From Amphiscolops sp. MND2022 (taxonomy: Eukaryota), in contig OZ076409.1 of the NCBI GenBank assembly GCA_964187785.1, positions 56,174,001 through 56,238,000 of the forward strand: DNA of 64,000 nucleotides. Direction: 5' to 3'. This document shows, one piece after another, positions 1 through 64,000 of the stretch (position 1 is its first letter; each line of letters begins with the position of its first letter). The position numbers were made by a program, and so were the translations under genes. The notes under the pieces were generated by a model, which saw only the letters and a program-made list of their open reading frames with translations, searched no databases and was not told where the DNA came from.

Positions 1-1710
1 ATCTGAACTGCATTTGATTTTTGTGGTTGTGTGGAACTGGCGGGGTCTCACATTGATGGGTCCAGTATCTCTGCCAAAGTCCCTCACATTGATGGGTCCA
101 GTATCTCTGCCAAAGTCCTAATTCATAATATTCGGTTTCAGCTTGGTTGTCTGTAAAGGTGTAGGCTGTCAATTCATTTGTATCAATGTTTCTGTTTGTT
201 CTTGAGGTTGAATTTCTATGCCAAAAAACATTTAAGGACATTTTTGTCGCGTCTAATTTTCGGGTTTGTGTCGGCATTTTCAAGAGTGTATATTTTCATG
301 TAGTCCTTTGTGCTGAGAACTTTCGATAAGAATTTGATTGTGTGAGTTTTTGAATTTAGATGTCTACAGGTTTGGCCCCTGTCATCAGTTCCAGATTCCT
401 GACAGCCGGTGTGCTGTAGCATCCGGTGGCTGTGTGAAAAACAGTGTTTTGTAATTCGCTAATTTTACTGCGGTTTCCATTATTCCAGGCCGGAAGACCG
501 TAAAAGACGTTCGGTTGAATAACGCATCTGTATAGTTTAATGATTGTTTTCTTATTCAAACTGTTTGTTATCTGACAAAAATGCTTGAGTCTGGCCCATT
601 CAGCCGAGGTTTTTTTCTTGCGGTCGTGATGGTTTCGTTGACAGCGCCAATTTCTATTCCCGTGAGAACCAGTCTTTCTTTCACTACCTTCGTGCCTTTG
701 TGGGCGAAACTTTGAGCTTGTTCCAATTTCTCTTTGGACAAGTTGATGGGAAGAAAAACCGTTTTCGAGACGCTGATTTTAATTCTATTCCAGAAGCACC
801 ATTTCGTGACCTGTTGGATGGCTTCAGACGCTTTCAGAAGCTGTATATGACTCGACTAAGAGTGTAGTGTCATCGGCATATTTGTAGTGGGTAAGTGTAG
901 GGTCGATAACTATATCGATTATAAAATTGATTAAGAGTAAAGGGGATAGAATAATTGCTTGCGGTACGCCAAGTTCACAACTAAACTGCGGCGAAACGGT
1001 GTCGCCGATTTGAATGCGAATAGCTCGGGAGGAAAGCTAATCATGAATCAGTCGGGAACGTTTTCCGACAATTCCTACGTTTATAAGTTAAACAGTCATT
1101 AAGTTCACGTCCACACTGTCAAAGGCTTTTTCAAGGTAAATCCCAACTAGGACAGCTCGGCGTGTTTGATAGTTGATACCACAGATTTCACTGAAAATTT
1201 TGTACAGCATTCGCGATGTTCCTCGTCCCCTTCGAAAATCTTCATGATTGTCATCAAGAGCATTATTTCTAGTTAGTATCCAGTTAATTTTAGCCGCGCT
1301 GATTGATTCAAAAAGCATTCCGATGTCACTAATTGTGTTATTGGCCTGAAACGTTTTGCTTCTAGATAATCTTTTTTGCCATTTTTGGGAGAAAAAATAA
1401 TTCTCCTTTTCGCCAATTTGGTAGCCTAGTTTTGGTGATCACAGCTTGCAGTCGATCAGTTTCACAGAACTTCTGGCTTATAAGGTGTTCCCCGTGGAAG
1501 AAAGATCTTTTTAGAACTTCCATTCTTTCTTCTGCGGAAGAGACAATTTTCCTTCATGGTTTTTGAGAGCCCCTAGAATTGTTTTGTTTCTGTCCGCAAT
1601 GAATCGTTGATATTTCTTCCAGAAGTCTGGCCCTGATGTTTTGTTCAGATTTTTTATGTTGTCTTGTAGCCAGGTGTTGCGTGAGCGGTTAAGTTCCAAC
1701 TTGAAGAGTT
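1..1710 (-). mobile_element. Degenerate LINE (APE-type non-LTR retrotransposon) reverse transcriptase region
   Basis: Minus-strand fragments carry RT motifs 'YLEKAFDSV' (ORF 1088-1318), 'LGVPQAIILSPLL' (~975-935) and 'YKYADDTTL' (~887-860), plus the post-RT 'LYRCVIQPNVFYG..W' (356-559). Many stops and frameshifts. Confidence 0.85.
47..118. repeat. Exact 36-bp tandem duplication
   Basis: ctcacattgatgggtccagtatctctgccaaagtcc at 47-82 and 83-118. Confidence 0.95.
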
Positions 1711-1732
1711 CCTTAAGTGACATATACTGACC

Positions 1733-2910
1733 ATATACAGCTTCTTCTTACCCTGCGACTTAACACTAGAGGAAGGGACGTAGTCACCATCAAGCTCATC
1801 ATCAGTCACTAGTGAAAGTAGAGAGTAAAAGAACGCCTTCAAACTAACTGGAAAAGGCAGGCCACCTAATAATTTCAAGACAAGATTACCTCTTTCCTTG
1901 TTTCCAAGATAGTCAAGATCATTCCGGTCATCGCTAGCAACCGAGTGCACAGATCCAGGTTTCGCTTGACACTCCGTATCCTCATCATCCACGTCATCGC
2001 TAACACTTTTCTCTCCAAATCCACGCTCCTTTGGAATATCAACACTCTCGTCAGCTAATACACTTTCATCTCTCTCACCGTTTCCATAAGCTTCCTTCCC
2101 ACCGCGAATAACAGACTCGACTACTGACTCAGCCGCAACATCACTCTCCACTATCCCAGCTTCACGACTCTGAAGTAGAAAGGCGGTCTTCTCTTCAGTG
2201 GAACGGATTTTACAAATTTCTGAAAATGATAAACACAATGAAAATGTGGCGTAAAATCATGAAATTAATAAAATCAAAATGTTATCTACTATATAAGGAG
2301 AGTTGTTCAGTCTTCCAGCTGAACAATTCAAAACTCAACACAAATGGTGTGAACAATTTTCACAGAGAGGAGAAAAATGAGTTGTCCTGAAAAGTGCCTG
2401 ACATTCAGCTTGTTACTACAATAAATGGAATAATAAAACATTGAAAGAACATACAAATGAAGATATCTTCATTCTTCACCGCGAGCAACCAAACCAATAA
2501 AGCGAAAGGCCCGGTACACTGCCGCCAAATTACCTATTAGTCAATCCACCGCGACCAACTATTGTTTACGAGATCGGCAAGACGGCGAACCAACACGTGG
2601 TACTATACCACGAACGGCAACATGATAACACCATCAATGTGGAAGACGATCAAGTCACAATCTGACGCTTCACGTGAGATAATCCAGTCATCTTTGACGG
2701 TGTACTTCTGAGCCCTATTAGTATTTACAGCATTTCAAAAGGCTCTTGTTCGGGCAGTGACTGGGATACCCATTCCACATGGAGGTCCTACGACTCGATG
2801 AGATATGACTTACCGACCCTTTTCGACACACTGATAAGGTCTAAATCTCAATCCATTCTCTCCGACGAGACTGAGCATGGAAGCCGAATATTGTCACAAC
2901 CCGAGTTAAG
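1733..2910 (-). pseudogene. Decayed two-exon coding fragment of unknown family (acidic exon ~1733-2220; stop-interrupted exon ~2455-2910)
   Basis: An acidic open frame (ORF 1654-2238) is preceded by a ttttcag acceptor (~2221) and followed by a gtcagt donor (~1733). The upstream segment has a ttttcacag acceptor and a gtatgt donor but contains in-frame stops. Confidence 0.35.
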
Positions 2911-5900
2911 CTGTGAAAATTGTAATATGACGAGCTCAGGCTATGGAGAGAGAAAATGGGAATGGAAGGGAGAAAGGAAGAAAGAAACAGCAAGCAAAAC
3001 AATAAACAATCAATATGTCATATTAAAAAAAATACAACAACGGAGCAAAAATATTTATGTTGAAATTTAATATTAGTACTAATAATCAGTTAACAAGTTT
3101 ACGTTCCGATGCAAAAATCAACAACAATGAGAACGGAGCTAGTGTATAGCTAATAGAATTAAAACGGAGCTAAACGATCATTAATGAACGGAGAACACGG
3201 CCTGGCGAACGGCCTGAAAATTAGAATAGCAGTCCCGCCGCCTGGCAGTCGGCCTCAGAATTGCAAATTGAGACGCCTGCCTGGCAAGCGGCCTCAGATT
3301 GAAATGTGCTGTACATTACTATCTAACAGCGAACACTATCCCAATGAATGCATGTAAGCTTGATAATGTGTTAGATGGATAATCGAAACGATGCTATACA
3401 CGTAGTTTTGCTAAATAACTAAATGTTCGTGATGATGGTACAAGTGTTATGGACTGCGGCCCAGGACGCGGCCTGGGATGGACATTCGTTGAAGTCCATT
3501 GTAAAAATGGAAAATTATGGTGTTATTAATAATTTTCTTTGCCTAATGTATCTATGGTTCAATTCTCATGATTACGAATGATGGTTGTTGATTGCATGTA
3601 ATTTATAACACTACTTCTCATGTAAACTATGTTTGTATTATTGAATGACCTGGACCACAGCCTGGTACCAAGATTTTCACCACTCATTAATTTCTGATGT
3701 AATTGCCCTAAACTTCCAGTGTTTCGAACTAATCACAATTTTGCGCAGTATTTTGGAGACTGCTAGAAAAAATCGGTAGACTTTTTGTCCTCTGTAAAGT
3801 TCTGTATGTCATCATTTCATTCCTTGTTTTTCTTTCATCAGCAGTAATTTGATGATTCATCTCTAAATTACCATTGCCCACTTCAGCTTCGGCGTCTCGA
3901 CACGGCGGGAATCGGAGGCGAAGGGAAACGAAGTCACAACTCAGACAGAAAGTAGAAGCTTGCTTTCCTTGGAAAGCATGAACAAACTGAGAATCTGAGT
4001 TCGACAAAACAGAACTGAGCTTCGGTTTCCGTGCCTTGGAAGGACGCCGGGATGAACGAGACATGAAGGTTTTGTGCAATTTTCCCCGCTCTTGTGAGTG
4101 GAAAGAATTAATACTTGTGATTTTGAAAATGATTTCGCTAGATAATTTTGCGAAACTTTTGCTTTTTGACCGGTTGTTGGTAATCAAAAAGCCTTTCAAA
4201 CGCCAATTTTCTTCAAGACTTAGTATAAACTTCCGAGTCGGATTTTCCAGCCTAAGTTAGTACTGTAAAACTAAAATACCTGAAATATCATCCAAGTGAA
4301 AAGCCGGAGAGATTCTCCAACTAGTTCGCTAGACGAACCAGAGGCTGCGAGGTCAAAGACCGAGAACGTTGCGAGTATTTCAGACAGAGATTTTTCAAGA
4401 TCTCTGAAATGGTTGACAAATCTGCCAGCAGCCTAATAAAAGAAACTGAAACGAACCAACGAGAGATTCTTAGGATGATAGAAAACCTATCTTCCAAAAT
4501 TTACACTGTCTGGTAAAGCACTTGGGACTACGGTTTCAGGAACGAACAAAACCAATCCTGAGAACATGGCACATGGATTCTACCTCTAGATCGACGGAAT
4601 TGAATAAAATGCCCTAAGTCGGAGGTCATTACATTGGTTGTCTCAGTTGATTCAATTCTGAAGTCTAAAAAGTATTATCCTGACTTTTTTCTTTATCAAT
4701 TTCAGCATTTGATGCGTATTTTTTCCTGGGAAGTAACTCTTTGACTTTCCTGAGAAGTAGAAGGACCATACCTGTTGTTCTCGGTATCCTCTTCATCAGT
4801 TAAGTTGTTGTGTCTATTTGCTCTGATTTCTTTCAATTTTGATGTTTTTAAGGGCTCTGTTAGTTCACTACCTAAGTTCCTGTCCAAATTGTAGCTAACA
4901 CTCTCAGAAACATCAACTAAAGTCGCAATACCTTGTTTGAATCTTGTTTCTCAGATATTTTCGTTTCTGTATGAAAGTTAAGATTCTCCTCTCCTTGAGC
5001 GTCTACTTTGTTTTCGTTTTCAATGATGAACCAATGTTAGGCCGAAAACATTTGAATTCCAAAGAAATTGGGTGAAATGAAATTGAAGATGTTTCACAGA
5101 AAGAGAAGCTGTAAAATAAAGAAGAACTGCTTGGCAAATGTGGGGTGACTGTCTTGTACGAGTGTTTTTTGTTGAATGATTGTTGGTGAAACTAGTTTTA
5201 ACGGTCTCTTCCAATATGATCTTTTGGATGTTCCTTTTCGTAGCATGACCATCAGTTTTATTCAAATCATCATAACGTCATGTTTCTAAGGTCAAAGGTA
5301 AAAATCAATTAAAACATCACATCCACAGCAAGTCTAAATATAGCACTGTGGTGGCGGCGGAAATAACGCGGAACCATATGCATTATACTGTTTGTCATTA
5401 TAACTTCGCATACACTGTTTTACGAGAACCGCAAAATTCAGTATATTTCACAAGGACTATCTAGCTGGTGTTCATTATGCTGTTTTCTAGTGTAAACATC
5501 ATGCTGTTTTGGTGGAATTTCCGCATATGCAGTTTTATACAAACTGCATATATTAGTATAAATCAGAAGATATGCGGTATAAATCAGGATAATCCGATTA
5601 TATATAACAGTATAATCACAAGCACAAAAACGTGTGAATTCTTGTTGCTACATCCTGGATGAATCGTCCTGCTAATTTAAAGCATTTTTTTATAACTGTG
5701 CTATAAACTCTACGGAAGTTTTAAATACACAAAATACAGTCTAACTTCGTAAATTTGAGTGATATAAAAAGGGTTCATTTGAGTCAAATAACGATTTTGC
5801 TACTTCTCTTATTTTCCAGTGAACGTATTTTCTGTCAACTAAATTAACATCAAAAAGGAACAAAAAAATCAAATTTTCCCGATAGCTAATAACAAAATCT

Positions 5901-6649
5901 TCAATCAAATATGAAAAGAGGAGATCCTTCAGCACTATTATATGAAACAAACATCTGATTTAACGAAGAAGTTTAATTGGTTACGGTGCTTAAATAAGGG
6001 TGAAAGTTTCCATACGTCTTTGCGCGTTCCGAAATCAAGTGACGGAGGTTGATCTGTTCACCTGTGCTACACGCCGGACTTATCGCAAGGGTAGCCTGGC
6101 AACCAGTGGATTTTTGGCGCCCTTTCTTTCTTTGCGTTTTCATGTATTCTGGCTTGAACACTTTTTTCGGAAAAAATGTCTCATTTTGCCGAAAAAAATG
6201 ATTAGAAAACACCATGTTCGACAGGGTTTGGATTGTTAGTATGTTTTTGAGGTTTTGAACGTCGAATTTGTTTTGGACGAGGTTCTGACAATTCCAGTAT
6301 GTTTTGAGCATCCGTAGTTCAAGTTGAATATAAGAACAAAACAATTGTCGTTAAAAGGGACAAATGTTAAAAGGATCAAGTAATCTAAGGAGGGACTTCC
6401 CAGTGCTCTGGGGAAATAAGAAAAAAAATCAATGTAAGAGTGTGGACTAAAAAAGCGTGAACAAAAAGTCGAAATCTCCGCGCGACGGTTTTCAACCACT
6501 CAATTGACCTAACATCTTTTTTTATGCCAGTCTAATTATTCTTGCGTTCCGGATGCACTTGTTGCCCACATATACAACGTGGCCAACGTAAAACATCATG
6601 TTGACTGGTAGTTTTGTTAAGTTTACAAACTCTAGAACTAGAGGCTTAC

Positions 6650-9530
6650 AAAAAGTACAACGCATAAGACGAGTTCATCTTCCTAGGGACTTTACTGCTA
6701 GTTTTAGTTTTCTTGGTCTCTGTCTCCTTAGGTTTGTTCCACAGTAATATTCAAATTTAGTCTAGTTTTCCCAACGCTGAATTCGAGTTGCGAGTTTCCA
6801 TCCCTTGTTTCCATCATTAAATCTACTAGGAGAACTCATCGTCTGTAAAGTTCGAGTAGCAAAAATAGTGTTCTAAGATGTGTTTTGCTGCTTCTTTGTT
6901 CTGGTATTGTAGGTTGTATTCGACAAAGCATTCACTGTCTTCTTCAGGGCTCAAGAATTTGCCATTGGAAGTCTTCTAGCTCTGATTCTCCTCGTAACAG
7001 AGAGATCGGCTTGATACCGTTCAATTTGGTATGCGCTTTCAGCGTCTCCATGGAATGGATTAGTTTTTCTAGTATTTGCTGGCCAGTTTGTTTTGGACAT
7101 AGTTTTTATGATAGGACATAAATTAATTGTTTTAGAGTTTCGTCCGTGTAGAGTTTGGTTTTTGTTTGGAGCAAAGTTCTTTGAAGAGGATATGTTTGCG
7201 AGAAATCATTTAGAAAAAACCTTTTGTTGGTTTTAAGTCCGCAGGGACAAAGAAGACAATGGGTACTGGTCTGCTGAGGATAGTCGTTGAGTTTCCATCT
7301 TGGATTCTAAGGAAAGGGTTCATGTCTTGTGAAGGGATTAAAGAGTGAAGTAGATAACAGTCGTTGTATTCTTCATTTTCGTTGAGGATAGTGTTGTTGA
7401 GTTCTGTCCGGTTTCTAAAATGATATTTCAGGATTCATTCGTCTAGGACGTCTAGCATTCAGTTTTATAATGTTCCTTTTACTAGGGTGGTTGGATGGGT
7501 TTGTTGTTTTCCATGACACTTAGCAAAGTCTTTCTCAGTTCTTCCAGAAGACAATAATGAAGTTGAGTCTCGTCGGAACTGCCTCTCTGTTTGGTAGAAT
7601 CAAAGATACAGGAGAAAAATGTTCCTGGCGATATCTGAGTCGAATTTGTAGCATTCTGTCGTCTTTAGTTTGAAATTGGAGTGTGAAATTTTGATTGTTA
7701 GTATTTGTGATACGTATTCGTGAATTTTGTTTAGTTCAAGGCTATCATTGCAGAAAGTGTTCAGAGCTCTCTTGAGTTCAATGCCGTGGAGATCAAAGTG
7801 TTTTTTGTTCATTTGTTCTTGGCAGAAATTCAATCCAAGTAGGTTTTGTGTCTTCTTCTCGGTGATCCAAACTGTTAATGGGATGTTGTGTTGACCATCG
7901 GCGTCGTAATAGCGTTTTAAAGTAATGTATTCACTCATAGAGATGCTTTGTCCCATGTAGTTTTGCGTAGTGCTAATGCTTCAGCTGAGTTCCAGGTCTT
8001 GTCGAAGTTGGCAAAGGTCTCTAAAGGTCCTGTAGTGGATGATTGAAGGTGTTGCCCAGTGTCTAGTACTGAATCGATTACTAAGCTACAAATTTTTGGT
8101 GAGTCTCCAGCAGCAAAAAAAGCTTCAGACTAAATTTTAGAAGGGAGTGCTGCTGTTTCTGATTTTTGCAAACCATGGTAGTTTAATGGGCCAAAATTGG
8201 TGAAAATGTTAACCGAGTAGTCAGATTCTGGGAATTGCACTGTGCTGGAACCTCCCATGTTGATTGTTTTGGGAAAAGTTCCTTGTTTAGCCCGGGTGAG
8301 TGTGTTGGGTCTTTCGTTTCTGTTTTGTGGTCTCTGAAAGACGGAGTTATTCCTTGGTGGAATAGGTTGTAAGTTATGGTTGAAACAGCTGGACTGGTCT
8401 CTGTTGGGGATAAATGGACATCTTGGTCTTTGGAGTCCAGGAGCGGCGCTTCTATGAGTGTAAAGAATCTTGGGGGAAAATCACCTCCCTCCTTGTGGAA
8501 ATCTAGGGTTACAAATGCTAAGTCTCGTTCTCGTAGGTCTGCATTTGGGGTTAAAACGTCTGTTTCGTGGGCTATTATACTCGTTTCATGTGGGGTTTGA
8601 TTGCATAGCTCCATCTAGTGCTAGTTGGTGTGCCATTGCCACATGTGTTTGGGTATCTGAAGTAAGTAGTCTTGACTGAACCCTTGAGCCATGTCCATGT
8701 CCAGTTCTTTTGTTGTAATAGTTGGTGAATGTTATTCTTTCTTTGAAGGTTTTTTTCAATCTGGACATTTTTCACCTCTTCGTCTCTCATTTTCTTTCTA
8801 CACCACTTCACTTAGGCGTGTGCCAATTTGTCCTGCAGTAGCCGCAGAACAGAGTGGCCATTCTGTTTTCGTCCGGTAGCGTCCAGGTCTATCGTTTTCT
8901 CTACTGCCTTGGTGTAGGAGAGGACTTTGTTTGTTACTGCTTGTGAAAATTGTTCCCAAGTCGCGTCCAGGTGCTCCATTAGGTATTCATGAGCTTTTTC
9001 TCTCAATTTCTGTCGTCTTAGGCCTCTCACTGAGTAAAAGTTGCATCTTTGTCTGCTTTGTCGATCACGTGCCGTTCTTTTGACGTTTCGATCGTTTTGT
9101 GCAACATCAGCAAGATCGTCTGGCCATCGTTTTCCCACCACTATTTTGGTTCTTTGTAAGAAAATCTTCACCTCTTCTACATCTAGTCTGGTGATGTGTT
9201 CTGCTTCCATTCGTATCTGAATTTGTTTCTTCATCAACGGATCTTGTGATAAAACGTTCTCTGATTTCTTTCCAAAAGTTAATGTCTGTGACGCTTGATT
9301 CAAACCAAGGATGTTTGGCGCTGGTCCTCTCAGGGGGTTAGGGAAGTAGGAATTTTTTCTGAAGTTGTAGACGTCAAGAGATGCTCCATTGGCTGTGGTA
9401 TTGTTATGAGAAATTCAAAATTTCTTCTCTATTGTTTGTATAAATTGTCCAAGATATTTATCGGGGTCTTGTCTGGTGATTTGGTCTCCGTCGAGGTCTT
9501 GATAGGTCAAAAAATGTAGTGCAGCCATCA
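6650..9530 (-). mobile_element. Degenerate Ty3/Gypsy-like LTR retrotransposon fragment (gag-protease region)
   Basis: Collinear minus-strand fragments: gag-like 'MAALHFLTYQDLDGDQITRQDPD' from 9528 and ORF 8812-9303, aspartic-protease-like 'DSVLDTG' (~8075-8055), and 'VWITEKKTQNLLGLNF' (7600-7956). Heavily disrupted. Confidence 0.65.
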
Positions 9531-11739
9531 TTGACGATTGAAAATAGCGAAGATGAAACTTGGAGCATGCAATAGTGAATTATAGTTTCAAAGAAGTAGG
9601 TTTGCCCAGGTCTGGGTAAACAGTCGCAAAAGGCGAGCTCAGTGAATTATGCTCTGATGAAAGTTCTAGAGGTTGAAAGGTCTAGAAAGGTCAAATGCTG
9701 CATACATTTTGCGGAAAACTGCAAACCTAGCTGTTGTTTGTTAGAGTACTTTGTGCAAATCTTACCATTGTTATCTGTCATTACGTAGAGTAGTTCCGGA
9801 TAAACCAATCCTCCGATTGATTTTACTCTTAGCACGTTTATGAAGGATGTTATCAACCCCTGGTCGTTTCACCAACCTGTAAAATTGCTTTCGTGGCTTC
9901 TAGAAGAGGAACACTTCAAATGAAGAAACAGAGAGAGTCATTCTTGTCCTTAGAACTATATGTGCGGGCCCACATCACAATTATGCATATTCTTACCGGT
10001 CCTGACAAAGCAACTTTCCCTGCTAACGTATGCTACATAGATTCCAGGATGTCCATTGGGCTCACGGCCTTTAAGAGTATCCGAAAAGACCTAGGCATGC
10101 TTTTACTTAATATGAGTCAGTCCGGACTATAGCGAACTTCTCAATCTTAGCGTTAAAGGAAAAGAAAGAAAAAGTCAGAAGAACGATGAAAAAAGTAGGG
10201 TAGTTAACCCTAACGTCAGCCGGTAGGGACTTTACGAAGTCGCTCTTTTACCTCTCAGTAAGGAGAAAACGAGAAGAACGCCTCACTGGTCGCACAAGTT
10301 TGTCGCAGGCATCATTATTCTCTTTCTTAATTTCGTTTTTCAACTGGTCAGTTATTCTCAGCATTAGTCAGTTAAGCTACTGCAGCGGTTTGCAAAGTAT
10401 TTGCAGGCTACCAATCCATTAGTTTTGCAGAATGAGTAAAAAAGCCTCAATAGCTGACTCTGTGAGTACTGGCAAAGAAGTCCCTTGCGTGTACGTGCGA
10501 GCAAAAGCATTGCGTTAGTAAAAGCGACGACGCAGTATTTCTAAATGAGATTTCGCTGTCCACAAAAGGTAGAGGAAACACTTATGTTAATTTATAAAAA
10601 AGGAAGTAACGGTTAGGACTGAGTTATACTTCTAGGCACAGCAGTATCTACCATCAGCGATTTACGATTCAGTTACGTTGCAATTCTTCCAACAAATTTT
10701 CTCCGAAAATAAGTAATGGAACATTTGCTTGGTTACAAATCAGAAAAAACTTCAGTAAAATTTTACATTTCAAATTATTTCAATTTGTATTTTGGAAAGC
10801 ATTTTCATCAGAGTTAATAAATGTACAGTCCGGATAACTTGAGCGTGCTTTGATTCTATTGTCTTTGTTCAAATAGACTTGACAATTATTTTCATCTTTA
10901 GGACAAATTGAGTAAAATCTAAGATGAAGACCATGTAGCTTCAGCCTGTAGTTTCTTACTTGATCCGAAACAGAAAACTTAAAGATACTATTTAAACAAC
11001 CGCAAAATAAAGTCAGCGGAGGAAATTCTACGTTAGAATTAAAACAATTGCTTAAAGAAACCAGCGGAAAACATTTTAGGAATTTATATAGAAACAAAAT
11101 AGGAGACTGAAAGTCTCCAAAAATATTTTAGGTTATCTCTCAACTCACCAAAAAGGAGACCAAATCCGGTTGAAGAGAAATTTCTAGTTTAGAGAATTCT
11201 GTTGAGGGAGATGTAATTTGGCAAAACATAAGAAATCAGAAGTGGAGGAAGAAAATTGGCTGAGACATGAGCCACTGAGGGAGAAGAGAAAAGCGAAAGA
11301 TACACTTTTCAAGTCTAAGAGAAGTATAGGGAAGGAATGGGACGATGATAAGAGAAGAGGGAGAGCAGGTGAAGAGAAGGAAGAGAAGTGTGAGAGGCAG
11401 AGAGCTGTTGAAGCTGAATCTCAGCCGTTTGGCGAGAAAAATGATTCGCCAGCAGGTGCAGGCCGTACAATAACAGTTACGCAATTCTGCGAGACTGCGT
11501 GGCTGGCATATTTGGTATCCAACCGATGACACTTTCTTTCGAATTTTACTTCACCGCGTTGAATAATAGAAACTTTCACTATGTATTTCCGCGATATCCC
11601 TAAATTTTCCTGGTTGTTATTTTAACCAGCAGCAGATGTGTTTGAGCCGTTTTTATCGTTTATCAATCTTCCTCCCCAACTCTGTTTCTCCACGTTAGTT
11701 CAATTCGCTCTTACGTTTCTTTAGGCGTTTTTCAACTTT

Positions 11740-11945
11740 AAACAGCACTGTAGCTCTGGGCTGAACGTTAGGTTTTTCATTCTTGAAGGTGTTTTCAAGA
11801 ATATACTGCACTCTAGCACTGGGGTGATTGTTGATGCTTGTTATTCCTGCAGGTGTTTTTTGAATATCAACAGCACTCTAGCACTAGCACAAGAGTGATT
11901 GTTATGCTTGTTTCTGCAGGTGTTTTTAAAAAGTGATTGTTAAGC
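11740..11945. repeat. Three imperfect tandem copies of a ~65-bp unit
   Basis: cagcact(c/g)tagc...tgattgtt...tgcaggtgtttt recurs three times. Confidence 0.7.
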
Positions 11946-12097
11946 GTTTGTCATAACGCGCCATCATTCTACATTGTGAAACTGATCGCTGTGAATTTGA
12001 ATGTCTAATTCTACATACCCAAGCGGCCACTTTGTCAACTAATCATTATTAGCCAATGACACACCTTCGATAATAAAATTCCCTGATAATAAATGAT

Positions 12098-13361
12098 TCT
12101 CTGTTTTACTGCTTTGGTTCGCGGGAAATTGACTCTGGGATGACGCTGACGTGAACAACTAATACCTGATGTTGAAATTCAGCTTGATCAAAATGTGATG
12201 ACTAACTTCCAAGTTACGATTATCTAAGCGATGCTAGGAATATGTTTCGAAAAAATTGGGACTCAATGCTTGTGTTAAAATGAAATCAAATTCACAATCC
12301 TTAAAATTTAAATGCACATATTGTTAACAATTTCAGCCTGACGCAACAAGTGCGACCACTTTACAAACTAACTCAACAGAATAAGGAACTTCAAATATTT
12401 CTCAAACATGGAGCGACGCGATTACAACGTCATATAAAATGAGACTTGCACAAAATGTTAACAGATAGCAAAAACATGTTTTACAGCGCCATTTATGTAC
12501 AAAAATTGTTTATGTAATAAAAGCGGATTTATCTAATCTATCTGATTTCATAAACTTGTCTTGACTAGTTTTCTTGGCGCTGTGACGTGACGGCAAGGCG
12601 ATATGAGATTTCGACTAGTTTCAGGCATTGCTGACGAGTATTTTAGAAGTGAGTTTCTAGCTAGCTGCCAGCGCCGTGACGTCACATTGGCGGAAAATTG
12701 GAATGATTTCTAGTAAGGCCATTAATATAGGCGGATAATCGGAATGATTTTCTGGTAAGCATAGACGAGGCAGTGACGTCAATTGGTATACCTTCAAAAC
12801 TTGTCTGCGTCTTACTGACGACAAATGTACATGTATTCCTAATTCCACCGCCGCCTTGTTTACTTAGCGCAGTATTGTCGTCCTAAATCGCACTAATTGC
12901 CGTTCAAAGTGCAATTAAGCTGCCTTTCTTAGAAAAGGCTTAATTTCCTCGGCGTGCCATCTCAATGTGTTTTTCTGTTTTAGATCTGATTGATGTTCTT
13001 TCTTGGGGATGATTTTGGATATGTTTTCGTTTAGATTAGTCTATGATCTTCATTCCAGAACGTCTTTCAATCCAGTTTTCAGATGGCGAATGTTTCAATT
13101 TTGGCGTGTCTAAAACGTCTTACCGGAAATGCATGAAAATCCATTTAGATCATTTGTTCGCTATTTTCATTTTCGTTTGGAAATTTGCGTAAAGTAGACG
13201 TATATTTCGTATTATTCTTGGTCATAGTTTATTTTAAAGTTAAGATTAAAGTTTAAGTTAGTAGCCAAAATACCATCTTGGGAAGCGTAAGCTGCATCCG
13301 TGCCCTCTCCCAATTCCAACTCTTTTACAACAGCATGCCAGACCGGGAGCGGGCTGTGACA
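12098..13361 (+). mobile_element. Truncated 5' portion of the Tc1 element also present, inverted, at 21900-23484
   Basis: Collinear reverse-complement similarity to the downstream copy, e.g. 13183 aatttgcgtaaagtagacgtatattt vs 22053-22080, 12140 atgacgctgacgtgaacaa vs 23423-23441, and 13340 accgggagcgggctgtgaca vs 21903-21922. Confidence 0.85.
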
Positions 13362-14690
13362 GGAACTTAAAAAACAAAAACGATTATTTGTTGTTGCATT
13401 AACGCAATAAATGATTCTGCTTCAAACAGTCTTTTCGATATTTTAAGCATATTGTTTTTGCGAATTTCCAAAAGGAATTAAAAGGAACTTCTCTGACAAC
13501 AAAACGACAAAAATTACTCACTCATAATGCGGATTCTTCCGTCGAGAAAAGTCCCTGCTTCAAGCCGGTTACAGAAACTTTCGTTCTGGGTCAATATTCT
13601 AAGAAGACTTGCCCAAAATAAGGTGTCCACTTACTGTCCAAAGCGTACCTAACTCAACCACGTCAGGGAAATCATACATTTCTAAACTATATAGCACTAT
13701 TATTGACAAGATCAAAACCAAATTATATGGAGAAGATCTTTACATATTGAATGACAAAGCGACCGATGGAGCAGGACGGTTTGTTGTTGGAGTGTTCGTT
13801 GGTGATATTTCTAGGCTATCAAAGCCTCGCTTGGTCGATCTCGTCGAAATCAAAAAATCTGACCATTTTGGTTTTAACCACATAGTCTGTGTCTCCTTGG
13901 CCCGCGTATTTGAAGGTGGAATTCCGTATGATCGCGTCCTTCTTTTTACCAGTGATGGTGCAGCGTACATGATCGAAGCTGATAAAAACCTCGAAACGAT
14001 GTTTCCAAAAACGCTACATGTTACCTGCGTTGTTCATGAGCTTATGAGGGTAGCCGAGCTTGTCCGCTCTCATGATGCAATTACAGAGGGATATGTAATC
14101 AAGCCGAAAAAGCTTTTTGATCAATCCACTGCAAGAAAACACCAATTCAAACAACTTTAACCCTTACGTCTTCCTCTGAAACTTGTTAATACGCGATGGA
14201 ATACATTTTTGAATGCCTAATTCTATTATTGCGATCACTTTGACGAATTTAAGCAATTTCTTGTTCATTTACTTGAGCGCGACCAATACTTGATGAATGA
14301 ATCAGCACTTGAGCCTGTCTCACAATCAATTTCAGGATACTGACTGAATCAAAGATCAACTTCAATGGTTTATTTCGTTGCGCGACAGTATTCGTATCAT
14401 GAAGAAACTGCAAAGTTCATTGAAATGCGAGCCTTACGCAACAAAACTGGACCAAGTCCTGAAGAAAAAAGTCCACATTATTCGAATATGGTTCATTTAT
14501 ACGATGCCGCAAACGTTGATAATGTCGAAAAATCTCCAATTGAGTTATGCAGTGCCGAAACTTACGAAAACGCACCTTTGGTTTCGGCTGAAATTGAATG
14601 CGTGTTTTCAACTATGAGTGAATTTGTAACACCGCAGAGCATGAACTGGACTGTTGAAAACTTGAAGCATCATGTTATAATCTAGTACAA
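13362..14690 (+). mobile_element. Degenerate hAT-superfamily transposase (CGGBP1/DUF659-like)
   Basis: 'DKATDGAGR', 'LLFTSDGAAYM', 'HVTCVVHELMRVAE' (CxxH), 'VNTRWNTFL' and the dimerisation-like 'APLVSAEIECVFS...ENLK'. Stops and frameshifts are present. Confidence 0.85.
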
Positions 14691-16829
14691 AACTGAATGC
14701 AATTTTTAATTGTAATGAAAAGCGCTTAGCGTTTGTTCGCTACACAGGGTGGAGGAACTGATGCCATGGATTAAGATTCGGGACCAATCACCATAACACC
14801 AGCTCATTTTGCCTCCTAAGGATTGCCGGTCCCGAGGAGGGGGAACTGTCTCAAAGGATGCTCTCCGACTTGTTCCAGTTTCCAGTCTGTAACTGCTGAG
14901 AATAACGGGCTTCCGTCTCGGACTTACCTCGAAACACCGTCTAGACAGCTTTTAAAAACAATGCTAAGGAAAATCAGTGTAAATTTCCATCTTCAGAGTG
15001 ATACATCGAACAAGATCTAAAGTTCGGAATAACGTCTAAATTGCACTGACTAGCGCTCGAGCTAGTAAATACGGCTAAATCCAATGAAAATACATTACGG
15101 CACGGATAAACCACACAGCTACAAGCTGGGGCACAGGGACTCCAAGCACCAAACAAGGATAATTAAGCTACAGGACTAATTTTGCTGGTTTCCGCTACTT
15201 AAGGTAACAAAGTTAAAATCAATGGAAACCGGGGTTAGCACCTCAAAAAGAGTCTATTTTCAGAAGTTCTTGCCGTCTCTGGCTTCTGTCATGGCGGCGT
15301 ACCCATGTTTTTACTCGTTCTTGCTCTTTTTTGTCGAAGTACCTGCCAATTTCGTAGAAACCGCGAAAAGAGCAATCACATTCTCAGTGCCACGTCACAC
15401 ATCGGATTAGAATTTTTGACAAAATTTCTGAAAATGTCAAAACTCCAAAATCGTCAAACTCGGCTGATTTCGGTATATCACACGGTCCCGTTACAAATAA
15501 TCATAAATGTTGAAATTCAGTTTTTTCACGCAAATTTCAAGGCAAATTAGACAAGTTTTAAAGCAATTTAAGACGCAATTTTTGTTCAATAAAGACGCAA
15601 CAAATTCCTGTCTTTGCTGGTCACTATTGTGTCCCGTGCTGCTGATCCCAGCGATAAAAGCACATTAAGCATTTACGCTCCGCCACAACCACCTTCAGGT
15701 TGTTCAAGAGGTCTCGATTCCGCTCGTCATCTTCCGTGACGACTTTGGTTGTTTCATCAATGGCACTTGAACGTTTGGCTGTCACCGCCTCGGAGGAAAC
15801 ATCGATTAACTTTCTTTATTCTGTACGTGATTATCATGATTAGCATGCAGCATCTTGCCAGAATGTCGAGAATCCCGTTAGCTTTCAAAATAGATTCTGT
15901 CTATGATAGCTGCGAGATTTTGTCATTGTGAAGACCATTTTTTTGTCATTGACGAGATTGGTGGTAAGAACTCGGCAGTTTTCTCAGAAACTTCAAGTCA
16001 ATCGCCGCCAGACTCAGTCCGTAGATTCAGCTCTGCTTCTACCTGATTTTTTAAAATTTTTTTGACATTTCCTCAGTCTCTGAATAGCTTTTAGAATTTT
16101 GTATTTTTGTAAAAAGCCGACAAGGCATGCGAAGGGGTCCGCATTTGATTATTCTAGTTTCTTAAAAGTTAACGAAAAAACTGAAAAAAAAACAAAAGAA
16201 AGGCAACTCTGTTCGAAAAATTTTCAGTCTAACAAAGTTTACCCTCTTGCATTGGATGCTAAACGAGTTCACTTTTTCTGAGAATTTTTGTCCGGAAAAT
16301 TTTTTCAAAACTTCATATTGAAGTCTTCTTCAGGTTATTTCAATATTATTGCTATAACTATTGCAACAACTCTGGTCTTTAACAGCCGTGTTTCAAAAAA
16401 ATGCAATTCAGCTAAACAATCTTAGCACAGTTTAGCTACCACTTCTGCCAATTTAACATGTGAAACAAAATTTTCAAGTTGCGTGTGGACTCCGATGAAT
16501 TTCCTCTAAGTTGCTTTAGTGGCTGCTATAAAATTTATTATTTAGCATGACCTTTAAAAAATTCAAATATACCACTTTTTAAATTTCAATGAGAATTCGA
16601 TAAATGTCCTTTGTCTAATGGATATGCTTGAGTTGAATAGTTCATTAGCAAGGTGTAGCGACGTTATGTTAACATTTTCAGTCAGGAAGCAGAAATCAAC
16701 AGAGCAACTAAACAGCAGTACTGTACTTAAGAAGTATCGCTGCATGTTGAGGTATTGGGGTACAAATACTGTAAGCTAAGGCTCAGGCGACGGCAGCGGT
16801 AGACACAGTCATTAGAGGCGAGCGGAAGG

Positions 16830-17287
16830 TAATCCGCGGTTTACTTCCTGGCTAGGAGGATATAAGGCATTTTATGTGGGATAGGATTAGGAATTAAGGC
16901 GAGCTAATCCCCCCACAAATGCCAACCGTCGTACAGCCGACTTATCCTTTCCTCCTTGCAACATTACCTGCCGCATTAATGGCATTCCATAATCTCGTTC
17001 GGGATAAAGGAAAATGAAGGGGGGCTTCTTTCGGTTTTTTAAAGTTACTTCTCTACGTGTAGATAGCTATGTCTACACACATGCATGTGTATATAGAAGT
17101 ACGTCGTTCTACTCGTATGTGCTCGTACGATCGAGCCCATGTTAGATGAATCGCTCCTCCAATTTCGTTTGTTACGCACTGGTGTGAAGGCACAATTTTG
17201 CAGAGCATAAGCTCCAACATTTGAGTTGCTGTTGTTATTACGACAAAAGGTTGCCATTAGCAACGGATCTATTTAAATCGCGGATTA
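16830..17287. promoter_or_regulatory. Cluster of K50-homeodomain-type TAATCC/GGATTA motifs upstream of the homeobox gene
   Basis: TAATCC 16830-16835, GGATTA 16884-16889, TAATCC 16905-16910, TAATCT 16990-16995 and GGATTA 17282-17287. Confidence 0.4.
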
Positions 17288-18054
17288 AGAAGCACTAAGC
17301 AAAAAGCCGCCGCTGAATTGCTGGAGGCAGAATTAGTGAGCTGAGATAAAATAATGCTGCTAGGAGCTGAAGACCTACTTTATAATAAAAGGGGAGAAGA
17401 GAATTTAAAATAGAAATCTCAAATTGGTTTCGAGCCTGCATTCGAGCCCCCTGCTTTGTTCTTTACTACATTAAACACCAGAAACAAGCATACACCAGCT
17501 TAATTTTCTCTGCCTAATTCGTTTCCAAGTCGCCTTTCTCGTCCTTTCTTTAACCGCGACCGTATAACTCGGTACTCTACAAATGTCCAATTTAGACCAA
17601 AATTGCCAACTTCAGATTAACCTACAAGCAGTTCTACTTCTGTTTTACAATCAAATTACTGTTTATAACTCCCTTTATGGTACCATTTTTAGCTTGAAGT
17701 CAAATTAAGTTGTTTTCTGCTCGTGTATTTCATGTGAATTGATCAATACAGTTTTATGAAACCAATAGCTTTATCTTTCAGTGGAAGTTGCAACATCATT
17801 GAGACTTATTACAGTTCTGACATTCAAATTGAGTTTGTCCCTTAGTGAAACAAACAAAATCACTAGGAACTACAAACATTTCGAACTTTATTCTCAAACT
17901 CTGACTTTTCCAGGAGTCTTAAATTATTCAAAAGGTTTCAACTGATTTTACGAACCTCAACTACGACAAAAAAATTACCGAAAAAATTTTGAAATTATCA
18001 ATTAAAAACTAAAAATTATTGTTCAAGTTGGTTGATTCCAAAATTCATCGCCAA

Positions 18055-20988
18055 ATGCCTCGATTCAAATTCCAAACTCCTACTGGTTCGATTATAATGG
18101 AGTTCGATGACACATCGACAGTTTACCAAGTGCGCATGTTTTTGTCGCAAACGATTGAACGTAAAGTACAAGGCTTAGTCGCCGTAGCCGAGAAGGGTTC
18201 TTCTTTTCATGCTGTATCACGATTGGCCGACAGTCAACGAATGCGAGATGTTGACAGAAAAGCTGTGATCTTATTGGATTGCGAAAAGCTCAAGCTACCT
18301 GAAAATAATCCTTTGAAGAGAGATACTCCGCATGAAACATCAAGCACTTCAGGTAAGCCGGTTAATCATTTTGTTGACTGTTTTCGATAGTTTCCAACTT
18401 TTCGAAATGGAAGTACAGGAAACACATTGTTCCAAAGGCTTTGAGTCTTGAACTTTTCAAGACCGGATGAAGCGAGGTGAAACAAACACCAATATATTGG
18501 ACATTTTTTTGAAAATTCAAAAGTTGTTACCATACTTTCCATTTCTTCCAAACTTTCAGTTTCTGCCATTGAGGTTTTTCTATAATTTGTGGCTCTACAT
18601 TGAGAACTTCAAAATTTTTGACAAAATGTAGTTCAGGCGACTGTGAGTAGCAAGTACCAAAACAATTCAAAAGCACTGCCCTCTTTGTTCTTTTCATCAT
18701 TGTTGTCGGAGCAGATCATGTCAAAAAGGATCTGACGAAGTATCAACGTAATTTACAAAGATAGAATCCCAGTCTTGAAGACACATGTCATGAAATTCAC
18801 ATCATTTTATAAGCACCAGATGGCTATGAGCTAAAAGTGACCTTTAGTGCTCTAAAAACAGAAGTAAAGCTCCGTGTCGACATTTCGTTATTAGTCAAAC
18901 CACTCGCTTCAACGAAGAGAGTCTTGTAGTAGATCAAAGCAATGAAGGGGTCGAAGTATTCAACTAATCTGAAAACTTCATTGTAAACGAAAACAGCTAG
19001 TATGGCATTGGATATTTTGCTTCCATTTTTTAAATGAATTTTGATATAATCAATTATAACCAGCATTAGCATAGTCAGTAGTATTTCAGAATGCAATGAT
19101 TAATGGAACAAAATAGCTGACAGGAAGATTTCGGTATCTTTAAAAAACAAGTATCAAAATAAACATTCTTTATCATTCACTGTCCATCTTATCTTTCAGT
19201 TGAAACCTTTTCGAGCAGAACTCAAGATTCTGAAGAAAAATCGAAGAAAAAGTCAGGGCTTCAAACATCAAAAGAACCACCGAAGAACCAAGGAAATGAG
19301 TCATCAATTCCATCTGGGCTGAGTCTGCCAGAAGTTCTGGATGAACTAGGCACTGATCCGAAAACCTCTTCGAACGTAAAACCTGGACAAGCTTTCGAAT
19401 CTATGTCAGACTGGAAAAATCCCAGCAATCCAATGCTAGCAGCGCTTTCCCTTTCAAATGGTCCTGGTGTCTTCGGCCCCTTGCCTTTCAACTTCAACCC
19501 ATTTCTGTTGATCCCAGCAGTGCTGAAGTATTGCATACACTTTGAAATCGATCATTTTAACATAAATGCCGAGATATTCTCACATGCTACAATGGGATGT
19601 ACGGCAGCTTCAATGGAAAAGGTTCAAATTGGTTTTCGTTTGACATAGCGGTCGATTTTCAGAATAAATGCTACTGTACTCAAAAAATAAAGACAGTCCC
19701 GTGATCGCTCGAAAAAAATTGATTGAACTGCAAAATTTCTAGATGGCAATTAACAAGATTTCGTGTGTTCAAAAAGCTTCATTAATGACAAAACATCCTG
19801 CAGTAAACAAACTAAAACCTTAATTAGCGACTCAAAAACATGATTATCGAAATAAGATTAATTTGGCAAAAACCAGACTATTTCTTTACAGTTTTCAATG
19901 GTAATTTCAATGAAGTATGCTTGAAACAGTGTGATTTTTCAGACACTTTCCTTGCCCATGGGAGAATTCATGGACTCTCAAGGCAAGTTTCTGCCCATTG
20001 TTAAGCACTTCATGAGGAGTGAAGAAGAGCGAGCGGAGATCTACTCAACTGTGAAGGCAGAACTGCGCAAGGCAGCCTCTGTAATGGAGCAACAAGCTCA
20101 GCAGAACCCCATCTCCTTTCCACATAGGGTGAGTCTTCTTCAAGGAACAGATTGAAATGGCCCGCCTGAACGGGTGTCAATGAACCAATGTTACGAAATT
20201 GTTCTTCCGCGGCAAAAACTATGCACTTTCTCAACATTTAATGAATGGATATTTCTGTGGCTTCATGTTGTTCTGTTAGTAGTATTAACACCCTAAGTGA
20301 GAAGAAAGATATAGTCTCAAAATTAAAATCAGTTTTTTGTTTTCTGCAGCTTAGCAACATGACTGCTGCGCGACTGAAGCCGGATGACAGAAGGGTCACT
20401 TTCCTCAACAGTCTCAGCAAGACTTCAGAAAGGGATGTCCAGAACTCAGCCGATATACCTCGACCACCAAACCTATCAGAACTATCCTTCTTCAAATTAG
20501 CTACCACTGCCCCTCCTCCTCCATTAGCATCGGCGCAGGCCAGCCAACCTATCACAGTACCTCCTTTAAACTTACCTAACAACCCTCCATTTGGGTCTCA
20601 AACGTCTCCGGACCACTCAAACTCATCACTGCCACCTAACTCTGCATTAGACCCGAACGCCAAGCGAATGCGTAGGCGAACTACAATTACAAGATCGGCT
20701 AAAATTGTAATGGTTGAGTGGTACTTATCAAACGGGAGATATCTCACGGCCGAAGGGCGTCAGCTTTTGTCAGGGCATCTTGGATTGACTGAAGAAAACG
20801 TTCGAGTATTTTTTAAAAATTTGAGAAGGCTTGAGAAAAAGTGTGAAGAAACGGGTACCCCTCTCATGGACGCAATAAACGGTGTAGACAATGAGAATTC
20901 TAACCTTAGTGAAGATCTTCAGCTGGTCAGTGGATCTTTCGATGACGATTCAAGTCCAACAATGATCAAACTTGAAACCATAGACTAA
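18055..20988 (+). CDS. CUT-class-like (SATB/ONECUT-like) homeobox protein, 514 aa: ubiquitin-like domain + degenerate CUT-like domain + atypical homeodomain. Exons 18055-18352, 19200-19621, 19943-20128, 20350-20988
   Basis: Four exons join through GT-AG introns with phases 1, 0, 0 and total 1545 nt. The homeodomain RRRTTITRSAKIVMVEWYLSNGRYLTAEGRQLLSGHLGLTEENVRVFFKNLRR (~20665-20844) has R5, F49, N51 and R53. The gene model is more certain than the family assignment. Confidence 0.85.
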
Positions 20989-21299
20989 ACTTCCCGTTTT
21001 TAAAGTTCGACAATTTGAACATTTTATTAAACAGAATTTACGGCGTAAGCAAGGTAGCTTTTAGTTCAGAACCATTCCAAGTGGAAAATGTCATTCAAAC
21101 GACAAGATGCCATGATTAAATTCAATTTCCTAAAATGTTTCGGACGCGGTATTTTGATTCAGCCGAATATACCATTGTGGCCGACAAAATAAGCCCACGA
21201 CGTATTTTTTTAAAAAGTTATTTTCGCCAATAATTTATCAGAAAATTGACACAAAATGTAATCGTATGCAAGACACATGTTGCTTAAAACAGTCTGGCA

Positions 21300-23484
21300 T
21301 CACAAAACCAATATTTTGTTGGATAATCCTGATTTTGTATCACATCTGCAATTCAATCAGACAAGCACCGAACGAGGTTTACACACAATTCTTGCCCGAT
21401 TCCATATACCCAGACACTTTCCAGCACTTCTTTCAACGCTGATATCGAGGAAGGGGCGATTAGCCGAACCTTTTGTTTCACTAAATTCCAGCAATTTTCA
21501 ATCACATTCAGATCAGGAGAACTTGAAGGCCATGGTAGCAATTTAATCCCCTCGTTTTTGAACCAGTCTGTCACAATCCGCGCTTTAAGCGCTGGAGTTG
21601 AACCTTTTTGGAATTGCGTGGTCTCTGAATGCGTTGTTTGAGCATGGTCACACAAAAGTTTTAAATTGGGTTCGCCTGTTATAGTTTCGCCTTGTTGAAA
21701 TACGTTCTACTTCTGCAATTGGTTTTTTGCGTGGTCTCCTTGCCGAAAGCCTGAAATCATCAACCAAACGCCTTTTGACAGATTTTGCGCTGACCAGGAT
21801 ACGAAAGCATACCATCACTTGCATTGATTGTGCAATGCGGTTGGATGGTATGCTTGGACTTGTCATCACTTCCTGCTTCTCCTGATCATCTCTTGCCGAC
21901 GTTGTCACAACCCGCTCCCGGTTTGGGATGTTCTTGCAGACGTATTGCAATCGGAAGAGGGCACGGCTGCAACCTACGCTTTCCAAGATGGTTACTTAGT
22001 AACTAATTCTAAACTAATACTCATTTCCAAAATAAACTGTGACTGAAAATCCAAAATATACGTCTACTTTACGCAAGTTTCAAATGAAAAAGAAAAAAGA
22101 ACAAAATGAGCTAAAATGATTTCACGCATTTCTGGCAAGACGTTCTTGTCACGTCAGAACAGAAATATTCGTCACCTGGAAATTAATATTAAAAGATGTC
22201 TTAGAATAAAAGATCATAGATCAATCTAAACAGAAACATTCCCAAATCTTGCTTCGAAAAGGACATCAAACAAATCTAAAACAGAAAATACCTTGAGATG
22301 GCATGCCGAAAAAAACTAGGCCTTTTCTAAGAAAAGGCAACTCAAGTGCACTTTGAACAGCAATTAAAGTAGAATTAGGACGTCGGAGCGTTGTTAAGCA
22401 AACAAATATAGGCGGTACATCCAAATATTACTATACTTGTGACGTCAGTGCTACATCACTACCTAGTCAATTAACTAGAAGTATTCCAAATTACTCGTCG
22501 GTGTGACGTCACTAGCTTGGCAGCTAGTCAGAAATTCACTCCAAAATATGCGTCAGCAACTCGTCAAACTTGGCAGCTTGCCAAGCTAGCTGAGAAAACT
22601 TGTCAACGTGTTGTCGCAAATCCATCAAAATCGCCGTTTTAATCCATCCAAATTAGGAAAATGAACGCTGATTTTAGCGGAAACGATGTAAAGGAAATCA
22701 TTAAATTGAACCAAATGTAGCTAGGATCATTACGATACATATGCCGCAAAGAACTAGCAAGATCTTGCTAGTTCATTGCGGCATATGTATCGTAATGATG
22801 AAAGTAAAATTTAGCGAAATTGCGTCTATCCTTCGTCGACTAAAATATTATTCGTTTAAAATTACGCTAAGGAATAGTCTAAGTGATATTTTTCCGCAAC
22901 TTATGAACAAAGTCACATGTTATATTTTAGTACTGAATAAACAACTGTATTTTGTAACATGAGAACATTTTTTCTATATTACCAATATAATGCGTGTAGC
23001 CCGTTGCTTGATAACACTTTGTATTCTCAACTTGTCAGTTTATTTTTGTATGACGTTGTCACCTCGCTGACATATATTGAAGAAATTCATAGACTTGTTA
23101 ACTTTGATAGAAAACCCCACTCAGTTGAATATTAACTCCAAGTGAACTACCAATACTAATGTGCATTGATTTTAACGGTGTTATTAAAATCACTACTTGA
23201 AGTTTTCTGTTGTGTTTAGTTCTGGTTTGTACACTTGGCGTGCTTGTCTCGTAAGACTGAAACTATTGCCAATGTGCTAATTTATGTATTAATAATCGTA
23301 AATGTTAATTTTAGTCCCAGCTCCAGTTTACCCGAATGGTTTCCTAGCATCATTCAAATAACCACAACTTGAAAATTTATCATAGCATTTTCTTTGAGTA
23401 AAAATTCAGAATCAGTTATTAATTGTTCACGTCAGCGTCATCTCCACGTCAATTTTCCTACGAACCAAAGCAGCAAAACAGGGA
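21300..23484 (-). mobile_element. Degenerate Tc1/mariner element (transposase ~21300-21990 plus long 5' region)
   Basis: 'LLPWPSSSPDLNVIENCW' is the Tc1 WPxxSPDLNPIE motif; 'SAKSVKRRL...ARRPRKKP' is the second HTH/NLS region. Frameshifted and internally deleted. Confidence 0.9.
22726..22799. repeat. 74-bp near-perfect palindrome without a spacer
   Basis: atcattacgatacatatgccgcaaagaactagcaagatcttgctagttcattgcggcatatgtatcgtaatgat, with a single mismatch at 22750/22775. Confidence 0.95.
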
Positions 23485-23699
23485 AGCAAAGTATTTCCGC
23501 TTTGACAGACTGAAGTAACATCTACTTCCTGCTTGGAAGCAAAAGGACGCCGGAATGAAATGATATGATCATGTTGAATGACTAATGCTAAACTAGAATT
23601 GCTGTGGCTCAAAATTTGACAAAATGTCGACGCAAACTTGGGATCGTAATAACTTTTTCACCGAAAAAAAACAGGAAATGAGTAATTGTTCGAGGAAAA

Positions 23700-26600
23700 T
23701 AAGGAATAAAGTCGTGATCAAATGATGCTAGGAGGGTATAAATACGATGCATTTTGTAGGTTAAGGGACTCAGTCTTTACATCTGTGGAATTCAGTTGTA
23801 CCGCTATATTTTGATTTTTTTGGTTCAATTCCCAACTTTGTTGGAAATACAGTTCAGAATAAAAATTCAAACTCAATCTCTTCTTTCATAATGTCGACCA
23901 CAAGAAGCCAAAAGAGAAAGAACAACCAACATGGAAACAACGAAAGTTTAAGTGAAAGTCCAGTTTCACCAAAAGTAGTAGGAAATCCGTTTCTCGGATC
24001 AAGACGTAAGCATTGAGGGTCCTTCAAGACCAAAATCCCCCAGAATTGAAAAAACCTCTCAGGAAATTCGAGAGCTTCTTTAAAGGAAGAAATAACTTCG
24101 GAAATTAAGGGTTTTCTCGTAGAATCTCAGAAAGAGATGTTGAAACTGTTAAAACCCAAAACAGGGGAAAATATAAGGAAGAACATTGAAGAAGAAACGG
24201 AAATTGAAACCAGGAGTTTTTACACTCCTACAAAGTCAGTTAGGATCAATTCTACCCAAAATAACGACACGACCGTGAGTCGTAACATGGTGACAGGAGT
24301 GCTAACCGACTCCACCAACCACCCAAAAAGACCAAAAATAAGGTCTCAAAGTGGCCAGAACACCTTTTGGAGCGGGAAACAACGACAACACTACGCTACT
24401 TATGCCAAAAGCCCTAACGACATCACTCCCAACGTTTGATGGGAAATCTGAAAAATTTGAGTTTTTCAAAGACCTTTTCCGCAACAATATTAGAATGTAT
24501 CCACACCTAACGGTAATCCAAAAAACTAACTAATTTCACTCCCTACTTCCCGGAGACGCACTACAAGCGTTTTGCAACATAGAAGATTCGAAAAAAGATT
24601 CAACGGAAGAAATAATGACGGTCTTCAAACGTCGTTTTGACGACTACCTATCAATGGCAAAGGCCAGATGCGAATGGGACGCGCTCAAATTCGATCCCTC
24701 AACGAAAAAATTTCACGAATTTTTAGATGTACTTCAAAAAATCGCCGAAGAAGCCTTTGGGTCTGAGGCCAAACAATTCATAGACAAGGCAATATACGCA
24801 AAAATGCCTGATCACGTAAAGAAAATACTCAACGGAGCATACCTCGAGGACAAGCCATTCAATGACATCGTACTCCACCTGGAGAGAGAAATGAGACTTA
24901 ACGGCCTTGGAGCCCCGGATGACGTCATTTTGGTCCCCTTAAACAAAATAGAACCCGCTCAAACAAAAACTGAAATCAAACCAGCCCAAAATACTACCCA
25001 GAACATCAAAAAAAGGTATTGCTTCTACTGTTACATGTTCGGCCATTTCAAAGCAGAATGCCAAAAAATGAAAAGAGATAAATGGCACCACACATGGAGA
25101 TACAACAACCAAACCAAAAATAATGCAGGCATTACGCTTAAAGGCGACACTTGCGGCAAACCCCATAAAACGGAAGATTGTTGGAATGGAGCCAACTCTG
25201 CCAACGATCCACGACCTAAGCGTCACTTCCAACAAGAAAAAAAAAGACGGATACCTCCGTCCAACAAACGAAATCCAAAACAACCGAAGACTCAAAAAAC
25301 TAATTACGCTGCGCCTGCGCTTCGGGAAACAACAGACGCGAGGGCGTACTCAATAGAAGATCCCTCCACCAAACACAATAACGAGGTACCAACGGAATGC
25401 AACGGGACACCCACAGAAGATTGGCTAAGACGACGAGCCATCGCCACTATAAAAAGACACAACGCCAAACACGAACAACGAAGAGAATGCCCAAACTGGA
25501 TCAATGACTCAGAAGGTCAATATATGACGACAAAGAAACCATTACCAGAATCAGACCAAGAAAGAATCTGTGTATTCGACAAAGACTACCGATGTGACCC
25601 CTGGGACAGTCCCGATCTCTATGACCAATCATCCCTCACCTTCAAGGAACAACCCATTGCGCCAGTAACAGACAAAAATACAAACGCCTTCGATGAGCAA
25701 TCACCATCACCACTACCAAAAGAAGATATCAACGGCTCCACCACGAAATCTATCTTCCCGGATCACTTCCCCGTCTCGCTCAACTCTATCAAATAATACA
25801 TAACTGAAAAAGACGGAGACACTTATATACCACTACACTCGACAATACCGCTGAAAAAACGACGACTGATGCTCTACCTACCACTCGAGTTCAGCGAAAT
25901 AACAATGGACTGACTTGTCGACTCAGGAGTGTTCATCAACGCAATGTCGTGGTCAGACTACAATCTAATCAAGATGAACAGCGACAACTGCGTCATCAAG
26001 GAATATCCGCAACTACAATTCAAAATTGAGTGGGCACATGCTCAGCTAGAACAACAAATAGCCACAGCGGATATACTTTTCAACATCGGAACCTACACAT
26101 TCACGGACAACTTCGTCATCCTCTCAAAGACATCTTTCCCCATAAAAGGGTTGAAATTCATGCGAAATCATCAAGCGGTGCTAGACACAGCGAACGGAAC
26201 CATCAACTTCCCGCACGTTGAAATGACGCTGGTCATGACAGATGAAATGAAAAACTGCAATCCAAAACCGCTTCAAATAATGGCACATGGGAACCAAACG
26301 CTATTGCCCAACAAACAACAACAGTAAAAGCGATAGTAATCACCTTGAATACAAATGACGTCACTGGGACGGTACAGCAATTACCACAATTCTATGAGAC
26401 AGCCACCATCATCGTCGCACCAGCGCTGGCGACAGCTCACAACAAAAGAATCAACATCAGAATAGCCAACCTAACGGATTTCCCACATACAATGAAAAAT
26501 CACACCAAACTGGAGTAGCTACAAATCCTTAAACCTGAACAAACGAAACAAACACGACACATTGACGCTGCCGCATTCAAACAATTGCAAGACCCTGATA

Positions 26601-28390
26601 ATACTCACATGTATGTGAATGAACTCATCAAATGCAATGAAAATGAACAATATGATGAATATTTTTGGTTCCCTACACCTGAGAATCCAGGGAACAAAGA
26701 AGTGCATACGCCAATGCAACGACGAATATTGAAGAAAATCCGTGAACTCAATAAAAAAGAACAGTTAGAGCCAACGAAAGACCAAACATCAAGAAAATTA
26801 TTACTAGAAATGTTTCAATGGGAAGGCTCTCAAGTTGAAGGAAATGACAGGAAACAATTAGAGCAAACGATAGTCGAATACAATGATATTTTCGCGCTTC
26901 ACCGACTTGACATTGGCATAAACAACACTTTTAAAGTAAAACTAACTCCGAAGGATGAACGTCCAATCTACACACAAAGCCTAACGGTACAAATCAACTT
27001 GAAAGAAGACTTAAGAGTCGAATTGGCACTAATGCACAGGTACGGCATAATAACGACACTACCATTTTCAAAATATGCAAGCCCGATTTCCTTACAACGC
27101 AAACCAAATGGAAAATTTTGTCTACTTGTCCACCTACGGAAAATAAATGCACTAATCTCAGATGATTACATTAACAATAATCAACCAGTCAGCACCCTGT
27201 CAGACGCAGCACAACACCTACCCGGTAAAAAGTTGTTCTGCAAATTAGACTGCTCTCAGGCATATACCTGCCTACAAATGGCAGATCAACGATCGATAGA
27301 AATGCTCGCCTTCAACTTGGCATGCAGAACGTTCACCTACAAACGACTAGCGCAAGGATTAAGCAGAGCCCTATCAGCATTTTCAAGTTTCATGCAGGAG
27401 TATTTCGACAAAGTGATCAAACCCGACCAGTGTGCACAATACGTGGACGACATTGGAATAGCCGCCAATCCAATGACGCAACTAATACGCAACATTCGGA
27501 GCGTCTTTGAATGCAATTGACAAGTAGGACTCAAACTATCTATCGACAAACGCCACTTCGGAGTAACTAAGGTCGAAATTCTTAGAAGAGCCATAACACC
27601 GCAAGGAATCGCCCCCAGGACCACAAAATCCAAAAATTATCAGCAAACGTGCGATTCCCGAAGTCAGAGAAACAAGTAAAAAGACACATAGGCTTTGTCA
27701 ACTATTATCGCATCTAGATGCCGCAGCTGTCAAAAAAATTACTTGGATTTTACGAACTTTTGAAAGCAGATATACAAATCAAGGTGACTCAAGACTTACT
27801 AGACATTTACAAAGCGATCAACGCAGCACTAGCGGAAGCATGCGGATTGGCCCTCAAACAACCAATCACAGGACGTCAATACGTCCTAATGATGGACGCC
27901 AGCTTCCGCGCCTCAGGATATACGCTAATGATCGAAGAAGAAAAAGATAAAAAACTCAATTCCAAAAAAAAATGTGTCATCACCAGCACAACGGAAAATG
28001 TCAATTTATTGTAAAGAGTTTTTGGCAATATATCACGCATCTTTAGAATGCTGCCAAATATTGTGGGAAACAACTCTACATACACTGGTAATGACCGACA
28101 ACCGATCGGTAACACGCTTTATTCAAACAAAGGCGATCCCGACCACATTATGGAACGCATGCGATTATGTGCTACCATTCAACTTTCACATCATGCACGT
28201 AGCAGGAACGCAAAACACAGCGGCAGAATTCCTATCCAGAACCGACCTCAACTCTAAAGAAAGAATCGAACGAAAAATCAGAAATGACATCACGATCCGA
28301 ACAATACAAGTCAACCTACAATCAACAGACGTCGCAGACGCAGAACAGCTTTTTCTTCCCAGAAGAAACAATTGAAACTGAAGAAGAGTG
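23700..28390 (+). mobile_element. Ty3/Gypsy LTR retrotransposon, degenerate and 3'-truncated before integrase (partial 5' LTR, gag, protease, RT, RNase H)
   Basis: TATA (tataaata ~23737) and AATAAA (~23858); gag zinc knuckle CFYCYMFGHFKAEC; protease 'LVDSG' (~25915); RT 'KLDCSQAY', 'LAQGL' and 'YVDDI' (~27440); RNase H 'DAS' and 'TDNRSV'. Stops and frameshifts throughout. Confidence 0.93.
24288..24301 (+). other. Putative primer-binding site (tRNA-Leu-like) directly after an LTR-end-like ...CGTAACA
   Basis: cgtaaca|tggtgacaggagtg. It differs at one base from the complement of the metazoan tRNA-Leu(CAG) 3' end (TGGTGTCAGGAGTG), as recalled from memory. Confidence 0.55.
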
Positions 28391-29444
28391 TTGGCGCCTC
28401 AAACTTTATTCAGAAAAATTGAAGAAAAAATAGGTCGAATTAGCTGATTTCAAAATGCTGTAAAAATGTGTAGAATTGAAATTGAGTGCTAGCTTTCCTT
28501 CCCTTCGACATATTTTGACCCAAATGAGATATCTAGACTATAAAATCGAAAATCTGAGCCAAAAAATTTCAAAATCTTTTCTTCTGGATCTTTTTTGATC
28601 AATTTTTCAAAATGAGTGCATAATTGAGCTTCATTCTTTGTATCGTATTTAATTGCTTATGAACGCCATATTGGGGCTATGTGGGCGTTCCTAGTACCCA
28701 CGAGGGGTATTTGAGACAATTGCTAATTATTTAACAGCAAATAACACGTGTAAAACTATGCCTTGATCTTGCTAAAATGTATGCTTTTCATATATACTTT
28801 TACATAATTTTTTGTATACTTACTACTCAGCAAGGCAATTTATATCAACTTACTCTGTATATCAAGGCGCTTTTATGATGATGGTAAATTTGACCACAAA
28901 CATTCGCCATGGGTTATTTCCTGTATGCTAAAGTAACCAGAGTTAACTTCAACCAAGACCCAGAACCAAGTCACAGAACTCAGAACCAAGAAGAGATCCC
29001 AAATCGGTCGACTTTGCTACTCAAGTATTGAAGAAAGTAAACGCTTGGAAGTTTCTCGTTCATTTAATTCAATTAGGTTTGGCTATTGGAGAGCTTTTTT
29101 TGAGTTGAACAAGTGATATTATTGTTTCGAAATTCCAACATCAATTTACCTATATTGCATATGGTTGCGATATTTCAGCTCGAGAAAGTTATTGTGGACG
29201 CAAGGATTTAGACTTATCGTTTGGTTTAGCAGATCAACCACGCTTCTCCGTATCGAGACAGCTAAGTTGATTCCTATAGTCATCGTTTAAAATATCGAAG
29301 TTACTTTATAGTTGCGAAACAGAATAAGTGTAAAGTCAAAGATACAGTAATTGCTTCACCGACATCAGAAACTTATTCAAAGTAACTCTAGCTGATTTTC
29401 AATTGAAGATAGATGCGATATCATCTATTCAAAGTTTCAAAAAC

Positions 29445-30016
29445 CAGAAATCTGTTATATTCTGATAGCTAAGGAAAAGGGCTCGATATTGCTAACTTTA
29501 ACGTTTTATCATTGCCTGGAGCAAAAACAGCACGTTTACAATTTTATTCCCAGAATGGATCTTTATGATATCATCGTCCTATTTATAGGTGGTAACAACC
29601 TATTTGTCACTACGTCAGAAAATTTAGTTCGACAGATATCCGATCTTGCAAATCTTTTGTTAACCAAAGCCAAAAAGGTTTTCGTACATGGTATACCTTT
29701 ACGCAACTCTCAACTTTCCCAAGCAAAAGAAGATAATTCTGTACTTGCTCCTTGTCAAGGAGGCTGGAAATTTAGAGGAATTTCCAGGCAAGTGTTTGGT
29801 AACAAACACCTAAAAAAGGATAACGTTCATTTGAACTCCAACGGGTTGAGTGGAATCACCTATATTCTAAAAGGCAAGATATTTTACAAAAAAAATTGTC
29901 CGGAGATTGAAGAGGAAGGACATCTCGAAATTATTGTTTGTAGTGGATTTGCAAGTGCATTTCCTGGACAAATTAGTTTTAAAATTGTCCGCCAGTTGTC
30001 AACAAGGCCGTCGTAA
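29445..30016 (+). pseudogene. Degenerate SGNH/GDSL esterase-like ORF, probably TE-borne
   Basis: Block-I-like 'ISDS' followed by a stop (~29458), block-II-like 'SLPGA', block III 'LFIGGNN' and block V 'DNVHLN'. Frameshift near 29520. Confidence 0.65.
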
Positions 30017-30061
30017 AGCTTGGTAAGTAGTTCGCTAGTTTACCTTGCAGACGTAAAATTC

Positions 30062-31824
30062 TAGTGCCGCGACCCGGGGAGGCACTTTACAGGTTTACCT
30101 ATCTTGCGTCAGTTTTCCCTACCATTGTGTATTTTACCTATCTGACAGTTGTAAGTCAGGCGAAAAGAAAAGGGCTGAAGGTGGTCTTTACGATCCTCAA
30201 TATATGAATGATCGTGTCGTGTGAATGAAAAATGGAACACAAAGAAAAGTCCCATTTTCGGATTCATTGAAAAACTCATCTGCGTTGAGTGACTGGATCA
30301 ATCATGAAAAACGAGTAGCTGAAATTGTCTCGACAATTCGAAGTATGGAAAATGACTTTCAGAGTTTGAAGTCTAAGACGCCAGCCCTCTGGACCGATAT
30401 GGTCAATTTTTGTTTGAAATATTGTGCTTCTAAGGACGAATTAAAGGAAGAATTCGAACTATTTTTCGATGTTGAAAGAAAGGCACCAAGGCGACCGCAA
30501 AGAAGCTCTTACAAAACTAAATTTAGAACTCGAAGACCGATTCAAAAAATGGCGTGAAAATCAGGACAATCTTGGGTATATTAGCTCGCTTCCAAAAAGA
30601 TTGAAGGATGAGAGAGAATTACTCAAGATTTGCAAGGTCGTAAATCAATTCGCTGAATTGAAACGAAATTTGTCTCGTGAAATAGATACGATTAACAACT
30701 TAATGCAACAAGACGAAAGGTCAAGTAAAGTGAAATCATCTTTTCAAAAACTTCAAGAAACAAAAACAAAGCTGGACAGGACTTACGAAAATGCTTGTGG
30801 CCTGCTGCAAGCGGAATCAGTTGGCAGCCTGTCATTATTTGAAAACTATGTAAAAGAATTCAGTTTAAAGACACAACAAGCGACGACAGATTCGTTGAAC
30901 TATGTCGATCGTTCGAATGAAGAAAAAACCATTGGAACTTACCAATGACCTCAGATGAGGTGGAGGAAAATAATTCCCGGAAGGACACTCCAGTGACTTC
31001 CAATGACGACGAGGACGGTCAAACTCAGAGTTGGAAAAGAGTTTGAAGCTGCTTAGAGACGTGAACCAATCGACCGTTTTCGACAAAAATGAGAATCTTA
31101 CGGAAGTTGCTCCTCGAAAACCAGGATCAGTGACTTTGAGTACAGTAGAGACGTTCATTAGTGGACTTCTCACCTTCAAGAACTTTCCCGAAAAGTGATA
31201 CTTGCAAACCTCCGGGGTTCAAAGTAGGTTCCGATATGTCAAGGTTAAGTGAACGACGACGCTTGGAGATGTATGCTGAAGTACTAGAGCGAAAGTCTAT
31301 TAGAAATTGAGAAAAGGCAGCGAGAATTAAATTTGGAGAAATCAAAGAAACAAATGGAAATGGACAGGAGGCTTTTAGAATTAGAAGCGGAAGCTGAAAT
31401 GGAAAGCAGAAAAGCGCTTGAGCAGCAGGGAATGCGACTGAAAATAGAAGAGGCTGAGAGGTCAGTTCGTGCTTTGTCGATTTGTCCAAGCTTGATGTCT
31501 CTCACACTTGAAGAAGACAAAAAGAGTGATATCAGAAGCTGGTTAGAACGAAGTGATGAAAATCTCGAAAAGGGTTTCTCAACGAAGGAATCTAGTAGAG
31601 AGGTAGAAATCAAAGGTGGGTCAAGTAGACTACCTAAGAGATTTCCAAAACATTCTCCTCAGAGAAATCAATTGATGCCTTCGCAACCTCAAATCAGAGG
31701 TACCAGTAAGTCACCTCCGAGAAAAATCACTGGAATCACTTTTCAGAAAACAAACCTTTACTTCGGCAAGGCAATGACGAACCGAAGCCTAAACATGAAT
31801 TCACGAATTCCACTTTCAAAGTAG
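30062..31824 (+). mobile_element. Probable BEL/Pao LTR retrotransposon 5' fragment (coiled-coil gag N-terminus), truncated
   Basis: Frameshifted coiled-coil ORFs 30225-30948 and 31333-31824 ('LELEAEAE...KIEEAERSV...IRSWLE'). A degenerate tRNA-His-like PBS (tagtgccgcgacccgg) lies at 30062. No pol sequence is present. Confidence 0.5.
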
Positions 31825-32745
31825 AAAATAAGTCACAAAATAAGCCTTGAAGGAATGATCACATTCACGGCTTCTATAACATTTCAGAAATATTAGTAAA
31901 AAGCTTATTTCTACAAAAACCTGTCTTTTTTCATACTAGAAGTTTGCAAATTGTACCTTATTTGCAAATACAAACTTTTTGGAAACCGTGGTATTTTTTG
32001 AGTATTCTAACAAATCTTTAGTCCGAAACTTTTGTCAAATGAGAGACTGCGAAGCTCCCACTACTAAAAGTTCATCAGGCAACAAACTATTTGACAATAT
32101 ATTTTGTTCAATTATATGGACATCAGTGAGGTGTGTAAAAAAACAACTTGAGACAAAGACTTTATCTTCGCATTCACATTATACCAGAACAAAGAATAAT
32201 TTGAGGTATTTCAAAAATAATAACAGAAGACATTATAAACTAAAATTGCAGTTCGACAATAAATAAATGCCATATTGAATCTTCAGCAAAAGTGATGGCT
32301 GATTATATCAAACTAAATAACGTAAAAGCGGATAAAACCTGTCGTACCTCACCACACATAACCCCTAACTGCGTATAACAAATTATAATCAAATACAATT
32401 AGTTTGTGCTAAAATTTCGGTGATGTCGACATAAACTTCCACAACGGTTCACAGTTAAAATTTGCTGACTATATTTCATGCTATAGTTTTGCGTTAGAAT
32501 TGGGCCCTTCCAATGCGAATTTTTCAACGGACTTTCATTGCCAAAATTGTTCATTTGTAATCTTTTCCAGTAGTCTGGGGAAGAAGAATAACGAAGAGTA
32601 TTGAAGAAATCTGCCAGTTTTACCGAAATCGTTTCGAGTTTGATAGTGGCAAAAATAGTCGGTTTAGATTTCGGAATAGCTATTTTTGCTTTGCCATTGA
32701 ACCGCGTGGCATTTTTCTACATTTTGGACATTAGCGCGAGAGGTA

Positions 32746-35700
32746 TCAGAGGTACCACAGTTTATCTTCAAGCTGGGGGTGTGATTTTCCTTCAATGTTC
32801 ATACCCACTAACTGGGCTAGCTTGTGTGCGTATTGGCAGGGGGCCGGTACTCTCACGCTGCCGGGCCAGTTGTAATATAAAAACGTCATCTTGAAGGCGA
32901 GGCTGAAACAAATAAGACTTCGTGTGAATATATTTCATGATGTTGAAATCATTTTTCCAATTTCAAGAAATGTTTTCGAATATTTTGACAAAAAATATAT
33001 AGCCAAAAACTCAGATGTTGCCCTAAAATAAAACCATTTGATCAACTAATAGCTTAAGTAATCAATAACCTTTGAATAGGAGATAAACGAGGGGCCCGAA
33101 CAGGAAACCATAAAAAATTTTATGCAAAAAATTTGACAATACACATTCTTCAAAGACAGAAAATTCGAAGTTTCAAAACAGAGTTAACATAACGTATTCA
33201 AGTGACACAGACTCTAATATACATGTATTTGAGTAGTTTCCACCATATGGGTCAACATCCAGCATCCAATGTTCGGTCTAGATGCAATGTCAACGACATT
33301 TAATCCATCATTTATGTAGAAAGTGTTTGACATATTCAGCAAATTCAGCTTAAGCTTGAATTTAGCGTGAATATCATGGAAAAAATCATATAATTATATA
33401 TCGAGAAGAGCTCAAGCGAATTAACTTACTTTTGTAGTGAGTCGATGGAGAAAGGTTTGGGTGAATTGAAGCCGGAAGAGTTCTCAGAAACAACGTATCT
33501 GGTTGGTGTGACAGTGCCTTGTCTCACGTGCTGGCTTACCAGATAAAAATCAAGGAAACCTCTTTTGGTTATGACTTTGTCCACCACCGTTCCCGGCTGT
33601 GCGTTAACAACGCCAGAGTGACCATACGCAAAGATCCTAGTCGAGATTCTTTTTTGCACAATGATAAAAGCAAATCCAGGGGTGTATTTCTCAGAGATCT
33701 CTCTGAACGCTTCCTTCATTAACACGATCTCCGTTTCTTTCACTACTTGAATTTGGCCATCGCCCACGCCGTCACGGAAGACAACAATGTTGTCGGGAAA
33801 GAAGCCGTTTTCCTAAATAGAAAGTTGTTGACAAATGTGTAGAACCAAATGTATAGAATCGTAGCAAGACAATTCGTACACAAGACGTTTCGGACAAAGT
33901 ATAAAGTCGGACATTTCGTGCAAAAATAAAATCGGAAATTTCGTACACAAGCGGATACAAATTTGAGCTTACACGAACAAAACGATTTATCTCACATCAT
34001 TTTGAACTTTTTACCTCATTTTAATCTCGTTATCTCACTTTAATCTCGTTTTTACCTCATTTTAATTCAAATTTAGTACGAAAAGTCTTGTGCACGAAAT
34101 AACCGCTTTCATTTTTGTACGAAACGTCCGGTTTTTGGCCATTGTACGAAACGTCCTATGTACAAATTGTCGTGGTGCCGTATAGAATAATTGTGAAGCA
34201 AATTAGAGTAAGGCGATTAATTCGAATTATTTGCAAATAGAAAATAAAACTGAAAATAGGAAAAACTAAATTGTTCTTCAGCCAAATATTTTCTAGCGGA
34301 GACATTTATTCTATTGGTGGTTCAAATGAGACACAGCGTTATGCTCAACCTCAATATCTTGTAACTTGAACATGGGGACGCTCAAGAATGTTTACGCTCA
34401 AGATAATTGAATAAAATTTTACAAATAGTCACACATTTGGTGCAGCGTGATGAATTAACCACACTCTAATTAACCATGAACAGCTCTGAAAATATCATTT
34501 CGGATAAGAAGGCGCAATGAAATTCTCACATTCAAGAGAATTTTCCTCCTGTCGAACATTCAACAAAATGCAGTGATTTTTAAATGGCGTTGTATGTGCA
34601 CAATTACCTGTTATTAACCCATTATTAATTGTTTCCCTGTGCCTTTTCTTCGTCACCCCTCATAGACAGAAGACCATAACAGAGAAATCGGATAATTTAG
34701 TCACCAAATTTCGCAAACTTCATCAAAGTTGCTCACAATAACATTTAGTGACGATGTTGGGGCTGACAGATTGACAAATTTAAAAAATACAAACCAACAA
34801 CAATTTTCTACAACATGGGATGCGAATACTTCAAGAAAATCGCACCCTCTGAAGCTCTGAACAAAATTCTGCCTATCGCAGAAGTTTAAACCTCCTGGAA
34901 AGATTCAAAAGGACGAAGTGTCACTTGGAAAAAGGAAATGATTTAATGACATTTGAGACTCAGATTGCCGAAAAATGTTCCATATTGTGAAAATTTCGAA
35001 TGAAAAATTTAAATAAACAAAATCCTTAAAAATTCATAAAACATGCATTCATGTTCGTTTGAAAATGATACAATAACAAGCCAGGAAATACATAAGTTGG
35101 CGCCCCGTTTTTAGGCTCAAAAAGACCGAAAGTACTTCTAAGAGTCAAGGATGGTCTACTGAAAAATAGGTCCCTGCGGGGCACAGTATTATTTCTGCTT
35201 TTAGCCTTTCATGTTCAATAACAGAAGCATATCTTAATCATTTATATAGCGCACAATCAATTGACCAGTTTACATCGCCTTTAATTCTTCTCGTACTTAA
35301 AACAACTAAGCGTATACCAAGTTTCGCATTCGCATTTGAATGCAGGCGAAGTTCTCGTCGAACGAATAATTAACACTCGTTCGCTTCATCTCAAAGAATT
35401 CGGCGTACGAATGCATAATTACCACTCGCTCGTTCCATCGCACGAGAAACCGAATTGTTGTCGGCAGCTTGAGAAATTTAAATCTCACGCTTATACTCAC
35501 TGCCGAACAAAATATCTGCATTTTTCAGTATCACGACAAGAATTGTACTGAACAAAAAAAGTTGATTTCTTGAGATTTCAATAATATTCCTGCTATCGCA
35601 GAAATAATAATGATTTTTCAATGTCACAGTACCAAAAACAAAAGGAGACCATTTGGGGCTTAACCCTAAATGTACAAAAATTTCACGAAGCCATCCAAAA

Positions 35701-38700
35701 ATCTAGCGCTCAAACTTTAAACGGCAATACCTTCTAAACTATTCAAGTCCAACAAACAATTCATAGCGCGTTTAAAAGACAATCAGGGCTTTCAAAATGA
35801 TTCAAATCGGCGCCAAAACATTATAAAAAAATTCAGTATTTTCCAAAACATGCTACGGCCGTTGCGACACAATCTTTATACACATGGAATAAAATGGCCA
35901 CAAACGAAAACTGGAAAAACTGAAAATGTGCACTCCGGTTTTTAGTCGGCGTTTTCGAAGAAAATCCCGACTGTTACAGTGGCTAGTTTTTTATCCGTCA
36001 GTTCAACGCGAAACGTCCACTTTTTGTGCATTAATGCACATTTACCAACTTTTACCATATGTACTTAGTATTTCATTTTCAACGCATCCAAAGCCTCTAA
36101 CATGAGATAAAAAGCCATTCCAAAGCAGAAGGGTCCACTTTTTTCGACACTATGAGACTTTCCTCCTTTGTCGGCACTGTGAGACTGAATTTTTTCTTAT
36201 TGTTCCTCCCATCAATTTTTGATATTTTGCAACAGAATGGATGTTCAAAAAATCCCAAAGCGTCCCCCCTTTTACATTTTTCGGCAATATGCGACTTACC
36301 GGCAACTTCAAAAAAATTTCGAAAAAAAATTCGGAATTTTTTTCTCAAATTTTAGTTTTTTGAGAGCTTTTGTTGTCTCCAGTTGTAGAAAAAGTGGTTT
36401 TCGTTTTAGAGTCTTTTTGAGCCTTGGATATAGCGCCGACTTGGGCCGTTCCCGGCTTGTTCGATATTCAGGCCACAATTTCTTGATTTCAGAGTCATTA
36501 AGTGCATAATTCGTGAAGAGGCGTTCAATGCTGTGTAATATTGTCTAAAAATGTTATTCAAGAGTTTTTCCCCATACATTCAGCTAGTGCCTACAGAATT
36601 TTGGAGAAACTAATTGGTACGAATACGACCCAATCGTCCATTAGGTTTAAAGTGGCCCTTTTTGCTTTCATCTTCATCAGAAACAAAAACTTCTTTCCAC
36701 CAGAAACTATAGAACCAAAACGAGAACCATTTGTGAAATGAAGTGTGGAATTTTGAATATTTTGGCTTTCGGCATGAAATGGTCACTGTGACCGGATTGA
36801 AAGAAGAACGACGAAAAGTCACTATGAAAGTCTCGTTTTATTTCATTAATCGCCGACTAAAAAGACCTAAGACGAGATTCGCAAAATTTGAGCTATAGAG
36901 AAAGTTTGGTTTGAGCAAACAATTTCACCAATTCTTCCAGGTACAGTTCCGTGAAAAAGAAATCACACGAGCGATTAGGGGCTCAGTCTTCTCGAAATCG
37001 GTCGATAACTTTATAAAAAACCTAATGCTTCTTACAATTTCTTGTTTTCTGAACTAGTATTTTTTTGGAATTTTAGAGAAAAATTATGAAATTACAACTA
37101 GATTTTAAAGAAAATCAGGACTTTTTGCCGTTTCTCCAAATTTTGACGATTTTACGTACTGCTTTTTCTGGGCTAAACATATTCGACCAACTACACCAAA
37201 CCTACCGAAGCCATGGATATATTTTGATCTCAAAAAGAGGCCCTTGTGGGGCAGAGTATTATTTCTGCTTCAGGATTCCATTTCCAATAAAAGAAGCATA
37301 TCTGGAATACCTAAACACCACTGTTTTATCATCATATAGCGCACAATTATTCACTGTACCAGTTACCAGTTTACACCACCTTTAATTCGTCTCGGACTAA
37401 ATTTATAAAACAACTCAGCGTATACGAAGTTTCGAATTTGCATTTGAATGCAGGCGAAGCTTTCGGTAAAAGAAGTAATACTCATTCGCTTCATTCCAAT
37501 GAACTTGGCGTACGAATGCATAAATTAACACTCGCTCGCTTCATCGCACAAGAATTGAATTGTCGTCAGCAGCTCGAGAAATTCAAATCTCGCGCTATAA
37601 ACTCACTGCCGAACAAAATATCTGAATCTTTTCCAGTAGGTACTCGGATAACGAACATACTCGGCTGAAAAAGAACAACCTCGCTTTCCAGTTTCTATAT
37701 TACTCCTGCTATCGCAGAAATAATAAAAATGACAAACCCGAAAATGCGGGCTATCGTAAAATTCCAATTTAAATGTTCTATGATAGGAAATCTAGTTTTC
37801 GCGGTGAAACCTGCTATCACTAATTCATTTAAAACGTTTCTGGCACAAAAAAAATATAACACTGGAATTTAGACAATGTGCGGAATCCATGCAAGTTCTT
37901 GAAACTTTTTCAAAACCTGCTCAAAACTGGGAAATATCTGAAGTGCTCTTTCTGCGCCTGAAATTTCACTTAATGCACCGGGGAATCCACAATGCGTCGA
38001 AACCCTAAACATCCGAAGTTCAAAAATGATTTCAGACAGCAAAAATTTTCTTAATCGTGGATTCTGATTGATTGAAAATAAAATCGACTGGAATTTATTA
38101 CACAGTCAGCTAAATTCTCATTCACCTAGTACCCTAAATGCAAGAGCGAAGCAAATTGGCATGCCACTATTAGTCAAGCAGCTGGTTTTGACGAAGGCTG
38201 ACTGACCTGGAGGTTTACACTCAGTTGGTTTGAAAAGTTTTGTTCTGAAATTTTCGGAAAATTTCAAATCTGACTTCATTTCCTTGAAAAACTTCAACTA
38301 AATTAGTATAAGCTGCTTTAAGTTGTTAGATACTTGTGAAAATTTTTGATACTAGTATTTTCGAATCATAACTATTTGTATCATTTATTACAAACCTCTT
38401 TGTATCTATATAGCGCTTTTAGAGTAGCATTTTTGAGGTGATTGGTGACCAGCTCCTCTCCAGTACCCTGAGAAAATGATTGCGAAAAGTATTTGGACGC
38501 TCCTGGATTGCGCGAGGCCACGAAACCCACAACACTATTCGTCTTGCCGCGGGCCTGATGGTACACGTCCATACCAATGAACATCGTTTTGGCCTGCCAA
38601 CATCATACATCTTAAGTACGACAAACCTAAATTGAAACAAACGCACTGCTGTGATCCGAGAGAAACACAATGATGTTAATTTAGAGACAGTAAATTTCGA

Positions 38701-41700
38701 TGGTTCACTTGCAAAATTTCACTAACATTTGTCCGTAGCGAAAAATATTAACAATTGAAATGCGCTTAAGTCTGAGCGTCAGAAATCAGCGACGGGTAGA
38801 AAATTCCATTCACACTTTGATCCTGTTTGTAAAATAACTGCAGTAGCCTTGAACAAATACTGCCAATTATGCCTTTAGGGAGTTAGCATCAAAGCTCAAA
38901 ACTCAAATTAGAAAAAAGCCAGTACATGGGGTTTGGTGAACCCAGTGAACGAGATTCCCAATAGATACCTCGTTGTACTATATTACATCAAGGCGCAATT
39001 TTCAAACGAAGAAATGTCGCATGCAATCGCATCCATATCAAAACGTCCTCTTAGTACAGGGAGATATGTGCTAAGGAACTAGAGATGGGCGCCACGCCGC
39101 CGCCGACGACTTGGTTGACCTCCAAGGCGTTTACGCCGATGTATATCCGCGTACGCTGGCGTGAACACATACCATACTGTAATAAATGGATTGGACCCCT
39201 GATTGTAAAAAAAATGATTTGGACTGAAAATAAATTAGCTCGAAACCCGAGTGATTCTGTAGGAAATGAAAAAAAAAGGTTTGATCAAATATTAATAATT
39301 TTGTGAAAACACGTCAGAATCATTGTTGCAAACAATTTTGGGGCTTGGTAATATCACTTTCAACAACTTGTACTAAATTTTGATCTAGGAGCAAATTTTT
39401 GCAAAATTAGACGTCTCACAGACGCAGTACGTGAACAGTATTTGTTATCGACTTATTGTTTTCACGCCGGCGACGCCGCCGCCACCAATCGATTTTTGAC
39501 CTCACGCCGCCGCCGAAAGAAATAGAAACGGCGCCCACCTCTATAAGGAACTAACGTGTTCATCGTTAAATTATGTGAAAAGAGGTCTATCAATTTTTCT
39601 TTCAAAAATCATGGCTGAGAGATTAACGTCTTTTTCATATGGAATATGGGCGGAAAATAACTTCGAGAACTTAGCGCTTAAACTTTTTCCGGCTTTTCAT
39701 TTTCCACCAGGTGATAGCATTGAAGATACTTTCGAGAGAAAAAGTCTGCCTCATTCTTATAGAGCTTGAGCAGAAAATTAACAGATCCCAAGTTTGGTAT
39801 AAATTTCACTGATTAGTTTATTAGGCATGTCTAACTAACAAAGCAAGGCGGGATATTCATCTCCCACAGTTGTCCACCCATTTTGGCCACCATTTGCAGA
39901 GCAATGTTGAGAGCGACCCGTCTCAGTTTTGATTTATTGCCAAGAGTCTTTCCCACAATGCACTGAGACGCAACAGGCATTTGCATACACAACAGTTTCT
40001 TAACTGCATTGTACCGGACTTCATGCTGGAAACTGAAAACGGTTACGGCTACTTGGACCTGAAATGAAAAACTAATGCAACATGGACAGGGTTCGTTGAT
40101 GGGACGTTTTCTACCAACAAAAAGCTTCTGCAAAAAACACCCTTTTCGAATATCAAATTTCGCGTTATATCTAAGAAACCATTGTTGGTTTAAAACAGCG
40201 TTTGAGATCAAAAAATTGATTTCAAATAACGAGAACAAAAATCAAAATTTGGAACCACAATCAATAATCGCATATAAAATGACAGTTTTGGAACTTTTCA
40301 GGGCTAAATTTATTCTGAATTTAAGAATTTCCGAACATTTTGCCTTGCTCCCATTTTTTCGTTAGCAGTGTCGAGTGGACGCCATGTGAACAAGCTTCAT
40401 CAAATAATATTGAAGTTGGGTTAAAAATGGACTGAGTTATTCCAAATAGCAGAGCATTCAGTTTTGATGCATTGAATCGAGGTTTTAAAAACTTTCAAAT
40501 AAACATCAACAAGATAACCCTTTCAATTCAACCTTTTTCATATCTCGGAAGAGATGAGTTGTCATAGAAATAACGCCTGAATTGCGGGTAAAATACTAGG
40601 TTTTTATTGGTCCAAATAAAATTGGACACAAAATGTCAATGGTCGTACTCACATCTGCGGTGAGATGTTGTTTCAACGCCTGGATGTAGTCCTGATCTCT
40701 GTCACTTTTTCCGAGTTGCACCAATTTAGGAGGATTTTGGACAGGAACGCCTACTGCTGGTAAGCACTGTTTGATCTGATGCACGAAGTCTGAAAAAAGA
40801 GAAACATCATTCATTGATTCAATTGCAAAATTTCGGTAGCGTACTTGAAATCGACCATAAAAAGCAAACCTCAACTCAGGCTTGAACATATCGTAGCATC
40901 ATGCTCTGTGATAAAGTACAAAAATAGCTAGCATCTCTGCTACAAAGCCATTTAAATTTTTTTCGAGTACTGTAAACTTCGTTAGGAAACTTATCGTTGC
41001 AATGAGATGTGATTCTAACCATTGACTGCTGCAGCGTCTCTTTGCGTATGGATAATTAGCCATTTGCTTAGCACCCCTCGGCCGATGAGTTGCTTCTTCC
41101 CTAGACTTTGGCCGAAGTCTGCCTCTGGACCAACTCGAATTTCACCTCCGGGCCCGGCAAACCTGATGAGACACAAAAATATATTTCGAGAATTCACTCT
41201 GAATTCGCAGCATTTTCATAAAAGACTTTGGCATGCAGAGAACACTAATAACATTCCTAATTTTCAAGTTTATTGCTGCTCGAAGATGTTTTCCTTCAGT
41301 TAAATACCTTACTCTCGTGTTCTTTCGTTATACCATAAAGCCAGGAAATTTTCACAGAAATGAATACTAGTACTGTATATACCAACCTCACAGTAGTTCC
41401 ACCCATGATGTTCCTAGCCTCAATTTCGACAGGGTTAGGACTTAAAGAAACACCCCAGTTGTTTAGTTCTGCCGATGCCTCTGGGTTTTCGTGAATACTT
41501 CGAACAAATTTTTGCAGCGCCTGAACCCGATTGGCTGGATTCGGTCGTGTATGCTCTGCAATGTCCTTCATAACGTGGAAGTTTTTTCTGATATCTTCCG
41601 ACAACCCCGTTAGATGGCACAATTCAGGAACAAGGTATATTAACTGCTCTCCCATCTAATTTAAAAAACATAAAAGCAGACAATTACCGCTATTGCATCA

Positions 41701-44700
41701 AATGTTTCCGAAACTCATCTGGTGGAAACTTAAAAGGTCTTTACAAGGCTTTGAAATTTTCTGCAAACCAGGAATAAGATAAACCCATCCTTTCAAGACT
41801 GTAAACTTTAACCTTAACTTGGCCAATGTGCCAAATTTGGCACATTTTGTTTCTGCAAATTCTTAACGCACCAGCTGATTGTATGGTAAAGCAAACCCTT
41901 TAATAAGAGTTTCAGACAATATTGCATAGCATTCGGCGCCTTTTCACGGAAAATTGACGTGATGTCTCAAAAACCCAGAAAATGACGCAAAAAAATCAAA
42001 AGAAAAATAAGTGCAGATTTTCCGTTTTCCCAGTTTTCGTTTGTGCCCCTTTTATCCCACTGGTATCAACATTGGGTCAAAGCGTCCCCAGCATGTTTTG
42101 AAACATGTTGAAAAGCAAGCAGAGACACGAGGCGTGCAAAGTTTTGGCGCAAAGTTCGGAGCCAGTGCGGCGAAGCCGCACGCCAGCGGAGAACTTCGCG
42201 CAAAAAACTTTGCGCGCAAGGGGTCCGCGCTAGCGGGCCCCAAGCCCAGCAGTTTAAAAATTGATTTGAAAGCCCCAATGCTCCTCTTTCGAACGCTGTA
42301 TAAATCGTTTGTCGGACTTGTATAGTTCAGGAGATATTGCGGTTTAAAGTTGAAGCACCTGATTTTTGGACGCAACAAGATTTTTCCTGGCCAACTTAAG
42401 GTTAACAAAAAAATACTAAAGTTTTCAAATTGCGCTCAAGCTATCTTTTTCAGTTGTTTTAAGTCCTGAAATGAGTTTTTGACTCATTTAGGCCAAGTTT
42501 TGAGCTTTTCATTTTCGTCGCGTTAACCTTAACTTGGCCAATGTGCCAAATTTGGCACATTTTGTTTCTGCAAATTCTTAACGCACCAGCTGATTGTATG
42601 GTAAAGCAAACCCTTTAATAAGAGTTTCAGACAATATTGCATAGCATTCGGCGCCTTTTCACGGAAAATTGACGTGATGTCTCAAAAACCCAGAAAATGA
42701 CGCAAAAAAATCAAAAGAAAAATAAGTGCAGATTTTCCGTTTTCCCAGTTTTCGTTTGTGCCCCTTTTATCCCACTGGTATCAACATTGGGTCAAAGCGT
42801 CCCCAGCATGTTTTGAAACATGTTGAAAAGCAAGCAGAGACACGAGGCGTGCAAAGTTTTGGCGCAAAGTTCGGAGCCAGTGCGGCGAAGCCGCACGCCA
42901 GCGGAGAACTTCGCGCAAAAAACTTTGCGCGCAAGGGGCCCGCGCTAGCGGGCCCCAAGCCCAGCAGTTTAAAAATTGATTTGAAAGCCCCAATGCTCCT
43001 CTTTCGAACGCTGTATAAATCGTTTGTCGGACTTGTATAGTTCAGGAGATATTGCGGTTTAAAGTTGAAGCACCTGATTTTTGGACGCAACAAGATTTTT
43101 CCTGGCCAACTTAAGGTTAATGTGATGCTCAGTATGCAATGGTAACGATGAATTACAGTCCTGTGATAGAAGAATGGAACCCCTGTTTGGTAATTAAGTT
43201 TGGAACGCATAATGAGTTTGCAAATTTCTCAGAAACTCAATTTTTTTTCCAAAATGTTAGAAACAAGTTTCTTGGATTTTTGTCTAGTTTACATTCCTTT
43301 AATTTGGAGGTTTTAAAACTAGTATGAGACAAGTTGGCAAATAATAACTTTTACATGTAAAATTTTGCATATTCATTTGAAGAGTCTAAATTAGGAGCGG
43401 AAGCTGGTCATTATTTACTTTTTCATATTGTACAAGGTGCCCATCATTTACAAATTACACTCGAAAATTTTTTGCTCCCTAGAGTGTACATGTAAAAAGA
43501 TAATCACATATCTAAAGTCTCAGGTCTATACCCAATCTTTATACATATACCGGAAGTAATTCAGAGGAGAATAACGATTTTCTTAGTTCGTGTAAATACT
43601 AAGTTAACAACCATACCTCAGGATTACGGCGCTTCTTTGCTCGATGGAGAAGCAAAGGCTGTTTATCGTCGACGATGGTTAGTCCATAAACTGTAGCATA
43701 ATATTCCATGAAACTGATCTCAGAGCCATCTTCTTTGGTGAAGGTGCAAGAGGGGTTCATATCCCAATGAATGTCGTCTATTCGATACGTTTTCTTGTTG
43801 TATCGCGTCAACACAACTTCATTGCATAGCTTGTGACCGCAAACTTTTTGAAAATCCTCAGGGGAAGCACTTCTATAGATGTCGTTCCTGAAACGAATGA
43901 ATCAACCGTGAGTATCCCAGATTACACATCTCGGTTTCTACAGAAAAATGTCACAAGTTTGACTCATGTCAAACGTGAGACACCATGTTCCTATGCCCGC
44001 TGATAGAAGAAACAACCACAGATCTCAAACGATTTCGGGTTACAAACAAGTTCAGTATTCAGGTTGCTCAAGTAATTTTGTTCTGTCCTTACAATAATGC
44101 AGGTGCATTTGATGCAATGGCGGTAATTGTCTGCTTTTATGTTGATTTTTTTTCTGAATCTTTCTCTACTTAGATGGGAGAGCTGCGAATAATATAGGTT
44201 AAGAGACGGAAATGAAAAACCCTGTCCTGGTACATGTGAATACCATAAAAACGATCTTTATGTAGAATAACTAACATGGCATCCCAGACATTCTGCGTCC
44301 GGACCACCCTATGGGACACGTCACAGGTGAGCAGTAGGCCGCCATCTAACGAGGCCACTGTAAGAGCATACCCTGGCCAAATTTCGAGACTGAAATGAAA
44401 TGGAAAAATGAGTTAGAAGCATAGTAAAAATGAAAAAATGAGTAAATATTGAATGCATAGTAAATATGGAATGATCAAAAGGATGGATACTCACTGATGA
44501 CGCTGTATTTGTATAGGATTTGATGTCAAGAACGCTGCCTTCTTTTCTACCTTGTACTTCAGAATTTTCATCAACCTGAAAAAAATAAACACTCAAATTG
44601 AATTGATCGCGAAAAATTGAATGAAAATATTTTTAATGAAATTATTCAGCTCCAGCGGTTCTTCTATGCACAATCGAGCTGCCCTTTTACCTCTATACCA

Positions 44701-47700
44701 GATCAGTTTGATTGATACAAAAAACTAAGTTTTGAAACGTCCTTTCAGTCCGGAATTATGAAGAGCGGTTCACTTAAAAAATGAACAAGACGGGTTAAGG
44801 TTCAAAAACCGCAGCAATGCTCAGGGTGTTTTTTAGGGAAAATCTTAAAAGTATAAGAGATCCAAAATACCCTTCCGTGCTCGGAAAACGCTTTTCTATA
44901 ACTGATACTAATGAAAGCAAAATTTTCATTGAATTAATTTGTTTTCGAAAAACTCAAACAGTGCCGAAAAAAACCGTAAGGGGGAACCTTCTATCCCATA
45001 TAATTTCAACGATAGAGTAACCTGAAAAACTCATGAGCAGTACCCTTTCACCTCCTTGAGTACCCTGTAGAACTTTTAGTCTGTAAATGATAGATCACTG
45101 GCCGTTATCATTTTTGGCCGGCGCCACTGTAAGAGTAGGCAACTTTTTGATGCCAAAAATGACAATACACAGAATAGTGTTTTTACCAATTTTCAGTTCA
45201 GAAAAAAATAGGAAGTTTTGCATGCGAAAAATTGAATGCCGTGAATCCGCACTCCCAGTGACTTCGCGAGTTGTACGGCGACAATTCATATCAAATTCAA
45301 AAGCGACCGACAGCTCGTATCAAAACTCGTATCAGAAAAGCAAACACTATGTAAGAAAAATCCTTTGAAAGAAAAATTGAAGATTTCATTCAAAATACTT
45401 TAGGTAACAATTAGGTAATTTTATGGTAATGATTATTGTCTTGAGTAATCACACATTTAAAAAGGGTCCCCCTTCAATTTTTTTGGAGTTTTGCGACAGA
45501 ATGGATGTTGAAAAATCCCAAAGGGTCCCCCTTTCAGTTTTTTCGGCATTGTGAGACTTTCATTTTTTTTCGTAAAAGGTTCCAAATTCACCAATACCTT
45601 GACATTTTGAAGTTTTTTTTGCTATTTTTCAGCATTAGACATGGCGCCGATTTGGGCCGGTCCCGGTTTGTTCAAATATTTTTGACGTATAGTGTTTTAG
45701 TATTTTTATTCCAATGAGAAACCTTATACAAGTTGTCGTTTTTTAATAGGCGCTTTTCTTAAGAGTCGACTATAGTAATTTTTTCAATACACCTAAAGTG
45801 ACCAAAATAGTTCTACCAAAAGTTATACAAAACTTTAATAAGGCGCCAAATTGTACATGTTGGCTCACGGAACTGAACCTAAAAGGTTTTTCCTTTTTCC
45901 CGCGTAACATACAATACCGGGCGAGACTGAAGGGTCCCCCTTTCAGTTTTTTCGGCATTGAGACTTTTGTTCGAGAAAAAAAAACACCCCCCAAAGGGTC
46001 GCCCCTTCTATGTTTTTTTAAGAGTTTTGCGACAGAATAGATGTTGAAAAATCCCACAGGGTCCCCCTTTCAGTTTCTTCGGCATGAAGAGTTTCAGTTT
46101 CTTCGGTCTTCTGTGAGACTGTTTTAAAAAATATTAAAGGGTCCCTCAATTTTTTTGATTTCCGACAGAATGGATGAAAAATTTCAAAGTTCCCCCCTGG
46201 AGCGCCAATTCGGTCCAACTTTTGGGTTTTTCGGGTACTGTAGAAGAGAATATTTTGACACTTCGAAGTCCTTTTGCTATTTCTGAGCCTTAGATATGGC
46301 GCCGACTTGGGCCGTTTCCGGCTTGTTTTCAATTGATTTGAGTTGTCTCTTGATGAGTTATGACTATGCCTCAACAGCAGCCCCATAGAATGCTGCTGTT
46401 ATCATCATCAGTATCACTGTCAACTAAGCAGAGGTATAATCAGACTTCTTAAAATACATAGCTTCATCCGATTATCCAAAAAATATATTTCCAAATTCAA
46501 CTCGATCGAGAATTTATATGCAAATGCGCAGCATCACAGTACTCCAATGGACTTGAGCATGTTTTCCAAAAAACACGTCAAAAGCTAATAAAACATAAGT
46601 GGGTCTGAACTTCACTTGGAAGACCGTGTTCCATTCCGTCAAGTCAGTATCATAGCGTGCAATTTTGACCTTTTCAAAACTCAACTGAATGCTGAAGAAC
46701 TAACTTCTTGAACATGATGTTCAAAAGATGACACCTCTGGGGATGGGTGGCTCCAACTTGTCTGACCTGCTCGATTTGGACAGTGACTACTTGGTTCTCC
46801 CTTGGCAACGTGTAGCTGAAGGACCTGCTGCCTAGAGACCGGATCGAGTACATCTGGCTGCTTCCATCATAATTGGTAAATCGCAGGTCAGGCTGAGATC
46901 GCACAATCTTCTTTCTCGCACTTTCGCTATCAATATTTGGACTGGAACAAAAACTTTACCATTGCCACACTAGTTCAACTTCTATTCTTCAAAGCATGTC
47001 ATGACCTCACAAATTGTTGAAATTTTTGACCGAACCAAAGCTCGTTGCCGAAAAACTTACTTGAAAGTGACTTTGTACTCGAAAAAACTGTTGGCCTGAG
47101 ACTCGAGTCTGAGGTAATTGACAGGGCAATTGACAGGAACACCATCCTTGCCAATCTTCTCCTCGGGGTCAATGATCGACAACGCTGACATAACAGACTC
47201 AATGGGGTGCGATGGAGAGTGACTCGGGGATGGAGTTGATCCTCCAGAGCCTGCTGCTCTTTCATCTGAAAAAGTGATTTTAGGCAAAAGATTATGGCGG
47301 ATGACGCCAGTGGAGCTTGAATAGCATGCACGAAAAGTTCTACAGGATATCAAGGTTTCAACAAAACCCAATTTATTTGTAGAAAGTACTGGAAATTGAC
47401 TGAAATAAGCAAAGATGACGTGGATTTACAGATGTGAAAACTAACTATTTGGAGCACCGGGTAACCCGCTGTCAGTGGTATTGTAGCTTCTCCGGGGAGG
47501 AATACCGTCATTCGCAGTTCGATGAGAACTATCGCGTTGCAATGACGTGCAATGACCACTATCGCTGCTGGTCGTGATGTTCACTCGACTTCCTGCTTGC
47601 TTCCTGCTGCTGGTCACATTTGCTGTGCGGGGTACCACCGGAGTTTCAGACGACACATGGGACGATACATGTGACTCAACTGCTGGCACTGTCGTCGCTG

Positions 47701-50700
47701 TCTGGGATTCATCTCCGGAAGCAGCGGCTGTCGCTTCCCTCTTTTTCTTCAACTCTATGAGTCGCTTCAATCTTTCCGATTGTGCTAACGGAAATAGGCA
47801 ATACTTTTACATAAATATCGAATGAATTTGATTGGTCAAAAAGCAACAATGAATTAGATTCGATGATAACAGCGTTGTTTCGGGTGATTTTTATACAATG
47901 CGCAAAAGGCAGTGACTAACGGAATCTAAAAACAACTATCCCTTCTTATAAGTTCGTATAATTTCGTTAATTTGAAGTATGCACTGCACTCCGCCAAGTT
48001 AGTTTACTGTATAGTTTGCTACAACAGGTAAAATGTTTTGCACATTACCAAACGACCTGTCTTGAAACTCGGTTTCTTGAATGTTAAAGAAAACCGAGCT
48101 AGAATACAAAGAAAAAGGATGTCTCAAGCATTTTTCAAAGTTCTGAACTAGACGTCTACCAAGAACTTGAAAATTTAAAGCTTCTACTACTCTGCCTAGT
48201 CTGAGCTTCAAGAAATCATACTTTCCCACTTTTTCATCTTGAATCCATGAACGACGAACATTGCATTACTAAATCTGATGGAACAAAAACAAGACAACGA
48301 AATTTTTTGACAAGTGCTCTAACAACAAAGAGTCGATTTCCGGAACAAAGCAGTTGTTCTGCACAATCTTTTCCAGAACTGCCTCAATCTCGATAATTGC
48401 TCAATTTTTGAATGAAAAACGAATCACTATAGTAATACTGTGGATACAAAGAGTACAATAATTATCAGTGGTGCAATATAATGGTTACGCCAAATGCCCT
48501 AGCCAATGACAAAACTACTGAATTCTCAAGGTTTCCACTGAGCGTCATTTGAAACAAATCGAGTCAAAAATTTTGGTGGAAAGTCCACAAGTGACTTATC
48601 TCGAAAACGTACTTTACTCAAATCAATCAAGGCCGTTGACTTTTGAAAAACACCAAAATCGAAAGATAAAGTGAAAAATAATCTTTTGTTGACCACACGA
48701 AAAATGACATGAAATTTCTGCGAAAGAAGCAGAACAGGTCAAAAACGTCCGAGGGACCGCTTCTCTTGATGATCGATTGTTGACCAAAAACAATTACTAC
48801 TAACAAAGTAATTGAACGGCCATTTGAACGACAATAATTCCTCGGAAATTCGGGAGACAACTTGGAGGGAAACCAAAAAGTAGCAAAACCGGTTCACTTG
48901 ATTGCATTAACAGAACAAAAGCATTCATTAAAACCCTATGAGATTATTTAATGGAACAGCTCCAAGGAGGTTAACTGGAATCGTCCAAAATATTTCTCCC
49001 TACTTTTTAATGAGATTGTTCCAAACTGCAACCAAATTTGAATCATTTTTTGGATTGTTTGTGGAAACGGCAAAATCGTTTTTGGATTGTTCACAAAAAC
49101 AATGAAATTGTTTTGTTCGCATTGATTGTTAACTGGTGACTCTCGAAGAAATTGACAAGGCTTTCTATTGTTGGCTGTAAATTATTGCGAGCTTCCGTCA
49201 AATCGTTGTGGACTAAAGATCATAGTATCATCAGCATATTGGATTAAATCACAATTTTCCATGACAGATTGTTGCATGTCATTAACATGGATGTTGAAGA
49301 AAAGTGGTCCGAGAACTGTCCATTGTGGAACACCTTGGTATAGTTGAATCCAATCTGAGATACACGTGGATAGATTAACCATTTGGTATCTTTCAGTCGG
49401 AAAACTATTCTGGCCTTCCCATCGAAATAAAGATGATGCGATTTTTCTCAAAAGATTTCATGAGGCATCGAATTGAATGCTCTGGAAAGGTCTAAAAATG
49501 CTGCTGCTGTGTTTCGATTGTCATGTAGATCCATTCTTACATTTTCCGTAGCGTATAGTAACGCATGTTGTTGAATAGTTTGCTCGGAATTCAAATTGCA
49601 ATGAGCCGAGTAACTTGTTCCTTTCAAGGTATTCGTTCATAGGATTTCTTCAAAAACTTTTGCTACGGAAGATGTGGTTGATAATGGTTTGAAATTACCA
49701 GGATCTTCATTATCACCTTTCTTATGGATCGGTATAACATGGGCTTGTTGTAGGTGTTCACGAAATTTACCTTCCTCCAATAAAGGCATTTATCATGAAG
49801 CAAAGCGGTTTTTCATTATTGTTTTGTATTTCATTCGAGGTAGTACTCATATATTTATTGTCTGGCCTGTCTGAAGTACTCTCCTAATTTTGAAAACCGG
49901 TAGTCTAGTAAGATTGCAATTCGTTTTTGGTCATTGACTGTGTCGCCGAAACTGTTCTTCAGACTGGATATTTCTCTTTTCTTTCGATTGTTGTTCCTGG
50001 TCTCGTTAATGAAATTCCATCTGTCACGTTCAGATTAATGAAATATTCATTTTGAAAAAACCTGAACAATTAGTTACTATTTCCAATTAAGTCATTTTGA
50101 AATTGTTGGTAAGTTAAGGATTGTGGTTAGATTCTCTATCCATTTTTGTTCCATTGTAAGATCGTTTCTGATGGAAACTGTTTGTTTGGGGTGCACATCG
50201 CCGCAACGCTTTTTCTAGAATATCCGTGAAAACATTCCTTCAGCACAAATTTGTTTATAAAACAAACACCAGTTGCTGTCACTGATCAAATTTCTCAGTT
50301 CTTCGACACTAGTGTTTTATCGAAACATTTTTTGAAGTGTAACTTTCGGAGGTTTATGCACTTTAGTTTCCGTAATGATTGATGTCGCAAAATGATCACT
50401 CATTTTTCCCTGGGTCGTTCTGAGAGAGGTATCGGATATATAGGTTCGTTTATATTCCGGTAGACCTGTAATGACATAGTCGAGAAGAGATTCGCAGTTG
50501 CCTGATATTCTTGTGGGTATATTATTACTTGTAATGTTCATTGCATAAGGTACCATGATTGTGTCTAAATTTTGTTTTTCTTCATCTAGATAATCCAAGT
50601 TGTAGTGTCTCATTAATGTTAAGGCTTCATTTTCAGTTACCGCATAATCTATGTTGATAATCTTGTTGATAATTTTTCTATGAAAGTATTGAGGAGAGCT

Positions 50701-52325
50701 TTGTTGGGGTTATAACTCACATTTATCAGTTGTTTTTTCTTATTAGATACATCATTGTTGATATTGCACTCTATGCATAAAGTCTGAAAAAAGAATGTAA
50801 AAGAAATCTACTTTCCGCCTTTTTGTAGATATTGTTTTATTTGAGATATACTGACGTACTGAATTGAAATTCTTCAATTGTCATAGAAAGTTTTGATATT
50901 AGGCTAGTAAAACTAAATGGAGAACACTGCAGTCTCGAAAAAAAAACGCGAAGCCAAACTTCCATAGATTTTGAACTTGTGCAGATTTGAAGAGTAGAGT
51001 ATAATCTACTCGAAGTATTTCATATCAATGAAATCAAATCAGGACCACCAATAGTAAAGTTTCTCAATTTCGTTATCTGACATTTTTAGTCGGCGCTTTT
51101 CTAGGGAAAAGCGACCGACTCTTACAATGGCTAGTTTTTTTTCTTTTTTTTTTCGTCAGACTACAATCTCACGCTGATCGGGCCACTTTTCTTACAATCA
51201 AAACTACTAAAACTACTACCAAGGCCAAGTCCGGTCAGCGGAAATTAGTGCAAAAGAGTCCCCCTTTCATTTTTTTACTATTTTAACGTTACCTACAAAA
51301 CCGGACGAGACTAAAGGGTCCCCCCTTTCGATTTTTTTCGGCATTGTGCGACTTTTTTCGAACATTTTTTAATGTTTCAAAAGAGTCCCCCTTTCGAGTT
51401 TTTTGATATTTTGCAATAGAGTATATGTTAATAAAGCCCAAAGGGTCCCCCCTTTTACATTTTTCGGCACTATGCGACATTTTCTGAAAGAGAAAAAATT
51501 CAAAAATTTCAAGTTTTTTTTCAAAAAAAAGTCTTTTGCGCTTTTTGAGCCTTAGATATAGCACCGACTTTAGACGTTCCCGTCTTAATATATTCGAATT
51601 ATACCGTTCAACTCGCCGGTTCGGTCTCGTGTTTCCTTTAACCGGTTATTATGTGCAGTCCTACAACAGCAAACTTGGCTATATATGTCTCAACACTTAC
51701 ACGTAACCAATTTAACACGTTCTATAGAATCTAAAAGCTCGAATTTGTAGGTCCAATAGCAGTAGATTAAATCAAAAATCAACTTGACTAGTTTAAATAG
51801 AAAAACCTACTTCATCCTGAATTCATACACGCAGAAATGCTACGCAAAAAACCTATCTCACTTGTATTATTGCTGTCATTGGAAGCGGTGCCCGAAACAG
51901 TGGGCGAAGCATCAGTATTGGTGGGAGCAGTTGCATTACTGCCAGAAGTGGCACTTTCTTGTTTCTAAAAATCAGATAACCAATAAAGAAACAGTTTTCG
52001 ATAGAAGCTCGAAGAAACTCTAATCGTCTGATGATCTCGTGAAAAGTCACTTTGAGTTTTAGAATGTTCATGATCATGAAGACACAACACTTGATAGCAA
52101 TTACTTCGAACATAATTAGAAATTCAGAGATAATTTATTTGTCAAAACGAAAATCAAGTGGAAAACATTATGGGGGATCATAATTTCAAAGAAATACCCA
52201 AGCCGCTATTAGATAGCAAAATGAATCCACAAAAAAATAGTATGAAAAAGGGTTATGAAAGCTATATATTAGGCACACCTCACCTCACGTCGGGCCGCAA
52301 TGATTGCCCGAATATCTGTCGGCAT
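32746..52325 (-). CDS. piwi: PIWI-clade Argonaute, 965 aa. Exons 52325-52284, 51964-51862, 47784-47446, 47265-47061, 46941-46705, 44575-44495, 44389-44276, 43887-43617, 41655-41387, 41162-41020, 40789-40653, 40058-39840, 38593-38396, 33812-33430, 32902-32746
   Basis: All introns are GT-AG, phases are consistent and the exons total 2898 nt. PIWI-clade motifs include LEIWPGY, DVSHRVVR, PAZ 'VLTRYNKKTYRIDDIHWD...QPLL', 'LVPELCHLTGL', MID 'RYNAVKK...SQCI...AKMGG', PIWI 'GMDVYH', 'FRDGVGDGQ', 'VQKRI', 'SQHVRQGTVTPT', '[21 protein letters not shown]' and C-terminal LWYL. The first two exons are less certain than the rest. Confidence 0.95.
33860..34180. mobile_element. MITE with ~40-bp imperfect TIRs and 8-bp TSD (tatagaat), in piwi intron
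   Basis: TSD at 33852-33859 and 34181-34188. The left end cgtagcaagacaattcgtacacaagacgtttc matches the reverse complement of the right end, cggcaccacgacaatttgtacataggacgtttc. Confidence 0.8.
35160..35610. repeat. Interspersed repeat, copy 1 (copy 2 at ~37230-37725)
   Basis: Shared blocks such as catttgaatgcaggcgaag, ggcgtacgaatgcataa, actcactgccgaacaaaatatctg and ctgctatcgcagaaataataa. Confidence 0.85.
36050..36461. repeat. Non-autonomous repeat family with internal aagggtccccc units ending in ...gccgacttgggccgttcccggcttgtt. Further copies at ~45460-45672, ~45880-46328 and ~51250-51587
   Basis: The 3' motif gcctt(a/g)gatat(a/g)gcgccgacttgggccgtt(c/t)ccggcttgtt and the internal tandem units recur in four places. 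Confidence 0.8.
37230..37725. repeat. Interspersed repeat, copy 2 of the family at 35160-35610
   Basis: Collinear similarity to 35160-35610. Confidence 0.85.
39080..39543. mobile_element. hAT-type MITE (14-bp TIR, 8-bp TSD taaggaac), in piwi intron
   Basis: TSD at 39072-39079 and 39544-39551; TIR tagagatgggcgcc / ggcgcccacctcta; subterminal cgccgccgcc repeats. Confidence 0.88.
41812..42401. mobile_element. piggyBac-like MITE (TTAA TSD), copy 1
   Basis: ttaa|ccttaacttggcca...tggccaacttaagg|ttaa, 590 bp. Confidence 0.9.
42527..43116. mobile_element. piggyBac-like MITE (TTAA TSD), copy 2
   Basis: The same 590-bp element 715 bp downstream, with its own TTAA flanks. I saw only one substitution between the copies. 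Confidence 0.9.
48880..50830 (-). mobile_element. Degenerate CR1/L2-like LINE (APE + RT) in piwi intron 2
   Basis: APE C-terminal 'PTRISGNCESLLDYVIT' (50317-50613), 'AAFLDLSRAFNS' (~49505-49470), and 'QGVPQWTVLGPLFFNIHVND...YADDT' (49182-49451). Confidence 0.88.
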
Positions 52326-53174
52326 TTCGGCACAAAATCTAAAAACAAGCGATGGTTGTTGAATGAACAAACAACTTTGTTTGAATAGTTTTATTTTTGG
52401 TAAATAAAACTTTGCTTGAAACTATTTTGCGTTTAGTAGACACGTAGAAAAGAAAGGAAAGACTTTATTGAGCAAGCATGACAAAATTGTGAACAAATCA
52501 AGAATCATGAGTTGAGAAAAAAAGCTAACAAACGTGTATCGTGATTTTATTGGCTGACATGTAAAAACATTAATGTGCTCATTGAATGAATATTCTAGTT
52601 CTCTCAACATACAGCCCGCCTTGAAGTATATTGACTTCAACCTTTTTTCATCCAGTAGGTTCGATTAGGGCCATAATTTGACGTGTAACATGAAATCGCT
52701 CATAAGGGAGCCACTTTGTATGTGCGACTCAGAGGATATTAATGCCAAAATTTTCAAGATTTCAACAATGGATTCCCACATAGACCGATTTGAGGGTTAG
52801 GGTTGCGCAAGCAGTTACTCATGGATCTGTAGCAGGTGCTAGTAACAAACTTATGCCCAAAAATTCAAACGAGTCATTGGGGAGCCACTGAAAAGTGACT
52901 CAAATAGTGAATTGTGTCGATTTGGGACCTAACAGTCGTTTCGGTGTGGACCTAATGCACCTAAAGTCCAATGGACTACACAGAAATCAGAAGATGCAAA
53001 TTGTGGGAAAACTTGGGAAAATTTCCCTAAACGTAACTTTCGGTAATCAGGGTCGCTACTTTAAGAAAGACACCATTGTAAAGAAAGACAATGTTAGAAA
53101 TTATGTTGAAAGACATAATAGTGAAAAAGAATACGAAATCAGGATTGGATGAGTCCTATTCATGTTTATTAGAC

Positions 53175-53655
53175 GGCGGTGGGCGTTTGGATCGAATGAA
53201 TTTGCGCGAATATGCAATCTGTCACTGAGATCGAAGTAAAATGGTCAAAGAAAATGAGATCGAATCCATGTTTTCAAATACCTAGCGTTTTCAAATAACA
53301 ATGTTTTTGGCCGTCGGATATGCCTCCATTTCCTCTAATGCCCCGCGGCCCCTTGGGGCCGCTTATGTTCCCATCTTGCTAAGCGAGGTCGAACAGGAGC
53401 AAAGACCTAGCGGGAACGGAGATCGCGAAGCGATCGTAGTGGGAGCTGGTCCTTGCGACGGTGAGGGCGAGCGTGCATACACCGTATATGATCCCATATT
53501 AGGTGGGGAAAACTACCTAAATAATTTTAAACGCTTTTAAACACTTTACAGGAGCAAAACCTAGCAAAATCGGAAAAATTCGATCTCAAAACCTTCGATC
53601 CATTTTCGATCTCGCTTTTCGCTCACACAAAAATTCGATCCAAAAATACCCCACC
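53175..53655. mobile_element. MITE with 9-bp TSD (ttattagac; Mutator-like) carrying a GC-rich core
   Basis: TSD at 53166-53174 and 53656-53664; TIR gg..tttggatcgaat / attcgatccaaaaataccccacc. Confidence 0.75.
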
Positions 53656-53733
53656 TTATTAGACGATCCGACACTTGAAAATTCGGAAAAGGTGGTCAAA
53701 CCGTCTCTTTGTGGCCGTTTACTGGGGGTTGGA

Positions 53734-54661
53734 GGCGACGTATAACCAGGTCGAAAAAGTTTGGTCGAAAAAACTGAGGTCGAAACTGGTCGAAAAATAA
53801 TTGGGTCGAAATTGAATATGTAGCATTTTTTGATCGAACGATTAAGGTCGAAATGCTTTTCAAGATAGAATTAAGTCGAAAAAATTAACCAACAATCTTA
53901 TTTAATCTAATTTCAGGTTTGGTTATGGGTGACCGCGGTCGTGAACACATCAAATGGCAGAGACTTTTAGTTTATATAATGTGGGGCATATGCGATGTAT
54001 GCACGCTCGCCCTCACCGTCGCAAAGACCAGCTCCCACTACGATCGCTTCGCGACGTTCGGCACAAGGACGTTTCGGCACAAGACGTTTCGGCAACAAGA
54101 TGGCGGAAGACGTTTCGGCAACTTTTTGTTGCCGAAACGTCTTTGGTGCCGAAACGTCTTCACAGCAGGTGAAAGACGTTTCGGCAACAAATTTTCAGTA
54201 CTTTCCCCTTCTAATGTGGGGGCATATTCGGTCTATGCAGGCTCGCCCTCACCGTCGCAAAGACCAGCTCCCACTACGATCGCTTCGCGATCTCCGTTTC
54301 CGCTAGGTCTTTGCTCCTGTTCGACCTCGCTTAGCAAGATGGGAATATAAGCGGCCCCAAGGGGCCGCGGGGCACTAGAGGAAATGGGGACATATCTGAG
54401 GCACGTTTTGTACTAAAAAAACCGCGTTAAAGTTCGTCCATTCTGCAAAAAATCGCATTTTTGAACGTTTTGACATTTTTTGAGCAATTCTGACCACTTT
54501 CTAGTTGTTCGACGCTTTTCCTATTTTTCTATTCGGTATAGGTCCGTTTTTTGCAAACTTTCGACCATTTTCTTCGATCATTTTACTTCGATCAATTTCG
54601 TTCGATCACAGTTTCGCCCTTGCAATTCGACCGGATTATTTCGACCCGTTTCGTGTCACCC
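53734..54661. mobile_element. MITE with 9-bp TSD (ggggttgga), gtcgaaa-repeat arms, the same GC-rich core and a nested cgtttcggca array
   Basis: TSD at 53725-53733 and 54662-54670. Left end ggcgacgtataaccaggtcgaaa versus right-end reverse complement ggtgacacgaaacgggtcgaaa. Confidence 0.75.
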
Positions 54662-55421
54662 GGGGTTGGATAATCTAGTCGAAAATACTAATGTAATTTG
54701 AAAGATACCAGTTTTTTCATTTTAACATTTTCAATTACCTGTGGAAAGTACAATTAAACAGAACTTTCGTTTTTCATTTGCAATTCGTGGGAAGTTTTTA
54801 ATCCGGTGGATATAGAGACGCAATGATGGAATGATGAGACAATAGAGACGTTCCGACAGTAGGAATTTATTATGCTAGCATCGATGACGTCATTCATGTG
54901 ATGAGTTCAATCGAATATTCGTTCCAATTTTGACCGATCAGAGCTCTCCATTCAAAGTTGTCATAGCATTATTACCACATAAGCTTGATGGCGCATTACT
55001 TTTTTTCTTTCCTCTATCAGATATCATGGATCTTCATCAATCAAGTGCCATGTATCTTGGGTCAGGGACATTTCGTCACCAGCCATTTGGGCGACAATAT
55101 GGCGTCGGTCACATGGGCGACAAAAGTGTCGACCAAATGGGTTGATCAAATTGATCAATTAACTGATATATTTAAAGAGGTTAGCATATTTGTTGTAAGG
55201 CTTCGCTCCCTTCGCCAAGTAGCAATATTGAGGCATGGCCATTTGGCACGTCGCTTCGCTCCTGCATTCAGGGAACTAGGGGTATGTGAACATATCTGAC
55301 TACGTCATAAAAATTTCGATCCGAGTTGCTTCGATCCCATTCAAAAATTTGGTATGTCGACCTGAGGACTAACTCTGATTTTCGATTCCGTTCCTTCGAC
55401 CTATTTCCGCCAACCCTCACT

Positions 55422-55948
55422 GGTTACCAGTCACTTGGCCTAATACCATTTGGCTTAATTTTTTCGTCGAGTCATTTGACTTAAAAATTTTAAACCAAGT
55501 GAACACAAAATTAAGCCAACTCCATTCCAACTCAAGGAATAAATATGTCAACTCCCGAAAATATCATAATGTGGGGCATTTGCGGTGTATGCACGCTCGC
55601 CCTCACCGTCGCAAAGACCAGTTCCCACTACGATCGCTTCGCGATCTTCGTTCCCGCTAGGTCTTTGCTCCTGTTGGACCTCGATTAGCAAGATGGGCAT
55701 ATATGCGGCCTCAAGGGGCCGCAGGACACTAGAGGAAACGGGGACATATCCGAGGGGTACTTGATATGACATGTTATAATAATAGGCTGACTACGTTATG
55801 AAGATAAATTCGACAACATCTGCCACGTGTTTTCAACTAAGTGGTTTTAAGTCAAATGACTTTAAGCCGAGTGACCAATTCCCGAGACACTTAGCTTAAA
55901 AAAGTTAAGCCAAGTGACCAATTGTATTGAGCCCAGTGACCATTTACC
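55422..55948. mobile_element. MITE with ttggcttaa/ttaagccaa-repeat arms carrying the same GC-rich core
   Basis: Left end ggttaccagtcacttggcctaatac versus right-end reverse complement ggtaaatggtcactgggctcaatac. Core at 55568-55753. Confidence 0.7.
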
Positions 55949-56084
55949 CCCCCCCCCCCCCACTATAGCAGTAGCAAGAAGAAACAACCAACAAATTACT
56001 CATACCAGCCCTTACAGTCGACCGGTGAAATTTTCTTTTAAAGCTGCAATGATATAGAGGTTTGAAAAATAGCTATATGTAATA

Positions 56085-58700
56085 ATTTTCTTCGAACGCA
56101 TCTCTGTCGCTCACAGTTCCTAGAACACAGGCAGCATTGCCAATCTGAAGAGCCATTGAAATCCGTTGCTTCAAACAGCTGCCAACTCGTTGATCGTCGT
56201 GCGAACGACAGAGCATTTTACAGACGCGTGATGAAAATTTCACTGCTTTCGCCTAAAGTACCATTTACTTCCAAGGCTACCGGTTGAAAAGAGTATCCAT
56301 TGTCTATTAATTCGCGTTACTTCTCAATTTTACGCGCTTCAGCATCGGTGGCGGAGGTTCCCGGGTTGCATTAAGAGCCTTGATTCAGACAGCTGTGTGC
56401 AAGAGCATCTACAACCGTGACATCCCACACCAGCTGTTTACCCATTTCCCAAGGAATCATGGTAACTCCGTCTTGGCGTTTGCATTAGTTCGGTACAGTC
56501 CAAGCGGCTCGAGCACTGAAGGCAAGTCGAGAGATCCCAACATCTGCTTTATGAGAATTGAAAGTAGCATGACGTGAGAAGCGACCAGCACACTTGGTGC
56601 AAGAAAGACCGTGTAAACCATCCCGTTCAACTTTTAACACAGTGGCACGCATGCCCAACACAGATGTTGGCACCGAGACGCAAACCAATTGAAATCCGAA
56701 GCTGCTGATCACCAAATTCCAAGCCTAGGTTCTTGCAAGGAACGACGTTGAGCCATTGAGACCCGAACTTGCCTTGATGAGCGTTAAAAACTTTCGAACG
56801 TTTGTCATCCATTCTAGAAATCAAATCTTGGGCTGTTTTGACGTAGACTGGTTGTGTCCACTTTTTCTGAGTTCCATCGAGAGGACTTTCCTGTTCATTT
56901 GTCAAACACAACCATTTTTCAAGCGCTTTTGTACACGAAACATCTTCGAATGTTTCTGAGAAAGTCACTCTCACCAAAAGCTGAAGCCAGAAAGGCAGGA
57001 AATGCTGATAAGGATGCGGATGAAACCCCAAGACCGCCCATCTCAGCTGGCAGAGCCAGCTGAGTCCTCGAATTGTTGTCGAAGTTCACGTTACGAACTT
57101 TGGAAAGCCCGTCGCGTACGGTTTTGTCATATTTTTCCAAGAGAACTGGATGATTGAAACATGTACTGGTTCTCAGGAAGTACAACAACTTTGGCAGGTT
57201 GAAGAAATTTTTCAACATAAAAAACTATAGTGCGCATCTAGTTTTTCAACAATTCCATTAACTTTTTCCAGCTCAATAATTTTCTTTTCCAATAAGTTTG
57301 CTTGTGATTTCGGGCCGAGAGGTGAACCGAGAATGATGAGTTTTTGGAAAAATGATAGAATTGCCAATCGTCGTTTTTCAGTGATGACACCTAGTAAAAA
57401 AATTTTCTCATTTCGTGGGTTTAATTTTGAGCCCTAGTGTTTTTTCCGCGTCAACAATTTGTTTGAGATCTTTTAAAATGGTTCTGTAATCATCATTTAA
57501 ATTTCCAAGTCAAGGTACCATAAGTTCGTTTTCGAGTCCAGACTGTCAATCAGATCCTGAATGGAATCCGATAAAAAAGCTGGAGACTCAGGATCTCCTT
57601 GCTGGATACCCTTGCTGGGTTTTCTTTGGGCTGGGGGCTTTCTATCAATCAACGGAAAACATGTCAGGCCAATTCAGCGCCCCTTTTGGTGACTACACCT
57701 ACTTGTCGATTTTCATATCTTGCTTTACGTGATTCGAAGACATGGTATCCGGCACATTTCACTGTGAACCGGCGGAAAGTATTGCCTACAGCGATAGGAC
57801 GAAGTCCTCCATCGGGCTTTTTAGCGCAATTAGTTTCGCACCAAAGAAGTAAGGCTGAAGTTCGAAAGGTACTTTTCCTTCGAGAATCACATTCAAAAGA
57901 TTTGTTAGGGCTCGGAGAAAATTCAGTCCAGTTTGCCCGTTCGACTTGGCAGTCAAATCTTTCAAAATTTGGGGCGAAATGCCAACCAACCCTGCACTAA
58001 AGCCGTAGGGGAAGGACATGAGAGCCTTGTGGACAAAAAATTCCGAGGTTGAGAAACAATCGACATCTGTGGGGTCCGGAACAGAACAAGTTTCTCTCTG
58101 CGGATGTTTCAGCTTGAGGGCAGCGTAGTCGTCGGCCGGGAAATCTGCAATCTTGTCATCGCCTACTGCCATTTTGATTCCGTCTAACATAACCTTCGTC
58201 TAATTTAGAACAAATGGAACGCAGTCGTCGATCTAACTAGCTTTTTTGCTGCGGTTTTCTGTCGCGTTTCTGTTTTTTCTCAATGACACCATCCCGAATC
58301 CCGAATACGCTTGTTGATAATGGCACTGAAGGATGACCCCTGACGTTTACTTCCTCGATGTGGTTTTTATAAAAAAAGAGCTTAGAGAGGAGAGCAGTAA
58401 GCACCACAAGGCAATATTTGACGGGGTTTCACAAATATCATTAATTCTGGGTATCAAGTTTTCAGCTAGGGGGATCCGTGAGTTTTTAGGAACTCTTCTC
58501 AAGTGAACAACGCCTGAATTAAAAAAGTGTCTGGTCTGAAGTTATCATCCTGACACTGAGATATTGTGTTTACTAAAGAGCACCTACTACATTAAAGTTG
58601 GCAAGGCTCGGGGCGCATTTTATATGAACCCATCCGTTGCAAAGCCTACAATTTATCCAGTCTATCAACCCTGAGGGCATCAAACACCTCAGAGCGTTGC
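56085..58700 (-). mobile_element. Degenerate CRE-like non-LTR retrotransposon (RT + restriction-like endonuclease)
   Basis: 'FFGAKLIALK..GLRPIAVG', 'GDP.SP', 'WYLD', 'LALPAEMGGLG', the Cys/His region 'CVGHACHC...GLHGLSC...RH', and the RLE-like 'DGVTMIPW...WDVTVVD'. Frameshifted. Confidence 0.85.
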
Positions 58701-59150
58701 AGGTTTCGTTGTTTTTCATCACAACTCAACCTCGAAACCTAACCACTTGCAGAAATATCACATTTGGGTGTGTGCCAATATCCCCAAAAAAATCACAACA
58801 GTGAAGCAATTCGTATATGGAACAAAACCTTGAATTGATAAAATGAAGTGTTAATGGAACTATCTCACCGGGTTGTGATGGTTCTTTCAGCTCAAGTGCG
58901 GCGACGAACCAACAAAACAGCGTCAGAGATGTTGTCCAGTTGTCTCAAATTCAAATCATTGCCATCCCTGAAGCTATTCAACAAGCACATCGCAACATTT
59001 AGGCTCCACATTACTTTCTTTGCGTGTAGTCGCTGTTTTATCAATTTGCGAAGAAAATATACATACAAGAGACGCTCTGTCAAATTTTACAAGTTTAATC
59101 AATCAACGCTGGATATTTGATTATTTTCGAAATTAATCTTTCTTGGAATT

Positions 59151-61098
59151 ATGTCTGAGCAAAGCTTCGACTTGTTTTCGAACCTCACAGAAGTTGCTGG
59201 GCTTTGTTATTCCCCAATTGCAAACGATGCGCTCCGTCGAGTTACCAGTCAGATGCTAGAAGAAGCAGGGAACGAAATTTCAGAAACAGTCTGCGAACAA
59301 GTCCCAAACAAGGATACCGAGCAATCAATTGAGAGGGAACACTCCACATCTACACCAGTTGGGCCCGACAAAACAAAAAAGAGCTGCAGGAAATCCCGAT
59401 ATATGCAAAAATTGGCTCTGAAAAGGGAAACGCCCGAAGCAGGATCGTCTCAAGTGTTGTTTAGATTGCTCCAGGAATTATGCCAATATGAGACAGCATC
59501 TGACAAAGACGCACCAGCTTTCGAAAAGGCACCACAATATCTTGTTATCCTTCCACAGAACGTAGATCTGCACCTCTACGGTGTATCAGTGTAACAGTTG
59601 TTGTGTATCTTTTACTGGAAGAAAAAGACACAAAAAATCCTGCAAAAATCTTCAAATTATTCGTGTACGAGCGGACTCCGCAGACGAGTTTCCAGTTGAC
59701 ATCAAGGAGTATGTTCCCACACCACCTGGAAACATCTCCCAAGTAGATCGCTTACTCGCAGAGTACGATGAAAACCGATTTTATTCAGGAGACCAACCTG
59801 TGACCCCCTTCCAAAAGAACTTTCTGATCAAAGTTGTGGATGTAACGAAACTGTTCAGAAAGCCAATGCACTTGACGATTGTGTTCAACCAAGTTCTTTC
59901 CGAGAAAAAATAAACCTTCCAAACAATCCGCAAGTTCCTTTTCGAATTGTCTAGACTCATTGAGTCTTGCAAGTGCTACAAGCGGAAAGAATATAGTTTC
60001 AACCATTGCTTGATTACTGGAGAATTGAGGACACTACTACAAAGCCCAGCAAAAAAATCCGCAAAAGAAGTCAACAGCAGGATGATACACAGGTTTGACA
60101 AGGTACCCAATCTGTATCAAGTCGCCCATCTCAGACAAATGGTCAAAGAACTACTGCGAAATCACCCATCAAAAGCTTTCACTTATGTGGAATACCTGAG
60201 TCTGTTGGTCTTTCTGGTGCACTCGGAGTCGAATTGCCGTGTAGGACCCTTGTTGCAACTTTCTCAAGAAGAATTTGATGGAATGAAGAATAAGAAAGTC
60301 CTAACAACTTTCGAGCACAAAACGGGGTCCAACTTCCCAACTTCATTCAAACAACTGAAGAAAACCGCAAGAGGATCGAAGACCTCGATGAAAAATTTGT
60401 TGAAGAAAGAGGCAGGGAGGACCCAATGTTTGCATTTCCATCACCAAGTAACAAAAAAATCACATGGCAGGAAAAGTACACAAAGGAGACCATAAAACGG
60501 TTTTTCGCCATTGATGACATGGACAACGTTCGCAAAGCCTGGGACAGTTACCGGACCAAAACAAACTTTGTGGATGGCACCGATGCGATCTTGTACCAAC
60601 CCAATACCGGCCATTCCGAGACCACACGCAACAAGTAGTACCTAAAACCATGCCAGAGGTTGAGATCATCAGGAGGAGGAGCAGGAAAAAGTAGATCAAG
60701 GAGAAGATAAAAATGAGGAACGATCCGACGAAGGCATTCATGACAGAGACGCCGTGACCCCTGATACAGTAGAGAACAGATCGGAGGATTCGGACAAATA
60801 AAATAGCGCAGACGAGACTCTATCCACCAAAAAAAGACCCCCTGACCCACTTGTAGAGAAAGCCAAAAAGTGGTCGGAGATTCGTGTCAAACTTTTGCGA
60901 TTCAAAGGACCTGAAGATCCCTTGCGAAAACAGCTAATTGCCTTATTCCATCAAGTTTGTGATCGTATGCAAAACATTCCTCGTGAGAAGCTCAAACAAT
61001 TGGCCAAAGCACAGGGTGCCAGCGATCACGAAGCCAGTATTATAGCTGAGAAAGCCGTAAAAATGGCCAGCAACGTGATGAAGAGTTTGGGCTACTAA
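59151..61098 (+). pseudogene. Degenerate tyrosine recombinase (phage-integrase fold) gene with an upstream zinc-finger-like motif; Crypton-like element candidate
   Basis: Ordered motifs 'ESNCRVGPLLQL' (R ~60238), 'FEHKT' (~60310-60324), 'NVRKAW' (~60525) and 'GHSETTRNK*Y' (~60609-60641), with 'YQCNSCCVSF..RKRH..SC' at ~59584. Several frameshifts and stops. Confidence 0.65.
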
Positions 61099-62040
61099 AC
61101 TGCCTACAATTGCTTTCAACTGTTTTTATATTAAGTTGTTGAGTTGTTCTTAGGTATACGTAACTTACTTTGACTTGTTACTTTTTGTTCAATGGTCTTT
61201 TCAGCCATTGATTGAAAAATTTGAGTTTTTTTTGCCCTAAAAAGTCTAAGCGTCTAGTATCAAGATAGAAATCTCACATAATTTATCTATAGTCACCTAA
61301 AAGGCTGGTCTAAAAGTTAGCAAAGCATCTAGAAAAGAAATTTTAAAACATCGTTTTTAAGATAAATTAAAACCTTCCCGGTTTGAAATTAAGAAAATAC
61401 GGACTGCTTCAAAATCATAAATAGGGTATCTCATCGGAACCTAAAAATTGTACGAAGCGTCTCTTTTGTCTCATTTCACTAGTATACAAATAGGTTTTCT
61501 CTGTAAATTACCTGAATCATCTCGAGCGGAACAGCTTTCAAAAATGAGTTAACGAAGCATCAGACACGTCCATTGATACATTAAAAAGAAATTAGATTCA
61601 ATCTCTATGATTTCTACCTTGGTTTTGCCAGAGTATCTAGTATAATCCGAATGAGGGGTCAAAAGGTATAGTATAAACTTTGAAAAGTGTCAGAGCGTAT
61701 CCGATAACCGTCATCAGACAGATACTTGAAACAAATTTTGTGCTTGCAAAAAATGTCCACAATTTAGATAATAAAAATCAAAAACAGCGAAAATCCAAAT
61801 TTTCTGAACAAAAAACTTTCAATTTTCACACAATTGATAAAAGTGAGCCTTTTGTTTTGCCTGGCTTTAACTTCCGACCCACGTCTCAGTTTTATTGAAC
61901 TTGTGACTTAATCACTAGAAACTGGTTCATTTTTGATTACTGCTTTTGGGAAAAAAGACACGACTATAGCGGTAGTTTTTTAATACCAGCAAACCGACAG
62001 GTATCAAAAGCAAATCTGTGAGTTAGAAGGCATTTTGACT

Positions 62041-62180
62041 GTCACTTGGTCGAGTGGTTAACCCGGATTTTCCGACGTCTAAAAACCGGAGAGCGCGGGT
62101 TCGTGTCGCACACTGAACCAAAGACAGTTCAAAGCTTGCAAACGTAAGGGGAGGCCCAAGGCACACTCTTTGTGTTCATC
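62041..62180 (+). mobile_element. tRNA-derived SINE head or tRNA pseudogene
   Basis: A-box-like tggtcgagtggt (~62047) and B-box-like ggttcgtgtc (~62098) at tRNA-like spacing. No clean cloverleaf. Confidence 0.5.
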
Positions 62181-62995
62181 TCGGCACAATGCAACTTTTT
62201 AATGTAGTTTTTGAACCAACGTGGCCATCATTTAGATTTTTTTGCAGAAACAAAACGTTCGGAGTGCATAGAAGATCACGATATAGTTTTTGGACACAAT
62301 GCGTTTTACTGGAAATGAAACAAATTCTAGAAACAGTTTTATTCTTGGATTTGAAAAACAGTTTCGCAATATCTCTGTGAAAAGCCACACTTCCTTGGAA
62401 AAATTTGAGCGTATTTCGGCTTTGTGCTGCGGTTTTTCGGAAAACATCCAGGTGGTCGAAGGATACCCTCTTCGGATTGGTCATCGTTTTGGGCGTGAAA
62501 AATGCTTGTTGCGAGCATAAAACTCCTTTTTCGGATCTTCTAGACATTTCTAAAAAATTGAACTTCACAAAAAAAATTGATTCTCATGGTTTCGTTGATG
62601 TTTGCAGTTGAAAAGAAGCGAATTTCGAGTTTTATGTGTATCCCTTCGGATGTTTTCTGGCACTGTTAGTTCGATGAAATATTTGAATGAACATGACTTT
62701 TTTCTTCCTTGTATGGGGCATCGACTTGGGACGCTCTCGGCTTGTTGGAAAAGTTCAAAAATCGAGCCTTTTGCTTTTCGGGCACAAAATCTCATGTCAC
62801 TGTATTTCTCGTTTTTCATGTTTCGTTGGGTAGCAAATTAGATATTTCTAGCCCGTAGTTTTTATAATGAGGTTGACAAGTGCGTGTGTGTAGCCAGTGT
62901 TACGCCGCCTTTTTGTGACGGTTTATTCTAACGGACTTCGTAGAAAAACAGAAATCCCTTTTTAATTTTCCTGGTGTTGTTCTGTAAGTTGTAAA

Positions 62996-63082
62996 TTAGA
63001 ATCAATCTAATTTGTTGCGATTTATATATCAGAATCAATCTAATTTGTTGAATGTTTAAATTAGAATCAATCTAAGTTGTTG
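62996..63082. repeat. Three ~33-bp tandem units containing agaatcaatctaa(t/g)ttgttg
   Basis: The motif occurs at ~62998, ~63031 and ~63063. Confidence 0.85.
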
Positions 63083-64000
63083 AAAAGTGAGAGAGCATGT
63101 TAAAGTTTTAGACTGGGTTTTACTAAAGTGACAGAAAATTGTGGGAAGTGAGAACAAAAAATGAACAAATTACGTTAGCAATGACGTATACAAATTTACA
63201 TGTGAGTGTTAGTTAGCAACACTAGTTTGAAATAAATGCATAGAAAATTTCACAATTTGATTTCATCTTCTGCTTGATTTAGTTGTGCTTCAACAATCCG
63301 CCCGCCTTTAAGGATCTGTAGATTGTTTAATGATTTCAGACTGTGCAATGAATCCAGCTGAAACAGTTGACGCGGCTGGAGAGGTTAGTATCGGCCAGGA
63401 GGTGCAGTAACAGGAGGTTAGTAACAGTCCCAGAAGAGAGTCGCGTTGAAGAGGTGTTCGCTGAAGTTGAACAGCGTGGAGGACTGGCGTGGCGATAGAG
63501 GAGAATTCTTCCGCTGTTGGTGGTCTCCATCTTCAGCAATGGGATCAATTTTCCAACTGTCCCCACGGTGGTTCGAGGCGCTGCAGCAGACAGTCTCTGT
63601 GATTTGGCTCCCAGAGTCAAGTCACTTTGGAATGAGGGTGCTTGTGCGTTCTCGGACTTTTTGCAGTCAGCAGGTGCCACTGTTACAAGTCGCAGCAAAG
63701 GAAGGGCAACCGGGGTTTTGAAGGCAGCAGAACGTGCTCATTTGTGTTGCCTGACTCATGGTCAATTGTCTTGCTACCGACTACATCAAAGTCGGTTCCA
63801 AAGCTCTTTTAGCAGCGAAGGGGCCTCAGGTGGCATGTGGACACATCGAACCTGCTGGGAGAGAGAGTATTGCCAAGCTATCGTCCGGCCGCAAGCTGTG
63901 GATCATAGCTACCAATATTGGCTCTTCCAAATTCCTTATGTCCATTCAAAGCTTTGATAAGTTTTATCAGCTCTTGATGGGTGCAAAATCAAAACGTTCG

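Follow-up and report, generated by a model that had tools for sequence, protein, structure and literature searches.

Acoels and Xenoturbella share a conserved CUT-class homeobox gene that likely encodes a nuclear transcription factor and whose CUT and homeodomain half may well descend from an ancestor in common with vertebrate SATB, a reading to which a probability of about 0.5 is assigned. Judged by its sequence features, the gene does not belong to SATB, Compass or Onecut as these families are defined and represents an unnamed xenacoelomorph CUT-class family. It is described here from the acoel Amphiscolops sp. MND2022, where it lies on the forward strand of the window (the whole stretch of DNA that was analysed, 64,000 nucleotides of contig OZ076409.1). 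The four-exon, 514-residue gene is real, and its three modules (N-terminal module, CUT domain and homeodomain) are real and conserved (Table 1). The gene occupies positions 18055-20988, and its 1545 nt encode 514 amino acids and a stop codon. An earlier note, made from the letters alone, had read a 514-residue spliced ORF in four exons, and this is borne out by the length of the ORF, by the GT-AG borders of all three introns, by base composition (GC 0.43-0.50 in the four exons vs 0.32-0.37 in the three introns) and by the end-to-end alignment with the Convolutriloba macropyga ortholog described below. The splice points between exons 1 and 2 and between exons 3 and 4 fall within unconserved linkers and are predictions from sequence. 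When exon 1, exon 3 and the homeodomain were searched against the Amphiscolops genome, the window locus itself was the one match in every case; such a search scores the best candidates only, and distant paralogs could escape it.

Table 1. Features of the gene in window coordinates
Feature	Position	Strand	Remarks
Exon 1	18055..18352	+	ATG at 18055; aa 1-99; orthologs in the available survey supplement start at the same Met
Intron 1	18353..19199	+	GT-AG, 847 nt, phase 1
Exon 2	19200..19621	+	aa 100-240; begins with a linker, followed by a conserved lead-in rich in Pro and Phe (from about 19472) and by CUT helices 1-3 (from 19523)
Intron 2	19622..19942	+	GT-AG, 321 nt, phase 0; protein collinear with the C. 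macropyga ortholog across the junction
Exon 3	19943..20128	+	aa 241-302; CUT helices 4-5
Intron 3	20129..20349	+	GT-AG, 221 nt, phase 0
Exon 4	20350..20988	+	aa 303-514; stop 20986-20988
N-terminal module, likely beta-grasp (ubiquitin-like), not Pfam ULD	18055..18288	+	aa 1-78; conserved
Degenerate CUT domain	19523..20044	+	aa 208-274; intron 2 splits it after SATB1-equivalent position 407
Homeodomain	20665..20847	+	aa 408-468, 61 residues; R5, insertion G23a, F48, K50, N51, R53
psi-K-x-E SUMO consensus (K509), after acidic tract	20965..20976	+	C-terminal sequence motif
Candidate polyadenylation signal ATTAAA	21026..21031	+	Sequence only

A HMMER search of 1.84 billion proteins returned 36 matches at E values up to 0.001, among which, besides the reading frame of exon 4 of the window, only P0002 is close (homeodomain 88% identical). 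The P0002 cluster includes a full-length RefSeq protein of C. macropyga, XP_075243282.1 (P0037), which is labeled uncharacterized and aligns end to end with the window protein. The two proteins are identical at 57/80 residues (71%) of the N-terminal module, 71/95 (75%) of the middle (CUT) module, where the alignment runs gapless across the junction of exons 2 and 3, 56/65 (86%) of the homeodomain and 69% of the tail, and at 28/110 (25%) and 21/115 (18%) of the linkers. Since the modules are conserved and the linkers have diverged, all three modules are under selection. Word-index searches gave no match among 1674 candidates for exon 4 against longer proteins and none among 157 for the middle domain; two of the three candidates for exon 1 matched, both being near-identical fragments.

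Further orthologs are contained in the 2018 survey of xenacoelomorph homeobox genes (PMC6125248). In the part of its supplement that was available, a motif search found eight ortholog entries among 13 species sections, namely Isodiametra (Ip DN65824), Symsagittifera (Sr DN122932), Hofstenia (Hm DN36591), Convolutriloba, three more acoels and Xenoturbella bocki (Xb DN91240). All three modules lie in one transcript ORF in seven of the eight entries; one ORF is incomplete at the 5' end, and the Hofstenia entry has a truncated homeodomain. Exon 1 and the homeobox exon are thus carried together by ortholog transcripts in that supplement, which upholds the join proposed in the earlier note and removes the case that it had set against itself. 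The same motifs found no ortholog in the available nemertodermatid sections. Nemertoderma 53646, an entry in that supplement with a CUT domain and an F48 homeodomain, may be related. The survey filed the acoel orthologs as 'PRD+ANTP/ANTP ambiguous' and the Xenoturbella gene as 'CUT class ambiguous'; in the available portion of the paper they are not united as one family, and 'SATB' occurs 0 times in its main text. Going by that portion, the orthologs were already listed in 2018 but unclassified, and the family itself is unnamed.

A CUT domain upstream of a homeodomain defines the CUT class, and this arrangement is found here, the identification of the middle module as a CUT domain, and of the gene as CUT class, being well supported by sequence comparison. 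The earlier note had placed a CUT domain across exons 2 and 3, and this is corroborated by Pfam, ESM and HMM evidence. CUT is assigned to the Xenoturbella ortholog DN91240 in the Pfam table of the survey (PMC6125248, as available). In the ESM Atlas, where scores under 0.9 count as leads only, CUT clusters occupy ranks 1-3 for residues 212-300 of XP_075243282.1 (0.88, 197/256 features), followed by HNF1 and POU. A CUT HMM was built from the four Onecut/Cux segments of the Amphiscolops genome, and the score of the real sequence is reached by 2/1000 shuffles for the window and 1/1000 for XP_075243282.1; for the N-terminal controls the corresponding counts are 804/1000 and 304/1000. A glocal CUT profile behaves similarly (4/150 and 0/150 shuffles for the window and XP_075243282.1, respectively), and hhalign is weaker (9/200). 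The acoel domain is matched neither by Pfam CUT nor, in a PDB sequence search, by solved CUT structures, and Pfam gives no match on window exons 2 and 3. For the CUT stretch of XP_075243282.1, AlphaFold predicts five helices from a three-row alignment (pLDDT 49), of which the second and third begin at positions 390 and 402, where the SATB1 helices also begin; fold searches with this model list unrelated helical proteins and no CUT (best Z 3.9; best Foldseek E 3.1), the model being too poor to exclude a CUT fold.

The CUT domain of SATB1 reads bases via Gln402 and Gly403, which are held by Gln390, and binding is lowered about 50-fold by Q402A, about 10-fold by G403A and more than 10-fold by S406A (PMC1976457, in the part available). 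In SATB1 numbering, the window CUT carries A390, H395, A402, A403, E406 and S410, so that A402 and A403 are the very substitutions with these 50-fold and 10-fold effects, and the loss of Q/G recognition residues reported in the earlier note is confirmed. Alignment by eye of the seven acoel entries in the available supplement gives Q390 in 0/7, Q402 in 0/7, G403 in 1/7 and E406 in 7/7, and Xenoturbella retains Q390, R395, Q402, G403 and S406. The net charge of the domain is -3 in the window protein and -1 in XP_075243282.1, vs +7 and +6 in the two Onecut CUT domains of the Amphiscolops genome. The acoel CUT has probably ceased to read DNA and may be kept for structure or for protein binding. 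It is a natural, strongly conserved CUT domain bearing SATB1-crippling substitutions, which hints that CUT domains have another function besides.

The homeodomain is recognized by Pfam (PF00046, E 3e-9) and has R5, I8, G23a, Y25, F48, F49, K50, N51 and R53; R31 and V47 are also retained. Given R5, Y25, R31, V47, N51 and R53, it should bind DNA, and its basic N-terminal arm is likely a nuclear signal. By the established rule for position 50, K50 predicts TAATCC-type sites. The 61 residues align by eye without gaps to SATB1, with an inserted Gly opposite the SATB1 Gly between helices 1 and 2. This register is supported by L8, M16 and F20 in Xenoturbella, where the inserted residue is Ser (supplement as available); phmmer puts the gap for the extra residue in the arm, not in the loop. 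F48, the one-residue insertion and K50, all three named in the earlier note, are present in the window homeodomain. According to the accessible parts of two papers, F48 and a one-residue insertion between helices 1 and 2 mark the SATB homeodomain (PMC3784565), and position 50 is Q in SATB and K in Compass (PMC4901127). Onecut homeodomains have F48 as well, and a one-residue insertion is likewise seen in those of CERS.

Compared by eye with the sequences that the PMC2211742 supplement gives, the homeodomain is identical to SATB1 at 18/61 positions, to ONECUT1 at 13-14/60 and to a generic consensus at 22/60. The non-consensus states in common with SATB1 are I8, A12, the inserted Gly, Q32, S35 and F48, of which S35 and F48 also occur in Onecut. 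The suggestion in the earlier note that the homeodomain is particularly close to that of SATB1 is not sustained, as the generic consensus scores higher and SATB is absent from the best 60 of 142 PDB matches; the best are Engrailed and Bicoid. When 31 of the 82 matched homeobox loci of the Amphiscolops genome were compared, ANTP and PRD types scored best and Onecut near the bottom (local score 41). By these comparisons, the homeodomain on its own is not enough to assign the gene to a family.

The N-terminal module is likely, if weakly supported, a beta-grasp domain. The ubiquitin-like fold read there in the earlier note is favored by a weak Pfam match to OTU1_UBXL in two species (E 0.09-0.16; window, E 0.16), by ESM, where ubiquitin-like clusters (0.88) rank behind unnamed clusters and count as a lead only, and by a glocal profile of 18 ubiquitin-like domains from the same genome, whose score is reached by 1/150 and 3/150 shuffles (z 3.2). 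The local ubiquitin HMM (156 and 141 of 1000 shuffles reach the score), pairwise ubiquitin scores (z 0.2 and 1.15) and hhalign with ubiquitin-like domains (12/200 shuffles) are not significant. The AlphaFold model of exon 1, made from one sequence (pLDDT 50), has two strands at its beginning, followed by a helix. A fold search with this model finds unrelated helical proteins (best Z 5.5) and lists no ubiquitin-like chain, which excludes nothing, and a predicted complex of two copies of the module scores 0.01 vs a mark of 0.32 and yields no usable model. A COMPASS/ULD domain, as expected from the SATB comparison in the earlier note, does not hold up: with an E-value limit of 10, Pfam ULD (PF16534) matches neither exon 1 nor P0037, P0038 or P0040-P0042. 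The module has no relevant PDB sequence match and no KWN motif, and genome searches for ULD and CUTL gave 0 matches, blanks that do not show absence. The COMPASS domains of Dve and SATB1 are reported to share 62% identity (PMC7873079, as available), and a true ULD should therefore be visible. Because of this identity, and because Xenoturbella shares by eye 16/20 first residues with the window protein in the available supplement, a diverged ULD is less likely than a different ubiquitin-like domain.

At the C-terminus, a psi-K-x-E motif lies within the last 12 residues, where 42/10000 shuffles have one, and the motif is seen by eye near the C-terminus in 7/7 orthologs with a visible end in the available supplement. 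K744 of SATB1 is a predicted SUMO site (PMC7779526, accessible part); the parallel is weak because the motif is common. Taken together, the modules suggest a protein in which the K50 homeodomain would do the DNA reading, at TAATCC-type sites if the K50 rule applies, and the acoel CUT would have a role in structure or in protein binding. The N-terminal beta-grasp may oligomerize or dock cofactors by analogy with the SATB ULD, which forms tetramers needed for DNA binding (PMC3351170, as available), and the C-terminal lysine could act as a SUMO switch.

The placement of the gene depends largely on the CUT domain of Xenoturbella. Position 404 is Leu in SATB, Thr in HNF6 and Ser in CDP (available part of PMC1976457). 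By eye, the Xenoturbella CUT in the accessible supplement has Leu404, R395, A397, I408 and Q420 as in SATB1 and L398, G399 and S401 as in Onecut; over SATB1 positions 395-410 the two are nearly tied (SATB1 9/16 vs Onecut 8/16). A P-x-P-W motif occurs in 4/4 Onecut/Cux segments of the Amphiscolops genome and is absent from the Xenoturbella ortholog as printed there. SATB is not known to carry this motif either. The Amphiscolops genome has two Onecut-type loci and one Cux-like locus, and the survey, in the part available, records 0 Compass and 0 Satb in 5/5 xenacoelomorph transcriptomes (PMC6125248). F48, the insertion, Leu404 of Xenoturbella and the residues that accompany it lean toward a CUT-homeodomain ancestry shared with SATB. 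Counted against this kinship are the lack of any ULD or CUTL match in the searches made, the single CUT, K50, the lack of an identity preference for SATB and the failure of the ubiquitin test in two of its four forms.

The alternative that survives best, tentative but to be taken seriously, is that an Onecut gene was duplicated in the xenacoelomorph stem, acquired a ubiquitin/UBX-like domain of separate origin and diverged, its resemblance to SATB being due to convergence and shared Onecut ancestry. Onecut genes are likewise built of one CUT followed by an F48 homeodomain, it is OTU1_UBXL and not ULD that the N-terminal module resembles, and Xenoturbella has in common with Onecut, by eye in the available supplement, a helix-2 SQQLGL in addition to L398, G399 and S401. 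The 36 HMMER matches include no non-acoel ortholog, but the protein set searched also missed the Xenoturbella ortholog, so the blank is weak. Against such a duplication, Leu404, the loss of P-x-P-W, the loop insertion and the N-terminal beta-grasp must each recur independently, and the homeodomain is far from that of Onecut in the same genome, with a local score among the lowest of the 31 loci. A more far-reaching version of the SATB kinship, in which the N-terminal ubiquitin fold, CUT and homeodomain would make the gene the living descendant of a primordial COMPASS/CUT gene from which SATB and Compass have both been proposed to derive, is unlikely; it would date the SATB layout from the first bilaterians, with Compass derived and the acoel CUT turned to a role other than DNA reading.

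Considerably less probable is that the gene is the Compass/Dve ortholog missing from xenacoelomorphs, with a single homeodomain left and its CUT gained or kept. K50, W19 and N44-V45 are common by eye with Dve homeodomains, the available part of the survey records no xenacoelomorph Compass/Dve, and the Amphiscolops genome itself gave no ULD match; set against this, the module has no ULD match, position 48 is F and not W, the 10-residue insertion between helices 2 and 3 and the second homeodomain are missing, and W19 is Tyr in Xenoturbella (supplement as available). Least credible is a homeodomain of ANTP, PRD or SIX origin shuffled beside a CUT, the gene being CUT class by passenger domain only, for although Engrailed, Bicoid and ANTP/PRD-type genes head the matches and the acoel genes were labeled PRD+ANTP ambiguous (PMC6125248, in part), it is consensus residues that produce such matches, an upstream CUT paired with F48 is characteristic of the CUT class, and no SIX domain is matched. 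A SIX origin, considered in its own right from K50 and W19, was rejected on the grounds that Pfam has no SIX-domain match and the upstream domain is CUT.

Shared CUT-homeodomain ancestry with SATB, the reading preferred here, bears on the origin of SATB. In the available portions of the literature, SATB has been called vertebrate-only (PMC10515288), its origin by shuffling between Compass and Onecut genes is a model relayed by PMC3784565, and PMC7873079 passes on the idea of a primordial COMPASS/CUT gene and regards vertebrate gain vs loss elsewhere as unclear. The accessible text of PMC8526749, and a preprint, claim SATB homologs in spider and scallop that have 'all three functional domains'; this claim precedes the present work and calls for caution as to its novelty. 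A search of the openly accessible literature found nothing linking SATB to xenacoelomorphs. If the SATB ancestry is true, the layout of ubiquitin fold, CUT and homeodomain would be far older than vertebrates. A Xenoturbella and acoel family with the SATB layout makes the question of gain vs loss directly testable, and even if convergent, it is an unnamed CUT-class family retained across a phylum.

Among known systems, amphioxus Acut and oyster CUT clade I (CUT1/2) are likewise unplaced invertebrate CUT-class genes; compared on homeodomains alone, all have W48 and lack both the insertion and K50. Orthology with Acut was rejected on its homeodomain alone, which by eye has W48, Q50 and no insertion. 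COMPASS/Dve proteins share K50 with the gene and, if that lead holds, an N-terminal ubiquitin-type fold, but their ULD is conserved, their two homeodomains have W48 and 10 extra residues between helices 2 and 3, and they have no CUT, whereas one F48 homeodomain and a CUT are found here. ONECUT (HNF6) is similar in having one CUT and one F48 homeodomain, and the CUT profile of the same genome detects the domain; it differs in its M50, 60-residue homeodomain (K50 and 61 residues with a loop insertion here), in its P-x-P-W and in lacking the extra N-terminal module, and two Onecut-type loci are already present in the genome. SATB1/SATB2 differ in having CUTL and two CUT repeats, where the gene has one conserved CUT-sized block and no PF16557 match, and in Q50 rather than K50; the acoel CUT is also without Q390, Q402, G403 and S406. 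What the gene has in common with SATB1/SATB2 is the order of an N-terminal (likely) ubiquitin-like module, CUT and homeodomain, together with F48, the one-residue insertion with Gly between helices 1 and 2, Leu404 in Xenoturbella (supplement as available) and a C-terminal SUMO consensus.

The protein P0041 is identical to the window sequence over the first 79 residues of the exon 1 frame of the homeobox gene and diverges thereafter. A search of the source genome (Amphiscolops sp. MND2022) did not find the P0041 sequence, making it probable that P0041 comes from a close relative with a fully conserved N-terminal module. In the PMC6125248 supplement, Nemertoderma Locus_53646 combines a CUT domain and an F48 homeodomain with a long, different N-terminus, and is a candidate nemertodermatid member of the acoel and Xenoturbella homeobox-gene family.

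Features in the window and Cux-like loci elsewhere in the source genome
Feature	Position	Strand	Basis or remark
DUF659 match	window 13603-14685	plus	E 2e-4 (Pfam)
Tc1/mariner-type transposase remnant	window 21353-21995	minus	DDE_3, E 8e-9 (Pfam)
LTR retroelement-like stretch, broken	window 24050-28430	plus	reverse transcriptase and RNase H pieces
Argonaute/PIWI-family gene, multi-exon	window 33426-47806	minus	Pfam Piwi and PAZ exons
Near-identical copy pair	window 42011-42435 and 42726-43228		repeated ORFs
Overlapping, frameshifted ORF run	window 59121-61098	plus	ORF reading
L004 and L005, Cux-like CUT exons	contig C10, ~23.31-23.32 Mb		~6 kb between them

The Argonaute/PIWI-family gene was recognized in the window by its Piwi exons (Pfam E 3e-33, 8e-13, and 2e-9) and its PAZ exon (E 4e-25), and the copy pair, offset by ~715 bp, lies within one of its introns. 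The Tc1/mariner-type remnant lies ~370 bp downstream of the homeobox-gene stop codon. In the LTR retroelement-like stretch, Pfam matches reverse transcriptase at E 6e-12 and RNase H at E 1e-4, in pieces that do not share one frame. The DUF659 match is likely a hAT-type transposon remnant. The ORF run, for which a Pfam search gave no convincing match, could by eye be a remnant of a tyrosine-recombinase-type transposon.

The source genome carries the Cux-like loci L004 and L005 although the 2018 survey of xenacoelomorph homeobox genes counted zero Cux genes in the xenacoelomorph transcriptomes (PMC6125248). Two sequences from that survey, Nw 35933 and Xb DN95119 (Xb, Xenoturbella bocki), also appear Cux-like on visual inspection.
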